IMG/VR virus record: IMGVR_UViG_3300022690_002678 | Source: a virus | Reading direction: 5' to 3' (one strand) | Length of the DNA: 64,000 nt | Notes under the pieces: model-generated | Told to the model about the DNA's origin: nothing | The model's database searches: none | Seen by the model: only the letters and a program-made list of their open reading frames with translations | Shown here: positions 1-64,000 of the stretch, in pieces | Numbering within the stretch: position 1 is the first letter of the stretch | Layout: the number at the start of each line of letters is the position of its first letter | Translations under genes and position numbers: made by a program

Positions 1-1
1 T

Positions 2-343
2 TGGACTGGTCATATAATTAGAAAAGGTTATGGTTATTTTCATTTCGATAACAAAAATGGACTTGCTCATAGATTTGCTTACAAATATTGGAAAGGAGAG
101 ATACCCAAGGGATTAGAAATTGATCATTTATGTAATAATAAAAAATGTGTAAATCCAACTCATCTGGAAGCAGTTTCACATGCCGAAAATATGCGCAGAG
201 CAATTCTTCCCAAAGGCATCTATTCCAGTGAAGGAAAGAAAACCCATTGTCCAAGTGGACATGAGTATAATGAAAAAAACACAAGAATTTATCGAAATAT
301 AAGATATTGTATCGTATGCAGTAAGAATAGGAGGGGGTTATAA
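2..343 (+). CDS. HNH homing endonuclease (5'-truncated by window edge)
   Basis: Manual translation, frame 2: WTG..KGYG...AHRFAY...EIDHLCNNKKCVNPTHLEAVSHAENMRR...THCPSGHEY...CIVC; not in ORF track. Confidence 0.85.
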   Translation, partial: WTGHIIRKGYGYFHFDNKNGLAHRFAYKYWKGEIPKGLEIDHLCNNKKCVNPTHLEAVSHAENMRRAILPKGIYSSEGKKTHCPSGHEYNEKNTRIYRNIRYCIVCSKNRRGL

Positions 344-558
344 TCGCCACATGCCTGGGACACAGGGAAGGTACTGGATGTTATCATGTGTCTCGCTCTA
401 CACAAAAGCGTGAGAACTGGGAAAAGTGGCAGTTGTGTCACGAGTGCGCAAGAAAGCTTCATCCAGCTTATTACAAAAACAAAAAGAATCACGGAGTAAG
501 AAAAGTTTCAGGAACGCAATACAGTAACACTCCATTTAATATTTCAGAAATGCCGTAG
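340..558 (+). CDS. Small Cys/His-rich protein, probable ATA start
   Basis: Manual translation (M)IATCLGHREGTGCY...NWEKWQLCHECARKLH; paralog at 48636-48845; AGGAGG upstream; ATA overlaps HNH stop. Confidence 0.6.
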   Translation: MIATCLGHREGTGCYHVSRSTQKRENWEKWQLCHECARKLHPAYYKNKKNHGVRKVSGTQYSNTPFNISEMP

Positions 559-624
559 AATAATAATAATCTTGAATATTTTTTAAATTCATCATACCTT
601 TAATTGAGAAAGCAGCTTTATTTC

Positions 625-1866
625 ATGACACTTGTAGCTGGAAAAATGTATAGGCCATCTGATGTTACAGTTGATATTAGTGATAATTCTGTCTTTGTAG
701 TAGAGCAATTCAATCACAGAATTTCAAAATGGGATTATGTAAATTCATCTTATACTTTTACACTTGATACTTCGTGGGGAAGTAACAGTGATGGTACAAG
801 TGGGGAAGGTGGCCCTATTGGTGATGGTGGCCCAAATGATAATTCTTTGTATAGACCAACAGGAATTGCTTTTGATGATACTAATGATAGATTGTATGTA
901 ACTGATACATTTCACAATAGATTACGAACGCTTGTTGCAAGTACTGGTCTTTTTACTGTTTCAACTGGAACAGGTGGCTTTGACGCTGATCAGTTTTACC
1001 GTCCAGCAGGAATTGCAACAAATGGAGTTACTACTCCTAGTACTATAGTTATTGCTGATGAACTAAATCGCAGAGTTGTAAAATATAGTATTAGTGGTGG
1101 TGTGCCAGACACTCCAATAGTTTTAGAAGATCCTTCAGGAGTTCTCGCTATTGCTCTTGATAGTGGAGGGAGTGGATATACTATAGCTCCTGCTGTTACT
1201 ATTACTGGAGGAGGGGGAACAGGTGCAACTGCTACAGTAACAGTCAGTGCTGGTGCAGTTGAAAATAATTTTACCATAACATCAAGCGGAAGGGGATATA
1301 CTTCTGTACCAGATGTAATTATTGCTGATCCTGATACTGCTGGAACTACAGCTACTGCAACTGCAACAATTATTGGTGATCTGAGCTTTATCAGACCACA
1401 TGGTGTAGTGTATGATGTAACCGAAGATGAATTTAATATAGGTGATTCACTAAGAAGCATAATTAGTAACTATACTGTAGCTGGTGTTTTTCAAGCTCAA
1501 TTTGGAACGCCTGGAACTACTAATGACAATGTTAATTTGTTTTATCCAGGAAGTGGGGAAGGAATTCTTACTGGTGCTTCAGGTAGCCCTACAATATTTG
1601 CAGATACAAGAAACAATGCTCTAAAAACAATGCTTAATGATGCAGTTACAATAACTACGGGAGCAGTTATTAATAATATAATATCTGGATCTCCTGGAAC
1701 TGGAGATGGTCAGATTTACTGGCCTGAATCTGCATCTGCATTTGTAGATACCGCAACAAACTATGTTCTTGCAGCAAATACATACAACAATAGAGTTGAA
1801 ATATTTTCTAATCTTCTTGCTGTATTAACTGCTGAAGATCCTTTTAATTTTGGTTCTCCAGATTAA
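625..1866 (+). CDS. NHL-repeat beta-propeller virion protein with inserted Gly/Thr-rich domain
   Basis: Repeated RPxGIA..LYVTDTFHNR NHL motifs; ATG 625 lies 31 nt after the promoter motif at 594. Confidence 0.75.
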   Translation: MTLVAGKMYRPSDVTVDISDNSVFVVEQFNHRISKWDYVNSSYTFTLDTSWGSNSDGTSGEGGPIGDGGPNDNSLYRPTGIAFDDTNDRLYVTDTFHNRLRTLVASTGLFTVSTGTGGFDADQFYRPAGIATNGVTTPSTIVIADELNRRVVKYSISGGVPDTPIVLEDPSGVLAIALDSGGSGYTIAPAVTITGGGGTGATATVTVSAGAVENNFTITSSGRGYTSVPDVIIADPDTAGTTATATATIIGDLSFIRPHGVVYDVTEDEFNIGDSLRSIISNYTVAGVFQAQFGTPGTTNDNVNLFYPGSGEGILTGASGSPTIFADTRNNALKTMLNDAVTITTGAVINNIISGSPGTGDGQIYWPESASAFVDTATNYVLAANTYNNRVEIFSNLLAVLTAEDPFNFGSPD

Positions 1867-1922
1867 TCTTTAACATCTTTTAAATTCATTATACCTATAA
1901 TCAATGAAACAGCTTTTTTTTA

Positions 1923-3593
1923 ATGGGATATGGTACCAGACTACGAAATGGCTTAGCAAAACTTCTTTCCAGTGAGATGGATGTCCCAAGACATCTCACC
2001 TCAACAAGATCACTAAACATTAACTTGGTCAAAAGTGCAATGAGCAGTTCATTGCTATCTGAAATGGTACCAGGACTTTCCCAGCCAGTTTTTGGGCCAG
2101 AAATTAATTCTGTAGGCGCGTACAGTAGGGAAGGTTATACATCACGTACCTTTGATGTGCCAACAGTCTCATTTAGATTACAAGCCACTGCACTCCAGCA
2201 AGATGAAGATGTACAGCTAGCAATCAATGACTTGGCATCAAAAGTTACTGGAGGGCAGCACTACATCAAAGGAGACTCTGAAAGTTTTATAGAATACATG
2301 GAAGACTTTACTGCAAATCTTCGCTTTGATACATTTGATACTCAACTTGTAAAGGAATTATTATGGTATGGCAATTCAGTCTGGAAACCTAGAATGGGAA
2401 TCAGAAACGTTGAGCGCTTCTCCGATCTTATGCATATTCCAATTTCATCGTTTGTAAGAATTTGGTGGGATCGTCAGAGAGTAAGCTACAAACTGGAATT
2501 CCGTGGGGCAGAATACCAAGGATATCACAACCCATCGGAGGTAATGCATTTCAAATGGAATCCAGTTAACGCATCAGTCTTTGGTACGGGCTTTGGTGTA
2601 TCAGTTACATCCACTAGAGAATTTACATTGCCATTGTCTGGTGAGGATTCTGTTGACATACAACTGCCATCAATGCTTGATCGAAAATATGCAACACAGT
2701 TTATCATGCAGATGGCAGAGCAACGATACATATCACGAAACGTATGGATTGCAGATGGCGCATCAGCTGACCAGAGAGCAGTACTGCAAGCAAATATCGA
2801 AAACGCACAGATAGGACAAGATATAGTATCTGGTACTAACGTTGAAGTAAAAGAGTTAGGATCACAGGCAAGAAACTTTAATCCCGAACAATTCGCAGAT
2901 ATAACTCAAGGCCCACTATTCAAGGCACTCAATGACTTTAGAGGAAAGCAAGCTGGAGTATCAACTCATACATATGCCAATGCAGAACGTGCTGCACTAC
3001 TTGATGAACTTGGACTAACTGCATTTCCAATTTCTGTACGAGAGCAGCTAAACGAAAAACTATTCAAGCCATGGTATGATTCACATCCTTTCTTTGATAA
3101 AGCATATTATAGCGGAATGATTCCAGTTCCTTGGCATCTTACGCGCTTTGATCTAAACTTTGGACAAGTAGAGAAAAAAGACATTGCAGTGCCAGACATG
3201 ATAAAACTAATTGAACTATATCTGCAATCACCAATACCAAAAGATCCAAAACAAATCCTGAAATTATTCGAGCAGGCAGGATTGCCCATAGACGAGGATT
3301 ACATAATTACAATTGATAATGTATACAATGATCCGCACGGACAGCTTGCAATGAATAATGTACAGACACCAAACAGAACAGCGTCAGGAAATTATTTGCC
3401 AACTGCCGATATTGGCGGTGAAGATATTCCACCTGAATTCAACAACCAGGTAATGGGTTCTACTCCAATGGATAATCCGATATATGATTCAATGATGAGG
3501 GATGTACGAGGAAGTGGAAATCCCTTTGTACCTACCAATTATAGAAGATCCAACCAAAGCCAAGATTGGAATTACGGGAGAAGTTACGAATGA
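1923..3593 (+). CDS. Portal protein
   Basis: 556 aa, first gene of head module; LLWYGNSVW and VMHFKWN segments resemble portal motifs; followed by MuF/protease. Confidence 0.75.
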   Translation: MGYGTRLRNGLAKLLSSEMDVPRHLTSTRSLNINLVKSAMSSSLLSEMVPGLSQPVFGPEINSVGAYSREGYTSRTFDVPTVSFRLQATALQQDEDVQLAINDLASKVTGGQHYIKGDSESFIEYMEDFTANLRFDTFDTQLVKELLWYGNSVWKPRMGIRNVERFSDLMHIPISSFVRIWWDRQRVSYKLEFRGAEYQGYHNPSEVMHFKWNPVNASVFGTGFGVSVTSTREFTLPLSGEDSVDIQLPSMLDRKYATQFIMQMAEQRYISRNVWIADGASADQRAVLQANIENAQIGQDIVSGTNVEVKELGSQARNFNPEQFADITQGPLFKALNDFRGKQAGVSTHTYANAERAALLDELGLTAFPISVREQLNEKLFKPWYDSHPFFDKAYYSGMIPVPWHLTRFDLNFGQVEKKDIAVPDMIKLIELYLQSPIPKDPKQILKLFEQAGLPIDEDYIITIDNVYNDPHGQLAMNNVQTPNRTASGNYLPTADIGGEDIPPEFNNQVMGSTPMDNPIYDSMMRDVRGSGNPFVPTNYRRSNQSQDWNYGRSYE

Positions 3594-3832
3594 GCTTTGA
3601 TGATATAACAGATAGTGGCAACTTTACATGGAATACTGCTAGTGCAACTACAGGTAATTTTGCCCTAAGTACAGGCGGTACAGATAGTTATACATTTTAT
3701 GTAAATGGAACTGCACCTAATCCAATAATTCCTGATAAAAACTGGATGCCGTATCGGTATTTTGAATATGAACCAAGATGGCACAAGAAATATGCAAGAT
3801 ACAAATTGCAGATAGAAAAAATGTGGGATTAG
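3590..3832 (+). CDS. Hypothetical protein
   Basis: ATGA overlap with portal stop; ORF track. Confidence 0.5.
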   Translation: MSFDDITDSGNFTWNTASATTGNFALSTGGTDSYTFYVNGTAPNPIIPDKNWMPYRYFEYEPRWHKKYARYKLQIEKMWD

Positions 3833-4236
3833 ACTTTCTTTTTATCGCTAATCCCAAATACTTACATTCTAAAACAAAGCTAATCTTTGTGCCAAAAAAG
3901 CTAGATGACTGCGTAGCTAAGGTAAAAGCTAAAGGAGAAGTTGATAATCCTTGGGCAGTATGCAATGCATCTATTGGCAAAGAAGCTAAAACTCAAGAAG
4001 AAATTGCAGAGGCAATAATTCAAGAGAAGGTAAACGCAAACAGACAAGTCCCACTATTTAATCCTCCAATTACAAATCGTAAAGTAGAACCTGACATTCA
4101 GAAAACAACCAAAGGCATTGGCGGTCAGGTGGGAAAAATTGACAGCAATTCTAACACAAACAACATGACTACAGCATTATGGAAAAAAATTCTTGACGCT
4201 CAGTTGAGGCGAAATGTCAAAGAACCAAGATACTAG
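3778..4236 (+). CDS. Hypothetical head-module protein (true start possibly GTG 3889)
   Basis: PKKLDDCVAKV...DNPWAVCNAS motif; lies between portal and MuF. Confidence 0.6.
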   Translation: MAQEICKIQIADRKNVGLDFLFIANPKYLHSKTKLIFVPKKLDDCVAKVKAKGEVDNPWAVCNASIGKEAKTQEEIAEAIIQEKVNANRQVPLFNPPITNRKVEPDIQKTTKGIGGQVGKIDSNSNTNNMTTALWKKILDAQLRRNVKEPRY

Positions 4237-6163
4237 TACTAGAGAATCATTGTGTGGCAACTGCAAACATTTTGTTGCAGGCGGTCTCTGTGAACTAGTA
4301 AAGGGTCAGATAAAGGCAAAAGATACATGTGACTTGCATGCATATGGGCACCCACAACCAATTGATACAGAAGTCGATCCCAAATACAACAAGCTAGAAG
4401 TAAACTACAAGCCAGGATTTATGGTTGAGACTATACTAGAAACTACTACAGCTGATGTTGCACAAAAAGCATTACAAATGGAGCATGAGCTATTATCTCG
4501 CGGATTATCACAAACAGAAGTAGACCGAGCAGTAATTGCATATTTCTCAGAACGTGAACCGCCATATGCAGAGCCGTGGCCTGGGCCAGTTACAGGAGTT
4601 GACTTGGCAGGAACTATTAACAACAATATAGTTGTTGCAACAAGAGAGCCGTTAACAAATTTTGCAGGACTGCCAGATGACGTGCAGCCATATCCAACAC
4701 CAAATAAATCACCATACGGCATTGGAAGCTCATCATTACCATACCAGTCATTTCTTAGTCCAGATCCCAACTCCATTGGTTCTTTATCTAATGTTTATGA
4801 TGTATTAGCTACACCATACCCTGGAGACAATACTAACTGGAATGCAACTGCATCGCAGATAAACACTGAACCATCAATGCATGGCGAGCATGGATTTACA
4901 GTTGCAAAAGCAATTCCTGAATGGCGATACAACATTGAGGATTCGCAAGTGTATCCAACTAGTGTATCGCCTGATATTATACTTCCACCAAGCGGCACTA
5001 ATCGTTTAGCTGAAGCCAAAGAAAAAAAAGACACGCAAAAAAAATTGCGTAACCTTTTGCTAAAGTGGGGGTTAGTGTTAGGTGGACTGGTAGGAATCAA
5101 TAAAATTTTAGACAGTCAAGATCCAGACAAGCCACTAGAGCTATACGCAAAATACACTGCAACACTTGATGGCAAGACTTGTCCTGAATGCAGAGCTGCC
5201 AATGGTAAAGTTTTCAACTTTATTGAATTGCATAGACGACCAGTACTGCCAAGTGAGAATCTCGGATATACTACTCGTCACCCAAATTGCAGATGTAAGT
5301 GGGATGTACAGTATGATTATACAGGTAATATCGACTCACTAGATAGAAAAGAAGAATCAGAAATTCACAAGATTGAATCGCACATTAGCAATGCCGCAAA
5401 AGACGGAACACTACACAAAGTAAAAAAAGATGGAGCGCTAGAAAAAAAGACAACAAAGAAAAATCCCATAAAGGAATGTGGATGTACACATTTACCACAA
5501 TCAATTCAGTTAGAGTTACCAGTTGTAAAACTTGATACAAGATTATCTCTAACTATACAAAAAACATTACAAGAAAGCATTTCTAATCTTCGCTCAGAAT
5601 TTGATTGGCTAACTGAAGAGTATATAGAAAAGGCGCGAGAGCTTGCAGCAGATTCTGGAGGAGTGCTGTATTTGGTACGTGCAGCAGGTGAAACAATTAC
5701 AGATCACATGTCAGAAGGAGAAGCATACAGAAGAAAATTATCCGCAGATGAACTAAACTCTATGACCAGAACAGCAATTGGTAAATCTATGGACATCAAC
5801 CACCAACCAGAACTTGAAGTTGATGCAACCATACTTGATGCAGAATTTGACAAGTATAGAAAAGAGATTCAGATGTTAGTGGTAGTCCAAGATAATACAA
5901 TTAATGACGCAATTGATGATGGAAAAATTACAGCAGTATCAATTAATGGCGGCATGCCACGTTCAGAAAGTATAGAGCCATGTGATCATGATTGTACAGA
6001 TAATTGTGAGTTGTGTTTGGTTCCAAAAGGTGTAGTGTTAGGTGAACTTGATGGGATTGGTATGACCTTTGTAATTACTGATCCTAAAGGATTGTACTGG
6101 AACGGAAGATTTGTATCCAGCGCGGAACCTGGCATTAAATTCACGCGCCTCGAAAAATTATAA
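4214..6163 (+). CDS. Fusion: HiPIP-like 4-Cys domain + MuF/gp7 head morphogenesis domain + putative prohead protease
   Basis: CGNC-x8-C-x12-C at N-terminus; LDGKTCPECR...HPNCRC (MuF); C-terminal DINH...ILDAEF...ITAVSIN segment resembles capsid maturation proteases; precedes scaffold. Confidence 0.7.
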   Translation: MSKNQDTSTRESLCGNCKHFVAGGLCELVKGQIKAKDTCDLHAYGHPQPIDTEVDPKYNKLEVNYKPGFMVETILETTTADVAQKALQMEHELLSRGLSQTEVDRAVIAYFSEREPPYAEPWPGPVTGVDLAGTINNNIVVATREPLTNFAGLPDDVQPYPTPNKSPYGIGSSSLPYQSFLSPDPNSIGSLSNVYDVLATPYPGDNTNWNATASQINTEPSMHGEHGFTVAKAIPEWRYNIEDSQVYPTSVSPDIILPPSGTNRLAEAKEKKDTQKKLRNLLLKWGLVLGGLVGINKILDSQDPDKPLELYAKYTATLDGKTCPECRAANGKVFNFIELHRRPVLPSENLGYTTRHPNCRCKWDVQYDYTGNIDSLDRKEESEIHKIESHISNAAKDGTLHKVKKDGALEKKTTKKNPIKECGCTHLPQSIQLELPVVKLDTRLSLTIQKTLQESISNLRSEFDWLTEEYIEKARELAADSGGVLYLVRAAGETITDHMSEGEAYRRKLSADELNSMTRTAIGKSMDINHQPELEVDATILDAEFDKYRKEIQMLVVVQDNTINDAIDDGKITAVSINGGMPRSESIEPCDHDCTDNCELCLVPKGVVLGELDGIGMTFVITDPKGLYWNGRFVSSAEPGIKFTRLEKL

Positions 6164-6186
6164 TAATACAATTTTTTATTAAACTC

Positions 6187-6272
6187 GTCAGGGTCGCCAA
6201 GCATGGTAAGGCGTGTGTTTGATAAACACTTGTTGTACCCTCAACTCATGGGTTCAAATCCCATCCCTGACG
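6187..6272 (+). tRNA. Type II tRNA with Ser-like body and GAT (Ile) anticodon
   Basis: Acceptor GTCAGGG/CCCTGAC, G73; D arm GCC-AAGCATGGTAA-GGC; loop TTGATAA (GAT 6221-6223); long variable arm GTTG/CAAC; T arm ATGGG-TTCAAAT-CCCAT. Confidence 0.8.
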
Positions 6273-6341
6273 GGTTTATGAATTAATTAAAGATACCTTT
6301 TATTTAAAAATACCTTTAATCGTACCTCAGATCTTTTCTTA

Positions 6342-6449
6342 TTGCCACCTGAATTAAACGAATCACTGAACATGTATAATTATACAAAATCATTTCTAAA
6401 AGAGGACAAGTCTTTCCAAAAAAACTGGAAGAAACTATTCAAAAAATAA
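6342..6449 (+). CDS. 35-aa peptide predicted from promoter spacing
   Basis: TTG exactly 32 nt after ATACCTTTAA at 6310; MPPELNESLNMYNYTKSFLKEDKSFQKNWKKLFKK. Confidence 0.4.
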   Translation: MPPELNESLNMYNYTKSFLKEDKSFQKNWKKLFKK

Positions 6450-6704
6450 CCTAATTTTCTTTTTTAAATTTTCTATATCTTCAGGATAAATGTTTTCAAT
6501 CTCTTCTCCCATCTCTTTTCTTATTCTTCCATAAACTGAAATTGCATTTAGTGTATTATCTAATAGAGCATTAAGAATTTTTTCTTTAGAGTGCTCATCA
6601 ATTGCGCATACAAGTTCATCATGTGCAATTTTTGCGCCCTCTACAATTTCTCTATACAACAACCATAATCGTTTCACTTTTTCATTATCATCCATAACAA
6701 ACAA
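6435..6704 (-). CDS. Hypothetical protein
   Basis: 89-aa helical ORF in an otherwise unoccupied gap. Confidence 0.55.
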   Translation of the reverse strand: MFVMDDNEKVKRLWLLYREIVEGAKIAHDELVCAIDEHSKEKILNALLDNTLNAISVYGRIRKEMGEEIENIYPEDIENLKKKIRLFFE

Positions 6705-6780
6705 ATTTTTTTAATCTATAAAAATCTTAAATCTTTTTTAAATTGATTATACCTTTAAGGAGAATATCTATTCCTAATTA

Positions 6781-7896
6781 TTGCGACTAATCAAAAAATT
6801 ACAAGAATGTGCTACTATGGGTCAGGCAGATCCTATCCTAACCAGACTAGGAGCTACTACGTCAGTGAAAAAATGTGTAGAGACTGCAATTGGTTTATCA
6901 AATTCACAAGACCCTCAGCAAAGAAATCTCGCTTATTCATTTATGGAATCAGCAATCAAAGAACTAGAAGATGACAAGAATAAAATCCATGAAGAAGAAG
7001 ACGATGATGAAAAAACAAGAGAAGAAATGGGAATGCACAGCCATGAAGACGGCCTAAACAATCACAAACTATCAGAAGAGCATGAAGATAGAGATGAGAA
7101 AAAATTACATGAAGAAAAAGAAGATGATGATCATAAAATCCATGAAGAAGAATTATCAAACCATAACCAAGGAGGAAGAACTAGAGGCTCTGAGCAATCA
7201 ACTGATAATGAAGAGCCATATCCAGGTGAAGGAAAAGATACCACCACTGGCGAAAAGCCAATGCAGGACATGGATGATACTGTTAACCAATGGAGCGAGA
7301 CTAATGGCGTAGTTGTTCCTGGATTGCCACCAACTGAGATGGGAAATCCTAACGGCGCACCTAATGTAATGCCTAACGGAATGCCAAATGGAGTACCAAA
7401 TGGCCCCCCACAAATGCCAGGATTAGCACCAGACATTGCCCAAGAAATGGGAATGAACATGCCACCACCACCAGACATGAACACAAACCAGATGATGAGA
7501 CAAATGCAATATACAATAAACTATGCCATAACTAACAATAACAGAAAATTCCTAGAGCCAATGAGTCATATTATAAAAACCCAAAGAGAGGCACTTGATG
7601 ATCAAAAACGTGCAATAAAGAAACTATCAATAGAACTGCGAGAAACCAAAGTATCTAGTGGTTCTATGAAACTAGACATTGATACAATGCGCCAAAACGC
7701 AAATGCAACATTTAGAGAAACAACATCAACTCCAGTGCTTGAAAATTTCCCAAACGATTCAATATACCAAGCAGGTAGAGTATCTGCATTACAACCATTA
7801 CCAAACTATCAAAGAGTTAAAGTTGACATTGCAAGATCAGAGATAGAACAGATGGATAAAATACTAAACAGCAACAAGAATCCAATGTATACCTAG
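6781..7896 (+). CDS. Capsid scaffolding protein
   Basis: Acidic His-Glu repeats, PNG repeats, C-terminal coiled coil; position between protease and decoration/MCP; promoter motif at -32. Confidence 0.65.
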   Translation: MRLIKKLQECATMGQADPILTRLGATTSVKKCVETAIGLSNSQDPQQRNLAYSFMESAIKELEDDKNKIHEEEDDDEKTREEMGMHSHEDGLNNHKLSEEHEDRDEKKLHEEKEDDDHKIHEEELSNHNQGGRTRGSEQSTDNEEPYPGEGKDTTTGEKPMQDMDDTVNQWSETNGVVVPGLPPTEMGNPNGAPNVMPNGMPNGVPNGPPQMPGLAPDIAQEMGMNMPPPPDMNTNQMMRQMQYTINYAITNNNRKFLEPMSHIIKTQREALDDQKRAIKKLSIELRETKVSSGSMKLDIDTMRQNANATFRETTSTPVLENFPNDSIYQAGRVSALQPLPNYQRVKVDIARSEIEQMDKILNSNKNPMYT

Positions 7897-8096
7897 AACT
7901 GAAATTTATTATTTTAATTTATAAAATTGTTTTTCTTGTTTGCAAATTTATTTTTTACCAGTCTCTTGCACAAATTTCTCATTTGCAGTATTGTAATTTT
8001 ATTATAAAACAATTCATTTACAAACTATACATTAAAGTATTTTGTAAAAAATAAATTTTCAATATATGATTATCTTTAATCTTTTTTAAATTCGTC

Positions 8097-8106
8097 ATAC
8101 CTTTAA
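8097..8106 (+). promoter_or_regulatory. Representative copy of viral promoter motif ATACCYTTAW (14 copies at 31-32 nt before start codons)
   Basis: Copies start at 594, 1891, 6310, 6749, 8097, 10553, 10983, 16753, 20946, 23363, 23837, 28719, 36992, 47359 (variants at 1891 and 28719); off-spacing copies at 6293, 34380, 38446. Confidence 0.85.
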
Positions 8107-8128
8107 GGAGAATACACATTACAATTTA

Positions 8129-8656
8129 TTGACTAATCAATTTCTAGGACTAGCAAGAGGCCCAATAGATCATGAATCTAGTTCCGTAATTAATGTAATT
8201 GCAAATGGAACAATCCAAATGGGAAGTGCAGTAAAATTATTTGATTTAACAACTACAGTACCTGCTGAAATTTTACCAAGAGCAGAAGAAATTACTGGGA
8301 TAGGAGATATAACTTATGGAATTGTAGTTGGTGGTGACACTGACGGAATTTATGGTGACGGTACTGCTAATACTGGTACTGACATTTCAAATGTAGCAGC
8401 TGAATCTGCTGGAGAGGGAGTTGTTGTAGTAACGCAAGGAAGATGTCTTGCTAGGGTTGCAGGTTTTGATCAGGCTGGATCTGGTGCGAATATTAGTATA
8501 GGAAATGCATTGGCTGCTTCATCAACTGATGATGGTGTTTTAGTCCAAGCTAGTTCCACAAGCGGAATAATAATTGCAAGACCTTTACAGACTGTTATAT
8601 CTGGAGAGACAGATATCATCGCAGTTGATGTTCAAAGAGAAGGGTTGTTAACATAG
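8129..8656 (+). CDS. Capsid decoration/cement protein
   Basis: 175 aa directly before MCP; GEGVVVVTQG...IGNALAASSTDDG pattern typical of beta-tulip head decoration proteins. Confidence 0.65.
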   Translation: MTNQFLGLARGPIDHESSSVINVIANGTIQMGSAVKLFDLTTTVPAEILPRAEEITGIGDITYGIVVGGDTDGIYGDGTANTGTDISNVAAESAGEGVVVVTQGRCLARVAGFDQAGSGANISIGNALAASSTDDGVLVQASSTSGIIIARPLQTVISGETDIIAVDVQREGLLT

Positions 8657-8658
8657 AT

Positions 8659-9879
8659 ATGGCTTCTTCAAAATCTAAACACAACAGGCAATCAATATTA
8701 CAACTAAAAGAAATGGCACATGTCCAAGAGGCATTAGTGGCTAGTGCAGAAGCACAACAAAGAATGGGAAAACCATTTGATATATTTAGACCAATCAGAG
8801 AGACACCACTATCAGTATTTTTTGATAAAGCCAATCCTAACGGATTTGAGGAAGGCAGACTAAATCCAAACCTACCAACAATCTGGAAGCATCGCTATGG
8901 AATCAGAATTGGTGATGAAGCTAGAGGTAATATGAGAATTGCAGGAAAGGAACTCAAAGAGACAGTTTCAGTACCTAACACACTATCTGCACTAAAGATT
9001 GCAGATGAAATACTAGAAGGAGCAGAACCATGGAGCGATTGGAAACAATATGCTCGTTTGATAGACATGGACGCTCCAAAAGTAAATGTTCCTTTGACTA
9101 AATATACAGATACGGTTGGTGGAGATCCATCAAACCAGAAAGGACTAGAGATTTACAAGGAAGCAGGTGGAACTCCTCCAGCTATAGGTGGAAAAGTTAC
9201 TACAGTAGAACTTGATACATCAGGTACAAACAACTCATTTCGTGGAACCATTTCTGTAAACAGAAATGACGTAAAGGACAACAATTTTTTGGCCGTAGAA
9301 CAATCGCTGAAAAATGCTGGCAACGAATTTTATTTCATGATTGGTAAAAAAATTATTGATACACTAGTTGATGGTCTTACTGCAACTGCTGGTGATAATG
9401 TACAGACAAAAGCTGATCTTGCAAACAACACTCCAGTGCAAGAAGAACTAGAAGCATTAGTAGAAGTTATTCGTTCAAGATTTCCTGGCGTTCAAAGAAA
9501 TAGAGCAGACACTATGTTTATGAATCCATCAGATGCAGCACTAACTGTAAAGACTGCATCAACTGGTGGTTTCTATCCGTTCTTTAACAGATTTGAGTTA
9601 GGCCCAACTGATGATACAGATGTAATTAACAACTCTGGTTTAGCACAGTCACTTGGTTTGCGCGCGGTCTGGGAGACCCCACAGATAGATGTAGGAAGTG
9701 TTTTGATTACAAAGCGCGATATCGCTGAGGTGGTCGGCCTTAGAGAAGATCTCACTATTGAGAACTTCGATCTTTCAGTCGGCGGAATTTATAATTCCGA
9801 TTTAGTTGTACGAATAGATGTGAAGGAAGCTCATTCAGATGTTGGCGCATTTCTTATTACTTCGTATGATGTACAATGA
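8659..9879 (+). CDS. Major capsid protein (HK97 fold)
   Basis: 406 aa; EAGGTPP E-loop-like segment, ISVNRNDVKD, TMFMNPSD, LGLRAVWETPQI, VGLREDLTIE; position in head module. Confidence 0.85.
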   Translation: MASSKSKHNRQSILQLKEMAHVQEALVASAEAQQRMGKPFDIFRPIRETPLSVFFDKANPNGFEEGRLNPNLPTIWKHRYGIRIGDEARGNMRIAGKELKETVSVPNTLSALKIADEILEGAEPWSDWKQYARLIDMDAPKVNVPLTKYTDTVGGDPSNQKGLEIYKEAGGTPPAIGGKVTTVELDTSGTNNSFRGTISVNRNDVKDNNFLAVEQSLKNAGNEFYFMIGKKIIDTLVDGLTATAGDNVQTKADLANNTPVQEELEALVEVIRSRFPGVQRNRADTMFMNPSDAALTVKTASTGGFYPFFNRFELGPTDDTDVINNSGLAQSLGLRAVWETPQIDVGSVLITKRDIAEVVGLREDLTIENFDLSVGGIYNSDLVVRIDVKEAHSDVGAFLITSYDVQ

Positions 9880-9965
9880 TGTCTAACTTTTAATATTTAT
9901 TTTTTAATTTTCAAGAATATGGTGTCGTAATCTTTATCAACCACAAAAGTACGTCTTTTGTATAT

Positions 9966-10520
9966 TTGGTCAATAATAAAAAGAAATGGCATACTGTTAA
10001 AGAATATGTAGCAGCAAAGAAAAAATCACAAGAAAAATATAACAAATCTCCTAAAGGAATTGCATCTAGGAAAAAAGCTCAAGAGAAATTCAATAAAACA
10101 GATAACCGAAGAAATATTTCCAATAGATTTTATCACAAAAACAAGAATAGACTAAACGAAGAAAGACGTAACTCCACAGCAAGAAAAGAATCCCAGAACA
10201 AGTACAACATCTCCCTTAAAAATAAGATGTGCCAAAAACGTTATCGTAAAACACATGATCCCGTAATTGATACTAAAGAAGACATGGTAAGACGAGCTTG
10301 CAAAAAGCGAGATAACTATGTATGTCAGTGGCAAGGATGCAATGAAACAGAACATCTACATGCCCACCATATCTTCAAAAGATCAGACTATCCAGAGTTT
10401 CAATATCTTTTGTGCAATCTCATTACATACTGTCCTTTTCATCATTTTTGGACTCATATTCAAAACGGCGAGATTAAGGATGCCATCTTTGTAACTGCAT
10501 TTATGGATGTCTCTTTTTAG
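9966..10520 (+). CDS. HNH endonuclease with basic N-terminus
   Basis: RDNYVCQWQGC...LHAHHI...NLITYCPFHH. Confidence 0.8.
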   Translation: MVNNKKKWHTVKEYVAAKKKSQEKYNKSPKGIASRKKAQEKFNKTDNRRNISNRFYHKNKNRLNEERRNSTARKESQNKYNISLKNKMCQKRYRKTHDPVIDTKEDMVRRACKKRDNYVCQWQGCNETEHLHAHHIFKRSDYPEFQYLLCNLITYCPFHHFWTHIQNGEIKDAIFVTAFMDVSF

Positions 10521-10584
10521 ATTGTTTTATTCCTCATTTTACTGATCAATTAATACCTTTATTCCTGAAATCACTAAAAGTTTG

Positions 10585-10968
10585 ATGGCAAAAGCTAAAT
10601 GTACTAAATGTGGTGGCTGGGCAATTGCCAATACCTATGAGGAGGCAAGAAAAAGAATAAACCATGCAGTAGGACTATCCCGTGGAATAAAGTGCGGTGA
10701 CAACCATGGTAGAGTAATAGAGATAAATCCCAAAGTGCAATCTAAAGTAACAACAACTCAAAAAATAAAGAAAAAGATTTCTGAGTTATCTACACAAACA
10801 TCAGATACAAAGACCGAAGATAAAACACAAAGCAAACCAAAGACTGTAACCAAAGAAGCAAAGAAAGAAACAACCAAAGAAACAAAAAGCAAAGAACCAA
10901 CAAAAGAAACAAACAATGAATCCACAAAAGAAACAACAGAGAAAGTAAAAATATCATTTCTTAAATGA
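10585..10968 (+). CDS. Zn-ribbon protein with Lys/Thr/Glu-rich tail
   Basis: CTKC...HAVG...KCG; ATG 32 nt after promoter motif at 10553. Confidence 0.6.
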   Translation: MAKAKCTKCGGWAIANTYEEARKRINHAVGLSRGIKCGDNHGRVIEINPKVQSKVTTTQKIKKKISELSTQTSDTKTEDKTQSKPKTVTKEAKKETTKETKSKEPTKETNNESTKETTEKVKISFLK

Positions 10969-11013
10969 TTGTTAAATTCGTCATACCTTTAATCTAAAAT
11001 TATAAATTTTTGT

Positions 11014-11856
11014 GTGACTTCATCTATTTATCCAATTGATCTAACTCCAGCAAGTGAGAGTGTTAATTCTATAATTATTGATACTCCTGGTAATACTTTT
11101 ACAGGAGTTCAAACTGTTACAATAGCTGCACCATCTAGTGGCACTCAAGCTACTGGTACTGCTGTCATAGGAGTTGCTGGTGTAATTGAAACTATATCTG
11201 CAATAGGAGGTACTAATTCGGGTTATTCTGATGGTGAAGCAATTGCTATTACAGGTGGTAGCGGTAGTGATACTGCTCTTGCAACAGCAGTTATTTCTGG
11301 CGGTGTAATTCAGAGTCTTGCTTTTACTGATCGTGGAATTAACTATCTGAACACTGATACTGGACTTGTCATAACTGGTGCTGTTAGTGGTGCTGCTGGT
11401 GCAACATTTGATGTTACTGCGATTGCTGCTAATGGCGTAAGATCAATTATTATAGATATAGCAGGTTCTGGTTACACTGCCGCACCAACAGTGACAATTG
11501 TTGGAACCGTTGGAAGTGGAGCTACTGCTACTGCTGTTCTTGCAGTGGAACCTGATAGTAATATACTGGCATCTGATATTGCAATTATTTCTGATATGGT
11601 ATCTCCTGGCGGTGGTGGAATATTAAGACTATACTTTGCATTTGCATTTTCTGGAACGCCTGCTACCATAGGCGTTTTTAATAATGATATCTTTAAGGGC
11701 AACCTAAATGCTGATAATGATTCACAAGTAGTTGATAATGGATATTATAGATTTGATATTGATGTAGAAGCAGGAGACAATATCAATCTTCAATGCAGTA
11801 CTGATGCTGTTACAGTTAACTTTGTTCGTGCACACCTAGTTCAGTTCGGGGCATGA
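11014..11856 (+). CDS. Virion structural protein with Gly/Thr-rich GSGYT repeats
   Basis: GSGYTAAPTVTI motif shared with 625-1866 and 17180-18988; promoter motif at -31. Confidence 0.65.
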   Translation: MTSSIYPIDLTPASESVNSIIIDTPGNTFTGVQTVTIAAPSSGTQATGTAVIGVAGVIETISAIGGTNSGYSDGEAIAITGGSGSDTALATAVISGGVIQSLAFTDRGINYLNTDTGLVITGAVSGAAGATFDVTAIAANGVRSIIIDIAGSGYTAAPTVTIVGTVGSGATATAVLAVEPDSNILASDIAIISDMVSPGGGGILRLYFAFAFSGTPATIGVFNNDIFKGNLNADNDSQVVDNGYYRFDIDVEAGDNINLQCSTDAVTVNFVRAHLVQFGA

Positions 11857-11859
11857 CCC

Positions 11860-12954
11860 TTGATTTATTCACACAAGCCACAACGCTCTGGTCGAAGTAT
11901 TCATGCCAACACAAATAATCCTCCTCAAGATCCTCCTGCACCACCACTTAAGCTAGTACAGATGCAGAAACTAGAATCAACCATACAACAACAAAAAGTT
12001 CAGATTACAAAACTATTGGGCTATCAGAAATCCTACGAGTTGCTAAAGTCTGAGAACAGTATTCTGGAATTGCAATACAAGTCACAGCATACACAACTAG
12101 AGACACTCACTACAGAATATGACACACTTAAAGTGCATTCCATATCTGAAGAAGCAAAATACAACTCAACAATACAAGAACTAGAGGAAGTAAATGAGAA
12201 ATACCTAACAGAGAAACATAAAGTAGTTACACTTACAGCACAACTACACAAAATTACTAAAGAGTATGACAAAACTAATGAAAAGACAAAGACTGACAAG
12301 TTAGAATTTGAGGAAAAAATTAAAACACAGCAAGCAAAACTAAAAGAGAAACTATCCGCAGAAAAACAGCAAGCATCCATCATAGATACACAACAAGACA
12401 AACTAGAAGAGCAGCTAGAGAAAATAACACAAGAATATGACACACTCAAAGTACAATCCACATCTGATGAGGAAAAATACCAGTCAGCACTTGCAAAACT
12501 AGAGGGACAGCTAGAGAAACAAAGTGACGAGTATGACTTGTTTATGATACAATATACATCTAAAAAAGATATCATTGATGCAAAATATCACTCAACACTC
12601 AAGAAGCTTGATACACTAAATCACAAATATACAGAAGAGAAACAAAAAGCAAAGCAACAAGTCAATGCACTTACATCACAAATAGAAAAGATCACAAAAG
12701 AATATCACATATTCAAAGAAAAGAGCGAGACTATACAGTTAGAATTAAAGTCTGAGATTAAAGACAAGCAAACTCGACTAGATAGACAACAAATCAAAGT
12801 AAAGCAGCTAACCGAAGAGATAGCATCACTACAGGTTCCAGATGTATTAATTGAGGATAGTACGCCGCCAGTTCTAGATGCAGAACCATCTATTGAACCT
12901 AAGAAAAAACTTTCTTGGTTGCAACGATTCATTGGAATCTTTAGGAGAAAATAA
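11860..12954 (+). CDS. Long coiled-coil protein
   Basis: Heptad-rich Lys/Glu/Gln sequence with internal repeat (EYDTLKV...KY); basic amphipathic C-terminus. Confidence 0.7.
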   Translation: MIYSHKPQRSGRSIHANTNNPPQDPPAPPLKLVQMQKLESTIQQQKVQITKLLGYQKSYELLKSENSILELQYKSQHTQLETLTTEYDTLKVHSISEEAKYNSTIQELEEVNEKYLTEKHKVVTLTAQLHKITKEYDKTNEKTKTDKLEFEEKIKTQQAKLKEKLSAEKQQASIIDTQQDKLEEQLEKITQEYDTLKVQSTSDEEKYQSALAKLEGQLEKQSDEYDLFMIQYTSKKDIIDAKYHSTLKKLDTLNHKYTEEKQKAKQQVNALTSQIEKITKEYHIFKEKSETIQLELKSEIKDKQTRLDRQQIKVKQLTEEIASLQVPDVLIEDSTPPVLDAEPSIEPKKKLSWLQRFIGIFRRK

Positions 12955-13127
12955 TGGTATATCATCATTTTCCTCAAGCACCACATGGGTCTGTTGTAAC
13001 TAACACAAACTTTCCACCACAAAGCGAAGGGGAAAATGCTAGTCCTCCTGTGGGGGGAACTATGGAGTATGAAGACTTTGTTGCAATGGAATACGAGGAT
13101 CTAATCGATATGGATTATGAGCAGTAG
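12954..13127 (+). CDS. 57-aa protein (not in ORF track)
   Basis: TAATG overlap with upstream stop, ends 2 nt before next ATG; MVYHHFPQ...NTNFPPQ resembles the N-terminus of 11860 ORF. Confidence 0.6.
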   Translation: MVYHHFPQAPHGSVVTNTNFPPQSEGENASPPVGGTMEYEDFVAMEYEDLIDMDYEQ

Positions 13128-13129
13128 AT

Positions 13130-16100
13130 ATGCCAGCCCCGTGGTCTGCTAAAGGTGAAAAAGATGCAATCGTTGATGATGATGAATTTCTGATACTTGA
13201 TTCAGAAGATACTGCTCCTTCTACTACAAACAAGCGAGTCAAACGAAGTACAGTATTGACAGACATTAATGTTCTTGATTTCTTTGACGGTTCAACTCAA
13301 ACACAAGCAGCATCCCCTGAAAATTTTAACTGGCATGTTGATACTGCAATATTAGGTAATAGTTTTCTATTAACTTCTCAAACAACTGAATCAGTAGCAA
13401 TAGTCTTTAAAATTGATGGCACTCAAATGTATGTAATAAGTGGAAGTGGCTCCATTAATCCGTCATCCATAATTCAATATACTTTACCTATTGCTTGGGA
13501 TGTTACAAGTGCTACATCTCCTGTTATAGTAAGTTTATCTGCCGATGAAACTGATCCTTTTGGAGTATTCTTTAGACAAGATGGACTTAAAATGTATGTA
13601 GTTGGTTTAAGTGGTAAAGATGTCAATGAATTTGATTTAGGAACAGCTTGGGATTTAAATGGTACTCTTACTTTTGTTGCTTCAGCTTCAGTCAGCGCTC
13701 AAGAAACTATTCCTTCTGGTATATTCTTCAAACCAGACGGTACTCATTTTTATGTCGTAGGAACAGCTAGTCACACTGTATTTGATTTTATCTTATCTAC
13801 CCCATGGGATTTAACTGATACAGTCACATATACAAATAATTTTAAACTTATATCTGAAGATGATACTACTACTGATCTTCAATTTAAAAATGACGGTACT
13901 AAAATGTACGTTTGTGGAATTGATAATGATAGTGTATATGAATATTTTTTATCCACTCCTTGGGATGTAACTACTGCTACATTTGTAGAATCATTTGATT
14001 TTTCTTCTGAAGAAAGTACTGTAGAGGGCATATTCCTAAAGCCTGATGGTGACAGATTATATATGACTGGAGTCGGATCGAATACAGCTTTTGAATATAA
14101 TTTAGGAATAAAGACAGACGGCAAAGTTATATCTCAACAACTAGAAATTGAGAACGCTAGCAGTGGAGCTAATCCTGTCTTGTCTTCTAATTCTGTTGAT
14201 CAAGAATTAATTCTTACTGGCGGTCTAAATGTCCAGTTTACAGATCCAGCTACTGCCTTAAGGCTTCAAGATGCTTTTGGAGGTCTTTTCTTCTTTAATG
14301 AACTAGGAGCCTCTTCTCTATTTTCAGGTCAACTACTATTAGATTTAGCAGGAGATACTGCTCGCTTTGTTACAGAAGTTCAGATACCAATAGCAGATGA
14401 TGATGTAGGTGATATTGACCCACTTGCGGTTTTAGATATATTTAGAGCTGGCCCATCTAATATTCAAAATAGAATATTATATGAATTGCAAAATAATGGA
14501 ACACCTCTATATAATATTGCAGCAGACGGTACATGGGATTTCGAGGGAAATACCATAACTGAGGTAGTTATTCAATCTATTTTACCTAACGGCTCCATCT
14601 ATGTTGGAGATGAAACTAATGTATCAGCAGAAATTCCAACAGGACTGGAAACTAAAGAAGTATGTAGAATCGCAACTGTTACAAATAATATATTAGCTGG
14701 ATTAGGAATAATTGATGATGTTACTCCAATGGCTGGAGATAGAATTCTTGCAAAAAATCAATCTATTGCAACAGAGAATGGAATCTATATTGCAGCTGGA
14801 GGTACTTGGGTTAGAAGTTCAGATGCTAATGGCACACCAACTACAGGCGAAGTAAATAATGGAATGCTTACAAAAATTACAGAAGGAACTGTAAATGCAG
14901 ATACTGCTTGGGTGTTAATTACTGCTAATCCAATTACATTAGGTTCTGATGATCTAACATTTGAAGAATTTAATCTAGTTACTGGTAGTTTACCTGTCCC
15001 TGATACTGTATCAATAGTTGAAGGAAGTGATGATAATACAAAACAACTAAGATTTGAGATTGATGGCTTTACAACTGCTACTAAAAGAGTAATTACGCCA
15101 CCTGATGCTGATATTACTTTGGTTAATACTCCTAATGGATCTATAACAAATTCTAATCTTACTGCTGGTTCTTTTACAAATATTACAGGAGTTGGTATCC
15201 TTACTGACGGAACGTGGAATGCAGATACTATTGCAGTAGCAAATGGTGGAACAGGAGTTACTTCTTCTACTGGAACAATTAATGTTGTACTAAGCAATTC
15301 ACCAACTCTAGTCACTCCTAACCTTGGCACGCCAGCATCAGGTGATGCAACTAATTTAACAAATATTCCAATGGGTAATGCAACAGGAACACTTGCAGTA
15401 GCAAATGGTGGAACAGGAGCAACTTCACTTACTAGTGGTGGTGTATTATTTGGAACTGGCACTACGGCAATCACATCAAATGCTGTTGCAACTGGGAATA
15501 TCTTGTTTGGAGATTCAGGAACTGCAACTATTGGTATCATGTCTGGTGATGCAACAATTGACAATACAGGAGCAGTTACATTAGTTAGTACAGTAGTTCA
15601 GACTGATCAGGCAAATACTTGGAGTACAGGTATTCAGAGTTTTGCAGCAGCAACAAATTTAAGAATACCAGTATCTGCGTCTCCAACTATTGCAGTAAAT
15701 GGTGATATTGCTTTTGATACAACTGTCAATGACTTTTCTACTGGAGTAATCAAATTCTTTGGAACTGAAGAACAGGGCATAGTTACTATGCCACTTGGAG
15801 AATTTACTACTCCTATTAATGGAAATCTAATAGCTTACAATGCAGCTAATGATGAATTTGAATTAACATCTTCAATAACTCTTCCCGAAATTGCAGAACC
15901 TGCCCTTCCTTCTTCAAACACAGGAATATATTATGTTCATAATGATGACCTTACAGGTGATTCTGCACCTTGGTTTAAGGATGATGCTGGAAATGCTTTC
16001 AAATTACAAAACAAACAAATTATCGTACAAAGTTATTCTAGAACAAATCCTACAAATAATAGTTTCTTTGCCCTTAGTGGCAATACCACCTTTGAAGCAA

Positions 16101-16390
16101 GTAGACTTGATGCCGAAGTCGTGATGCCTAGAGCCACATATTTTAGTAATCAAACCATCCAGGTCAGTACTGGTAACCCAGGAGGAATTGTGGCAGTCCA
16201 GTTAAGGTTTAACGGTACCAATCAATACAATTTTAATATTCCAGCAGACGGTACAGGAGCTTTTACTATTGGTGATAGACGAGATTTAGCTGCAATTAAT
16301 GACAGAGTAGTTTATAGTTTTGGTGGAGGCATAGATGTGGCATTCATGGTTGCTTCGTGTAGTATAGTAGCATGGGATGGTAGTGATTAA
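13130..16390 (+). CDS. Tail fibre/spike-like protein with beta-propeller
   Basis: WDVT/WDL propeller repeats; GDRILAKNQ..ENGIY..WVRSSDA fibre motif; LAVANGGTG repeats. Confidence 0.7.
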   Translation: MPAPWSAKGEKDAIVDDDEFLILDSEDTAPSTTNKRVKRSTVLTDINVLDFFDGSTQTQAASPENFNWHVDTAILGNSFLLTSQTTESVAIVFKIDGTQMYVISGSGSINPSSIIQYTLPIAWDVTSATSPVIVSLSADETDPFGVFFRQDGLKMYVVGLSGKDVNEFDLGTAWDLNGTLTFVASASVSAQETIPSGIFFKPDGTHFYVVGTASHTVFDFILSTPWDLTDTVTYTNNFKLISEDDTTTDLQFKNDGTKMYVCGIDNDSVYEYFLSTPWDVTTATFVESFDFSSEESTVEGIFLKPDGDRLYMTGVGSNTAFEYNLGIKTDGKVISQQLEIENASSGANPVLSSNSVDQELILTGGLNVQFTDPATALRLQDAFGGLFFFNELGASSLFSGQLLLDLAGDTARFVTEVQIPIADDDVGDIDPLAVLDIFRAGPSNIQNRILYELQNNGTPLYNIAADGTWDFEGNTITEVVIQSILPNGSIYVGDETNVSAEIPTGLETKEVCRIATVTNNILAGLGIIDDVTPMAGDRILAKNQSIATENGIYIAAGGTWVRSSDANGTPTTGEVNNGMLTKITEGTVNADTAWVLITANPITLGSDDLTFEEFNLVTGSLPVPDTVSIVEGSDDNTKQLRFEIDGFTTATKRVITPPDADITLVNTPNGSITNSNLTAGSFTNITGVGILTDGTWNADTIAVANGGTGVTSSTGTINVVLSNSPTLVTPNLGTPASGDATNLTNIPMGNATGTLAVANGGTGATSLTSGGVLFGTGTTAITSNAVATGNILFGDSGTATIGIMSGDATIDNTGAVTLVSTVVQTDQANTWSTGIQSFAAATNLRIPVSASPTIAVNGDIAFDTTVNDFSTGVIKFFGTEEQGIVTMPLGEFTTPINGNLIAYNAANDEFELTSSITLPEIAEPALPSSNTGIYYVHNDDLTGDSAPWFKDDAGNAFKLQNKQIIVQSYSRTNPTNNSFFALSGNTTFEASRLDAEVVMPRATYFSNQTIQVSTGNPGGIVAVQLRFNGTNQYNFNIPADGTGAFTIGDRRDLAAINDRVVYSFGGGIDVAFMVASCSIVAWDGSD

Positions 16391-16391
16391 G

Positions 16392-16655
16392 ATGGTGGAC
16401 TATGAAAATACTACGTGGTCACCTGATACTTGTCCTTGTAGGTTTACTTTTAGTTCAACAGACACAGATGGTACTGTAACTTTTGATTTGGTTCATGTAA
16501 TACAATGGTGTTATGATCACAAGGATGTATCTGATGATGATTTAATGGAAACAGTTCGAGCAGATAATGCAAGTTATGGAGAATCTAGTCCTGATGTCCG
16601 TCAGGCTAGGTATGATGAACTTGTAGCATTGGGTATTACATATAATACTGAATAA
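16392..16655 (+). CDS. Hypothetical (possible fibre chaperone)
   Basis: Small acidic ORF directly after fibre gene. Confidence 0.5.
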   Translation: MVDYENTTWSPDTCPCRFTFSSTDTDGTVTFDLVHVIQWCYDHKDVSDDDLMETVRADNASYGESSPDVRQARYDELVALGITYNTE

Positions 16656-16784
16656 GCCTTTGGCTGTAGTTTTTGATAATACTACTTGGCGAGAAATTTC
16701 TAGAAGTTTAAACTAATTTTATAATTAATCTTTAACATATTTTAAATTGATCATACCTTTAATTTAGAAAAATTATTTTTTGTA

Positions 16785-17183
16785 TTGTCTTCTACTCCTG
16801 ACCAAACATTTTCAGACATTGATGAGACCAAAGATTTTCTAAACATTGCGCGAAGCAATACTGATTCTGATATTAAAATAGATACAAATAGAAATTCCGC
16901 AGATAACTACATTGCAAACCAAATAAGACTGCATGCAGAAATTCCACTAACTGACACTGATCCTGAACTAACATCTCTTGGTTCACAACTAGCAGCATCA
17001 TATTTCAATCAGTTTCAAAATCCAATGAAAACAGAAATGATGGAGCTAGTCAGGCAAACAAAACAAAGCATCCAAGACTATATCATGGAGACTTATGGCA
17101 GGAAAAATCCTAGCGGTCTCTCAGGGGATGAAACATTTGGAGTGACATCAGGCATTACTGGATTTACAACTACTAGCACATGA
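16785..17183 (+). CDS. Putative head-tail adaptor
   Basis: 132 aa helical protein, YSDIDETKDFL-like start, promoter motif at -32, start of neck/tail block. Confidence 0.5.
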   Translation: MSSTPDQTFSDIDETKDFLNIARSNTDSDIKIDTNRNSADNYIANQIRLHAEIPLTDTDPELTSLGSQLAASYFNQFQNPMKTEMMELVRQTKQSIQDYIMETYGRKNPSGLSGDETFGVTSGITGFTTTST

Positions 17184-18988
17184 CAGAACCTGGCGCTCCA
17201 ACTAACTTATCAGCCGAAGCTACAAACTCTACTACTGCAATACTGCAATGGAGTACCCCTGATGATGATGGTGGCGAAACAATTGATGGATACAAAATTG
17301 AGCGAAGTCTAGAAGGCGTCATACTTAGTATCGCAGTTGATGATGCTGGTTCTGGATATGATTCACCTCCTGCTGTTACTATTACTGGCGGTGGAGGAAC
17401 AGGAGCTACTGCAACTAGTATTATTGGCGGTGTAATTTTAAATGCATCATTAGGAGGTGTTACTACAAATTATAGTGATGGTGAATCAATTACCCTTTCA
17501 GGTGGCAGTGGTAATGGCGCTACTGGAACTGCAACAATTAGTGGTAATACAATTACTAGTGTTAATGTAACTGATGGTGGATCTGGATATGCTGTTGATG
17601 ATGAACTTACCATCACAGGTGATGATAGCGAGACTAATACTGCAACACTTACTGTTACTGCACTTGATACTTTTTTTAGTGATAATGTAACTTCAATTAT
17701 TATAGTTTTACAAGGAAACGGATACACATCTGCTCCAACTGTTACAATAGCTGCACCATCAAGTGGCACTACTGCAACTGCTTTTGATCCAATAGTTAGT
17801 GATGATTCTTTTTTGGTACTTGTTGCAGATACTGGAGATGCTACCACTACATTTACTGACAGTACGCTATTTGCAAGAAACAATCCAACTTATCGCGTAT
17901 CTGCAATTAATATAGATGGAACAGGTTTATCATCTAACACTGCAAGTACTACTACTCCAACATCAGAAGCGCAAACCATTACAGAACTATTGTTTGATGA
18001 GTGGTCACTGACTGGCGAGCTATCAAATGTTGTAGTTGGTGATATGAATGAGGTTGTACAATTTTTTGATAGGGGACAAATCCCAGGAAATAAAGTTGTA
18101 AAGGCAGTTACGGTTCAGAAAATAAATGAGCTTGGAAATGAAAACATTGTAGAACATCCCAAATTCTTTGAGCAGTCTGATACTTTTGAGGTGACATGTT
18201 TTCTGCAAGTTACTGATGGTGCAACAGATATCTTTTCTGTTTGGATTGACTTGATGCAGCAAATGACAGGAGAAGTATCACGAATTCTAAAGACTGTGTT
18301 TTCTCCATCAAGTGATACTGGGGAATTCTTTTCAACAAACACTGGATGGACTAAAGACGATACGTTTTTTCCAGACGATCCTATGCTAGTTAGAACTCTG
18401 CGCTTTACACTAACGAGACTCGTAGCTGCAAGTGATGAGGTATTTATTGGATACAAAGGAATCTTGGCATTTAGTGCTTTACTATCAAGTGGTGATTCAC
18501 TACCAACTAGTAACTATATCTACACTGAAGTTGAGCGTGTTCAAATAGTACAAGGGTGGCGAAACTTGCCATACATTACAACTGATGCAATATCTACTAC
18601 TGCCATTCCATTATACTATAGAGGTGCATTTAGTGGACGATTCTCATGTATGATGTATTTGAAGAAAAGTGATATAACTCAAAGTACACTAGACTCACTA
18701 ACCCAAATCTTTTTGCCTCAAGCAAATGGTGAACTTGGAACTGCGGTATTTGTTCATAGAGCACTAAACACTGAATTACCTACTGAGGCGTTGACTGAAA
18801 CAATTCCAGTAAACATTACAAATATAGAAAAGTTATCAGAGACTGAACAACTAATCCGTTACTATTTGCGTGGTAATCTTACTGAACCCACTACATCAAG
18901 CTTCCTTGGAGAGATGCTCTATGAAAATGCAGCTCAAGATGTTATGATATATGAAGATGTAGATGAAACACCACAAAGTTATGGGTAA
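17180..18988 (+). CDS. FN3-domain tail/neck protein with inserted GSGY domain
   Basis: PGAPTNLSA...LQWSTP...GYKIER split from FTDSTL...TYRVSAIN by ~160-aa insert; C-terminal tail-completion-like region. Confidence 0.65.
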   Translation: MTEPGAPTNLSAEATNSTTAILQWSTPDDDGGETIDGYKIERSLEGVILSIAVDDAGSGYDSPPAVTITGGGGTGATATSIIGGVILNASLGGVTTNYSDGESITLSGGSGNGATGTATISGNTITSVNVTDGGSGYAVDDELTITGDDSETNTATLTVTALDTFFSDNVTSIIIVLQGNGYTSAPTVTIAAPSSGTTATAFDPIVSDDSFLVLVADTGDATTTFTDSTLFARNNPTYRVSAINIDGTGLSSNTASTTTPTSEAQTITELLFDEWSLTGELSNVVVGDMNEVVQFFDRGQIPGNKVVKAVTVQKINELGNENIVEHPKFFEQSDTFEVTCFLQVTDGATDIFSVWIDLMQQMTGEVSRILKTVFSPSSDTGEFFSTNTGWTKDDTFFPDDPMLVRTLRFTLTRLVAASDEVFIGYKGILAFSALLSSGDSLPTSNYIYTEVERVQIVQGWRNLPYITTDAISTTAIPLYYRGAFSGRFSCMMYLKKSDITQSTLDSLTQIFLPQANGELGTAVFVHRALNTELPTEALTETIPVNITNIEKLSETEQLIRYYLRGNLTEPTTSSFLGEMLYENAAQDVMIYEDVDETPQSYG

Positions 18989-19030
18989 TTTAATGAAAAT
19001 ACCCATAAATTAAAAAAACTCTTACAATTA

Positions 19031-20935
19031 ATGTCAACTGAGAAGCCTTGGAGTGAATTAGCCACAAAGACCGATCCCATTGATGAGGATATAGTTGCAA
19101 TTTTAGATTCAGAAGACAGCGATGTTGAGACACAAAACAAGATAATTACCCTTGGGAGCATACCTACTACTGTTGGAGAGTCAAACACTGCAAGTAATTC
19201 AGGTTCTGGTGACGGACTAGCACAGCCAAAAGATAATGTAGATTTACCATTCAAGTCACTACTTGGAGAAACTGACAAAATAACTCTAACTGCAAATACT
19301 AATGATGTTACATTTACTGTAGGGAGTTTAGTAGTAACTACTGATCAGGCTAATACTTTTGGACTCTTTACCCAAACATTCAAAAACAGTACGCTATTTA
19401 TCCAAAATCCTGCTACTTCATCTACATATCAGTTTCAAACATCAGCCATTGGAGCTAATTTCACAGTAACACTTCCACTTCTTCTTGCTGATGATACTTT
19501 TGTCTTTGCAGATTTTATACAAACACTAACCAACAAAACACTAAGTTCACCAACAATTACAAACTATACAAATGCTACCCATGATCATGCTGATAATATT
19601 AGTGGTGGACTATTAACAAATTCAGCATTAACTTCGGGAGTGTTCTCATCTATTACTGGAATTGGTATACAAACACAAGACCTTGACATGAATGGCAATA
19701 ACATTGTAAACGCTCGACTGCCAACTGATACAAACTTTTGGGTTGATGCAACAGTTGACACCAAAAGACTTGCATGGGATTTGAGTGGATTTGATACAAT
19801 AATAACTAGAACTATCACAGTACCTAATGCTGATACTACACTTGTTGGAACTGATGTTACTCAAACTCTAATTAACAAAACAATAGCATTAGGTAGCAAT
19901 ACTATTTCTGGCACTCTTGTACAATTCAACACAGCACTAACTGATGATAGTTTTGCAACTTTGGAAGCAGATCAGATATTTACTGGACTCAATACTTTTA
20001 CTGACACTCTTACAATCGAAAATGATGGTGATGAGGCAAGATTAGCCCTTACAGCATTTAATGATGCTACTTTTGGATCATTTGTTACTGGAAGTTATGC
20101 ACATGGCACTCTTGCTTCTCCTACTGGTGTAGTTGATAATGATGTTGTATTTAGCTTTAATGCGCTTGGACATGATGGAACAGACTTTGGAATTGGATCA
20201 GAAATTGAGTTTATAGCAAATGGAATTTGGAGTATTACAAGTCATCCAATGAGAATTGATTTTTCTACTGTTCCATTAGATTCAGTTGCAACTCCCATAA
20301 AAAGACTTGAGATTGGATCAGAGGGTACTGCTGATTTTCAAGGAAATACCATAAATGATGCAACTCTAACTAATACAATAATAACGGCAGCAGCCAACAC
20401 GCTAACTATTGCATCAACTGACCTATCAGATACACTAGTTATAGTAAGAACTAATGAGACTAATACCTATGACGCATTTAGACAAACATTCACTCCTGAT
20501 AGCGGCGGTGATTCAGGTCTTAATGTAGGTTCAACTACTAGCGATCCTACTTCTCCACTAAATGGTGATATCTATTATGATTCTGCAACTAGCAAATTTC
20601 GCGCATTTGAAGATGATGTATGGTTAGATATGATATTTTCAGGTAGTACATTTACGTTGAATTATTCTACAGTTGGTAGCTCTTCAACTATTAGTGATGT
20701 TGCAATAGTTGGAGTTACTACTGCTGGTATTACCATATCGATTGCCAGTGCGGCAATTTTGGAAGCTGGCAGAATCTTTATAATTCATGATGAGACAGGA
20801 ATTGCATCAAGCAGTAATATTGTAATACAAGGCGAATCTAGTGAGACTATTGATGGTGTATCAAGTATATTACTTGTTGCAAATTTTAGCACCATAAGAC
20901 TATACACAAATGGCACGAATCTCTTTACTTGGTGA
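19031..20935 (+). CDS. Tail fibre-like protein
   Basis: QTLTNKT repeats; N-terminus PWS...ILDSED shared with 13130 ORF. Confidence 0.65.
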   Translation: MSTEKPWSELATKTDPIDEDIVAILDSEDSDVETQNKIITLGSIPTTVGESNTASNSGSGDGLAQPKDNVDLPFKSLLGETDKITLTANTNDVTFTVGSLVVTTDQANTFGLFTQTFKNSTLFIQNPATSSTYQFQTSAIGANFTVTLPLLLADDTFVFADFIQTLTNKTLSSPTITNYTNATHDHADNISGGLLTNSALTSGVFSSITGIGIQTQDLDMNGNNIVNARLPTDTNFWVDATVDTKRLAWDLSGFDTIITRTITVPNADTTLVGTDVTQTLINKTIALGSNTISGTLVQFNTALTDDSFATLEADQIFTGLNTFTDTLTIENDGDEARLALTAFNDATFGSFVTGSYAHGTLASPTGVVDNDVVFSFNALGHDGTDFGIGSEIEFIANGIWSITSHPMRIDFSTVPLDSVATPIKRLEIGSEGTADFQGNTINDATLTNTIITAAANTLTIASTDLSDTLVIVRTNETNTYDAFRQTFTPDSGGDSGLNVGSTTSDPTSPLNGDIYYDSATSKFRAFEDDVWLDMIFSGSTFTLNYSTVGSSSTISDVAIVGVTTAGITISIASAAILEAGRIFIIHDETGIASSSNIVIQGESSETIDGVSSILLVANFSTIRLYTNGTNLFTW

Positions 20936-20977
20936 TATCGACATAATACCTTTAATTCAAATTTTAACTTTTAGTTA

Positions 20978-23128
20978 ATGAGTAATGTATATGGTTCTCC
21001 TACAGATGAGTTGGGGTCTAATAGCACTTTATTTATTGGTAGAAAGATAGAAGATTTTGCCGTATTTAATGCCACTAGTAATAGGTGGATTGCCAACCGA
21101 GACTCAGGTGAAATAATTAGACGTGCTCAAATTATCACCACTTTTCCCATATTAATCACAGCAGGACAGTCTTTGAGATTGCGTAATGGTGTCAATTTTA
21201 ATAACTTGTTCATTTATGCTGGTGCTGCCGATACTCCCATGTTTATGACTCTACCTATGAAGCGTGATTTTACCACTAGTTTTGATGATAATGGTGGTAC
21301 TCTGCGAGTGACTGCACCTAACACTCTGAATGTTGATGATGTTGTGAAAATCATAGGTAGTAGAGAAAAAACCTACAATGGGAATCACACTGTTACGGGT
21401 GCCACTACAACTACTTTTGACTTGGATGATGTACTCTTCACTAATACTGATACCACAGGCGAATATATCCAAGTGCAGTTGAAGGTATCTTCTATAGTTG
21501 CTGGAGGTATAAATACGGAAACCGTTCTAACTGTAGTAAACCATCCATTTGCAGTAGATGATTGGATTAATGTTTATGATATAGAGACCAGTGATCTCAC
21601 ACAAGGCTCATTCCAAATTTCAGCTCAAACCACAACTACTATAACGATAGATACCCCTGTTGCACCCATCGTAGTAGGTGGCACGGCTTTGATTGATACA
21701 GGAATTGCCACATTTGACCTTGACCATGAATTCTTTGTAAATTTCCCAGATGGACAAAATCGTATATTTATGCAGTTAAGTGGTTCATTTTCTTCATCTC
21801 TCACAAGTGTTGTCGTCGTTCTAAGAGTGGGAATGATTGGGTTTGAGATTGGCGAAACAAGAGACTTTGAAATACTGGGTGTACAACAGGTGACTGCCTT
21901 AAGAGAATCATTCAACTGGGTAAGTCTGGATGATCTAGGTGTTGATATAAAGTCTACATTCATTGACAGACTTACAGTTCCATTTGAAACAGAAGATTAT
22001 TTGCCAATATTCAGTTTTGGTTCAGCAGGTAATTCTCAAATTATATTAGATGACTTTTTGTTCCAGTTAGACTCAGATATAGCATTACTTGACATAAACC
22101 CATTCCTTGGTGACGACCTCAGTATGACTCTGATTGACCTTAGAAATGGCAGAGATGCCAAATATTTCTCAGCAGGCTATTTCGCCAGGGCTGAAAGTGT
22201 CATCGTTAACGATGGATTTGGTTTTGTTCAAATCCTAATTGACGATACTTCCAGATATAGAGATGGTGATTCAATTTTAATTACTGAGTCCAGTTCATAC
22301 AATAATGTAGTTGGCCTTATTACGGCCATAGCCAGTACATCCATTACACTTGACACTTCCTTTGTAACTACACTATCTACTGATACCACGGGAACAGTTG
22401 GAGATAATCTCGATGGCACTATTAACATCACCGTTGACGATACGACTAACTTTCTTGCAGGAGATTTTATCACTATTTTAGGCACTGACCCTGACTATGA
22501 TGGAACATTTGAATTATTAGAAGTTGTAGCTGGAGATATCCTAAGGATAACTGGAACTTCATTAGGTACAATTACTACTCAAGGTAGTGTGACAGGAAAT
22601 TCTAGAATCTTAACTCAAGACACTACCCTGGCAAGTATTACTCAAATAGACCCTCGACTCACGGCAATCAATGATGATGACCTAAAAAATTCGATGGCTG
22701 TTGCACAAGCCAATCTTTCTACGGCAACTGTAGTGACCATTGGTACTATCAATTTGTATGTTCCAATTAATGGTACTGATTGGCTTAATCCTTTCTTGGA
22801 AAGATTCACAGGAGATAGTGGTAATAATGGCACTATCACCTATTCAGGTCTAGAAACTGCCGATTTTATTGTATCGTGGACTTGTACTCTGGAAGAAAGT
22901 GGAGGAGGTACAGGGGATTTGGAGTGTACTGTGTTTCTTAATGGTGTGGAAGATACCGTCATATTCCTTCCTGCTGTTTATGACAATGCAGGCATTATAC
23001 AAATTAGTGGGAATGCCATAGTGGAATTATCTACTGGTGATACATTACAGCTATTTGTTAGAAATACGGAAACTATTGACAACATCAATGTAACACAATC
23101 AACTCTCACAATAATAAGAGGAGGATAA
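20978..23128 (+). CDS. Virion beta-rich protein (fibre/baseplate-like)
   Basis: Thr/Gly-rich beta repeats, C-terminal C1q/TNF-like segment (VELSTGDTLQLFV); promoter motif at -32. Confidence 0.6.
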   Translation: MSNVYGSPTDELGSNSTLFIGRKIEDFAVFNATSNRWIANRDSGEIIRRAQIITTFPILITAGQSLRLRNGVNFNNLFIYAGAADTPMFMTLPMKRDFTTSFDDNGGTLRVTAPNTLNVDDVVKIIGSREKTYNGNHTVTGATTTTFDLDDVLFTNTDTTGEYIQVQLKVSSIVAGGINTETVLTVVNHPFAVDDWINVYDIETSDLTQGSFQISAQTTTTITIDTPVAPIVVGGTALIDTGIATFDLDHEFFVNFPDGQNRIFMQLSGSFSSSLTSVVVVLRVGMIGFEIGETRDFEILGVQQVTALRESFNWVSLDDLGVDIKSTFIDRLTVPFETEDYLPIFSFGSAGNSQIILDDFLFQLDSDIALLDINPFLGDDLSMTLIDLRNGRDAKYFSAGYFARAESVIVNDGFGFVQILIDDTSRYRDGDSILITESSSYNNVVGLITAIASTSITLDTSFVTTLSTDTTGTVGDNLDGTINITVDDTTNFLAGDFITILGTDPDYDGTFELLEVVAGDILRITGTSLGTITTQGSVTGNSRILTQDTTLASITQIDPRLTAINDDDLKNSMAVAQANLSTATVVTIGTINLYVPINGTDWLNPFLERFTGDSGNNGTITYSGLETADFIVSWTCTLEESGGGTGDLECTVFLNGVEDTVIFLPAVYDNAGIIQISGNAIVELSTGDTLQLFVRNTETIDNINVTQSTLTIIRGG

Positions 23129-23393
23129 AATGACTAAAGTTTCTGATATTCTATTAACTGATGAATACAACAATGGTTCATATCTCACTAAATACCTAAA
23201 CTATTATGAATTCTCTGATGACCAAATCTAAAAATTGAATGGTTCTACACTAATGATACGGATGTTTCAGTTGCTACCGTTTTGATAACTACTGTACCGT
23301 AAAATTTTCTACAGAATTTTAAAAATATCTTGAATATTATTTTGTAAGATTAACTAAACATAATACCCTTATTTCAAAAAACTCCATCTTTAC

Positions 23394-23819
23394 ATGGCAA
23401 ATATTGGAGAGATAGATGAGCTCGTAAATGCACAGAATCTAAAGCTAGATGTTGGAGAAAATAGATACATCATGCTTCAAGATCTTGACTTTCATCTAGG
23501 TCGTCCAGAAGCTCGTGAGCCAACTACTGATGGAGGAGTTCAATATTTCTACGGTAAAGGAGACCACTACTTTGATGCCACCTTACTTTTAACTACACCA
23601 GAAATTTCTGATTTTAATGTATTAAATACACTTGATTCCAATGGCGATCTTGATACTACAACATTTAAGATTGTTGCAGAACCTAGAGGGGGTGGCTCTG
23701 CTGTTACAATTGAAGTAGATGCAGTATTGCCTTCAATGGATATTGTAAAACCAGTTGAGGGCGGTGTAATTTTTAGAATACGATTCCGAATAACTGAGGA
23801 TACAGTCGATGTTGGGTAA
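23394..23819 (+). CDS. Putative major tail tube protein
   Basis: 141 aa all-beta pattern in tail block; promoter motif at -31. Confidence 0.5.
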   Translation: MANIGEIDELVNAQNLKLDVGENRYIMLQDLDFHLGRPEAREPTTDGGVQYFYGKGDHYFDATLLLTTPEISDFNVLNTLDSNGDLDTTTFKIVAEPRGGGSAVTIEVDAVLPSMDIVKPVEGGVIFRIRFRITEDTVDVG

Positions 23820-23868
23820 TCCTTGATGTTACCGACATACCCTTATTTTAAAAATCATCAAATTATTG

Positions 23869-24354
23869 TTGCCTGATAATCTGCATCTGTCTGCCCTGCG
23901 AACACAGTCCTTACCATTTAGAATTCAAGAATTTGTGGATTATAGAATTTTAGATATTGCAAATCAAACTATTGTAAAGGCAATCAAAGATGAGGCAGTT
24001 CACAAAAATATGCCACAGCGCTACATTGATAACATTCATTCCGAATTTGATGGAGAGTTATGGATATGGATTGACTTTAAGGGAAAACATGGCCAGCCAC
24101 TTGATCTGTTCTTTGAGGAGGGAACCAAAGATCACAAAATAACTCCTACCAAAAAAAAGGCACTCTCATTTATCGAGAAAGGGGCAATAGGAATAGTTAC
24201 TGGTCTGCGGTGGTTCTCCAAAGGACACTGGGTTAGCGGAATTGAGGCGCGTTACATATTTCGAGATGGTCTAAGAGCAGGATATCCACGATTCAAGAAA
24301 AGACTCGTACAAGAACTGCAAAAAGAATTTCAGGAGAACATGCTCTTTGGCTGA
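23869..24354 (+). CDS. HK97 gp10-like neck protein
   Basis: FFEEGTKDHKITPTKKKALSF...KGHWVSG matches the gp10-like E-GT..H.I.P..KKAL motif. Confidence 0.7.
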   Translation: MPDNLHLSALRTQSLPFRIQEFVDYRILDIANQTIVKAIKDEAVHKNMPQRYIDNIHSEFDGELWIWIDFKGKHGQPLDLFFEEGTKDHKITPTKKKALSFIEKGAIGIVTGLRWFSKGHWVSGIEARYIFRDGLRAGYPRFKKRLVQELQKEFQENMLFG

Positions 24355-25177
24355 CAGAGAAGAATCCATTCACATTAGAATAAAAATTGATGTTGATCCG
24401 CAAGACAGAGAATTTGTAGAAAGTCTTAGCTCAGAGATGGCAAGAGCAGACGAAAAAAGAATCCTAGAATCAACGAAGGCAAAGCCTGACCTCTCAACAG
24501 TTCCAACCTTTGAAGAACTAGAAACGCGTTACCTCAAAAAATTCATTGACAAAATTGAAAAAGAGATGGGCAAAAAAGATTCAAAAGACTCACAAGTAAT
24601 ACTAGAAAAACTACAAGCAAAAAAAGACAGACTGTTATTAAAACGATGGAAAGAGGGGCCAGTAGGAAAGATACATAATTTTACATCAGAGCAGTTTGCA
24701 AATTTAAGACAAGCTGCAACAAACCCAGGTCAGTTTATTGTTGGCGCCTTTACTAGAAAGTTAGGAAAGTATGGCGGCGCTGCTGCCAAGGGTGGAATCT
24801 ATGCAATGATTGCTCTACTCGTATATGAAACAATTCTCTTTGTCTTAGACCAGCTAATGCAGCCAGGAAGATGGCTTGATAGACGATTCAAGAGACTTGC
24901 AAGACTTGAGACAATGAACTTTTATGAACGAACTCTGCAAGAAGAGATTCGTCACGGGTATCAGGAAATTAGAGTAACTACAATGGAGGGACTTCGCGGT
25001 GGTGCATCGCAAGTCAACGGAAATTTATTCGAGTTCTCAAGTGGTGCAACTGGAATAATCCAGTCCTCACCGTATCGCAACAGCCAAGAAATCTATCGCA
25101 GTCAAAACGCAACAGGCTCTGTAACTGATGCACAAGGAAACCCCAGACGCAGAACTGTATCAGGAAGGTTTGGTTAG
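24347..25177 (+). CDS. Helical tail protein (short tape-measure-like?)
   Basis: Helical with hydrophobic GG/AA stretch; precedes hub-like genes. Confidence 0.45.
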   Translation: MADREESIHIRIKIDVDPQDREFVESLSSEMARADEKRILESTKAKPDLSTVPTFEELETRYLKKFIDKIEKEMGKKDSKDSQVILEKLQAKKDRLLLKRWKEGPVGKIHNFTSEQFANLRQAATNPGQFIVGAFTRKLGKYGGAAAKGGIYAMIALLVYETILFVLDQLMQPGRWLDRRFKRLARLETMNFYERTLQEEIRHGYQEIRVTTMEGLRGGASQVNGNLFEFSSGATGIIQSSPYRNSQEIYRSQNATGSVTDAQGNPRRRTVSGRFG

Positions 25178-25179
25178 TT

Positions 25180-25686
25180 TTGGCAGGCAACACCGCGATA
25201 TGGCGCGCCACTACAACTCAAGGTGCAACAGAAGCAGCAGCACTTGCTGTAAACATAATTGAATTCAACTCTAGTCCTGTAATTGCAACTGGAAGTTATG
25301 TGTTTAACACTGAAGTAAACTATAGAAATTCTACTCCAGAGAATCCAAGAGTTGCAGGACAAATAAACGAAGTGCAAGACATGGGACTGCAAGGAATAGA
25401 CGTTCAGCTAACAGGCCAGCTAAGAGAGACGTCCTCCACTAGTGGCGACTTGAGTAATCTTGTAACGTGGCTCCAAGAAAACAAGACAGAGCAGTCTCTA
25501 TTTCCAAAGGGAATATTTGGTTTGAGAATGGATGACATGCCACAATTCAATGTACAACCAGCCTTAACTTTTGGATATGTCTTGGCTCAGACTCGTGTAA
25601 TTAGAGATGGCGAATACAAACAAAAAGCAGGAGTCGTCATAACATTACGATTCAGTGGAGACCCAACAGGACTAGGTACTCCATAA
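25180..25686 (+). CDS. Putative distal tail protein
   Basis: 168 aa beta pattern; position. Confidence 0.45.
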   Translation: MAGNTAIWRATTTQGATEAAALAVNIIEFNSSPVIATGSYVFNTEVNYRNSTPENPRVAGQINEVQDMGLQGIDVQLTGQLRETSSTSGDLSNLVTWLQENKTEQSLFPKGIFGLRMDDMPQFNVQPALTFGYVLAQTRVIRDGEYKQKAGVVITLRFSGDPTGLGTP

Positions 25687-28538
25687 TGGCTGACATTGGA
25701 AACATTAAAGAATTTTTTGTAACGTGGTATGACCAATCAGATGGTTATACCACAACAGCTGACATTACAGAAGATGTTATAGGAATCTCATTTACTGATA
25801 CTGGTTCAGGACAAGTAAATGAGTGCATCTTAAAACTCACAGGTGCGTTTGGAAATTTCATTACAGATAAGGGAACACCAACTGTAATTGAGCAGTATGA
25901 CAGATTCCAAGTTGAAGCAGAAGACTTGGTTGGAAATAGCTATAACCGATTCTTTGAGTTTAATCCGCTAGTCATTCCATCGCAAACAAAAACAGAGGGA
26001 ACTCTCTTGGAGCTTAATCTTATTGGCATAGAATATCACACGCAACGAATCAACTTTGCAGGAAGATTCTTTTTTGCTGATGCGTTTACTGTTGCACAAG
26101 AGATTGGAACAAGTTATAACGAGAATAGAAACCAAGACCAACAACCAGTTCTTACTGGACACTCTATTGGAGGATACAACCAAACAACAGGAACTGGAAA
26201 TGGCTTTCCAAGCTTTACAGTAAATCACTACGAGTACGGACTGGTAGAGGATTCAGGATACAACAGATGGAACCAGATGCTTGACAAGCTTGGCGGCTCT
26301 GTTGCAGCTGGTGGAGTACTTGATTATTTTGATATTGGCTTTGAGACATCAGCAGTTAATGCAATAGAGATTGCATTGTTTTCGCAAGGAAGCAGATCAA
26401 TTGATCTTAGTGATGATGCATTACTTCCAACATTGATACAGCCAGTTACTGGTGATGAAAATTTTACAGTAAACATTGGCTCAACAGATGTAGGAATTGC
26501 AGCAGCCACTGCAACCCAAGTGGCAGCGTGGGGTTCGCAAACTCACGGCTCACTACCAACAGGCCACTCAAAGTATGCAAGTGGTGTTGACCAGTTTATT
26601 TTCAGACCACAATGGGATGAAAATATTTTCTATCTTCAGGACTCCCTTGTAAAACACATTGACAACAAACACTATGTTGCACTAAATAATATTGAGGGTA
26701 ATCCGCCATTTCCTACTCCTGCTGTTGATACCACAAACTGGAGTCAGATTGACATGTCTGATGAATTTGGCGATGATATCCAGTATTCTGAATGGACTGA
26801 TGATAAAGTAAAAGAATGGGCAAACTGCGGTGCTGATCCAAGTGCAGTAACTCAAAATCAAGAGGTAATCACATCAGTTGGAGCTACAATGTGCGACATT
26901 AACATTGTAGTTTTAGATAATACTGTAGAGGCAAAATTTTTCAGAACATGGGTTGATTTTCGATTAAACACTGCCGCAGGACTTGACATAGATTTGGCTG
27001 CCGATAGATGGGCATACTCTGGAGAAGATAATCAGTTTCCAATTGGTAGGCGAATGCTAGTTGATGGAGATAATGTAGTTGGATTTACAGGAGAGGATAC
27101 TAATGGAATTCCATTTACAAATAACATCTTAGAGTGGAGCGGTGAGGAATGGATTGTAAAGTACAGACCAGCAGATAGCTCAACTGATCTTAATAACATG
27201 CAAGTGATGGTATGGGATGAGTCGCTAATTTATCAGTGGGATAACACTGGAGAGTCATGGGATATAGTTACAGGTGATCTAGCAGTTGATTGCCTACATC
27301 AGTACTCTACAATATCATCAGCTGAATCCTATGATCCAAAGCCTGCTGAAACTGACAATATTACCCATCCCGATGTAACAAAAGACGGCAATACATTTGC
27401 AACAAATGTCTTTTCTGCAATAGAGTTCAAATATGAGATTGGCTCAAACTTTCAAGACAGAACCGATGCAGGCTCTGATACTCCGCTAGGTGACTATTTT
27501 AAAAAAGGCGCATGGGCTGTATGGCGCGTACCATTTTCTCCAAATAACTTTGGTTCACCATCAGTTACCATAGGAAATATTTTTGGAAAAGAGCTAGGAT
27601 CAGAACCAGATGTTGGAATTAATGCATTCCAACCTGCTTTTCTTGACACACAAAACATGACGTGGACTAGCAGAGGAACTAGGGGATTTAATCAAACAGA
27701 AAGCGAAGACTTGGGGCAGCTCCAGGAATTAGTTACAAATATCAAAATTACAAACCAGACAATACTTGATACTAAACTTGACGGAATTACTACTGTTCGA
27801 GTTTGGATGATTGACAGATATGACAATACTGTATTTTATGATGTAGAGATTCCTTTTGTTGATGTATTTTATCCAACAAAGATTCCCTTTTCTTCATTTA
27901 AGATTTACAGGGGACGCAAGCCACGATTCTTTGATCTTACTGGAAATAGCATTGCATCTTTGTTATTGCCACAAGAACTAGAAATTGTAAATAGATTTGC
28001 ATTCAGAGAAATTCAGATAGTTGGCTGGCAGATTCAGGACTTTTATGATGAGTTTGGCAGGTATGCGCCAGACATTACTGGCGATGCACTTGACTTGAAT
28101 ATAAATAATACATCACTTGCAAAACTTTTTGGTGGAACACTAGCTATTACAATTGATGACTTTCATTTTACAAAGCCATTATTAGCTATTGCACGACAAG
28201 ACACAGACAGAAATCTTGAAGCGCAGTTTAGAAAGAGACCACACATTATTACGTTTCAGCAGTTACTAAATGACGCACAGACAGAACTTGAAAAAGAACA
28301 GTTTCAGTTAAAGCAATACCAGATAGAGACTGCTGGCAGTGAATTGTTTTTATTAAAGTTTGGTGATGGATTCTTTTTTGAAAATGATCAGCTAGTTAAT
28401 GATGAGGATGATTCATCTGATCCTGGTGCCAAGAAGATTAAACTTGTTGTGAGACATATTCAGTATAATTTGACGTCGCCTGGTTCAGGAGAGGGCGGAT
28501 TTAGCAGGACGCTCACTTGTGTTAAGCGTTTCGTCTAA
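25686..28538 (+). CDS. Putative tail hub/tip protein
   Basis: 950 aa; C-terminal LKFGDGF...LVVRHIQYNL...FSRTLTC resembles hub-protein ends. Confidence 0.55.
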   Translation: MADIGNIKEFFVTWYDQSDGYTTTADITEDVIGISFTDTGSGQVNECILKLTGAFGNFITDKGTPTVIEQYDRFQVEAEDLVGNSYNRFFEFNPLVIPSQTKTEGTLLELNLIGIEYHTQRINFAGRFFFADAFTVAQEIGTSYNENRNQDQQPVLTGHSIGGYNQTTGTGNGFPSFTVNHYEYGLVEDSGYNRWNQMLDKLGGSVAAGGVLDYFDIGFETSAVNAIEIALFSQGSRSIDLSDDALLPTLIQPVTGDENFTVNIGSTDVGIAAATATQVAAWGSQTHGSLPTGHSKYASGVDQFIFRPQWDENIFYLQDSLVKHIDNKHYVALNNIEGNPPFPTPAVDTTNWSQIDMSDEFGDDIQYSEWTDDKVKEWANCGADPSAVTQNQEVITSVGATMCDINIVVLDNTVEAKFFRTWVDFRLNTAAGLDIDLAADRWAYSGEDNQFPIGRRMLVDGDNVVGFTGEDTNGIPFTNNILEWSGEEWIVKYRPADSSTDLNNMQVMVWDESLIYQWDNTGESWDIVTGDLAVDCLHQYSTISSAESYDPKPAETDNITHPDVTKDGNTFATNVFSAIEFKYEIGSNFQDRTDAGSDTPLGDYFKKGAWAVWRVPFSPNNFGSPSVTIGNIFGKELGSEPDVGINAFQPAFLDTQNMTWTSRGTRGFNQTESEDLGQLQELVTNIKITNQTILDTKLDGITTVRVWMIDRYDNTVFYDVEIPFVDVFYPTKIPFSSFKIYRGRKPRFFDLTGNSIASLLLPQELEIVNRFAFREIQIVGWQIQDFYDEFGRYAPDITGDALDLNINNTSLAKLFGGTLAITIDDFHFTKPLLAIARQDTDRNLEAQFRKRPHIITFQQLLNDAQTELEKEQFQLKQYQIETAGSELFLLKFGDGFFFENDQLVNDEDDSSDPGAKKIKLVVRHIQYNLTSPGSGEGGFSRTLTCVKRFV

Positions 28539-28595
28539 AATATTTAACGTATAAATTATCGAAAAGCTCTAATATTATTTTTTTAGACTAAACTC

Positions 28596-28681
28596 GTTGA
28601 CGTCGCTTAGTGGTATAGCGAGAGATTGAAAATCTATGATCGAGTGCCTCGGTTTCATGGGTTCAAATCCCATCGTCAACG
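28596..28681 (+). tRNA. Type II tRNA with Ser-like body and GAA (Phe) anticodon
   Basis: Acceptor GTTGACG/CGTCAAC, G73; loop TTGAAAA (GAA 28628-28630); long variable arm ATCGAG/CTCGGT; T arm identical to 6187 copy. Confidence 0.8.
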
Positions 28682-28749
28682 GGTAATTATAACAAATTAG
28701 ACTATCCTGTATTTAATAATACCTTAATTGTAAAATCAAAAATTATTAC

Positions 28750-31700
28750 ATGGGCAAAGCACGATCCTTCTCTGATGCTAGCAAAGACGCACTATACCAA
28801 CAAGAACTTGGCGATGAACTATACAGCACATCAGCCCAGCAAAACCCATACAATTTAGGCAGTGTTCACTTTTCAGACCAGAGCGGAATTGGAAACTTTT
28901 CACAAGCAGGCTCTGATCAAAGAAAGGCAAACCTCAATGGGGCACTATACACTGGAAACATTGGCTTTGAGCTGCAAACAGCAGTGCTTGATATTACTAC
29001 TAATACAATTGATCTTTTAGAGGACGGTTCTAGTGATCCACTATCTGTAGTATCTACTGATAGAATTGTATCAATATTTGGTGAAACCGAAGCTAATCTA
29101 ATTACAATTCTTGGAGTACAACGTCAAGGCCAACGGCTTTTTTTGTATGGAATATTTGGAAATACAATTACAATAATTCACACGGCTGCGGCAACAGACA
29201 ATACAATTCTATGCCCTGGAAACACAAACTTTACTCTATCTGATACTGAAGTAGTTGAGCTAGTCTATGATATTACAAATGCAAAGTGGAGAATAGTTGG
29301 TGGTACAGGAACGGGAGGTGGCGATGTTACATTTCCATTACTCTTGCCAAAAGAAGACTTGACTCCAGCCGCATTAGGTACTGCAACAATAAATGTCGCT
29401 TTAAACACAGGAAATGCAAAACAGATTCAGTTTCCTGCTGGAAATATTAATTTTTTAATTACAGGTGATCCTACAAACACGTTTGGTGAGGAAATTGATG
29501 TAATGTTTATTCAAGACAGTATTGGTAGTCGTACACTTCTCACCATTGATTCTAGAATTAAAGACAGCTCATCAATGAATGCTCTGATAGATTCAGGAGC
29601 AAATGCCAAAACAATATTCAAGTTAATAACAATGGATGGCGGTGTATCATACCACTATGAAGTAATCTCTCCAGCAGGTACAGTCTCTTCTGGAAATCTA
29701 TCTGATCTATCCATTGATGTGACAAAGAATTGGTTAGACTTTGGAATTACTAGTCTTGGGCCAATAACAATGTCAAGTGTTGCTGGTAGTGATATTGATC
29801 TTACTGCTAATGATATTCTAAATGTTGATAGATTACAATTATCAGGTGGTACCACTTCTGTAACTTCTACAGATGATGTAGTATGGTATGTTGATCCAAG
29901 TGGTGATCTAATCTCAAATGTTGGATTAAATGATGGATGGGGATGGTCAGTAAACAATTTACTAAGAGCTTCTTTTATTGATGGTATCTTTCAGATTCAA
30001 GATACAGATGATGCTTCATCTTTTAGAATTTTAAACACTACTCTTAGCCCATCTGATAGGTCTATTGGGGCATTTGAGCTAAGTGGATTAAATAGTGATT
30101 CTACTCAACTTACTATGGCATTTTTCGCTGGCAGTGTTGTTGAGACTACTTCACTTGGTTCTGGTTCTGCACAAATTGGTGTTTTAATAGATGGTAGTCC
30201 GAATAATTTTATTCGAATAAATGACGCTAATGTAGGCGATATTGATTTTCTTGCCGACTTGGATATGAATGCTCAGGCAATAATTCTTGATGCAACTGGT
30301 TTTAGTAAGATTCAAGCTGGAACTAATGATGTAATTCAGTTTACAACTGGCCCTACTTCTTCTACTGTTCAGCTATCCCTCAGTAGTTCTTCAACTGTAA
30401 TAACACAAGACACTACCATTGGTGGCGACCTGACACTAGTAGACACATCAGATACTAATCCAATTTTGACTTTGTTTAGAAATGATTCAACACCGAATGA
30501 TTTTGATTTTGCAGGACAAATTCTTTTTAATGCAAATACAACTGGAACTCCAACTGAGAGATCATTTGGAATTATTAATGTAACTGAAGAAGAAACTGAT
30601 GATACAACAAGAAGGGGAAAAATGGAACTGCTTGTTGCAGATGCAACTAATCTAACTGGTACAACATACATCGAATTGGATGGAAGTGCAAATAGTGGAT
30701 TAGGTTCTATCACGTTAACTGTTCCTGTTGTAAGTGAAAATATAACTCCTAGAAATGTTGGTGGCACTATAGGCGAAGATGGTGATGTGTGGAGTACTGT
30801 TTACTCTACAAAATTCATAATGACTACTACTGCACTAACAGGAGTTCCTTTTGATGAACAAATAATACTTGGACATCAGGACGCTATGAAATTTAATGTT
30901 CCTGTTGGTGAGACATTTATTTTTCATATAGGGGATGGAGTAGATACTGCAATACCTCAATTTGAAATTCAAGACGGCGATGCCGTATTATTTAATGATG
31001 TATCTTTTGCAACAATGAATCTTCAACGTACAACACTAGCACTTCCTAGCGGTTCTGCAATTTCGCAGCTGCACTTTCAAGGAAATACAGATAGTGCATC
31101 CGAATCAATTGTAAGTTATGCCACAATAGAAGCAATTGCAACTAATACTGCTGAAGGTACAGCTGGAGATGGTGCAGTAGGACAATTAAGTTTAGCAGTG
31201 ACTGAAGCTGGAAGTACGGCACTTGTTGATTATTTGAGAATAACAGGTACAAGCATCATTGATATGTTTAAAGACTTGGACATGAACACCACTAATTCCA
31301 TACTAAACATGGGTGGTGAGACAATTAACAGCATAACAGAAGATACTACTCCTGTGAGTTCTACTGACTTTGTAATGACTTATGATGCAAGTGCAGCTGC
31401 ATTAAAAAAAGTTTTGTTAGATAATTTACCAGGAGGTAGTGGTACTGTAACTTTTCCCATTGACTTTCCAGTAGATGAATTGGGTACACTTGGAGATACT
31501 ACCCTTAATTTTAGCTGGGTTCCATCCGATCGACATGCACAAAATATTTTGCTTGATGGAGATCTTACTATAGCCATAGGGACAGACCTTCCTGCCGATA
31601 CGCTTGGTCTAACAATGTTCAAACTAAAACAAGATGTTACAGGAGGACATTCTGTAACATTTACTGGAATTGTAAATACGAGTCCTACTATTGATGAGAC

Positions 31701-41443: not shown

Positions 41444-42243
41444 AGTCAACATACATTTGAAATCCAACGTTTAGATGCGAGTCACAATGCATATGAAAAT
41501 CCAATAGCAAATAACGAGTCATTTAATTTGCGAAACCCATCGTATAGCTACGAGTCAGAATACTCTTAGAAATCCATATAGGGCAAGCGAGTCATCTCTC
41601 ATATGAAACCCACGAATCTCTTACGAGTTAGACAATTCCTGAAAACCATCGTTAGGGTACGAGCCACCTTGAATATAAAATCCAAAACTATGTTGCGAGT
41701 CAGGGGGGATATGAAAACCAAAAAATGGTTACGAGTTAAAAAACGATTGAAATCCAAGTAAACCATACGAGTCATTCAAATCTTGAAACACAATCTGTCA
41801 ATACGAGTCAGGGGGCATTTGAAAACCAAAAAAGGGAAACGAGTCATCCACTTCATGAAAACCATAAATGCGTTACGAGTTACTTTGTAGCTGAAACCCA
41901 TACATGCAGTACGAGTCACCTCATAGATGCAAACCCAGATAAATCTTACGAGCCATCAACCGAATGAAAACCATGTCTCATTTGCGAGCCAATAATACCT
42001 TCAAACTCCTAGAATAAATGCGAGTCAAATATGAAAAGGAACCCATTTTAGAATTACGAGTCATTCCTCACATGAAAACCAAATTAAAATAACGAGTCAA
42101 GGCGCGAGTGAAACCCATGTATCACATACGAGTCACCAACCGAATGAAAACCATGTAACACATACGAGTCATTCAACACTTGAAATCCAACAAAAGAAGA
42201 CGAGTCAAATCCCCATTGAAGACCAATCAATACAGACGAGGTT
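41444..42243 (+). repeat. TIGR array, segment 1 (22 units)
   Basis: Period ~36 nt: edge repeat (T/A)(A/G)CGAGTCA + 9-nt spacer A + loop repeat TGAAA(A/T/C)CCA + 9-nt spacer B; three units have a 10-nt loop. Confidence 0.92.
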
Positions 42244-42265
42244 AATGGTTCATGAGTAAATTTAA

Positions 42266-42356
42266 TGCCGAGGGTGGGTTTCGAACCCACGACCTCCAGA
42301 TTATGAGTTTTGCCTTTTGGAGATCTGGCACTCTAACCAGGCTGAGCTACCTCGGC
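42266..42356 (-). tRNA. tRNA-Met(CAT), elongator type, with ~16-nt non-canonical intron (about 42308-42323)
   Basis: GCCGAGG/CCTCGGC+A; CCAGA-[intron]-CTCATAA-TCTGG; T arm GTGGG-TTCGAAA-CCCAC. Confidence 0.9.
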
Positions 42357-42395
42357 ACAATATATGCCATGAAATTTGGAAAAATAAATGCTACG

Positions 42396-42799
42396 TATGA
42401 GTCAATTCGTGTTTGAAACCCAAGAGTGTACATACGAGTCAAACTACAATCTGAAACCAAATCGAGGAATACGAGTCCGTTTAAAGATGAAAACCATATA
42501 ATGCATACGAGATATTTTCCATTTGAAACCAAAGAAAACAATTCGAGTCATCTAGAAAATGGAACCAATCTAAAAAATACGAGACATCATCAATGTGAAA
42601 ACCATGGCATACATTCGAGCTATAGTGATCTATGAAATCCAAACATAACTTGCGAGTCTAAAATAGAATGTAACCCAGCATAACATGACGAGTCAAATAC
42701 CCTTTGAAGCCCAGAAAATTGAGACGAGTTAGGATACCATTGAAACCTAAGAGAAACATACGAGTCCAAATCGGATGTGAAACCCATACCAATTATGCG
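42396..42799 (+). repeat. TIGR array, segment 2 (11 units, more degenerate repeats)
   Basis: Same edge/loop alternation with 9-10-nt spacers; ends in TGCG. Confidence 0.9.
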
Positions 42800-42823
42800 A
42801 CTCGTATCTTTTCTTTTTCTTTT
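42759..42823 (+). terminator. Stem (TACGAGTC/GACTCGTA) plus T-rich tract closing the array
   Basis: 42759-42766 is the reverse complement of 42799-42806; followed by TCTTTTCTTTTTCTTTT. Confidence 0.6.
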
Positions 42824-42973
42824 AAAAACATTTAATGTGCAATCATCGTTACTTGAAGATCTCTTAAGTAATAGTAGGTACAGTATATACTGAATGCCAA
42901 AAACTAGAATGTTTGATTTTGTTGATTCACTTATCAGTAATTCTTTAATAGAGATTCAAGGAGTTTCTCTCTA

Positions 42974-43933
42974 ATGACAATGCAAAAACTATTAGGAATT
43001 TCACTTGCTATAGTGATGCTTTTAGGCTCTGTCCCTTTGGGATTCTCAGAACCGCTAAGAGTTCAGCTAGAGCAAGGAATAGAAACTAACCAAATACAAT
43101 GTGACAATCCAAACCATGTGCTTGTGCAACGCACCAATGGAAATATGGCATGTGTAACTGAAAAGATGTCTGAAAAATTAGGATGGGAAATAATCAAAAC
43201 AGATTTCAAATTTGTTTCAACGGATGAAAACAAACCTGAACTAACTTTTGTTGATGTTTTCATAAAATCAGATGTTATAGAGGCAGATATTCCGTTAGGA
43301 TTGTATTCAAAATCAATGGAAGGCAAAGTAATTCGAGAGCCAATACAAACTCCATTTAGTGTACATTACATCATTCAAGATTCTGCAAGTTCAGACCCAA
43401 CAATGTCTACTAACATGTTTTCTCAAATGACTGCTTCAATGACTGAGATACAAATACAACAAAGTGATCCACTAGAAGAAATAACTTTACAAAATGAAAA
43501 ATATCTGAAATATTATCCTGACTATGTTCCAGATGGAATGGAGTTAAAGTTTGTGGCTATGCTTGAGAATTCTGTAAGACTAATTTATGCACCAATACTA
43601 TTAGTGGTTGATCCTTATGTAGATACTGAAAATGTGATCTTTGATAGGGGTGGTATAATAATTAGCATAACTGACAATACCGATCGTTACACTCCTGAAG
43701 AAGCAAAAGCTGGATTCTATAAATTACTCGACTGGGCAACCCCTGAAGGTAAAGAACCAATCCCACGAAGTATGATAGAGGAGAATGACACGCTAATTTT
43801 GGTACAGTATGGTGAACGTACTCCAGCTATGTTAATTTCTGGACAAATCGCAATTGGTGGAATGAGTGTTAGTTTTCCTTCAAGTGAAGTATACAAAATG
43901 GTAGAAAACAAAATAGGAATAGGTTTACCATGA
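42974..43933 (+). CDS. Secreted thaumarchaeal-type protein
   Basis: Signal peptide; PLRVQLEQGI...IQC...VLVQRTNG..ACV...KLGW domain. Confidence 0.7.
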   Translation: MTMQKLLGISLAIVMLLGSVPLGFSEPLRVQLEQGIETNQIQCDNPNHVLVQRTNGNMACVTEKMSEKLGWEIIKTDFKFVSTDENKPELTFVDVFIKSDVIEADIPLGLYSKSMEGKVIREPIQTPFSVHYIIQDSASSDPTMSTNMFSQMTASMTEIQIQQSDPLEEITLQNEKYLKYYPDYVPDGMELKFVAMLENSVRLIYAPILLVVDPYVDTENVIFDRGGIIISITDNTDRYTPEEAKAGFYKLLDWATPEGKEPIPRSMIEENDTLILVQYGERTPAMLISGQIAIGGMSVSFPSSEVYKMVENKIGIGLP

Positions 43934-46900
43934 AACCTCTTTTCTTTTTATTTTTAATTTTAGCTATCTCAGTTTCTATGATAACTGTAACTTTACAAGA
44001 TAGTTATGGTCTAAGCAGTGGAAAAAATTATGGTATTTCAGATCAGCAAGTTGGTTTAAACAATAAAGTTTTGGGAATACAAACAGAAATTGAAACATCT
44101 GATATTTTTATGAATGATACAGAATGTGATCTCAATACTATTGCAGTTGCAACCCAATGGATTAGATTTGATGGGTATACTTGGATAGAATCTGGAATTA
44201 CAGCAGGCAAACTTACAACTACTACTGGATGCCAATATAATGTGGTTCATTATGCTGGCATATCGCAGTTAGCGGATATTAACGATCCTACCACTAAATA
44301 TTATAACGATTACAAAGCGGATACTGGCGTAGTTGGTGACAAAATCTTTTTGGAAATTCAGGATACTGATGATGATAATAGATGGCAAGTCAAAATTGGT
44401 GAGGGTTTTGCAAAATACGGTTTTACACCTAATCGAAATGAACAGACAGAACAATGGGTTCGAATAAATTATGGTATAGAGAGTAGAATTGAACCACAAG
44501 AAGACTATTCAAACATTCCAAACACTCAATTTACAAATCTGAAATATCACGTTAATGGTGATTGGACAACTTCGTCATACTTTCCAGCATCCGCAAACCA
44601 TGAGGACTATTTGTTAAACAAATGTAATTCAGAACAATGGGTTGCAGGAAATGTTCGCTCTATTGACTGTGATAGAAGTACAGATACCAACAGTTCTCCT
44701 ACTATTAGTGATATACAGATAGACGACACAACTGATCCATATGTAAAACAAGTCACTGTAACTGCAACTGATGTAGACTATGATTATCTCACTTTTTACA
44801 TTGAGCAACAGCCATCAAAAGGTGATATGGTTATGAATGGTAATATTATTGATCAGCCCTATGAGATGGAGGATTTAAACGCAGATGATCACGACAATCT
44901 CACTTTGATCTTTGATTATGAATCAAATGCACAAGAAACTGATAACGTTGTAATTTATGTAACTGATCAAAGAACTGGCCATGCAGTTTCTGAAACTATC
45001 ACATTATTTGAGAATGTAGTACAAGAAAATGTCGCATTCACATGGGAATTCGATGATGCTGTTTCAAACAAAATCATTGTTACATTTGATCAACCTATGT
45101 TTTTAGATGAAACAGCATGGGACTGGAGATTATATGCTGCAACAACATCAGGTGCATCTTTAACTGAATACTCAATTACATCTGCATCTGGTTATTCTAT
45201 AGCATCTCAATTTTACAATCTTTATTATGAATCTTCATTTCCTAGTGAGCCAGTCGAAATTAAACTAGAATATGTCGGTGGAAATCTTACGGACGATGAG
45301 GATGAATATGTATTGGAAGCTGGAACTTCACATACAAAATATTATTCTTACAGTGGAGGAGGAGGCACTGGAAGTACACTGACAGAGTTTACTGATGATT
45401 TTGAAGATGACGACCTTCCAAACTGGAGTATGTCGGGAGATAAGGATTGGTTTAAGGGTGGAATAAATGTTTCAGGATCTGGCAAAGTATCTAGCACTCA
45501 AATGTCATCTAATGATTGTAATACTGTCTGTATTGTCACAATGAATGATGAGATTGATTTAACTCAAACAACAAATCAGCAACTAGAATTCTATGTATTC
45601 GGATTTTTACTAGACTCTGATGATTATCTAGATGTAGAATATTCCACTAATGGAGGTTCCACTTGGAATAATTTGTACACGATTGATACTACTTCAAATA
45701 AATGGATTAAAAAAACAATAGACCTTAGTTCCTATTCATCTAGTGATAGTTTTAAGATTAGATTTTTGGCATATTCTAATGATGGAATTGAGTATATCAG
45801 CATTGACGAACTATCAATTACTGGAACTGAAATAGATTCAACTGCTCCTGTGATTAGCTTTACATCACCTTTTGATGGTCAAATATTTGACACCGATTCA
45901 GTTACGGTTACTGGTGTTGTCACGGATTCAGAATCTACAATTACTGATGTTACAATCCAGTTAAATTCTGATCCCAAAATAACAATTACAGAGAACTTTA
46001 GTCATTCATTTACAGGCTTGAGTGATGGTGTTTATCTTGTAACTATAAGTGCGACAAATGATCAAACTTTACAATCTACTGGATACATTGCATTTGAAGT
46101 AAACCTTCCAGATACTACACCACCAACCTTTGATGTATCAGGTAAGGCAGCTAACTTTGATACCAATCTAGAGTTTGGAGCAACTTACAATCTTGGTATA
46201 ATACAAAACATTGTAGATGCACAATCAACTACCTCATCAATCACTGACTCTTCTTCCATTAATGATACGACACCTGCAATAGGAGAATACACTGTATATT
46301 ATATCGTCACTGAAACTGGTGGAAGTCTGTTATCCACTACTATCATTGAAACTGTAACTGTATCAGATAATACAGCACCAATCATTACCCTAACTGGAGA
46401 TAATCCACAGACAATAGAACTGGGTAATGATTACACTGAACTCGGAGCTACTACTGATGACGGCTCTCAAGTAACAATTGATGATTCGGCATTTGTTAAT
46501 GCATTAGGATCTTACTTTATTCTATATGATTCTGTAGATGCTGCTGGAAATAAAGCCGAGACCGCAACTAGAACCGTAAATGTTGTTGCAGATGTAACTG
46601 CACCTGTAATCACATTCCTAGGTATTGATACAGTACAAGTAATCCAAAACGATCCATACGTTGATGCAGGAGCTACCTGTACTGATGAATCTGATGGCGA
46701 TATCCCAGTTACAGTTGGAGGACTTCCAATTGATACTGCAATTGTAGGAACATACCAAGTAACTTATGATTGTGCAGACACTGCTGAAAATGCAGCAGAC
46801 CAACTAACTAGGACTGTTATAGTAACTGACTTAATTGAACCACCTGGCAAAATTCCATACATTAATGTATCTAAAGATAGTAATTCGATAACAATAGAGT

Positions 46901-47112
46901 GGGGTGAAGCAGAAGGTTTCCCAACTCATTACTACATAAAGGGTTCGGGTTCTTCCCTTGATCCAGTGAGTATTGAGGCTGATAAGGATAGAACTCATAC
47001 ATTTGTTGGATCGTTTAAAAGGTTAATGATTACAGTGATTGCTGTTAATGATGGAGGGGATGGCCCTACTAAAGTCAAGTTTATTCGCGGCAATTATGGC
47101 ATTTCGCCTTAG
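43930..47112 (+). CDS. Large secreted multidomain protein (Ig-like DUF5011-type repeats, jelly-roll domain)
   Basis: Signal peptide; DNTAPIITLTGDNPQTIELG and DVTAPVITFLG...YVDAGATCTD repeats. Confidence 0.75.
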   Translation: MKPLFFLFLILAISVSMITVTLQDSYGLSSGKNYGISDQQVGLNNKVLGIQTEIETSDIFMNDTECDLNTIAVATQWIRFDGYTWIESGITAGKLTTTTGCQYNVVHYAGISQLADINDPTTKYYNDYKADTGVVGDKIFLEIQDTDDDNRWQVKIGEGFAKYGFTPNRNEQTEQWVRINYGIESRIEPQEDYSNIPNTQFTNLKYHVNGDWTTSSYFPASANHEDYLLNKCNSEQWVAGNVRSIDCDRSTDTNSSPTISDIQIDDTTDPYVKQVTVTATDVDYDYLTFYIEQQPSKGDMVMNGNIIDQPYEMEDLNADDHDNLTLIFDYESNAQETDNVVIYVTDQRTGHAVSETITLFENVVQENVAFTWEFDDAVSNKIIVTFDQPMFLDETAWDWRLYAATTSGASLTEYSITSASGYSIASQFYNLYYESSFPSEPVEIKLEYVGGNLTDDEDEYVLEAGTSHTKYYSYSGGGGTGSTLTEFTDDFEDDDLPNWSMSGDKDWFKGGINVSGSGKVSSTQMSSNDCNTVCIVTMNDEIDLTQTTNQQLEFYVFGFLLDSDDYLDVEYSTNGGSTWNNLYTIDTTSNKWIKKTIDLSSYSSSDSFKIRFLAYSNDGIEYISIDELSITGTEIDSTAPVISFTSPFDGQIFDTDSVTVTGVVTDSESTITDVTIQLNSDPKITITENFSHSFTGLSDGVYLVTISATNDQTLQSTGYIAFEVNLPDTTPPTFDVSGKAANFDTNLEFGATYNLGIIQNIVDAQSTTSSITDSSSINDTTPAIGEYTVYYIVTETGGSLLSTTIIETVTVSDNTAPIITLTGDNPQTIELGNDYTELGATTDDGSQVTIDDSAFVNALGSYFILYDSVDAAGNKAETATRTVNVVADVTAPVITFLGIDTVQVIQNDPYVDAGATCTDESDGDIPVTVGGLPIDTAIVGTYQVTYDCADTAENAADQLTRTVIVTDLIEPPGKIPYINVSKDSNSITIEWGEAEGFPTHYYIKGSGSSLDPVSIEADKDRTHTFVGSFKRLMITVIAVNDGGDGPTKVKFIRGNYGISP

Positions 47113-47170
47113 ATAGATAACTAACATAATTGACATATTCTTTAACTAACATTCAATATTGTATGGTATA

Positions 47171-47340
47171 GTGATGTCCCAATCCCCAACTCTCTTTATC
47201 CTAGCATTACATTTCATAAAGGGGACATCACGTTTCATCAATACTGTATCCAATCTTTAATAATATAGCATCCCAAAGAATTTGTGTTGTCCCCATCTGA
47301 TATACATAACAGTTTGGCTGATTCGACATCGGGACATCAC
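47171..47340. repeat. Two adjacent inverted-repeat pairs GTGATGTCCC...GGGACATCAC
   Basis: 47171-47180/47222-47231 and 47284-47293 (1 mismatch)/47331-47340. Confidence 0.7.
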
Positions 47341-47390
47341 ATTTTATAATATATCAAAATACCTTTAACAAGTTGTAAAGAAATCAAACA

Positions 47391-48392
47391 TTGAATAAAC
47401 TGCTAATTACAATTCCAGTTGTTATAGTAGTTATAGTTGGAATTATAATTCTTATGCTATCAGTTGATGTTATCCCAACAGGCTCTACTCATTTTATAAT
47501 ATTATCAACTGAATACGTGAATCTTGCTCCAGGATCTGGCAATGACAACCGTGATACTCTGGCATATCAGATGGTAAGCCATCTAATTGAGAATAACGAG
47601 ACCCATGAAATAACAGATGTTACGGCAATTAGATACGGCGATGATCCTAAAGCGTCTGTTCCTGGCCCAATAATTAAGATTAACCAGTACGATACGGTAT
47701 CACTAACCGTACAAAACGGACTCGATGATGGCTGTGTCTCAGTTCATACCCATGGGTTATCATATGACATTAACAGCGATGGAACCCTCAAAGAGATTAA
47801 CGGAGTTAGTGATCAATGTGCAACAGTTGACAAACCATACTCTTACACATACTATGCAGGAGATGACACAGTAGGATCATGGCCATACCATGATCACACA
47901 TACTGCAATTCAATTCTGCAAAGCGTAACCATATCATCGTGTGATGACTTTAGGGGAGTAACGGGAGCTGAAGAGATTGGACTGTATGGATTGTTTATCG
48001 TAGAAGGTGCTGATGCTGATAATATTATGATGGATTATATATTATACATGGATGGTAATGCAGAATTCCACGGAACCTCAATTAATAACACTTCACAACT
48101 ACAAACTCCTCTTGGTATTAATCCTACTTTGGAAGCTAAAGAAGGAGATAAGGTAAGATTTTCAATTGTTGGTGTTGGCTCTGAATTTCATACTTTTCAT
48201 TTACATGCTAACAAATGGCATTCCCAAGGAACTCTTAATGTTATAGATACAAAGACTATTGGCCCAATGGAAAGACATTCCTTTACAGTTACGGCAGGAG
48301 GATTTGAAAGTGGCAAAGGTGACTGGCAATATCATTGCCATGTATTTTCGCATCTTAGTCAGGGTATGGCTGGGATATTCAGAGTAATTTAA
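47391..48392 (+). CDS. Two-domain multicopper oxidase (small-laccase type B pattern), membrane anchored
   Basis: SVHTHG, WPYHDH (no Cys in domain 1), HTFHLH, WQYHCHVFSHLSQGM. Confidence 0.9.
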   Translation: MNKLLITIPVVIVVIVGIIILMLSVDVIPTGSTHFIILSTEYVNLAPGSGNDNRDTLAYQMVSHLIENNETHEITDVTAIRYGDDPKASVPGPIIKINQYDTVSLTVQNGLDDGCVSVHTHGLSYDINSDGTLKEINGVSDQCATVDKPYSYTYYAGDDTVGSWPYHDHTYCNSILQSVTISSCDDFRGVTGAEEIGLYGLFIVEGADADNIMMDYILYMDGNAEFHGTSINNTSQLQTPLGINPTLEAKEGDKVRFSIVGVGSEFHTFHLHANKWHSQGTLNVIDTKTIGPMERHSFTVTAGGFESGKGDWQYHCHVFSHLSQGMAGIFRVI

Positions 48393-48417
48393 AATCTATC
48401 ATTTCAAAATAACATAG

Positions 48418-48615
48418 TTGAAGAAACAACCAATAATATTAGATCTTACAGAAAAATTTTGGTCTAACATAAAATTAGTTGATTCACCAAAGAATGTAAA
48501 AGGTCAATGTTGGATATGGACTGGAAAATTAGATAAAAATGGATATGGTAAAGGTCTCACTTCAACTATAGATTCAGGGATAGATACAGTAAATACTATA
48601 TCCAGTCTTAATTAA
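48418..48615 (+). pseudogene. Truncated HNH homing endonuclease
   Basis: EKFWS...CWIWTG...NGYG then unrelated sequence; HNH core missing. Confidence 0.7.
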
Positions 48616-48635
48616 TAATTTAAGATCCATAAAGG

Positions 48636-48845
48636 ATAGTTCGTTGTTTAGGAAATAGATTTGGTACTGGCTGTTACAGAATAACTAGAAATCCTCAGAA
48701 CCGTACAAATTGGAGTAAATATCAATTATGTCATGACTGTGCAAAGATTCTGCATGCAGAGGATTATGTGGGAGTTAAAAATCATGGGACTAGGAGATAT
48801 GCAAATGATGGAATAGGTAGATCTGTAAGGTATGGTGAATACTGA
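48636..48845 (+). CDS. Small Cys/His-rich protein, probable ATA start (paralog of 340-558)
   Basis: (M)VRCLGNRFGTGCY...NWSKYQLCHDCAKILH...KNHGTR. Confidence 0.6.
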   Translation: MVRCLGNRFGTGCYRITRNPQNRTNWSKYQLCHDCAKILHAEDYVGVKNHGTRRYANDGIGRSVRYGEY

Positions 48846-48994
48846 AATATTCACTAAAATAGATTATTCAATTTTAAAACATAAAAGATTAAGAACCATT
48901 TTCAGGCTCTTAATCATAATTACCATCGGGTAACCATTTACCGATTAGATTACTAAATCCTTCTAAATAAAAGTATCTTAATGTACCAAAATAA

Positions 48995-49077
48995 TGCGTA
49001 GAGTGGGATTCGAACCCACGAAACCCTGAGGTAACTATTTGGTAAATGGTCACTTTTGACCACTCGGTAATCCACGC
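48995..49077 (-). tRNA. Type II tRNA with Leu-like body and ACC (Gly) anticodon
   Basis: Acceptor GCGTGGA/TCTACGC, A73; D loop GAGTGGTCAAA; loop TTACCAA (49041-49043); long variable arm; T arm GTGGG-TTCGAAT-CCCAC; mismatches in D and anticodon stems. Confidence 0.75.
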
Positions 49078-49142
49078 ATAATTTTGTGATATTTGTGAAA
49101 TATAAATTAAATATAAAAAAATGGTTTTAGTAACAAAAATTA

Positions 49143-49415
49143 TTACTTTTCGAATCCTTCACGGTGAATTTTATAATATACTATTTTGCTGACAGGAATC
49201 CAGATTGTTTCATCTCCTGCATTAACTATGATTTCACCATTATCTTCATCAAAATTTACATTATGCTTGTGCAGTTCGATTTTTTCTCCATTATCCAGAC
49301 AAATCATTAGCTCACCGTTATCATCCAGGTGTTTGGATATTTTTTTGATTTCTTTGTTGTTACTATTTTCGCTCATATCCATACTCATTAATGAATAGTT
49401 TAAGAGATAATTCAT
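49143..49415 (-). CDS. Small beta protein (possible Sm-like fold); start probably 49382
   Basis: GELMICLDNGEKIELHKHNV...WIPVSKIVYY. Confidence 0.6.
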   Translation of the reverse strand: MNYLLNYSLMSMDMSENSNNKEIKKISKHLDDNGELMICLDNGEKIELHKHNVNFDEDNGEIIVNAGDETIWIPVSKIVYYKIHREGFEK

Positions 49416-49520
49416 AAAGAATATCTCAAAGTAAATAGATGATCTATTTTAATTGAGATATGGCATATTGTGAATACTGTATCCAGTTTTAAAAGAAATG
49501 TTTATTTTTCTTAATTATTC

Positions 49521-51107
49521 TTGGAAAATACTCTATATTTTGGTGATAATCTTCCCATAATTCGTGAATTCATAAAAGATGAAACCATTGACTTGATCTA
49601 TCTTGATCCACCATTCAATTCAAAAGCAAACTATAATGTAATTTTCAAAGCACCTAAAGGTGAAGAATCTGCTGCACAAATTACTGCATTTGAGGATACA
49701 TGGCATTGGCATACAGGTGATACTGAATTTGAATTTAATCAGCTAGTCAAAGGAGGAGGTGTAATTGCAGAAGTTATGAAGGGATTGGAATTAGTTGTTG
49801 GTAAAAATGATTTGTTAGCTTATCTTACAATGATGGCAATTAGATTACGAGAATTATATCGTGTTCTAAAAGATACTGGTTCTTTGTATTTGCATTGTGA
49901 TCCAACAGCTAGTCATTATCTGAAAATTATACTTGATGCAATATTTGAGGCTAAAAATTTTAGAAATGAGATTATTTGGAAAAGAACATCTGCACATAAT
50001 GATTCTAAACGATTTGGAAGAATACATGATATTATTCTATTTTATTCAAAAACAGAAAATTATATTTGGAATAAAGTTTTACAACCATATTCTGATGATT
50101 ATGTAAAGAAAAATTATAAATTTTCAGATGAAAAAGGAAATTATGCTTCTGAAAATTTAACAGGAGCTGGTGTTACTCAAGGAAATTCTTCAAAACCTTG
50201 GAAAAATATAGATCCCTCTAAAGTAGGAAGGCATTGGGCAGTTCCGTTAAATAATTCATTACCTGACTGGTTTATTTATCCTAAAAATTGGAAAAATATG
50301 AATTCACTTGATAGATTAGATATACTTCATGAACAACAATTAATAATTTTTCCTAAAAAAAAGAATGGTAAACCACGATTTAAAAAATATTTGAATGAAA
50401 GTTCAGGAAATGGACTACAAGATTTAATTTTGGATATATCCCCACTTTCATCTCATGCTAAAGAACGGATGGGTTATCCTACACAAAAACCAGTAGCCTT
50501 ACTTGAAAGAATAATCAAAGCTTCATCAAGCGAAGGGGATATAGCTTTAGACCCATTTTGTGGTTGTGGAACAGCAATAATTGCAGCTCAAAAACTAAAA
50601 CGAAACTGGATTGGAATTGATGTAACTCATTTGGCAATCCATTTAATGGAAGAAAGAATGAAAAAGGAATTTGCAATAAAACCAAAAGTAATTGGTAATC
50701 CTGCTTCATTTAACGGAGCTGAGAATCTATTCAAAAGAAATCCATTAGATTTTGAACGATGGGCAGTAACTAGAATAGACGGCATACATCCAAACAAAAA
50801 ACAAACAGGAGATCGTGGTATTGATGGGAAAGGATATTTAGGCCCAAATGGAGAATACAAAACTCTAGTTTCAGTCAAAGGTGGCAAACAGCTAAATCCT
50901 GGAATGGTTCGTGATCTTGTAGGTACTGTTACAAGAGAAGAAGCAACATTTGGTGTTTTAATTACAATACATCAACCTACTTCTGGTATGCAAAAAGAAG
51001 CTGTAGTTGCAGGATTGGTTGATATTGGATTATCACATTATCCCAAAATTCAAATTTGGACTATAGCTGATTTTTTTAATGGTAAAAAGCCCAATTTGCC
51101 ATACTGA
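49521..51107 (+). CDS. N6/N4 DNA methyltransferase fused to Mrr-like PD-(D/E)xK domain
   Basis: DLIYLDPPF, LDPFCGCGT; C-terminal GDRGIDG...VSVKGG. Confidence 0.9.
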   Translation: MENTLYFGDNLPIIREFIKDETIDLIYLDPPFNSKANYNVIFKAPKGEESAAQITAFEDTWHWHTGDTEFEFNQLVKGGGVIAEVMKGLELVVGKNDLLAYLTMMAIRLRELYRVLKDTGSLYLHCDPTASHYLKIILDAIFEAKNFRNEIIWKRTSAHNDSKRFGRIHDIILFYSKTENYIWNKVLQPYSDDYVKKNYKFSDEKGNYASENLTGAGVTQGNSSKPWKNIDPSKVGRHWAVPLNNSLPDWFIYPKNWKNMNSLDRLDILHEQQLIIFPKKKNGKPRFKKYLNESSGNGLQDLILDISPLSSHAKERMGYPTQKPVALLERIIKASSSEGDIALDPFCGCGTAIIAAQKLKRNWIGIDVTHLAIHLMEERMKKEFAIKPKVIGNPASFNGAENLFKRNPLDFERWAVTRIDGIHPNKKQTGDRGIDGKGYLGPNGEYKTLVSVKGGKQLNPGMVRDLVGTVTREEATFGVLITIHQPTSGMQKEAVVAGLVDIGLSHYPKIQIWTIADFFNGKKPNLPY

Positions 51108-51273
51108 AAATAATCTTCAATAAATCTCAACAATATCTCAAAGCAAATAGATGATCTATTTCAATTAAGACACCTTCAATCTTTACCTATAGACTTTAGA
51201 CAATCAGGTTGTATTCATATTATCTTTCATTTCTCACAAAGATATAATTAAGATTGGCTTTAATAATTACTGA

Positions 51274-51627
51274 ATGCCGAGTTCAGACTCTCCGAGTCAT
51301 GAAGATATTCTTTCAGAATCCGTATACCGTTATGATGATTTTATAATACATTGTTCAAATATCCTGGAAGGATTAGTCACAATAGGTAAGGAAGTCGATC
51401 CTATGATGCTTAATAAATTATCTAAAGAAGATCAGCTTAAATTTAAAAACACATATTCAGAAGCTCTTGATATGTTGCAAAAAACTTTACATGCAACTAT
51501 CTTAAGAAAGAGCAAGAATGAACCAACACCTGAATGGTTTTTTCAAGGTCAGAGAAAAAAACTACAAAAAATAGATGAAGAGATTGTCCCAATATTACAT
51601 AAACTAAGATTCCAGCTTACAGATTAA
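51274..51627 (+). CDS. Hypothetical protein
   Basis: ORF track; only plus-strand gene between repeat copies 2 and 3. Confidence 0.6.
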   Translation: MPSSDSPSHEDILSESVYRYDDFIIHCSNILEGLVTIGKEVDPMMLNKLSKEDQLKFKNTYSEALDMLQKTLHATILRKSKNEPTPEWFFQGQRKKLQKIDEEIVPILHKLRFQLTD

Positions 51628-51724
51628 CTACTAATTTGATAATCTTAGTAACCCCATATCCCGACATTTCTTAAAAAAAAGAAAAGAGAACTATCGATAG
51701 TAACCTATCTGATAGTCAGTGTTG

Positions 51725-52069
51725 TTATCCTGTTTCGTTTCCTCGTTCTGTTTCTGCTTTCGGTGGTGTTCTTTCTGAGTCTGTTTCTGAGCATCCTGTT
51801 TCTGTTCCTTCGCATCCTGTTTCTGGGTCTGTATCTGTGCATCCTGGGTCATCTATTGGGTCAGGTGTTGGGTCTTGCGGAGGTGCAGGTATTGGGTCTG
51901 TTTCTATGCAATCTATTTCTGTGCATACTGGTACTCCATCTGCTCCGTGTCTAGCTGTTGTAGCTTCTTCTTCTGCTGCTTCTGCAAAATCTACCATAAC
52001 AAATGGCAATAGCATGGCAACAATCAGAGAAGTTAACAAGATTGTTTTTGTATGTTTACTACATTCCAT
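51725..52069 (-). CDS. Secreted low-complexity acidic protein
   Basis: KTILLTSLIVAMLLPF signal peptide; CTEIDC/CTDTD/CEGTE repeats. Confidence 0.5.
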   Translation of the reverse strand: MECSKHTKTILLTSLIVAMLLPFVMVDFAEAAEEEATTARHGADGVPVCTEIDCIETDPIPAPPQDPTPDPIDDPGCTDTDPETGCEGTETGCSETDSERTPPKAETERGNETG

Positions 52070-52321
52070 AATATAATCATAAGAACATATTATAAAGACA
52101 CTTAGGTAGAGTTATAACCCATACGCAAGCATCTTCAACAAATCTTTAATTACTGTAACATTTCATCCTATCAGATGCAACAAATCACAATGTCAAACAA
52201 AACCAGGCATCAAAGACCACTGCTTTTTTATTGCGATAAATGATTTATTTGAATTGAGCTGTATGGGGTATTGTAAATACTGAACCTAATCATAAATAAT
52301 AATTAAAATCTAATTAAATTA

Positions 52322-52915
52322 TTGTATAAAAAAGATTTAAAGATAGAAAATCCTAAAAAATTTCAAAGACATGTAAATGATGTGGCATCTGGTGTGTTGT
52401 ATAAGAGGGGTTATTATCTGAATAGAAACTATAGTAAATTTCCATATCTAAAGGCAAATGGAATCATAAACATTGCTGATTTTCATGGATTATTATGTTT
52501 TGTAAAGAATCACAGAAATTATAATCTAATATCACGAATTATTGGTGGTATTCTTATCGGTATTGGTGCGATATACTGGGTATCTCCTGCATTCACAAAT
52601 CTTTATTCAGCCTTGTGGAGTCCACATTCTTGGATAATTATTGGAGTTGGTTTGTTTTTGATTTTTTTCAAATTTGGAAAGGATATTTGTATTGAGATTA
52701 GACTAGTTGGAGAGAGCTATCGTACTGATATCAAAAAAGAAGAGAATTTTATTGAATATCTCAATGTTAGAAGTTATGCTCGTCTGACAGTGCAAGCAGC
52801 TACCCTTGATCCTAGAAAAACGCTAAGTGGTAAAGATATTGAAAAACTACGAGAAGATGGTAGTGCTTTAACAGCAGAATTGACCCCGTTTTTAGAGAAA
52901 TATCTTGAACATTGA
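52322..52915 (+). CDS. Membrane protein (2 TM)
   Basis: Two hydrophobic helices. Confidence 0.65.
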   Translation: MYKKDLKIENPKKFQRHVNDVASGVLYKRGYYLNRNYSKFPYLKANGIINIADFHGLLCFVKNHRNYNLISRIIGGILIGIGAIYWVSPAFTNLYSALWSPHSWIIIGVGLFLIFFKFGKDICIEIRLVGESYRTDIKKEENFIEYLNVRSYARLTVQAATLDPRKTLSGKDIEKLREDGSALTAELTPFLEKYLEH

Positions 52916-53501
52916 AATTCCTTTTAATTATGAAAATGTTTTACCTAGATTTTGGTATTTAATGTTAATTAAAACTAGTTTTCATTTTCCAAATAGAACT
53001 GATAGATTTTATCCATTTGGAAGTACCACTGAAAAACAATTTAATCATATTTTAGAAAAAATTAAAAATCCTCCAGATGATACTGCACAAAGATTACAAC
53101 GAGATAATTGTGCATATTGTGGAGAAAATCACACTTTTTCAGGAAAAGGTGATCATATTTTAAATAAAGAAATTTGGGAAAAACATATTGAATTAAACAG
53201 TTTACCTTTTAGAATAAATTGTTGCAGATCTTGTAATTCCTCAAAAGGTAAAAAGGATATGTTAGAATGGTGGATTATTCATAAAAAAAAATCTATTTTA
53301 GATTTATCAATGGATCATATTAGTATCTATGCTAGAGCTAAATGGCAATATCATAAAGCAGATGGTACGTTGAAAGAAAAAGTTCCTGAATTTTGGGATC
53401 AAGTTATAAGTCAAATACATGAGCATATTCGGCAAAAGAGCTACTTCATAATTTGGTCAAAGGATTACTCAGACAAATTTAGAGAAAAACAACAATTATG
53501 A
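52905..53501 (+). CDS. HNH endonuclease
   Basis: CAYCG...GDHIL...CCRSCNSSKGKK. Confidence 0.8.
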   Translation: MNIEIPFNYENVLPRFWYLMLIKTSFHFPNRTDRFYPFGSTTEKQFNHILEKIKNPPDDTAQRLQRDNCAYCGENHTFSGKGDHILNKEIWEKHIELNSLPFRINCCRSCNSSKGKKDMLEWWIIHKKKSILDLSMDHISIYARAKWQYHKADGTLKEKVPEFWDQVISQIHEHIRQKSYFIIWSKDYSDKFREKQQL

Positions 53502-54673
53502 AATGGTATGGAATTGTCGCTTTTCTTGTATTAATTGGAGGTCTTGCAGGAATTGTTGTATATGGGATGAATCCTGATAAAATTGGTGTGGATTTTGGCA
53601 CTCCAAGTTTTATTTCAAATCAAATAACATCTACTACATCAATATTTGGATATGATATAGATAGTCCTTGTGATCTAGCCATTTATCTAAAAACAGCTGA
53701 TACATCAACTGGAGCATATTTTGATGTAAGTGATAGACCTCTCGATAACCCAGATAATGTGAAAAAATTACAAAATTTGGTTTATTCAAAATATGAAAAA
53801 TGGGAAGTAGAAGCTGGATATTACAATAAGGAAGTAGCTGAAATAAAACGTGACTTTGTTTACAATCTTGAAACAGAATACGCCTTAAAAAAATATGACA
53901 TAAATCCAAAATTCTATAATATTGTAGATAAAGGAATTCACATTATGGCTTCAAGAACATTTGATCAAGACAAAGTAGAAATTTCAAGGTTTACACATAT
54001 GTTAAATGCAAATATGTTTGGTGAAGATAATTCATGTGAAAGAAAATATCTTGAGACATATGGAAATCAGACATATGAGGGATTAAAAACTATTCATAGT
54101 AATAACATGCAACAAGTGGATGCAGTTTGGAATGAAATACAATCACGCGTATACGACTGTAATGCAGAAGTAAAGGATTTGGTTTACACAAATTGTAGAT
54201 TGGGTATTAGTGTCGAAAGACCATCTACCCAGTGGAATTTCACTGTTTATGAGAGAGGCATAATAGATGATGAAGATCCACGTAATACTACATTATTTTC
54301 TTTGGATTTAATCATAGATTCTATTACAAAACCTGATTTTCCTGATGCTGAGTTTTACCTAGATATCTATGATTGGAAACAAACTGAAGAGATATCTATC
54401 TATGATATAACACAATTAACTATAGATCACTTAGAAAATGACCCATTCTCTACAAATATTGAATTAATATATGATGATGAAAAACCTGATCAATTTTCTA
54501 TGCGCTTTACTATTTTAGGTGATCAAAAATATGAGTGCTATAAAGAAGTTAATAGAAAAAATAACTTTGATTATTATCTAATTCAATGCATAAACACAAA
54601 TCCTGAAACCAATTCAATTGATAAATTAACAAAAGAGACTGATGCTATTTTTGAATCATTTAAATTTATTTGA
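53498..54673 (+). CDS. Membrane-anchored extracellular protein
   Basis: N-terminal TM; ATGA overlap. Confidence 0.65.
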   Translation: MKWYGIVAFLVLIGGLAGIVVYGMNPDKIGVDFGTPSFISNQITSTTSIFGYDIDSPCDLAIYLKTADTSTGAYFDVSDRPLDNPDNVKKLQNLVYSKYEKWEVEAGYYNKEVAEIKRDFVYNLETEYALKKYDINPKFYNIVDKGIHIMASRTFDQDKVEISRFTHMLNANMFGEDNSCERKYLETYGNQTYEGLKTIHSNNMQQVDAVWNEIQSRVYDCNAEVKDLVYTNCRLGISVERPSTQWNFTVYERGIIDDEDPRNTTLFSLDLIIDSITKPDFPDAEFYLDIYDWKQTEEISIYDITQLTIDHLENDPFSTNIELIYDDEKPDQFSMRFTILGDQKYECYKEVNRKNNFDYYLIQCINTNPETNSIDKLTKETDAIFESFKFI

Positions 54674-54861
54674 GGTTCAACAAATTATATCTCAATTACG
54701 ACAAATGATTTATTTGAATTGAGCTATATGGCGTTTTGTGAATACTGAAGACACAGAAAGACTCTCACTTTTTTGTTCTTTTATTGTCAAAAGAGTAGGT
54801 ATATGGCGTATTGTGAATGCTGTATCCCCCTTTAAATAAAAATAATTTATTTGTTTTTATA

Positions 54862-55086
54862 ATGAAGGATAATATTAAATCAGACTTAGACAAAGAATGT
54901 CAAAAACTGCTTGAAGGAATAACTAGTCAGAAAGATACTGTATTGAAAATTACACAATCTTTTGGTATATCTTATCCTCATTTGATTCCCTTTGTTATGG
55001 GGATTGTTTACGCACAACTTCAGACATATTTCAAAGATCTATATGTTCTTCATGGAATTGCTCAGGAACCTTATACTGCGTACTGA
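54862..55086 (+). CDS. Hypothetical protein
   Basis: ATG 54862, ~31 nt after TTTAAATA box. Confidence 0.5.
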   Translation: MKDNIKSDLDKECQKLLEGITSQKDTVLKITQSFGISYPHLIPFVMGIVYAQLQTYFKDLYVLHGIAQEPYTAY

Positions 55087-55176
55087 TTGGGAAACATTTT
55101 GGAAATCAGAATACAAGTCTTTAAGTGAAAAATTACAAAAAATCTATAGATTATGATAAATGATGAAATGGTATAA

Positions 55177-55863
55177 ATGATTGAAACCATAACAATAGAA
55201 AAAAGACCTCCTTCTTGTTTTATTAATAAAAAAACATTAGAAAATATATGTAACTTCTTCGATTTACAATATGGCATTTTAAAAAAAGAAAATGAGCATC
55301 TTAAAATTGATATTACTATTTTTACAAAAAATAATTACAAAAAATTTGATTCTACCAAGGAATTTCTTTTAGAAAGCATTCCTGTTAATTTAGGTTATAT
55401 TTCATTAAATTTGGGTAATTTAGTTGATAAAAAACTAATAAAAATTATTCTTACTCCTCATAATCCTAATTCTAAAATTTTGGTAGAGGGAGATGATGTA
55501 ATGTGGGTGCATGGTGTATTTGGTAAATTAGAGTATATTTTTAATATAAATTCAACAAAACATGATTTATTATATAAAATAATAGCTCCTATATGTTTTG
55601 GAATTGTATTCTTTTATTACTTATTTTACCTTCAAAGTATTGAAATTAAAAATATAGTTCACAATTTTTTAGAAATGGCAGGCTTAACTACTAAAACTTC
55701 TCTGTTAATTCTTATTCCTGCTTCATCGCGGTTTGTTAGTAGCTTGTTATTTCCTTTAGTTGAGTTTGAGGGAATAAGAAAGCATAAAAATATAAGAATA
55801 ATATTACTGTCAATAATTTTAACGATTATGGGAGTAGTTTTGGCAATTAAATTGTCTAATTAA
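55177..55863 (+). CDS. Membrane protein with N-terminal soluble domain
   Basis: C-terminal hydrophobic helices; very AT-rich. Confidence 0.65.
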   Translation: MIETITIEKRPPSCFINKKTLENICNFFDLQYGILKKENEHLKIDITIFTKNNYKKFDSTKEFLLESIPVNLGYISLNLGNLVDKKLIKIILTPHNPNSKILVEGDDVMWVHGVFGKLEYIFNINSTKHDLLYKIIAPICFGIVFFYYLFYLQSIEIKNIVHNFLEMAGLTTKTSLLILIPASSRFVSSLLFPLVEFEGIRKHKNIRIILLSIILTIMGVVLAIKLSN

Positions 55864-55965
55864 AACAAAAACCTTATCTTCAACAATTCTTAGCTCAAAC
55901 CAAATAAATGATCTATTGTGATTGAAATAATGCTTAATGAATAGTTAATTTATAATTTTCTAACT

Positions 55966-56190
55966 GTGTTAAATCTTTCTACCGATGTAATTGTATTGTT
56001 AACCATTATTGCTGCATTCTCACAATCAATAGTTTTAGCCATTATTATGATTGTTATTTATAAAAATTTTATAGTTTTAAAAAAACACAATGAAATGACT
56101 GCTGAACGCTTAGATTTGATAGTTCCTGATAACATGAAATTTATTAATAGATATTTCAAAGATGTTACAAAAGATACATCAAAAAAATAA
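55966..56190 (+). CDS. Small membrane protein
   Basis: Hydrophobic N-half; sole gene between repeat copies 5 and 6. Confidence 0.55.
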   Translation: MLNLSTDVIVLLTIIAAFSQSIVLAIIMIVIYKNFIVLKKHNEMTAERLDLIVPDNMKFINRYFKDVTKDTSKK

Positions 56191-56319
56191 GTATCTAATT
56201 CACATTACTCAAAGAAAATAGATGATCTATCTTAATTGATCTATATGGCGTATAATGAATACTGTAGTCAACATTTTAGTGTGCCTCTTTACCAATATGA
56301 ATTAGAATGAGAGATTTGG

Positions 56320-57042
56320 ATGAAATATGATCTAAACAATATAATGATATATGTAATGAGTTTTGTTGTTATTCAATTTAGTATATATCTTATTAATTCA
56401 TTGAATCAAACTGGCTTTAACCATTTTGATAGTTCTACTAATGATCTTTCTAATTGGTTTACTTTATCATTAGAACTAGGTATAGGAATACCAATAGCTT
56501 TTGTAATAGGTAAACATTTTTTTGATAAATCTGTATGGAAAGCATTTGAATTATTTAAAAGAGAACGAGATAATAAAAATTTAGCAAACGTCAAAAATGA
56601 AGGGTTCATGTATGGTTGTTTTAATAGAATAGATGATACTATACGTCGAAATAAGTTAAAAGAGTACTTTACAACTCAAAATATAACTTCGTTTTTGAGT
56701 CCTATATTAATAAATACTATCTTTTTTGATCGAGATAAAATTATTGAAGATTTTGATGATCATGCTAAACGATTGAGAAGTCTTTCACTTTTACAATCAC
56801 ATGACGCTGCTCAGTTTCTTGAAAAAATAATTAAAATATTAAAGAAAGCAAAACTCTTTGAAAGACAACCAAATAAATTATCTAGTTTTTTACAAATTGA
56901 AGTTTCAGATATAATTCGGTTGGCAAGTTATTTAGATTTATTAATCGATAAAATGAAATTACAAAAAATGGATGCTTTTGAAAAGCATAGAGTCGATTAT
57001 GAACACATACAAGATAGAAATTATTTTGATAATATTACCTAA
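56320..57042 (+). CDS. Membrane protein
   Basis: Two N-terminal TM helices. Confidence 0.65.
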   Translation: MKYDLNNIMIYVMSFVVIQFSIYLINSLNQTGFNHFDSSTNDLSNWFTLSLELGIGIPIAFVIGKHFFDKSVWKAFELFKRERDNKNLANVKNEGFMYGCFNRIDDTIRRNKLKEYFTTQNITSFLSPILINTIFFDRDKIIEDFDDHAKRLRSLSLLQSHDAAQFLEKIIKILKKAKLFERQPNKLSSFLQIEVSDIIRLASYLDLLIDKMKLQKMDAFEKHRVDYEHIQDRNYFDNIT

Positions 57043-57061
57043 ACAAATCCTCAATAAATCT

Positions 57062-57328
57062 TTAATTACTATAACATTGTAGTACTTTCATGCAGCAATC
57101 ACAACAATACCAGTCACCAAAGGATGCCGATTCACTCCATTTAATTCTACATAAATGCTCTGAAACGACCTTCTTTGTTGGAAAACTATCAGCTGTCAGA
57201 TCAGCGCAATTAATCCATAATAAATGCCATACAGTGGCGCTCTTTATTTTATTATTCTTAAATAATACAAGATTCCTTTGTGATGTGGTAACAAAATGGA
57301 GAGCACAGTAATTTGGCACTAGATACAC
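57062..57328 (-). CDS. Small Cys-rich protein (start uncertain)
   Basis: HLC...WYCCDCC...CYSN; degenerate copy of its 3' end at ~52140-52220. Confidence 0.4.
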   Translation of the reverse strand: MYLVPNYCALHFVTTSQRNLVLFKNNKIKSATVWHLLWINCADLTADSFPTKKVVSEHLCRIKWSESASFGDWYCCDCCMKVLQCYSN

Positions 57329-58524
57329 TAAATTTTCTCAGCTCTACTCTAACGGAACAAGAATACCTCACACAACGCGGTGCTCGAAGCCGAGATACTG
57401 CTGGATTGCTGATGGCAGCCCTTACAAATGTAAAACTTTTCTGTGAATATGAGGCAAAGACTGACTTTTACATTATCATGGCAGAACTCAAGAAACACTC
57501 TGATGAAAAAAGAGATGCCCAAAGTACGTTAGTATTTCTGCAAAAGTTTGTGGCATGGCTTCACTCTGAGCATCCCGAAATAATGATGAGAACCAACCAA
57601 AACAACGACAAGATGGTATTTCGAAAAAAGCGTGTGTCATCTATCCGTAACTATATCGGCGAGCTGCGAAAATATTTCAAACGTGTCGGAGGAATTCCTG
57701 TAACTGCTGAGGATGTCTCTGACTTTATCATGTATCCTGAGGATAGTGAGGAGGAAGAGGCAGAACCATTAACGCATGATGAGTTGCGAAGAATAATTGA
57801 CAACCAGAAGAGCTTTCGACGAAAGATGCTATACAAAATAACTAAAGATACGTGCTCTCGAATCCGTGCAATCTGTGCATTAAAGCGAGAAAATGTAAAC
57901 ATTGATGTGCGCCCAATAGAGATTACCTTTCCAAAACATATCATGAAAGGCAAAAAGAGAACCGTAGTAAAATATGTCACAGCAGAGAACGAAGCTGACT
58001 TTATCCGATTTCTCCAGGACTATCCTGATCCCCGTGAATTGCTCTTTGGCACACATCCTGATCCAAAAAAGGCATCAAATGTCGAGCAAAAGATATGGAA
58101 CAGATTTGTAAAGAGTTTAGGGTTTACTGAGGTATATCGCCACAACAACCGCCTAAAGAAGAACATCCACTCTATCAAGGCATTTGCAGAGACGGCAGCA
58201 GAAGATGCAGTTGATGCGTTTTATGCCAATGCGTATGGAGACCATGACAACTATCTCTCACAATATATCAGATGGACATATGAGAAAAAGATTAAAAAAT
58301 TCCGAGCAATGGAGGTAAAACTAAACCTGTACACCAAGATAGTCAAAGTAGTTGACAACAAGATAGCCCTTGAGAAAAACCTTGAACTTGAGCAAAAGAT
58401 TGCATCAGTTGATGAGATTCTAAAGGAACTCAAACACAAGGGAACTGAAGCAAGTCAAATCCCTGATGATAAGATGAAAAAAATGTTTGAGGATATACTG
58501 CGAGAAAATAAAATCATTCCATAA
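57313..58524 (+). CDS. Tyrosine recombinase/integrase
   Basis: N-terminal SIRNY core-binding region; catalytic R (CSRIRA), K (MKGK), HSIK, GDH, Y (SQY). Confidence 0.85.
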   Translation: MALDTLNFLSSTLTEQEYLTQRGARSRDTAGLLMAALTNVKLFCEYEAKTDFYIIMAELKKHSDEKRDAQSTLVFLQKFVAWLHSEHPEIMMRTNQNNDKMVFRKKRVSSIRNYIGELRKYFKRVGGIPVTAEDVSDFIMYPEDSEEEEAEPLTHDELRRIIDNQKSFRRKMLYKITKDTCSRIRAICALKRENVNIDVRPIEITFPKHIMKGKKRTVVKYVTAENEADFIRFLQDYPDPRELLFGTHPDPKKASNVEQKIWNRFVKSLGFTEVYRHNNRLKKNIHSIKAFAETAAEDAVDAFYANAYGDHDNYLSQYIRWTYEKKIKKFRAMEVKLNLYTKIVKVVDNKIALEKNLELEQKIASVDEILKELKHKGTEASQIPDDKMKKMFEDILRENKIIP

Positions 58525-58535
58525 ATCATCTATTC

Positions 58536-60878
58536 TTAATTAATCAAAGTCTGAATTTTACTATCACATATGGCAATCTCATCACTCAAAGATATGTGTG
58601 GCTGATCATCAAGCAAATACTCGCTAAAGAGTGGGGTGTTCTTGTCTGTTATGGTATATGGATAATTTTCTGCTAGCCATTGCTGTGCCGTATATTCATT
58701 TTCCAGCAAAGTGCATTGTGTAAATAACTCATCGAGATTGTAGGGTGAACTTCTCAGATCATCATAACTAACAATCACAACTATGTCATCAACTGGAATA
58801 CCATACAACTTTTCAATGGTTTGCTGAGCTAACTCCTGCTGTTGTAGGATGAGATTAGGAAATTCTGAATGCAGTCTATCATTGTATCCACTCCATTGTG
58901 AATATTCATCCGTAATCTTCTGTGGAACAGGTAACGTATCTACTAGGTGTGGGCCATATTGATTGTCGTGCTTCCACATGTTACCGTATTTGTCGTCCCA
59001 CATGTCAGTCTTGTAATCCACTAGAGTTAACAGCACAGTTCCAGATCTTTGTGGATAAAATGCTTCACTTGGTACAGCAACATTTTGTTTCAGTGGATCA
59101 TTTAATGACTCACCAACTACTAGCACGCCGTGATTGAGGAAATTTAGCTGCGAATTTCCAGCACTATCTCTTGCATTGATTGCAATAATGTTATACTTTG
59201 GTTGGTCTCTGTACACATACTCCAATGATACCTCCAGGCACTGAGTTTGACTATCGGGGCTGCAAAATACACGAGCAGTTGATACACTAATGACATCAAC
59301 GAGATTGTTTTTATCAATAACTACAATCTCCTCTACCAGAGCGTCATCAATGGATATCTCTGCTAGTGTTTGTGCATAATTTAATGGAGAACCAACCTCT
59401 GGCATTCCAAGTCCGAACTGTACCATCTTGATATTGTCGACTCCTTGATTTTCATATATTTTGACAGTAGCTGTGTTTGTCATATTGGTAGTTACAGTAA
59501 TTTCTGGAAAGTCTGTATGGTAATTTGTAACATTGACTGAATTGGCATTGTATGTAAAGCCCTCCCATACTATTAGACTGTTAAATGTGTTCTTGCCAAA
59601 GGTTGGCTTTGTACAGTCAGCACAGCCACCATTACCGCCAGAAGGGATACTATCTGTAATGTGGGCAGGCAGACTAATTATCTGGACACCATCACCACTA
59701 CGACTTGTAGTTATAGCATAAAGAAGATTATTAGAAGTAAAGGTTGCAACATCATAAGGACTATCCAACGCTGTAAACCCATTAACCTCGTCAATTGCTG
59801 TATTTCCTGCAATTATGTCAGTAGGATCACTTAGATTAATTATTTGGGCACCGTTTTCTTCAGCAGATGCAACTATCGCATAAGGAACATCATCAACAGT
59901 AAAGGTTGCAACATTAGAAGACCTATCTAACACTGTAAACCCATTAACCTCGTCAGTCTCTGCATCTGTTGCAATTATGTTTGTAGGGTCACTTAGATTA
60001 ATTATCTGGACACCGTCATCATCAATACTTGTAACTATTGCATAAACGATACTATTAACAGTAAAGGTGTTAACACCAGCAGCCCCATCCAACGCTGTAA
60101 ACCCATTAACCTCGTCAAACTCCGCATCTGTTGCAATTATGTCAGTAGGATCACTTAGATTAATTATCTGGACACCGTCATCATTCTCAGATACAACTAT
60201 CGCATAAGGAACATCATCAACAGTAAAGGTTGCAACATCATTAGCTGCATCCAACGCTGTAAACCCATTAACCTCGTCAAACTCCGCATCTGTTGCAATT
60301 ATGTCAGTAGGATCACTAAGATTAATTATCTGGACACCGTCATCATCATAACTTGTAACTATCGCATAAGGAACATCATCAACAGTAAAGGTTGCAACAT
60401 CATTAGCCCCATCCAACGCTGTAAACCCATTAGCCCCATGAGTCTCCGCATCTGTTGCAATTATGTTTGTAGGGTCACTAAGATTAATTATCTGGACACC
60501 GTCATCATTATAACTTGCAACTATCGCATAAGGAGTATTACTTACAGTAAAGATTGCAACATTAGTAGCCCCATTTAATTCTGAAAATCCATTAAACCCG
60601 TCAGTCTCTGCATCTGTTGCAATTATGTTTGTAGGGTCACTTAGATTAATTATCTGGACACCGTCATCATTATCAGATGCAACTATCGCATAAGGAACAT
60701 CATCAACAGTAAAGGTTGCAACACCATAAGCTCCATCCAACTCTGAAAATCCATTAAACCCGTCAGTCTCTGCATCTGTTGCAGTTAGAGCTATATCCGT
60801 GGCAAAAGCAACATCAAAACTTAAAGCTACTGAAAAAACTAGGATCAAAAAACTAAATCTAAGTAGGGTCTTATTCAT
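58536..60878 (-). CDS. Secreted LVIVD-like repeat beta-propeller protein
   Basis: Seven ~51-aa repeats (153-bp DNA repeats) VATFTVDDVPYAIV...GVQIINLSDP; C-terminal GGCADC..PT domain. Confidence 0.8.
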   Translation of the reverse strand: MNKTLLRFSFLILVFSVALSFDVAFATDIALTATDAETDGFNGFSELDGAYGVATFTVDDVPYAIVASDNDDGVQIINLSDPTNIIATDAETDGFNGFSELNGATNVAIFTVSNTPYAIVASYNDDGVQIINLSDPTNIIATDAETHGANGFTALDGANDVATFTVDDVPYAIVTSYDDDGVQIINLSDPTDIIATDAEFDEVNGFTALDAANDVATFTVDDVPYAIVVSENDDGVQIINLSDPTDIIATDAEFDEVNGFTALDGAAGVNTFTVNSIVYAIVTSIDDDGVQIINLSDPTNIIATDAETDEVNGFTVLDRSSNVATFTVDDVPYAIVASAEENGAQIINLSDPTDIIAGNTAIDEVNGFTALDSPYDVATFTSNNLLYAITTSRSGDGVQIISLPAHITDSIPSGGNGGCADCTKPTFGKNTFNSLIVWEGFTYNANSVNVTNYHTDFPEITVTTNMTNTATVKIYENQGVDNIKMVQFGLGMPEVGSPLNYAQTLAEISIDDALVEEIVVIDKNNLVDVISVSTARVFCSPDSQTQCLEVSLEYVYRDQPKYNIIAINARDSAGNSQLNFLNHGVLVVGESLNDPLKQNVAVPSEAFYPQRSGTVLLTLVDYKTDMWDDKYGNMWKHDNQYGPHLVDTLPVPQKITDEYSQWSGYNDRLHSEFPNLILQQQELAQQTIEKLYGIPVDDIVVIVSYDDLRSSPYNLDELFTQCTLLENEYTAQQWLAENYPYTITDKNTPLFSEYLLDDQPHISLSDEIAICDSKIQTLIN

Positions 60879-63292
60879 AATATCATACTTATCTAGTTCT
60901 ATTAAAGCATTTTCAAATTAAAATCTAATGGCTATAAAAGATTCTACAATCTTAATAATCCCACAAAGGAGTAAGCGCTCTAAAGTGACAGTTATTTCTG
61001 TCTCCTCCATTCATCGTTTGGTTTAGTAGAGGATCATTGCATGTATGATCAGGAAGTGGGGTAATCCTATCAAACCAATTGTCATTGATTCTCTTGTATT
61101 CAATGCCGTTTTGGTCAATCCAAATATCCTTTACTTTGTCAGTTCTTGTATAGTTCACCCAAAGGTCTGTGGTTTGTTGGTTTAGATGCTTCTCAAATAG
61201 GATGATAGTTGGAGAAATATTTACAGAGTCGCCCAATACTGCAATGCCGTGATTAAAGTAAAAGTTTTGAGAGTTGCCTGGTTTGTCAACTACATTTACT
61301 ACCATCATATTATTCAGGGTTGCTTCACGGTAAGAATACTGTAAAGTTATTTTGAGACAAGATGAGGTAGTGGCTCCACATGATATAATATTAGATGTAG
61401 CAGTAACAGAGGAGTTTTCTATCAAATTATCTTTGTCAGTAATAGTTAGCTCGTCAGTTTCCATATAGCCACTAGTGTAATTCTTGAATAAAGGAACTTC
61501 AATTATCACTTCAAAAGTAGATAATGGTTGTCCTAACTCTTGACCACCTAAGCCAAACTGAACACGTTTCATATTGTGAGTACCGCCATTCTCATATACA
61601 ATTATCTCTACGCTGTTAGTTTCCCCCACTGTTGCGTTGATTAGTGGAAACGGAGTATGCCATCTTACTACATTTACTGGATTGTTATTGTAAGAGAATC
61701 CATTCTCAACTACTCTATTGTAATTTGTGTCTAGTCCTATTGTTGGTGGAATACAATCAGCACATCCACCATTACTCTTCTTTTTGGTTTCAGTAGTCTC
61801 TTCAACATCATCCCCTGGAATATCATCAGCAGTTTCGTATATGGATAGAGTGATAGGGGTTCTAATAGTTCCGCCACCAGCGTCTTCAATCACACCCAAT
61901 GTGTAATCACCATCATTTGCCTCTATCATACAATAAAAGGTATAATCACCTATCTGTGAAAATACGTCATTACCAGAAAAAGATAGAGGGATGTCAAGAC
62001 TTGTATCTACCAAAACAGTCAGGCTTCCATCAGGCGATTCGTAAACGAAGTATAAATATGAAACGTAATCTCCAGAGTTTAGAGTGTAATCACAAGAATA
62101 TTCTACATTACTTCCCACAACGGCCGTCGTAGGATTGAATGTAACTGAGTATGTAGGCGTGATAACCGAGTCCGTACCATCATCATCAACACTATCAATC
62201 ATTGAAATACTAACGTGAATAGTAACAGGAATAGTAGGTTGATATGTCTCACTACCTTCATCAAAATAACAAGAGACTTGCCAGCTCCCAGGATCCGCAA
62301 AACTTGTGACTTCAATTATGCTTTTTGCCGTACCTGGAGAATCATTAATTATAGGATCTTTAACAATACTGCTATCATCAAGATTGGTAAAAGTAAACGC
62401 AAAATAATCGGCACGATAGCCCTCTGGGACATTTTCTAATGAACATTCAAGTAAAACATTACCATTCACATCCACATCAGTTTCAGTGGTAGTAATAGTA
62501 ACTACTATAGGATTCACAACAGGGGTTTCTACGATTATAGTTTCAGGGGCACTATACACTGGAGTGTCACCATCATTATACATATAACAAGAGACTTCCC
62601 AATTTCCAGCAGTAGCAAACTCATTAGTATCAAAAGCAGAATAACCACCAGTCACACCGTTAGCATAAACATCCTTTACAGATGAACTTTCAAGGCTTCC
62701 TGTTTCTGAGTGGTACTCAAATTCCGCATAGGTGAAACTATCATCTTCAGTATTACAAGCAAAATCATATATCTGGTTAGTTTCATAATATGTTTCATCT
62801 GCCTCTATGATTACAGGTGTATCAGAAATTGTTACAGTTTTTTCTATCTGACTATATTCAATTCGAGTGTCGCCTTCCCCAATATCCTTATTCACAACTA
62901 CTGCACAACCCACCGTGTATGTTGATGCGATTTCAAAAGTTAGTTCTGTAGAATAGATACTATCAGGCCCATAATAAAGAACCAAATCAGAAAAGGTTGA
63001 AGCCCTATCCGATAAGTCATCTTCCCAATAGATGTATGAATACTTCAACGTTTCATCATCAGGTAAAGTAAAATCACAAGTATAGAGAATGGATTGATAA
63101 GTGTATGTTGGTGTGCCATCATCAACCAAATTTACAGTAGCATCGGCGGCATAAACAGGAATTAAAAGCGGTAAACAAGTTGCCATTAAAACAACAAAAT
63201 ATATTTTATTCATTTCTTCACTCTATAGGAATTATTTGTTAGTGTCTTATTCATAATATCATACTTATCTAGTTATATTAAAGCATTTTCAA
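60868..63292. repeat. 49-bp direct repeat (60868-60916, 63244-63292; 1 mismatch)
   Basis: GTCTTATTCATAATATCATACTTATCTAGTT(C/A)TATTAAAGCATTTTCAA; promoter plus first codons of minus-strand genes. Confidence 0.85.
60952..63213 (-). CDS. Secreted Ig-like repeat protein, paralog C-terminus of 58536-60878
   Basis: Signal peptide; GGCADCIPPTIG...YENGG...QFGLG shared domain. Confidence 0.75.
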   Translation of the reverse strand: MNKIYFVVLMATCLPLLIPVYAADATVNLVDDGTPTYTYQSILYTCDFTLPDDETLKYSYIYWEDDLSDRASTFSDLVLYYGPDSIYSTELTFEIASTYTVGCAVVVNKDIGEGDTRIEYSQIEKTVTISDTPVIIEADETYYETNQIYDFACNTEDDSFTYAEFEYHSETGSLESSSVKDVYANGVTGGYSAFDTNEFATAGNWEVSCYMYNDGDTPVYSAPETIIVETPVVNPIVVTITTTETDVDVNGNVLLECSLENVPEGYRADYFAFTFTNLDDSSIVKDPIINDSPGTAKSIIEVTSFADPGSWQVSCYFDEGSETYQPTIPVTIHVSISMIDSVDDDGTDSVITPTYSVTFNPTTAVVGSNVEYSCDYTLNSGDYVSYLYFVYESPDGSLTVLVDTSLDIPLSFSGNDVFSQIGDYTFYCMIEANDGDYTLGVIEDAGGGTIRTPITLSIYETADDIPGDDVEETTETKKKSNGGCADCIPPTIGLDTNYNRVVENGFSYNNNPVNVVRWHTPFPLINATVGETNSVEIIVYENGGTHNMKRVQFGLGGQELGQPLSTFEVIIEVPLFKNYTSGYMETDELTITDKDNLIENSSVTATSNIISCGATTSSCLKITLQYSYREATLNNMMVVNVVDKPGNSQNFYFNHGIAVLGDSVNISPTIILFEKHLNQQTTDLWVNYTRTDKVKDIWIDQNGIEYKRINDNWFDRITPLPDHTCNDPLLNQTMNGGDRNNCHFRALTPLWDY

Positions 63293-63357
63293 CTTGACAA
63301 ATTGAACTATTTAACAAATATTCAAGAAATATAAAGATAGTATATCTAAATTGATCA

Positions 63358-63924
63358 ATGTTGGAGGATAATGAAGAGTCACTTCCAGAGTCAAAAATCA
63401 AGATAATTCGCCTTACTGATGAATATCTGAAAATATTTGGTGAATTACTAACTAATGAGACAAGTCGCAACATCATAATGGCTCTAGTTGAAAAACAGAT
63501 GTATGTCAATCAGATAGCCGACAAACTTGACATGCGAGTTAGTTTGGTGATTCATCATTTGCAAAAACTAGAGAAATTAGGATTATTAGATATTGTAGAG
63601 AAACCAATCTCAAGGAGAACTAAAGATCACAGATTTTTCAAGATACGAACCGATGTTTTCTTGTTGTTTACAAATAAGGACGTACAGAGAATTTTCAAGG
63701 AAGGAGTAAAGTTTGCAAGTGTTGCCCTTGCAGGAGTTGCGACATGGTTTACAACTTTGTCAATGCAGCTAAAGATAAACGCACCTTTACCAACTTGGTT
63801 TTATGATAATTTACTTTTACCATCTGTTTTTACAGGTATTGTAGTTTCTGCAATGTCAATTCTTTTCTTTAAAAAAAGAAAGGGGAAGATGAGTAATCAA
63901 TCATCTACTGACCAATCATCATAG
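63358..63924 (+). CDS. ArsR-like winged-HTH regulator with C-terminal TM helices
   Basis: LLTNETSRNIIMAL...IADKL...VIHHLQKLEKLGLL. Confidence 0.8.
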   Translation: MLEDNEESLPESKIKIIRLTDEYLKIFGELLTNETSRNIIMALVEKQMYVNQIADKLDMRVSLVIHHLQKLEKLGLLDIVEKPISRRTKDHRFFKIRTDVFLLFTNKDVQRIFKEGVKFASVALAGVATWFTTLSMQLKINAPLPTWFYDNLLLPSVFTGIVVSAMSILFFKKRKGKMSNQSSTDQSS

Positions 63925-64000
63925 TTGGAACTAAATGTTGCACTTGTGATCCCACAGACATCTCCAGTATCTAGTTCACTGGCATACGTACTAGTAGCAT

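What the first reader, a model, noticed from the sequence alone, without database searches (positions are those of the whole stretch)
28596..28681. Second Ser-body tRNA, with a Phe (GAA) anticodon
Seen: same length (86 nt), same T arm, same TAAACTC 5' and GGGT 3' flanks as the 6187 copy, but a different fully paired acceptor (covariation), a different variable arm, a GAA anticodon and a G-A mismatch in the anticodon stem. It also lies directly after a structural operon and before a promoter motif. Inference: structure is under selection while the anticodon is free, as expected for a non-decoding role or deliberate miscoding. This recalls allo-tRNAs.
Basis: partly seen in the sequence, partly recalled or inferred. 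Interest (0 to 1): 0.7.

Follow-up and report, generated by a model that had tools for sequence, protein, structure and literature searches.

The report
Viral serine-type tRNA with phenylalanine anticodon
A virus that probably infects marine ammonia-oxidising archaea carries a real tRNA gene built to be loaded with serine but shaped to read phenylalanine codons; related viruses carry and swap the same kind of gene, which may be a weak protein-corrupting RNA or a decoy, but nobody has measured what it does.

Summary
In detail: an 86-nt 7/5 cloverleaf with long variable arm, G73, GAA anticodon and a G28.A42 mismatch. The window is a head-tail virus, probably of Nitrosopumilaceae. Four homologs from related viruses give six distinct copies. 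Stems covary (100 of 102 cells paired), so structure is selected. The anticodon is not free: only GAA (4) or GAU (2), and the loop varies less than the stems. Described SerRS marks (G73, G30-C40, G1-C72, variable arm) are invariant; archaeal Phe marks (A73, G20, C13-G22, G37) are absent. It is not an allo-tRNA (no 8/4 or 9/3 fold). The virus uses the standard code. The gene is optional cargo: 0 of 17 relatives have it at this site, 4 of 19 at the 6187 site. This copy looks imported and weakened (A42 lowers predicted cloverleaf probability from 0.98 to 0.15; a sequencing error is not excluded). Best reading (0.45): a throttled Ser-for-Phe missense tRNA; main rival (0.3): a non-decoding decoy. 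A sister Leu-body tRNA here has a covarying antisense partner; this gene has none. The scan noted Ser-body GAA tRNAs in other archaea before (unchecked). Charging and expression are untested.

The parts
28596..28681 (+). Ser-body tRNA gene, 7/5 cloverleaf, no encoded CCA
28628..28630 (+). GAA anticodon in a canonical 7-nt loop (U33, A37, A38)
28621..28637 (+). anticodon arm; G30-C40 is the only invariant stem pair in the family; A42 (28636) mismatched here, C in L237 and L359
28638..28656 (+). long variable arm, 7 bp counting G44.U, one unpaired base before C48
28681..28681 (+). discriminator G73 (Ser mark; Phe and Ile use A73)
28590..28595 (+). invariant 5' flank; its last 4 bases can pair with G73 and the next three bases
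28682..28684 (+). invariant GGT trailer at the positions where CCA must be added
28557..28574 (+). BRE/TATA-like stretch at -36 to -22; also reads like the last five codons of the head-morphogenesis gene that precedes the family's usual site, suggesting import from that site
   Evidence: inference
28718..28729 (+). virus promoter motif of the next gene (ATG 28750), present in empty sites too
25686..28538 (+). upstream gene, probable baseplate hub (gp27-like)
   Evidence: weak match
6187..6272 (+). second family member, GAU anticodon, U27.U43 mismatch, at the family's usual site after the head-morphogenesis gene
48995..49077 (-). sister Leu-body tRNA (A73, A47c G47d U47h) with ACC anticodon
48887..48945 (-). 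putative small RNA downstream of the Leu-body tRNA: 10 nt (48942-48933) complementary to its anticodon arm, then a terminator-like hairpin

Best explanation
A virus-borne missense tRNA. Shown: a tRNA fold kept by covariation; invariant SerRS marks; a decoding-competent loop limited to GAA/GAU; optional cargo swapped among related viruses; standard genetic code in the virus. Inferred: it is transcribed from its own promoter, trimmed, given CCA, charged with serine by host SerRS and puts serine at Phe (UUY) codons (Ile codons for GAU copies). Because that also damages the virus's own proteins, output is throttled, by leader/trailer pairing that slows RNase P/Z and, in this copy, by the A42 mismatch. 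Most speculative step: the benefit is stress or dormancy in the carrier cell that hinders competing viruses, like other defence cargo in these sites. This copy is an imported, weakened allele.
For: G73, G30-C40, G1-C72 and the variable arm are invariant or kept and are the described serine determinants (PMC9976931); G30-C40 and G1-C72 are the only invariant pairs of their stems. Phe marks A73, G20, C13-G22 (PMC9976931) and G37 (PMC5113207) are absent. Loop conserved across bodies only 56-61% identical. tRNA-Ser with a Phe anticodon mistranslates in human cells (PMC12993449) and slows yeast by 50% even with a dampening mutation (PMC6827378). Three of six copies carry a weakening lesion (A42 here, U27.U43 at 6187, a 5-nt D-loop loss in L237). 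The sister Leu-body family has an antisense stretch that covaries with its anticodon arm (own duplex -16.2 and -20.5 kcal/mol, crossed -7.0 and -10.5), as expected if such arms need masking. A ParE toxin gene occupies a nearby intergenic site in L352.
Against: No expression, processing or charging data. Virus proteins use the standard code and are 4.8% Phe, so miscoding would hurt the virus. No antisense partner and no dedicated synthetase found for the Ser-body genes (Pfam scans 10, 13, 108, 115 of most long ORFs). G30-C40 and G1-C72 are common in all tRNAs (own knowledge). nev-tRNAs are mischarged in vitro yet cause no detectable mistranslation in vivo (PMC4300185). Host tRNA-Ser could not be fetched for comparison. 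Only six copies, about four independent. The lesions fit decay as well as tuning.
Confidence: 0.45

Rival explanations
1. Non-decoding tRNA mimic: the leader/trailer clamp leaves an 11-bp closed, unchargeable RNA that acts as a decoy for a host tRNA-targeting nuclease, modifying toxin or synthetase recognising G34-A35 loops or class II shape.
For: The four flank pairs are invariant in 6/6 copies and add about -6 kcal/mol with pairing probability 0.75-1.0; extensive leader/trailer pairing inhibits eukaryotic RNase P (PMC9705548). Promoter spacing allows a start at A-4. L359 and L250 share 91% and 96% identical flanks but 57% identical bodies, an arms-race-like turnover. L237 lacks G18/G19. The Leu-body homolog L268 has a non-canonical loop (C33, C38). 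Avoids self-harm.
Against: The flank pairs never covary, the outer three are often broken, and four pairs arise by chance at about 0.025. A start at G1 fits the promoter spacing equally well and would remove the leader. No target enzyme identified. A decoy does not obviously need all SerRS marks plus a decoding-type loop.
Confidence: 0.3
2. An ordinary (or dual-identity) tRNA-Phe that has gained an extra arm, as many large-phage tRNAs have, supplying Phe tRNA resistant to host nucleases.
For: GAA in 4 of 6 copies; the anticodon is the main PheRS determinant (PMC9976931). Unrelated phages carry many long-arm tRNAs with Asn, Lys, Thr, Ile, Val anticodons.
Against: Those I inspected in L024 keep cognate discriminators (cognate bases partly from own knowledge); here G73, U20, A37 and no C13-G22 are all non-Phe. 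The same body carries GAU in L359 with G73 unchanged. G73 plus variable arm should attract SerRS regardless.
Confidence: 0.12
3. A decaying, functionless tRNA-Ser relic riding in an insertion hot spot; or, for this copy alone, a dead allele or a one-base assembly error.
For: Patchy presence; lesions in three of six copies; this copy's cloverleaf is disfavoured in silico (P 0.15).
Against: 100 of 102 stem cells paired despite up to 11/14 acceptor changes; loop conserved; L239, L250 and L359 intact. Decay cannot explain the family, though it may describe this copy (about 0.25 for the copy).
Confidence: 0.08
4. A cognate serine tRNA in disguise: the dinucleotide-repeat anticodon stem slips by two bases and presents the invariant U33-G34-A35 triplet as a UGA (Ser) anticodon, or promotes -1 frameshifting.
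For: In 4 of 6 copies the slipped arm is as stable as or more stable than the standard one (here 0.1 vs 3.4 kcal/mol); only base 36 varies.
Against: L239 and L250 cannot slip (1 pair vs 5); the standard register holds 28/30 pairs against 17/30; slipping removes the D-arm/anticodon-arm spacer.
Confidence: 0.05

Closest known systems
Bacterial allo-tRNAs (Mukai et al., PMC5389517)
   Same: Long variable arm, G73, non-serine anticodon, mobile-element context; some insert Ser at other codons and kill E. coli, others are inactive.
   Different: 7/5 fold not 8/4 or 9/3; ordinary D arm; archaeal virus; anticodon limited to GAA/GAU whereas allo-tRNAs cover 35 codons and Phe was seen once.
tRNA-Ser with Phe anticodon: human tRNA-Ser-AGA-2-3 G35A (PMC12993449) and engineered yeast tRNA-Ser(GAA) (PMC6827378)
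   Same: Serine body, A35, reads Phe codons; shown to mistranslate and to need dampening.
   Different: A polymorphism or a construct, not a conserved gene family with covarying stems.
Nematode nev-tRNAs (PMC3333845, PMC4300185)
   Same: Conserved class II tRNAs with non-cognate anticodons on a canonical fold.
   Different: Leucine-charged, eukaryotic, chromosomal; no mistranslation detected in vivo.
tRNA-ProX of Streptomyces/Kitasatospora (PMC10365949)
   Same: Gene family dedicated to mistranslation; body and anticodon disagree.
   Different: Proline body with a co-encoded ProRSx; no partner synthetase found here, and SerRS needs none.
Long-arm cognate tRNAs of large phages (scan note e1-1996640)
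   Same: Long variable arm with a class I anticodon in a virus.
   Different: Those keep cognate discriminators; this family keeps G73 with both GAA and GAU.

Membership tests
allo-tRNA | 8/4 or 9/3 acceptor/T-stem composition | tested here: not met
   7-bp acceptor and 5-bp T stem in all six copies; C-1:G73 could give 8/5, still not 8/4 or 9/3
allo-tRNA | Sec-like long D stem with tetraloop | tested here: not met
   3-4 bp stem, 7-9 nt loop with G18 G19; only the deleted L237 copy has a tetraloop
allo-tRNA | long variable arm, G73/U73, non-serine anticodon | tested here: met
archaeal tRNA-Ser identity | G73, long variable arm, G30-C40, G1-C72 | tested here: met
   6/6 copies against PMC9976931
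archaeal tRNA-Ser identity | serine anticodon | tested here: not met
   GAA or GAU; slipped UGA register impossible in L239/L250
archaeal tRNA-Ser identity | serylation by host SerRS | not testable with these tools
   needs a charging assay
archaeal tRNA-Ser identity | sequence descent from host tRNA-Ser | not tested
   no host genome reachable
archaeal tRNA-Phe | G34 A35 A36 | tested here: met
   this copy and 3 homologs; not L359 or 6187
archaeal tRNA-Phe | A73, G20, C13-G22, G37, short variable loop | tested here: not met
   G73, U20, U13.U22, A37, 19-nt arm (PMC9976931, PMC5113207)
genetic-code reassignment tRNA | UUY codons at positions conserved as Ser in homologs | tested here: not met
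   65 of 68 conserved UUY columns are Phe, none Ser
tRNA-ProX-type mistranslation system | adjacent dedicated synthetase | tested here: not met
   no ORF in the cassette; no synthetase hit in the window ORFs scanned; the rest of the 110-kb contig was not available
tRNA plus antisense RNA unit (RNA toxin-antitoxin-like) | nearby RNA complementary to the anticodon arm and covarying with it | tested here: not met
   absent in all six Ser-body copies (best duplex -4 to -9 kcal/mol); present in both Leu-body copies

The most novel reading that the evidence does not exclude
These archaeal viruses carry a kit of locked miscoding tRNAs (Ser body aimed at Phe/Ile codons, Leu body aimed at Gly/Asp codons), each held inactive by RNA alone (leader/trailer clamp or antisense small RNA) and released to poison translation against competing viruses or on loss of the element; bodies are exchanged between viruses across conserved flanks.
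Probability: 0.2. Interest if true: 0.85.

Novelty: new variant of a known kind. Interest (0 to 1): 0.58.

Why it matters
If charged with serine and used, it would be deliberate mistranslation encoded by an archaeal virus and a tRNA acting as a weapon, which I found no report of in the searchable literature. If unprocessed, it points to an unknown tRNA-targeting defence in ammonia-oxidising archaea. Either way, anticodon-based annotation mislabels these genes as Phe/Ile tRNAs. Natural variants (same body with GAA or GAU, intact or mismatched stem) make the question directly testable.

Tried and rejected
Host genome: none held; no route to a Nitrosopumilaceae genome or its tRNA-Ser; one supplement absent, another garbled and not used. 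Short DNA patterns were too unspecific; tighter ones returned only the same three homologs, and none for the Leu body. No full-length match in annotated phages or plasmids; best partial hit is a phage tRNA-Ser at E 0.06. Code reassignment rejected (the L239/L250 part of that script failed on wrong coordinates). Duplication of the 6187 copy rejected (62% identity; L359 differs at only 3 of 54 core bases). Attachment-site remnant rejected: full length, own promoter-like stretch, empty sites keep no tRNA fragment. A 12-nt complement of this anticodon arm at 6493-6504 rejected as chance (0.145, inside an ORF, not conserved). ARAGORN with introns gave noise. L268 was mis-parsed by one base and corrected. 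Choosing relatives by their gene-end sequence did not yield more copies.

Full report
Observation. ARAGORN and Rfam call a tRNA at 28596-28681. It parses as a 7-bp acceptor, a D arm with G18 G19, a 5-bp anticodon stem with one G28.A42 mismatch, a canonical loop with GAA, a 19-nt variable region, a 5-bp T stem and G73, with no encoded CCA. Length, T arm and flanks match the 6187 copy; the acceptor differs at 8 of 14 bases yet is fully paired. A structure scan found 8 such elements in 1.2 Mb of related virus DNA and none in shuffles.

Context. The window is part of a 110-kb contig with head-morphogenesis, virion and integrase genes. A homolog of the head gene lies in a Nitrosopumilus MAG; an intron-containing tRNA-Met and a multicopper oxidase fit that host group. 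The host is probable, not proven. The gene upstream weakly resembles a gp27-type baseplate hub. UUY, AUY and GGU codons align with Phe, Ile and Gly in homologs, so the code is standard.

Family. Protein-anchored searches gave four further distinct copies (L237, L239, L250, L359). All lie after the head-morphogenesis gene, where 4 of 19 relatives have one; after the hub gene none of 17 distinct relatives does, and the site is empty or holds other cargo. The downstream promoter motif belongs to the next gene. The closest copy is L359: 3 differences in 54 core bases, but a GAU anticodon, 11/14 acceptor differences and two compensatory T-stem changes. The 15 bases upstream of this copy read like the end of the head gene, so it was probably imported from that site of another virus (inference). 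L359 and L250 have 91% and 96% identical flanks around 57% identical bodies, so bodies are exchanged or evolve far faster than their surroundings.

What is conserved. 100 of 102 acceptor, anticodon-stem and T-stem cells pair; 18 of 32 pairs show double changes. The loop is more conserved than the acceptor and anticodon stems: only GAA and GAU occur, with U33, G34, A35, A37 and A38 fixed. The only fixed pairs of those two stems are G1-C72 and G30-C40, which with G73 and the variable arm are the described serine determinants (PMC9976931). Archaeal Phe determinants A73, G20 and C13-G22 and the G37 of archaeal tRNA-Phe (PMC5113207) are missing. Long arms alone are common in phage tRNAs, so the argument rests on the discriminator and these marks, not on the arm. 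Six 5' and three 3' flank bases are invariant; four can extend the acceptor helix to 11 bp, but they never covary. Virus promoters lie 26-27 nt before start codons; applied here the start falls between -4 and +1, so whether the leader is transcribed is open.

This copy. A42 alone lowers the predicted cloverleaf from 0.98 to 0.15; L237 and L359 have C. It may be a dampening change, decay or an assembly error; reads were not available. Equilibrium folding ignores modifications, so this is a hint only.

Sister family. The Leu-body tRNA at 48995-49077 has the archaeal LeuRS marks A73, A47c, G47d, U47h and an ACC anticodon; its homolog in L268 has a different arm with GUC. Each is followed by a 10-11 nt stretch complementary to its own anticodon arm (p 0.007 each, same tRNA positions; own duplex much stronger than crossed), a TATA-like box before it and a terminator-like hairpin after it. 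That is two examples only. The Ser-body genes have no such partner.

Mechanism. Most likely (0.45) a serine-charged missense tRNA with throttled output. Every step from transcription onward is inferred; the precedents are human G35A tRNA-Ser (PMC12993449), yeast tRNA-Ser(GAA) (PMC6827378) and allo-tRNAs (PMC5389517). The weak point is benefit: virus proteins are 4.8% Phe. A non-decoding decoy (0.3) avoids that cost and fits the clamp (PMC9705548) and the body turnover; nev-tRNAs show that mischargeable tRNAs need not miscode in vivo (PMC4300185). A long-armed true tRNA-Phe (0.12), decay (0.08) and a slipped UGA register (0.05) fit less well.

Comparison and novelty. It works like allo-, nev- and ProX tRNAs but fails the allo-tRNA fold test and has no partner synthetase. 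My paper searches found no such tRNA in an archaeal virus, but the library is partial. The scan's own notes report Ser-body tRNAs with Phe, Ile or Leu anticodons in DPANN archaea, Methanosarcinales and a Nitrosopumilus transposon, and tRNA/antisense pairs in other organisms, one of which missed its preset tests for the poison-antidote claim. These notes are unchecked, no look-alike of this sequence was indexed, and I did not use them as evidence. Verdict: real, selected, a new variant of mismatched class II tRNAs; function unmeasured; interest 0.58.

Noticed in passing
window 48887-49077 (-); L268:13849-14030 (+): Leu-body tRNA-like gene followed by a putative ~60-nt small RNA whose 5' part is complementary to the gene's own anticodon arm and covaries with it; shared terminator-like hairpin. 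Candidate two-RNA toxin-antitoxin or regulatory unit.
   Followed up: partly
window 34150-34218 (+): Compact tRNA-like element with 7-bp acceptor and perfect T arm, below ARAGORN default and missed by Rfam; no homolog in the loci held.
   Followed up: partly
window 42266-42356 (-): Intact archaeal tRNA-Met(CAU) with a short intron in the anticodon arm; probably host-derived.
   Followed up: no
window 28470-28479 (+): Ten bases in the hub gene repeat tRNA positions 2-11 and use rare synonymous codons not seen together in 15 relatives; possible microhomology of the insertion (p 0.003 uncorrected, one of 40 tests).
   Followed up: partly
L359:11977-12062 vs L250:5555-5636: Near-identical flanks around very different tRNA bodies: body swapping between viruses.
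   Followed up: partly
L237:11744-11826: Family copy with a 5-nt D-loop deletion that removes G18 G19.
   Followed up: no
window 6435-6704 (-); L349:1939-2193; L352:12062-12316: Small reverse-strand ORF without Pfam hit occupies the same insertion site with or without the tRNA.
   Followed up: partly
L352:9105-9517: ParE toxin gene with a small neighbour inserted just upstream of the head-morphogenesis operon.
   Followed up: no
window 47391-48392 and 49521-51107: Two-domain multicopper oxidase, and a DNA methylase fused to an Mrr-like nuclease domain.
   Followed up: no
L024, L049, L108, L114: Unrelated large phages with many long-variable-arm tRNAs carrying Asn, Lys, Thr, Ile, Val anticodons.
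   Followed up: partly
window-wide: Virus promoter motif lies 26-27 nt before start codons, many TTG/GTG, implying leaderless mRNAs.
   Followed up: partly
L330: A distant relative of this virus is binned in a Pseudomonadales MAG, probably misbinned.
   Followed up: no

What the first reader, a model, noticed from the sequence alone, without database searches (positions are those of the whole stretch)
48995..49077. Leu-body tRNA with ACC anticodon
Seen: A73, long variable arm and Leu-type D loop with loop TTACCAA; one mismatch each in the D and anticodon stems. Established: A34 Gly anticodons are essentially absent from prokaryotes, and archaeal LeuRS relies on A73 and the variable arm. It is the third type II tRNA here with a non-cognate anticodon, so the pattern involves exactly the synthetases that ignore anticodons. 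It could also be a decaying att-related remnant, since it borders the cassette region.
Basis: partly seen in the sequence, partly recalled or inferred. Interest (0 to 1): 0.6.

Follow-up and report, generated by a model that had tools for sequence, protein, structure and literature searches.

The report
Leucine-shaped tRNA with glycine anticodon
A virus of ammonia-oxidising archaea carries a real, evolutionarily maintained tRNA gene built like a leucine tRNA but reading the glycine codon GGU. It belongs to a small mobile family whose downstream RNA carries a matching copy of the codon, and nobody has yet measured which amino acid it carries.

Summary
Window 48995-49077 (minus strand) is a tRNA gene (Rfam 39.7 bits) with A73, a Leu-type D loop, a 13-nt variable arm and the anticodon loop UUACCAA.

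It is not a decaying att remnant.
- I found three relatives in Nitrosopumilaceae genomes: G284 (ACC), and G045 and G668 (AUC).
- Eight or more stem pairs are changed on both sides across these copies.
- A34, A73 and the Leu-type variable-arm tip (AG) are kept in all four.
- The family is rare: 3 of about 750 genomes searched, none in eight close viral relatives, and no tRNA hit to three family-derived sequence patterns in IMG/VR.
- It sits in insertion-sequence-rich or accessory DNA, so it is mobile.

GGU is an ordinary glycine codon in this virus, so no recoding is involved.

Unexpectedly, a conserved 3' trailer carries a 5-mer complementary to anticodon-loop positions 32-36. The 5-mer changes together with the anticodon (GGUAA with ACC, GAUAG with AUC).

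Most likely this is a nev-tRNA-like "deviant" tRNA, charged by LeuRS and able to read GGU. Charging by GlyRS, or a non-decoding role, remain open.

The scan has seen long-armed tRNAs with other anticodons before: the two Ser-type ones on this window, and several in bacterial phages. I found no report for archaea or their viruses. Interest is moderately high.

The parts
48995..49077 (-). tRNA gene with a Leu-type class II body (A73, 13-nt variable arm) and anticodon loop UUACCAA. The anticodon ACC lies at 49041-49043. No CCA is encoded.
   Evidence: ARAGORN. Rfam 39.7 bits. Family model R1 103.7 bits. Covariation with the G284, G045 and G668 copies.
49099..49108 (-). A/T-rich box AATTTATATT, 22-31 nt upstream of tRNA position 1. 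It is a candidate archaeal TATA box.
   Evidence: Nine of ten bases are identical in the G284 copy (AATTCATATT), while the rest of the upstream flank is not conserved (alignment A1). That it is a promoter is inferred from its position only.
48938..48942 (-). Trailer 5-mer GGUAA. It is the cognate codon GGU plus AA, and is complementary to anticodon-loop positions 36-32.
   Evidence: It sits at the homologous place in all four units. It is GGUAA in the two ACC units and GAUAG in the two AUC units. All cells are paired and two pairs are changed on both sides.
48917..48936 (-). Trailer hairpin A, UGGUUACC-CGAU-GGUAAUUA (8 bp).
   Evidence: RNAalifold consensus over 5 sequences. 94% of cells are paired in the 4 units.
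48887..48915 (-). Trailer hairpin B, GAUUAAGAGCC-UGAAAAU-GGUUCUUAAUC (11 bp).
   Evidence: RNAalifold consensus. The variants keep pairing through G.U, which works only on the tRNA-sense strand.
48876..48886 (-). T-rich run TTTTATGTTTT after hairpin B. It is probably the end of the tRNA transcription unit.
   Evidence: A T-rich run follows hairpin B in the window, G284, G668, G669, G347 and G302; in G045 it is interrupted (GCTTTG). In the four other genomes where I mapped ORFs (G045, G347, G302, G669) the next gene is convergent. Termination itself is inferred.
48943..48994 (-). Poorly conserved spacer between the tRNA 3' end and the conserved trailer block.
   Evidence: Alignments A1 and A4.
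48418..48615 (+). 65-aa ORF that is an N-terminal fragment of an HNH (homing-type) endonuclease. It is probably a remnant and a marker of a mobile context.
   Evidence: PHROGs phrog_3593 (E 8.6e-5) and phrog_826 (E 1.1e-4) match only the N-terminal part of profiles 210 and 281 positions long. The frame is broken downstream.

Best explanation
This is a genuine, selected tRNA gene, carried as a small mobile cassette with three parts:
- a TATA-like box;
- the tRNA;
- a structured trailer of about 120 nt ending in two hairpins and a U tract.

The cassette moves between Nitrosopumilaceae chromosomes and their head-tailed viruses.

The tRNA is a chimera. It has a tRNA-Leu body: A73, a long variable arm with an AG tip and a U at its base, and a Leu-type D loop. 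It has a tRNA-Gly-type anticodon loop (UU-NCC-AA), with A in place of G/U/C at position 34.

The most likely mechanism has four steps, all inferred rather than shown:
1. The host transcribes and processes the gene and adds CCA.
2. Host LeuRS, which in archaea reads A73 and the variable-arm tip and not the anticodon, charges it with leucine.
3. Unmodified A34 pairs with U, so the tRNA can read GGU.
4. The tRNA therefore behaves like the nematode nev-tRNAs: a deviant leucine donor at a glycine codon, kept at a low or controlled effective level.

The trailer 5-mer complementary to the anticodon loop may be that control, or it may be a folding or processing aid.

It is not part of a changed genetic code, and it is not an att remnant.
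For: That it is a real, selected gene is shown here.
- A homologue in G284 is 81% identical and has the same 7-nt loop. Further homologues lie in G045 and G668.
- Across three copies, 8 of 24 stem pairs are changed on both sides and 90% of cells are paired, against about 40% in slid controls. The result is the same with four copies.

That the body is Leu-type is shown here.
- R1 scores family members at 83-104 bits, host tRNA-Leu at 61-69, Ser-type tRNAs at 54 or less, and tRNA-Gly at 35-43.
- The variable arm is U, a 3-bp stem, an NNAG loop, then UU and C, as in host tRNA-Leu.

Leucine identity elements are kept.
- A73, the AG tip and GGGUUUC are present in 4 of 4 copies.
- These match the Haloferax LeuRS determinants (PMC9976931).
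- The AUC members lack Asp identity (they have no G73 and no G34), so leucine is the only identity common to the family.

The gene is extra and mobile.
- G284 has a full Gly set.
- The family occurs in 3 of about 750 Nitrososphaeria genomes searched.
- It is absent from 8 fully fetched close viral relatives and from 62 viral loci.
- Its neighbours are IS110, IS1595 and rve transposases, repeats, or an HNH remnant.

No recoding is involved. GGT makes up 34% of Gly codons in the virus, and it aligns to Gly in tRNA-less relatives 82% of the time, the same as GGA and GGC.
Against: - No expression, charging or decoding data exist.
- The window copy also meets all the Aeropyrum GlyRS determinants, and its loop is the host Gly loop, so it could carry glycine.
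- GGU is frequent in the virus's own genes (25 per 1000 codons), so efficient Gly-to-Leu misreading would harm the virus too.
- The predicted cloverleaf is weak: -13.6 kcal/mol, against -31 for an alternative fold in which the D loop pairs with the 5' strand of the anticodon stem.
- There are mismatches in the D stem and the anticodon stem. The 29:41 mismatch is shared with G284.
- The conserved pairing between trailer and anticodon loop hints that the loop may be kept for RNA-RNA pairing and not for decoding.
- In C. elegans, nev-tRNAs cause no detectable mistranslation in vivo (PMC4300185).
Confidence: 0.45

Rival explanations
1. It is a glycine-accepting helper tRNA. GlyRS recognises C35, C36, C2-G71 and G3-C70 and charges it with glycine. 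The tRNA then supplies a Watson-Crick (A34:U) reader for the frequent GGU codon, and the long arm is a tolerated leftover of its origin.
For: - The window copy has all the Aeropyrum pernix GlyRS determinants.
- Its loop UU-ACC-AA equals the host tRNA-Gly loops UU-NCC-AA.
- GGT is 34% of viral Gly codons, and the host reads it only by G:U wobble.
- Earlier notes of this scan on bacterial phages concluded that long-armed Asn and Glu tRNAs keep their anticodon-cognate identity (not checked here).
Against: - The G284 copy has U2-A71 and A3-U70, so the Gly acceptor marks are not conserved.
- The sister AUC copies cannot be Asp tRNAs, because they have A73 and A34.
- The Leu-specific variable-arm tip and A73 are conserved 4 of 4, which glycine charging would not require.
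- Class II GlyRS approaches from the variable-loop side, so a long arm may clash (general knowledge, not tested).
- nev-tRNA-Gly was charged only with Leu.
Confidence: 0.17
2. It is a tRNA-shaped RNA whose main job is not decoding. It could be a decoy or an anti-defence RNA. It could also be one half of an RNA-RNA module in which the trailer's codon-like 5-mer pairs with the anticodon loop, for self-masking, autoregulation or toxin-antitoxin-like addiction.
For: - The trailer 5-mer is complementary to loop positions 32-36 in 4 of 4 units and changes together with the anticodon.
- Trailers also occur without a tRNA in G347, G302 and G669.
- The cloverleaf is thermodynamically weak.
- The setting is a mobile element.
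- G284 holds about 20 further odd tRNA genes.
Against: - All the features needed for processing, charging and ribosome use are conserved: acceptor stem, T loop, G18G19 in 3 of 4 copies, U33, and a loop context typical of real Gly or Asp decoders.
- The co-variation is a single evolutionary event.
- Five base pairs that include U33 and N32 would be an unusual geometry for an anticodon loop.
- The other odd tRNA families show no such trailer.
Confidence: 0.28
3. It is a decaying pseudogene or an att-site remnant left by integration into a host tRNA-Leu gene.
For: - It borders the accessory island.
- It has the lowest Rfam score of the four tRNAs in the window and two stem mismatches.
- The G045 copy scores below the Rfam gathering score (26.8 bits).
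Against: - No host tRNA has an identical 3' half (best 89% over 37 nt in 401 genomes).
- The acceptor stem is fully paired.
- There are eight or more compensatory pair changes, and the 7-nt loop is identical between the window and G284 despite 19% divergence.
- The upstream box and the trailer are conserved.
Confidence: 0.05
4. The anticodon is mis-called. The 'variable arm' would then be a non-canonical archaeal intron, and the mature RNA an ordinary class I tRNA-Gly.
For: Thaumarchaeal tRNAs do carry non-canonical introns. Examples are the tRNA-Met at 42266-42356 and a 93-95-nt tRNA-Val(CAC) in G043 and G284.
Against: - The arm is a 3-bp stem with a 4-5-nt loop, has no bulge-helix-bulge, and matches the host tRNA-Leu arm position for position.
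- The D loop and the whole body score as Leu, not Gly.
- A34 would remain anomalous in any case.
Confidence: 0.03

Closest known systems
[quoted passage not shown]
   Same: - Class II tRNAs derived from tRNA-Leu that carry anticodons for neither Leu nor Ser, including Gly and Ile.
- Leu identity elements are retained.
- They are supernumerary to a complete normal tRNA set.
- They are conserved although potentially harmful.
   Different: - Those are eukaryotic nuclear genes inherited vertically in nematodes. This family is archaeal and viral, sporadic, and mobile.
- The anticodon here has A34 and reads a frequent codon (GGU or GAU), whereas nev-tRNAs tend to match rare codons.
- The codon-bearing 3' trailer has no counterpart in nev-tRNAs.
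- There is no sequence homology, so this is an analogue and not a member.
Bacterial allo-tRNAs (Mukai et al., PMC5389517)
   Same: tRNAs with an anticodon-blind identity (Ser) and many non-cognate anticodons. They are found sporadically in bacteria and phages, and were proposed to act as missense suppressors or regulatory RNAs.
   Different: - Allo-tRNAs are defined by 8/4 or 9/3 acceptor/T-stem geometry and Ser identity.
- This tRNA has the canonical 7/5 geometry and a Leu-type body.
- It comes from a different domain of life.
Canonical Nitrosopumilaceae tRNA-Leu (for example G284 Leu-UAG, Leu-CAG, Leu-GAG)
   Same: A73, a GCG.../...CGCA type acceptor stem, a D loop with GGUCAAA, the variable-arm architecture with its AG tip, and a T arm identical over 20 nt.
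   Different: - The anticodon stem-loop is unrelated, being Gly-type with ACC.
- The D stem is A/U-rich.
- Overall, BLAST shows significant similarity only over the variable-arm 3' side, T arm and 3' acceptor strand.
- The gene is not syntenic and is not conserved among species.
T-box riboswitch specifier-anticodon pairing (Gram-positive bacteria). This applies to the trailer only.
   Same: An RNA element presents the tRNA's cognate codon followed by purines, just ahead of hairpins and a U tract.
   Different: - There is no Rfam T-box match.
- The element lies downstream of the tRNA gene itself, not upstream of a regulated gene.
- A UGGU that could pair with ACCA-3' is present in three units but missing in G284.
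- T-boxes are unknown in archaea.
- This is a resemblance only.

Membership tests
tRNA (Rfam RF00005, canonical 7/5 cloverleaf) | Score at or above the gathering score, with full-length match to the model | tested here: met
   39.7 bits against 29, model positions 1-71.
tRNA (Rfam RF00005, canonical 7/5 cloverleaf) | 7-bp acceptor stem, 5-bp T stem, U8, A14, G18G19, U33 and a T loop UUCRANY | tested here: met
   Read. The pairs are kept across homologues.
Archaeal tRNA-Leu isoacceptor | A73 and a long variable arm with the A47c-G47d tip and U47h (Haloferax LeuRS determinants, PMC9976931) | tested here: met
   A73, loop UCAG, and UU after the arm. These are the same in 4 of 4 family members and in host tRNA-Leu. 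The position numbering is inferred by alignment.
Archaeal tRNA-Leu isoacceptor | A leucine anticodon (NAG or YAA) | tested here: not met
   The anticodon is ACC. The sister copies have AUC.
Archaeal tRNA-Gly | C35, C36, C2-G71 and G3-C70 (Aeropyrum GlyRS set, PMC9976931) | tested here: inconclusive
   All four are present in the window copy. The G284 copy has U2-A71 and A3-U70.
Archaeal tRNA-Gly | Class I body with a short variable loop, and G, U or C at position 34 | tested here: not met
   The variable region is 13 nt and position 34 is A. Host Gly tRNAs are 74-76 nt with GCC, UCC or CCC.
nev-/nov-tRNAs (V-arm tRNAs with non-Leu/Ser anticodons) | Class II structure derived from tRNA-Leu, with an anticodon for another amino acid | tested here: met
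nev-/nov-tRNAs (V-arm tRNAs with non-Leu/Ser anticodons) | Charged with leucine by LeuRS, and decodes the non-Leu codon as Leu in vitro | not testable with these tools
   This needs aminoacylation and translation assays.
nev-/nov-tRNAs (V-arm tRNAs with non-Leu/Ser anticodons) | Eukaryotic (nematode) lineage with vertical conservation | tested here: not met
   The family is archaeal and viral. It occurs sporadically, in 3 of about 750 genomes.
allo-tRNA | 8/4 or 9/3 acceptor/T-stem geometry | tested here: not met
   The geometry is 7/5.
att-site tRNA remnant of an integrating element | Exact identity of one half to a host tRNA gene, with the other half unrelated | tested here: not met
   The best host match is 89% over 37 nt in 401 genomes. 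The 5' and 3' acceptor strands pair 7 of 7.
T-box riboswitch (trailer) | Match to the Rfam T-box model, with a conserved T-box antiterminator bulge | tested here: not met
   No such hit in the window at gathering threshold, nor in L415 at E up to 0.1.

The most novel reading that the evidence does not exclude
The cassette is a two-part RNA module. One part is a potentially toxic mis-decoding tRNA, charged with Leu and reading the very common GGU or GAU codons. The other part is a cis-encoded 'anti-anticodon' trailer, whose codon-like 5-mer sequesters or senses the anticodon loop.

Such a module would act as an addiction, exclusion or self-limiting device for archaeal mobile elements and viruses. 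The orphan trailers in G347, G669 and G302 would then be leftover 'antidotes'.

If true, this would be the first toxin-antitoxin-like or T-box-like use of codon-anticodon pairing in Archaea.
Probability: 0.12. Interest if true: 0.9.

Novelty: new variant of a known kind. Interest (0 to 1): 0.68.

Why it matters
Long-armed tRNAs whose anticodon disagrees with their body are known from nematodes (nev-tRNAs) and bacteria (allo-tRNAs). I found no report of them in Archaea or archaeal viruses.

Here such genes are mobile, occur three to a virus, and have proliferated in one host genome (G284). That makes marine ammonia oxidisers and their viruses a natural system for two questions: why are deviant tRNAs maintained, and do viruses use deliberate mistranslation or tRNA mimicry?

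The trailer that co-varies with the anticodon gives a concrete, testable handle on how a dangerous tRNA could be controlled. The hypothesis can be tested with a swap of two nucleotides.

Tried and rejected
**Searches that found nothing useful**
- An IMG/VR pattern with too short a gap found nothing. This was my error.
- The D-arm 15-mer in IMG/VR gave 44 hits, all chance matches in coding DNA.
- D arm plus loop (TGGTCAAAAGTGN5TTACCAA) gave 2 hits in IMG/VR and 23 in JGI metagenome contigs, none of them a tRNA.
- The hairpin B pattern gave 0 hits in IMG/VR.
- The variable-arm/T-arm pattern in IMG/VR found only bacterial jumbo-phage Ser, Tyr and Lys tRNAs.
- GenBank phages matched only at the T arm.
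- Exon 1 of the window's tRNA-Met found no exact match in genome contigs. I reached host genomes through the Arch-amoAF primer instead.
- A 60-nt 5' query against 401 genomes gave only chance hits besides G284.
- The 'of' argument does not take a taxon name.

**Ideas rejected**
- Codon reassignment of GGU.
- A conserved peptide over the trailer. The frame has no start codon and is closed in G668 and G669.
- A general rule that odd tRNAs carry an anti-anticodon trailer. Only this family does.
- The competing 9-bp D-loop/anticodon-stem hairpin as a conserved structure. It is absent in G045, and the anticodon-stem covariation argues for the cloverleaf.

**Note on an unpublished genome**
G408 was among the 401 genomes.

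Full report
**1. The observation**

ARAGORN finds four tRNA genes in the window. One lies at 48994-49078 on the minus strand and has anticodon ACC. Rfam RF00005 matches 48995-49077 at 39.7 bits, against a gathering score of 29. This is the lowest of the four.

Reading the sequence gives:
- acceptor stem GCGUGGA/UCUACGC, fully paired;
- A73;
- D arm ACCG/AAGU with C12.A23;
- a Leu-like D loop AGUGGUCAA;
- anticodon stem ACCAU/AUAGU with C29.A41;
- loop UUACCAA;
- variable region U-ACC-UCAG-GGU-UU-C;
- a perfect T arm.

No CCA is encoded. Two other tRNAs in the window are also long-armed with non-Leu/Ser anticodons: 6187-6272 (G73, GAU) and 28596-28681 (G73, GAA). The fourth is a tRNA-Met with a 16-nt intron.

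**2. The setting**

The window is a head-tailed virus. It has a Mu-F-like protein, large tail-like proteins and a tyrosine integrase at 57313-58524.
- Forty-one IMG/VR records share its capsid protein at 53-92% identity.
- Only 3 of those 41 carry any tRNA.
- Eight close relatives fetched whole have none of the window's tRNAs.
- The two Ser-type tRNAs sit in small insertions absent from the relatives. The 42-58 kb region that holds the ACC tRNA is almost entirely unalignable with them.

The host lineage is Nitrosopumilaceae, for three reasons:
- Codon usage matches a Nitrosopumilaceae genome closely.
- The intron-bearing tRNA-Met resembles the Nitrosopelagicus one.
- The odd tRNAs have homologues in that family, as described below.

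A 65-aa fragment of an HNH endonuclease lies about 250 nt beyond the end of the trailer block, on the other strand.

**3. Relatives of the tRNA**

No whole genome is held for the window. I reached ammonia-oxidiser genomes through an amoA primer match.

BLAST of the 83-nt tRNA against 401 Nitrososphaeria genomes gave one near-full-length hit, in G284. It is 81% identical (E 1.8e-13), and ARAGORN also calls it tRNA(ACC). All other hits were T-arm-only matches or matches to the 3' half of host tRNA-Leu, at most 89% over 37 nt.

The 3' flank is homologous too. Searching with that flank found:
- a diverged unit in G045, with loop CUAUCAA and anticodon AUC;
- flank-only copies in G347 and G302.

Searching the whole genus of G284 (151 genomes) added:
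- G668, with a well-formed AUC copy (83 bits with my model);
- G669, with a flank-only copy.

Pattern and model searches found no further member in the 401 Nitrosopumilaceae genomes sampled, in 62 viral loci, in IMG/VR, or in JGI metagenome contigs.

**4. Is it under selection?**

Yes.
- Across the window, G284 and G045 copies, 8 of 24 cloverleaf pairs are changed on both sides.
- 90% of cells are paired, against about 40% when partners are slid.
- No shuffle out of 500 reaches the observed covariation score. Four sequences give the same picture.
- Between the window and G284, pairs 2-71, 3-70, 28-42, 30-40 and 50-64 are doubly changed, while the 7-nt loop is identical.
- A box AATTYATATT at -31 to -22 is conserved upstream.

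This rules out a decaying remnant.

**5. What kind of tRNA is it?**

The body is Leu-type.
- A covariance model of the family scores its members at 83-104 bits, canonical host tRNA-Leu at 61-69, Ser-type tRNAs at 54 or less, and the two tRNA-Gly genes that appear at 35-43.
- The variable arm copies the host tRNA-Leu design.
- A73, the AG at the arm tip and the GGGUUUC stretch are invariant in the four members.
- In Haloferax, these are the LeuRS determinants: A73, A47c-G47d and U47h (PMC9976931).

The anticodon loop is Gly-type.
- UU-ACC-AA is the loop of all three host tRNA-Gly genes (UU-NCC-AA), with A at position 34.
- The AUC copies resemble the host Asp loop in the same way.

So the gene is a chimera of a Leu body and a Gly (or Asp) loop, always with A34.

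The window copy also has C2-G71 and G3-C70, the Aeropyrum GlyRS acceptor marks. G284 does not. The AUC copies lack the G73 and G34 needed for Asp identity. Leucine is therefore the only identity common to the family, although the window copy could accept glycine as well.

**6. Not a changed code, and an extra gene**
- GGT is 34% of Gly codons in the virus, at 25 per 1000 codons, as in the host.
- In proteins shared with tRNA-less relatives, GGT aligns to Gly 82% of the time, the same as GGA and GGC, and Leu is not among the six commonest aligned residues.
- G284 has tRNA-Gly CCC, UCC and GCC as well.

**7. Mobility**
- In G284 the gene lies just beyond the L21e-RpoF-DUF655-KsgA operon. Synteny with 12 congeners stops at that point. 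The surrounding DNA holds genome-specific repeats and an IS1595 transposase.
- In G045 it lies beside an IS110 transposase.
- In G668 it lies beside a ParB-domain gene.
- In G669 an rve transposase lies about 300 nt upstream of the orphan trailer, on the side where the tRNA would be.

**8. The trailer**

After a variable spacer there is a block of about 78 nt, conserved at about 85%. It consists of:
- a single-stranded 5-mer;
- hairpin A (8 bp);
- hairpin B (11 bp);
- a U tract.

Substitutions in the hairpins keep pairing through G.U only on the tRNA-sense strand. In the other genomes where I mapped ORFs, convergent genes follow. It therefore looks like the end of the tRNA transcript.

The 5-mer is exactly complementary to anticodon-loop positions 32-36 in every unit. 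It is GGUAA with UUACC in the window and G284, and GAUAG with CUAUC in G045 and G668. Two pairs are changed on both sides and 100% of cells are paired. The chance of GAUAG at that exact spot is about 1e-3, though the four units represent only one evolutionary switch.

No conserved ORF explains this. The other odd tRNA families have no such motif. No Rfam family matches. I regard this as real but unexplained.

**9. Weak points**
- The nearest-neighbour energy of the cloverleaf is poor: -13.6 kcal/mol, against -31 for a fold that pairs the D loop with the 5' anticodon-stem strand. Host tRNA-Leu also fails to fold as a cloverleaf in silico, however.
- The 29:41 mismatch is shared by the window and G284.
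- The G045 copy scores below the Rfam threshold and lacks G18G19, so it may be decaying.

**10. Comparison with what is known**

The closest analogues are the nematode nev-tRNAs. These are tRNA-Leu-derived, carry Gly or Ile anticodons, are charged only with Leu in vitro, and decode GGG as Leu. They cause no detectable mistranslation in vivo (PMC3333845, PMC4300185).

Bacterial allo-tRNAs share the idea but differ in two ways: they have 8/4 or 9/3 geometry and Ser identity (PMC5389517).

Literature searches found nothing on such tRNAs in Archaea or archaeal viruses. Absence from that library is not proof.

Earlier notes of this scan record long-armed tRNAs with Asp, Glu and Asn anticodons in bacterial phages, and the Ser-type ones on this window.

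**11. Verdict**

This is a real, selected, mobile chimeric tRNA. Most likely it is a Leu-charged deviant decoder of GGU held in check (0.45). Alternatively it is a Gly-charged helper (0.17) or an RNA whose loop serves RNA-RNA pairing (0.28). It is not an att remnant.

It is a new variant of a known kind. Its unexplained feature, the co-varying trailer, could make it considerably more interesting.

Noticed in passing
G284 (Nitrosopumilaceae genome, single 2.23-Mb contig): loci L439-L461, for example 181324-181414, 1539986-1540076, 1917747-1917837, 1237756-1237841, 1186239-1186321: G284 has 61 tRNA hits, against 35-41 in three other Nitrosopumilaceae genomes.

The extras include:
- three copies of a Ser-type (G73, long-arm) tRNA with a GAA anticodon, whose acceptor stem GUCAGGG/CCCUGAC equals that of window 6187-6272;
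- long-armed Ile(UAU) and Arg(UCU) tRNAs;
- a family of 71-72-nt class I tRNAs sharing a GGGC.../...GUCCA acceptor stem but carrying GAA, UAG, CGA or AAG anticodons.

Their neighbourhoods are mosaics of repeated elements.
   Followed up: partly
window 48418-48615 (+) and 48616-48860: A 65-aa ORF matches only the N-terminal part of HNH endonuclease families, and the rest of the gene is broken by stops. It is a homing-endonuclease remnant next to the tRNA cassette.
   Followed up: partly
window 6144-6727 and 28539-28753: The two Ser-type odd tRNAs lie in small insertions that close relatives lack: 583 bp against 95 bp in G002, and 214 bp against 6 bp in G004. Both tRNAs are flanked by AAACTC and GGGT, which would extend the acceptor helix.
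   Followed up: partly
L417:1501-1577 (G347), L418:1501-1553 (G302), L537 about 1500-1590 (G669): The conserved trailer block (codon-like 5-mer, two hairpins, U tract) also occurs without any tRNA. G347 keeps GGUAA and G669 keeps GAUAG. In G669 an rve transposase lies about 300 nt upstream of the block, on the side where the tRNA would be.
   Followed up: partly
IMG/VR loci L294, L297, L527:4600-4680, L530:4084-4164, L532:9099-9186: Bacterial phage tRNA arrays contain long-armed tRNAs with Lys(UUU), Trp(CCA) and Asp(GUC) anticodons. In a sample of 80 viral tRNAs with a Leu/Tyr-like D loop, 2-3 had anticodons that are not Leu, Ser or Tyr.
   Followed up: no
L044:1500-1583 (IMG/VR record G039, capsid 84% identical): A related virus carries an 84-nt long-armed tRNA with a GAA anticodon about 2 kb upstream of the capsid gene. 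This is the position where the window has its GAU copy.
   Followed up: no
window 48995-49077 (-), tRNA positions 13-34: The D loop and the 5' strand of the anticodon stem can form a 9-bp hairpin (GAGUGGUCA/UGACCAUUU). This makes the minimum-energy fold non-cloverleaf by about 17 kcal/mol. A weaker version exists in G284 and none in G045.
   Followed up: yes
G043 (L251) and G284 (L455): A 93-95-nt tRNA-Val(CAC) with a 24-nt insert in the variable region is shared by two genera. It is probably a normal tRNA-Val with a non-canonical intron, and it shows how such introns can mimic long arms.
   Followed up: no
window 58536-63924: Beyond the integrase there are two large minus-strand proteins about 30% identical to a 1903-aa surface protein of G284, plus an ArsR-type regulator. 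This is possibly host DNA flanking an integrated virus.
   Followed up: no

Follow-up and report, generated by a model that had tools for sequence, protein, structure and literature searches.

The 64,000-nucleotide stretch analysed here (the window) belongs to a head-tailed thaumarchaeal virus that carries an island of accessory genes between a tRNA-like gene and a tyrosine recombinase gene. The left border is formed by the tRNA-like gene with the anticodon ACC on the minus strand (48994..49078; ARAGORN; Rfam tRNA, 39.7 bits), which, by analogy with the tRNA-like attP of halovirus HF2 (PMC8707807), may serve as attP. The recombinase gene int at the other end (57313..58524, plus strand; Pfam PF00589, a weak match at 30.9 bits) is co-oriented with the gene array and lies at its downstream end. 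The GC content of the island (49.1-57.1 kb) is 25-30% versus 36-40% elsewhere, in line with the very AT-rich gene array that an earlier note on this DNA had described.

The first island gene encodes a small 90-aa ORFan on the minus strand (49143..49415; likely start ATG 49388 in the ORF list), divergent from the first repeat module, c1. On the plus strand follow a fusion of an N6/N4 DNA methyltransferase with an Mrr-type nuclease domain (MTase-Mrr, 49521..51107; Pfam PF01555, 3e-46, and PF04471, 1.5e-6; PADLOC MTase_II), a 117-aa ORFan that is mobile between viruses (51274..51627), a block encoding 197-aa membrane, 198-aa HNH and 391-aa membrane proteins (52322..54673), two ORFans or membrane proteins of 74 and 228 aa (54862..55863), a 74-aa membrane ORFan (55966..56190) and a 240-aa ORFan (56320..57042). 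The MTase-Mrr fusion, the HNH protein and the membrane and ORFan proteins named in the earlier note are all confirmed. Most island genes are ORFans, present on one to three contigs.

Between these genes lies the family of imperfect palindromes reported in the earlier note, which is real and non-random as judged by motif counts against shuffles or expectation and by nhmmer. The palindromic element, P, is 41 nt long with a core of 17 bp, and the pattern of its centre has 13 matches on both strands against 0.61 expected (at least 13 in 0 of 100 shuffles); the pattern of a 21-nt tail, T, has five matches against 0.02 expected and that of box A, a third repeated element absent from the earlier note, six against 1.12. 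An nhmmer profile built from the copies gives six strong matches of 30-61 bits, all on the plus strand at 49.4-56.3 kb, and within the window the family is restricted to the low-GC island. The 47 kb that hold the structural genes are free of copies in both the centre-pattern scan and the profile search, and no member of the P family turned up when IMG/VR, metagenome and GTDB contigs were scanned by pattern.

The six P copies start at 49421, 51133, 52222, 54687, 55890 and 56204, and the placement of four of them 14-27 bp past the stop codons at 51107, 54673, 55863 and 56190 is confirmed (13-26 nt as measured). The copies are 71-90% identical to one another, and the modules are co-oriented and ordered as dyad-symmetric P, T, TATA-like box and start codon. 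Copy 1 (49421..49461) lies between divergent genes and is the sole perfect dyad with 16/16 pairs. Copy 2, preceded by box A (51113..51173), has 13/16 pairs and no tail; copy 3 with its T (52222..52282) has lost the left arm of P and retains 8/16 pairs; copy 4 with its T (54687..54747) leads into a T-rich stretch with no gene behind it, an 'empty' unit. Copy 5 with box A and a degenerate tail (55876..55945) and copy 6 with its T (56204..56264) have 12/16 pairs each.

The hairpin described in the earlier note, with outer arms of 9 bp, a 3x3 internal mismatch, inner arms of 7 bp and a TGA loop, is exact in copy 1, where all 16 pairs are Watson-Crick, but copies 2, 4, 5 and 6 have 12-13/16, and in copy 3 with its missing left arm it is not borne out. 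Copies 2-6 contain 3-8 non-Watson-Crick pairs each, clear compensation is confined to one pair (18/24), and RNA folding is significant for copy 1 (-17 kcal/mol, z -2.8) but not for copies 2-6 (z -0.6 to +0.9). The centre ATGAT is invariant and the arms vary. Conservation of P is at the level of sequence and not of structure, which is the reverse of attC.

In integrons, the integrase IntI is a tyrosine recombinase with an IntI-specific extra domain, and the attC sites of 57-141 nt have RYYYAAC...GTTRRRY cores and extrahelical bases, with structure conserved and sequence variable. The cassettes are promoterless and share the common promoter Pc, and attI lies beside a divergent intI. The island resembles this arrangement in its mostly co-oriented, unrelated genes, each with an imperfect palindrome, beside a tyrosine recombinase, and in cargo that varies between relatives. 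In contrast, the window has no IntI and no R''/L''/L'/R' boxes, the arms of P are without the AAC/GTT cores, P with 41 nt is shorter than the at least 57 nt of attC, each unit has its own putative promoter at a gap of 37-41 nt, and the recombinase is co-oriented at the downstream end. An identity of P with integron attC was also rejected as no more than one of six copies pairs perfectly and a single pair is compensated. The integron analogy of the earlier note is not supported on these grounds, nor does the locus speak for a new integron-like machine.

The position of the modules relative to start codons points to a regulatory role. The gap between the end of T and the start codon is 37-41 nt in five of seven copies (three in the window with 41, 39 and 39 nt, and two with 37 and 38 nt in L058, a second metagenomic locus with the same modules), and a TATA-like box has its centre 27-31 nt ahead of the start codon. 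In the window these are T copy 1 (49459..49479; TATA-like box 49486-49493; TTG start at 49521; 41 nt), T copy 3 (39 nt ahead of the start at 52322) and a solo T, c4b (54802..54822; TATA-like box 54831-54838; ATG at 54862; 39 nt), all on the plus strand. Against such a role count the tailless copy 2, about 100 nt before the next start, the geneless copy 4, which does have a tail, and copy 6 with a gap of 55 nt. The GTATT-N3-AATAC tail motif of the earlier note is exact in one tail (52268-52280), and the remaining tails carry one mismatch. Box A is found at 51113, 52131, 55876 and 57047. At 57047..57078 (plus strand) it has an extension that is duplicated at 52131, and together they lie about 28 nt upstream of a 73-aa ORF (57090-57311) preceding int and read as a promoter-like element.

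The modules seem to constitute a separate regulon, because the other promoter motif of the virus, ATACCTTTAA, is confined to positions 594-47359 and was never found inside the island. Divergent genes flank two copies of P, copy 1 and that of L058 module 2, and the left flank is conserved there too: the 36 nt left of copy 1, including a TATA-like box, recur in L058 before an unrelated 213-aa gene. Between divergent genes, a 3' recombination site makes no sense, and a terminator makes none either. Judged from position, the modules would possess promoter and operator activity, whereby P and T would be operators for dimeric DNA-binding regulators situated just upstream of archaeal promoters, or, in the two copies, between divergent ones. 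The island genes would then be driven by a repeated composite module consisting of P, T as a second short dyad, a BRE/TATA-like box and a leaderless start codon. Against this explanation counts that no candidate regulator for the putative operators was identified.

The comparison with L058, where the modules are 83-92% identical at the nucleotide level and flanked by other genes, suggests a second role. Module c1 is 83.5%, module c3 90% and the 117-aa gene 91.7% identical, whereas unrelated genes of 68, 124 and 213 aa occupy the places of the MTase-Mrr, 197-aa and 90-aa genes; the modules are the sole conserved DNA between otherwise unrelated neighbour genes. Relative to L058, the window has a 570-bp insertion (51659..52228) that splits a P copy and carries a minus-strand gene for a 114-aa secreted protein (51725-52069) and, at 52131-52162, the duplicate of the extended box A along with an ORF remnant of 22 codons. 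Homology breaks off at module edges or within modules at differing positions: directly past T, directly past the TATA-like box or within the left P arm. Moreover, the modules are mosaics; in L058 module 2 the left half of P is c5-like, T is c4b-like and the promoter c3-like. As homology ends at module edges and the flanking genes differ, genes appear to have been exchanged at the modules, which supports the notion of the earlier note that the repeats delimit exchangeable gene units; gene content, with unrelated genes on either side of the L058 modules, is not invariant among relatives. The family has a single independent comparator locus, L058, which spans 2.6 kb and has at its end a perfect inverted repeat of 122 nt, possibly an artefact of assembly.

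Cumulatively, the reading that we favour with modest confidence is that of regulatory cassettes similar to the promoter early stem-loop elements, PeSLs, of T4-type phages, in an archaeal virus, with the modules acting in addition as seams of gene swapping. The region of 49.1-57.1 kb would be a hyperplastic accessory-gene island in which the modules, being 70-90% alike and co-oriented, may act as homology patches for insertion, loss and replacement of genes between related viruses. The scattered breakpoints are more readily explained by homologous exchange than by a fixed crossover, and we consider exchange at the modules to be homologous rather than site-specific.

A site-specific alternative assigns P to the adjoining recombinase as its recombination site, from which circles would be excised and re-inserted following an integron-like logic with unrelated parts. 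Direct repeats, as all P copies of the window are, bracket each gene or block beside a recombinase whose catalytic residues R183, K212, H286, H311 and Y318 are invariant across 18 homologues, and an invariant ATGAT centre with variable arms is what an overlap region would look like; the adjacency of the recombinase, the direct orientation and a centre equally suited as a crossover core all count against the regulatory cassettes. The partial pieces (the half P at 52222, the solo T at 54802 and the empty unit past copy 4), the differing cargo of L058 and the resemblance of its module 2 to a hybrid of left and right P halves likewise fit site-specific recombination. However, tyrosine recombinase cores typically have their arms 6-8 nt apart, and the inner arms of P are 3 nt and the outer arms 23 nt apart. 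The recombinase is non-IntI, as the earlier note had stated, with no match to any integron-integrase model, archaeal XerA as its sole NCBIfam match (25.7 bits versus a cutoff of 220) and a Xer-like protein as nearest PDB sequence (E 0.0036). By sequence, the gene is conserved among viruses, as is the promoter region of its own, which aligns among relatives. The P/T repeat family is absent beside its 51-72% identical homologues in six loci (L004-L007, L053 and L054), which does not support the suggestion that the recombinase runs the sites. With breakpoints that are not fixed in P, pairing of P that is not maintained, a putative promoter in each unit, two copies between divergent genes and a 117-aa gene that occurs in a further locus, L059, without P or T, this alternative is improbable. 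Equally little credence is given to the broader proposal that P is the core site of an undescribed cassette system of archaeal viruses, at the centre of which the non-IntI recombinase or another viral enzyme acts; if true, this system would be an independently arisen functional analogue of integrons with promoter-bearing units.

PeSLs, which join a promoter to a stem-loop, flank ORFans in hyperplastic regions of T4-type phages, with indels located at the PeSLs (Arbiol et al., 2010, PMC2839356; Comeau et al., 2014, PMC4122927). Common to both systems are composite repeats of short length in intergenic DNA, in which a promoter is coupled to a dyad or stem-loop (here on sequence evidence), the clustering in an ORFan-rich hyperplastic region (all strong copies of the window lie at 49.4-56.3 kb), an extent that reaches from one gene's stop codon to the start of the following gene, and end-points of insertions, deletions or replacements within the repeats (here from one comparator, L058). 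On the other hand, PeSLs work in another host domain and with another transcription machinery; they possess sigma-70 -35/-10 promoters, Shine-Dalgarno sequences and G+C-rich terminators, whereas the modules have BRE/TATA-type promoter sequences, leaderless starts and AT-rich, mostly imperfect dyads that look like operators, and the island adjoins an integrase. Promoter and terminator activity as well as mini-circles have been demonstrated for PeSLs, while the modules are known as sequences.

Another analogue is halovirus HF2, an archaeal head-tailed virus in which AT-rich intergenic repeats (Class I/II of the HF2/HF1 group) carry promoters and a flexible methyltransferase region lies near int and the tRNA-like attP (Russ et al., 2021, PMC8707807; PMC7230728). 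In contrast to the modules, the HF2 repeats have been tested experimentally, are conserved with their positions across the genus and have not been reported as junctions of gene swaps; the two sets of repeats share no sequence similarity. The HF2 repeats, promoters at positions conserved within the genus, lend some weight to the view that the repeats of the window are purely regulatory, with P perhaps attenuating read-through, and that the differences to L058 arose by ordinary illegitimate recombination in a region tolerant to change, the repeats having no special part in it. This view shares the arguments from geometry and regulon with the regulatory cassettes, and the 117-aa gene, 92% identical in L058 and 84% in L059 at the nucleotide level with a different context in each, reached L059 without modules. 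We nevertheless regard it as rather unlikely, as several independent junctions in L058 end homology at or inside modules, which are mosaic and alone conserved between unrelated neighbours.

Being short, imperfectly palindromic, extragenic, often placed just past stop codons and multicopy in a small region, P also recalls REP/BIME elements, intergenic palindromes of about 40 nt or less. P could thus be a selfish REP/BIME- or MITE-like palindrome that transposed itself, its adjacency to promoters being coincidental. REP/BIME elements are bacterial, though, and P is viral and archaeal, limited to one 7-kb island, in a single orientation with the genes and fused to T and promoter in fixed register. 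No target-site duplications are found at the ends of P in the window, and no RAYT, HUH or other transposase among the scanned island and flanking proteins. Together with the absence of P from the structural genes and from the scanned contigs, this makes a selfish origin highly improbable.

Few microbes are as abundant as ammonia-oxidising archaea, whose viruses have come to light almost exclusively through metagenomes; to our knowledge, regulation and exchange of accessory genes in these viruses are essentially unstudied. From the modules, a candidate promoter/operator grammar can be read for a second viral regulon, apart from the structural-gene promoter. They also provide comparative evidence that repeated regulatory modules are seams for accessory-gene swaps, so that the PeSL principle known from T4-type phages would hold in an archaeal virus as well. 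As clearly delimited pieces they lend themselves to reporter and binding assays.

Two relatives, L054 and L049, carry a different promoter-linked module, made up of an inverted repeat with the palindrome TTCAATAATTATTGAA and a TATA-like box, which counts for the regulatory cassettes and against the integron analogy. Its copies occur in either orientation and to the left as well as the right of int, and at the measured sites (2130 and 5237 in L054) TTCAATAATTATTGAA is centred 44-45 nt ahead of the start.

The repeats that the earlier note had reported between 49421 and 56204 are real and occur far above chance, while their description requires correction, as the repeated unit is larger than the dyad-symmetric palindrome first delimited and the proposed hairpin is exact in copy 1 but not perfect in the other copies. 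The larger unit comprises box A (ATCTTCAAYAAATCT, in four places), the 41-nt dyad P (six copies, one of which is without its left arm), the 21-nt tail T (five good copies, including a solo copy at 54802, and one degenerate copy) and, in most copies, a TATA-like box ahead of the next gene's start codon. Each copy is on the plus strand, as are nearly all genes of the island, the low-GC accessory-gene stretch in which they are found. Of 16 possible Watson–Crick pairs in P, 12–13 are formed in copies 2, 4, 5 and 6 and 8 in copy 3. One position, 18/24 (GC to AT), is a clear compensated change, possibly joined by pair 1/41 of copy 5; the other changes break pairing. The centre of P is its most conserved part with an invariant ATGAT and constitutes, as double-stranded DNA, a palindrome of 17 bp with G as its middle base.

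The RNA fold of copy 1 reaches −17 kcal/mol (z −2.8), and the five other copies fold no better than shuffled sequence, on which ground a general role of P as a hairpin terminator is rejected. Moreover, an oligo-T tract follows none of the copies, and divergent genes flank both copy 1 and module 2 of L058, a contig of 2.6 kb that carries the same modules and stems from another sample, JGI 3300022707, which also yielded L053. As there is no co-directional upstream gene at these two places, a terminator role is implausible there, and a cassette site at the 3′ end of a gene makes little sense for the same divergent arrangement.

The spacing of the modules would fit a promoter. The last base of T is located 41, 39 and 39 nt before the start codon in copy 1, copy 3 and the solo T, respectively, and 37 and 38 nt in the two L058 modules, with the TATA-like box centred 27–31 nt before the start, as is usual for leaderless genes of archaea. 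T would consequently sit at the position of a factor bound directly upstream of BRE/TATA, with P abutting T, and P between divergent genes would be an operator common to two promoters. At these divergent positions, the conservation extends 36 nt leftwards from P, over a stretch with a TATA-like box that would serve the minus-strand gene. Box A with a 17-nt extension, found at 52131 and 57047 with 29 of 32 positions identical, likewise reads as promoter-like, the latter copy being located approximately 28 nt before a small ORF that lies upstream of the tyrosine recombinase gene.

The closest described system is the PeSLs of T4-type phages, cassettes of a promoter and a stem-loop flanking ORFans in hyperplastic regions, at which indels between closely related genomes end and which form mini-circles (PMC2839356, PMC4122927). 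In the halovirus HF2 group, the intergenic repeats of HF2 carry experimentally shown promoters, and a methyltransferase region near the integrase gene and a tRNA-like attP has been noted as flexible (PMC8707807, PMC7230728). We lean, with some reserve, towards the modules being regulatory cassettes of the PeSL kind, constructed around archaeal promoters.

Comparable dyads exist in relatives. In L054, a locus from an 85-kb contig, accessory genes, one of them of AbiV type, are preceded by copies of an element of approximately 90 nt, in which an 8-bp inverted repeat (ACATAACT...AGTTATGT) is combined with TTCAATAATTATTGAA, a perfect palindrome, and a TATA-like box. Its copies (700–880, 3440–3640, 5135–5290, 11260–11465 and 12185–12345) are found on either strand and on either side of the integrase gene, oriented like the genes, and the centre of TTCAATAATTATTGAA is located 44–45 nt before the start at the two measured copies (2130, 5237). 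The same palindrome is present three times (414, 1767, 3164) in intergenic position upstream of an integrase homologue in L049, from another sample, and is at chance level in the window. These loci show that lineage-specific dyads just upstream of predicted promoters recur in accessory genes near the integrase gene in these viruses, and thus support the reading of T and P as operators.

Whether genes are exchanged at the modules can be assessed at three loci to which cluster look-ups led. L057, which belongs to another assembly and is, like L056, a Logan contig of SRR7467839, matches 53296–59792 at 100% identity and hence shows no variation. L058 shares with the window the 117-aa gene (91.7% nucleotide identity), a c3-type module (90%) and a c1-type module (83.5%), while the genes beside the modules lack homologues both in the window and in the other fetched loci: a 124-aa gene replaces the 197-aa gene, a 68-aa gene the MTase-Mrr gene and a 213-aa gene the 90-aa gene. 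Relative to L058, a 570-bp insertion in the window (51659–52228) interrupts the left arm of a P copy; ahead of the 117-aa gene, the P centre has been lost from L058, where box A and the P left arm are retained. Module 2 of L058 is a mosaic with the left half of P like copy 5, T like the solo copy and the promoter like that of copy 3. The claim that the repeats delimit exchangeable genes is thereby supported by one comparator. In the related virus L059, the 117-aa gene is 84% identical on the nucleotide level, and its surroundings differ again and contain neither P nor T. As the TIGR-Tas core genes of L059 have only approximately 70% nucleotide identity to those of the window, recent transfer of this ORFan (window 51274–51627, L058 663–1016, L059 5982–6346) among related viruses into three different contexts is suggested. 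Cumulatively, the L058 and L059 comparisons indicate that genes move between viruses and that the modules, where present, form the seams. Homologues of the 391-aa cargo protein have 74–80% nucleotide identity over the N-terminal part (L049–L052), and the repeats were not found to travel with them in these four loci.

The earlier note had tentatively attributed such exchange to an integron-like mechanism driven by the neighbouring recombinase, a proposal that is not supported and that we consider unlikely. The breaks between the window and L058 follow T or the TATA-like box or fall within the P left arm, and none is at the P centre; in this small sample such scatter is predicted by homologous or illegitimate exchange between similar modules and not by a fixed crossover. 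The recombinase (57313–58524) has R183, K212, H286, H311 and Y318 invariant among 18 homologues and, judged by its protein family match, is not IntI, since archaeal XerA is its sole NCBIfam match, with 25.7 bits against a cutoff of 220. Its relatives number 45 in a word-based search and 297 as cluster representatives. Neither P, T nor a comparable array was found in the seven fetched homologue contexts (L004/L005, 60% identity; L006/L007, 68%; L053, 72%; L054/L055, 51%), so that the recombinase family occurs in these seven without the repeat family; the region upstream of the recombinase gene (TATA-like box, ATGGTAACA, TTG start) is kept in L004 and L006. Integrons have been described in Archaea, reportedly with canonical IntI and attC; at the present locus, every defining feature of an integron that can be tested on sequence is absent.

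Exact-pattern scans for P, T and P+T in IMG/VR, metagenome contigs and GTDB genome contigs gave only single matches of at most 20 bits, which do not cover the whole element, and therefore no large family could be assembled. The GenBank phage collection contained no integrase relative and matched the island only by methyltransferase fragments.

With respect to the setting, the window is, on its gene content, part of a head-tailed archaeal virus genome, with virion proteins on the plus strand at 1–47 kb, including a Mu-F-like head morphogenesis domain and tail-fibre or baseplate-like proteins. The promoter motif ATACCTTTAA has 22 sites in the window versus 9.4 expected; its exact copies span 594 to 47359, and none was found at 49–58 kb. 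The GC content is 25–30% at 49.1–57.1 kb versus 36–40% in the rest of the window, the right border being the recombinase gene, with a GC content as in the rest of the virus, and the left border a tRNA-like gene (48994–49078, minus strand), the sole match of an Rfam scan of the region. This odd gene is located 8 kb from the integrase gene at the island edge and could, by analogy with halovirus HF2, where a tRNA-like gene near the integrase gene has been proposed as attP (PMC8707807), be a candidate attP. The idea of an integrated element with att repeats derived from the tRNA at its ends is rejected, as box A with its extension is the sole repeat of the tRNA or pre-integrase region found in the window. 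Box A, its extension and the first codons of the 73-aa ORF upstream of the integrase gene (57047–57140) are duplicated at 52131–52228, inside the 570-bp insertion, which points to a past rearrangement that would have copied integrase-proximal DNA into the island.

Left of the tRNA-like gene, two short neighbouring ORFs (48418–48615 and 48633–48845) are each without Pfam support, and a split HNH gene at 48418–48845 was discarded accordingly; the first contains a CWIWTG...GYG motif as known from HNH homing endonucleases. Between them, 48589–48623 resembles the final part of T together with the TATA-like segment at 71–77%, and a second T-like piece and a P-centre-like piece are present at 48829–48875, with similar pieces 3′ of two genes in L050. 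In L058, a 122-nt inverted repeat (314–435 and 2436–2557), 100% identical and reaching the contig end, holds a half-site like the P centre and may stem from a fold-back in assembly or reflect a true invertible arrangement. A protein with an ArsR-type HTH and C-terminal membrane segments (window 63358–63924, L006 12648–13232) is kept near the integrase in relatives and is, with no link to P or T, a possible regulator candidate. L056, which overlaps the last 756 bases of the window and covers DNA of the same virus outside the island, has weak intergenic P-centre-like sequences (12–13 bits) at 1565–1595 and 3166–3200, approximately 1.6 and 3.2 kb into the locus, and at 2800–3120 a tRNA-like sequence with two repeats of approximately 120 nt.
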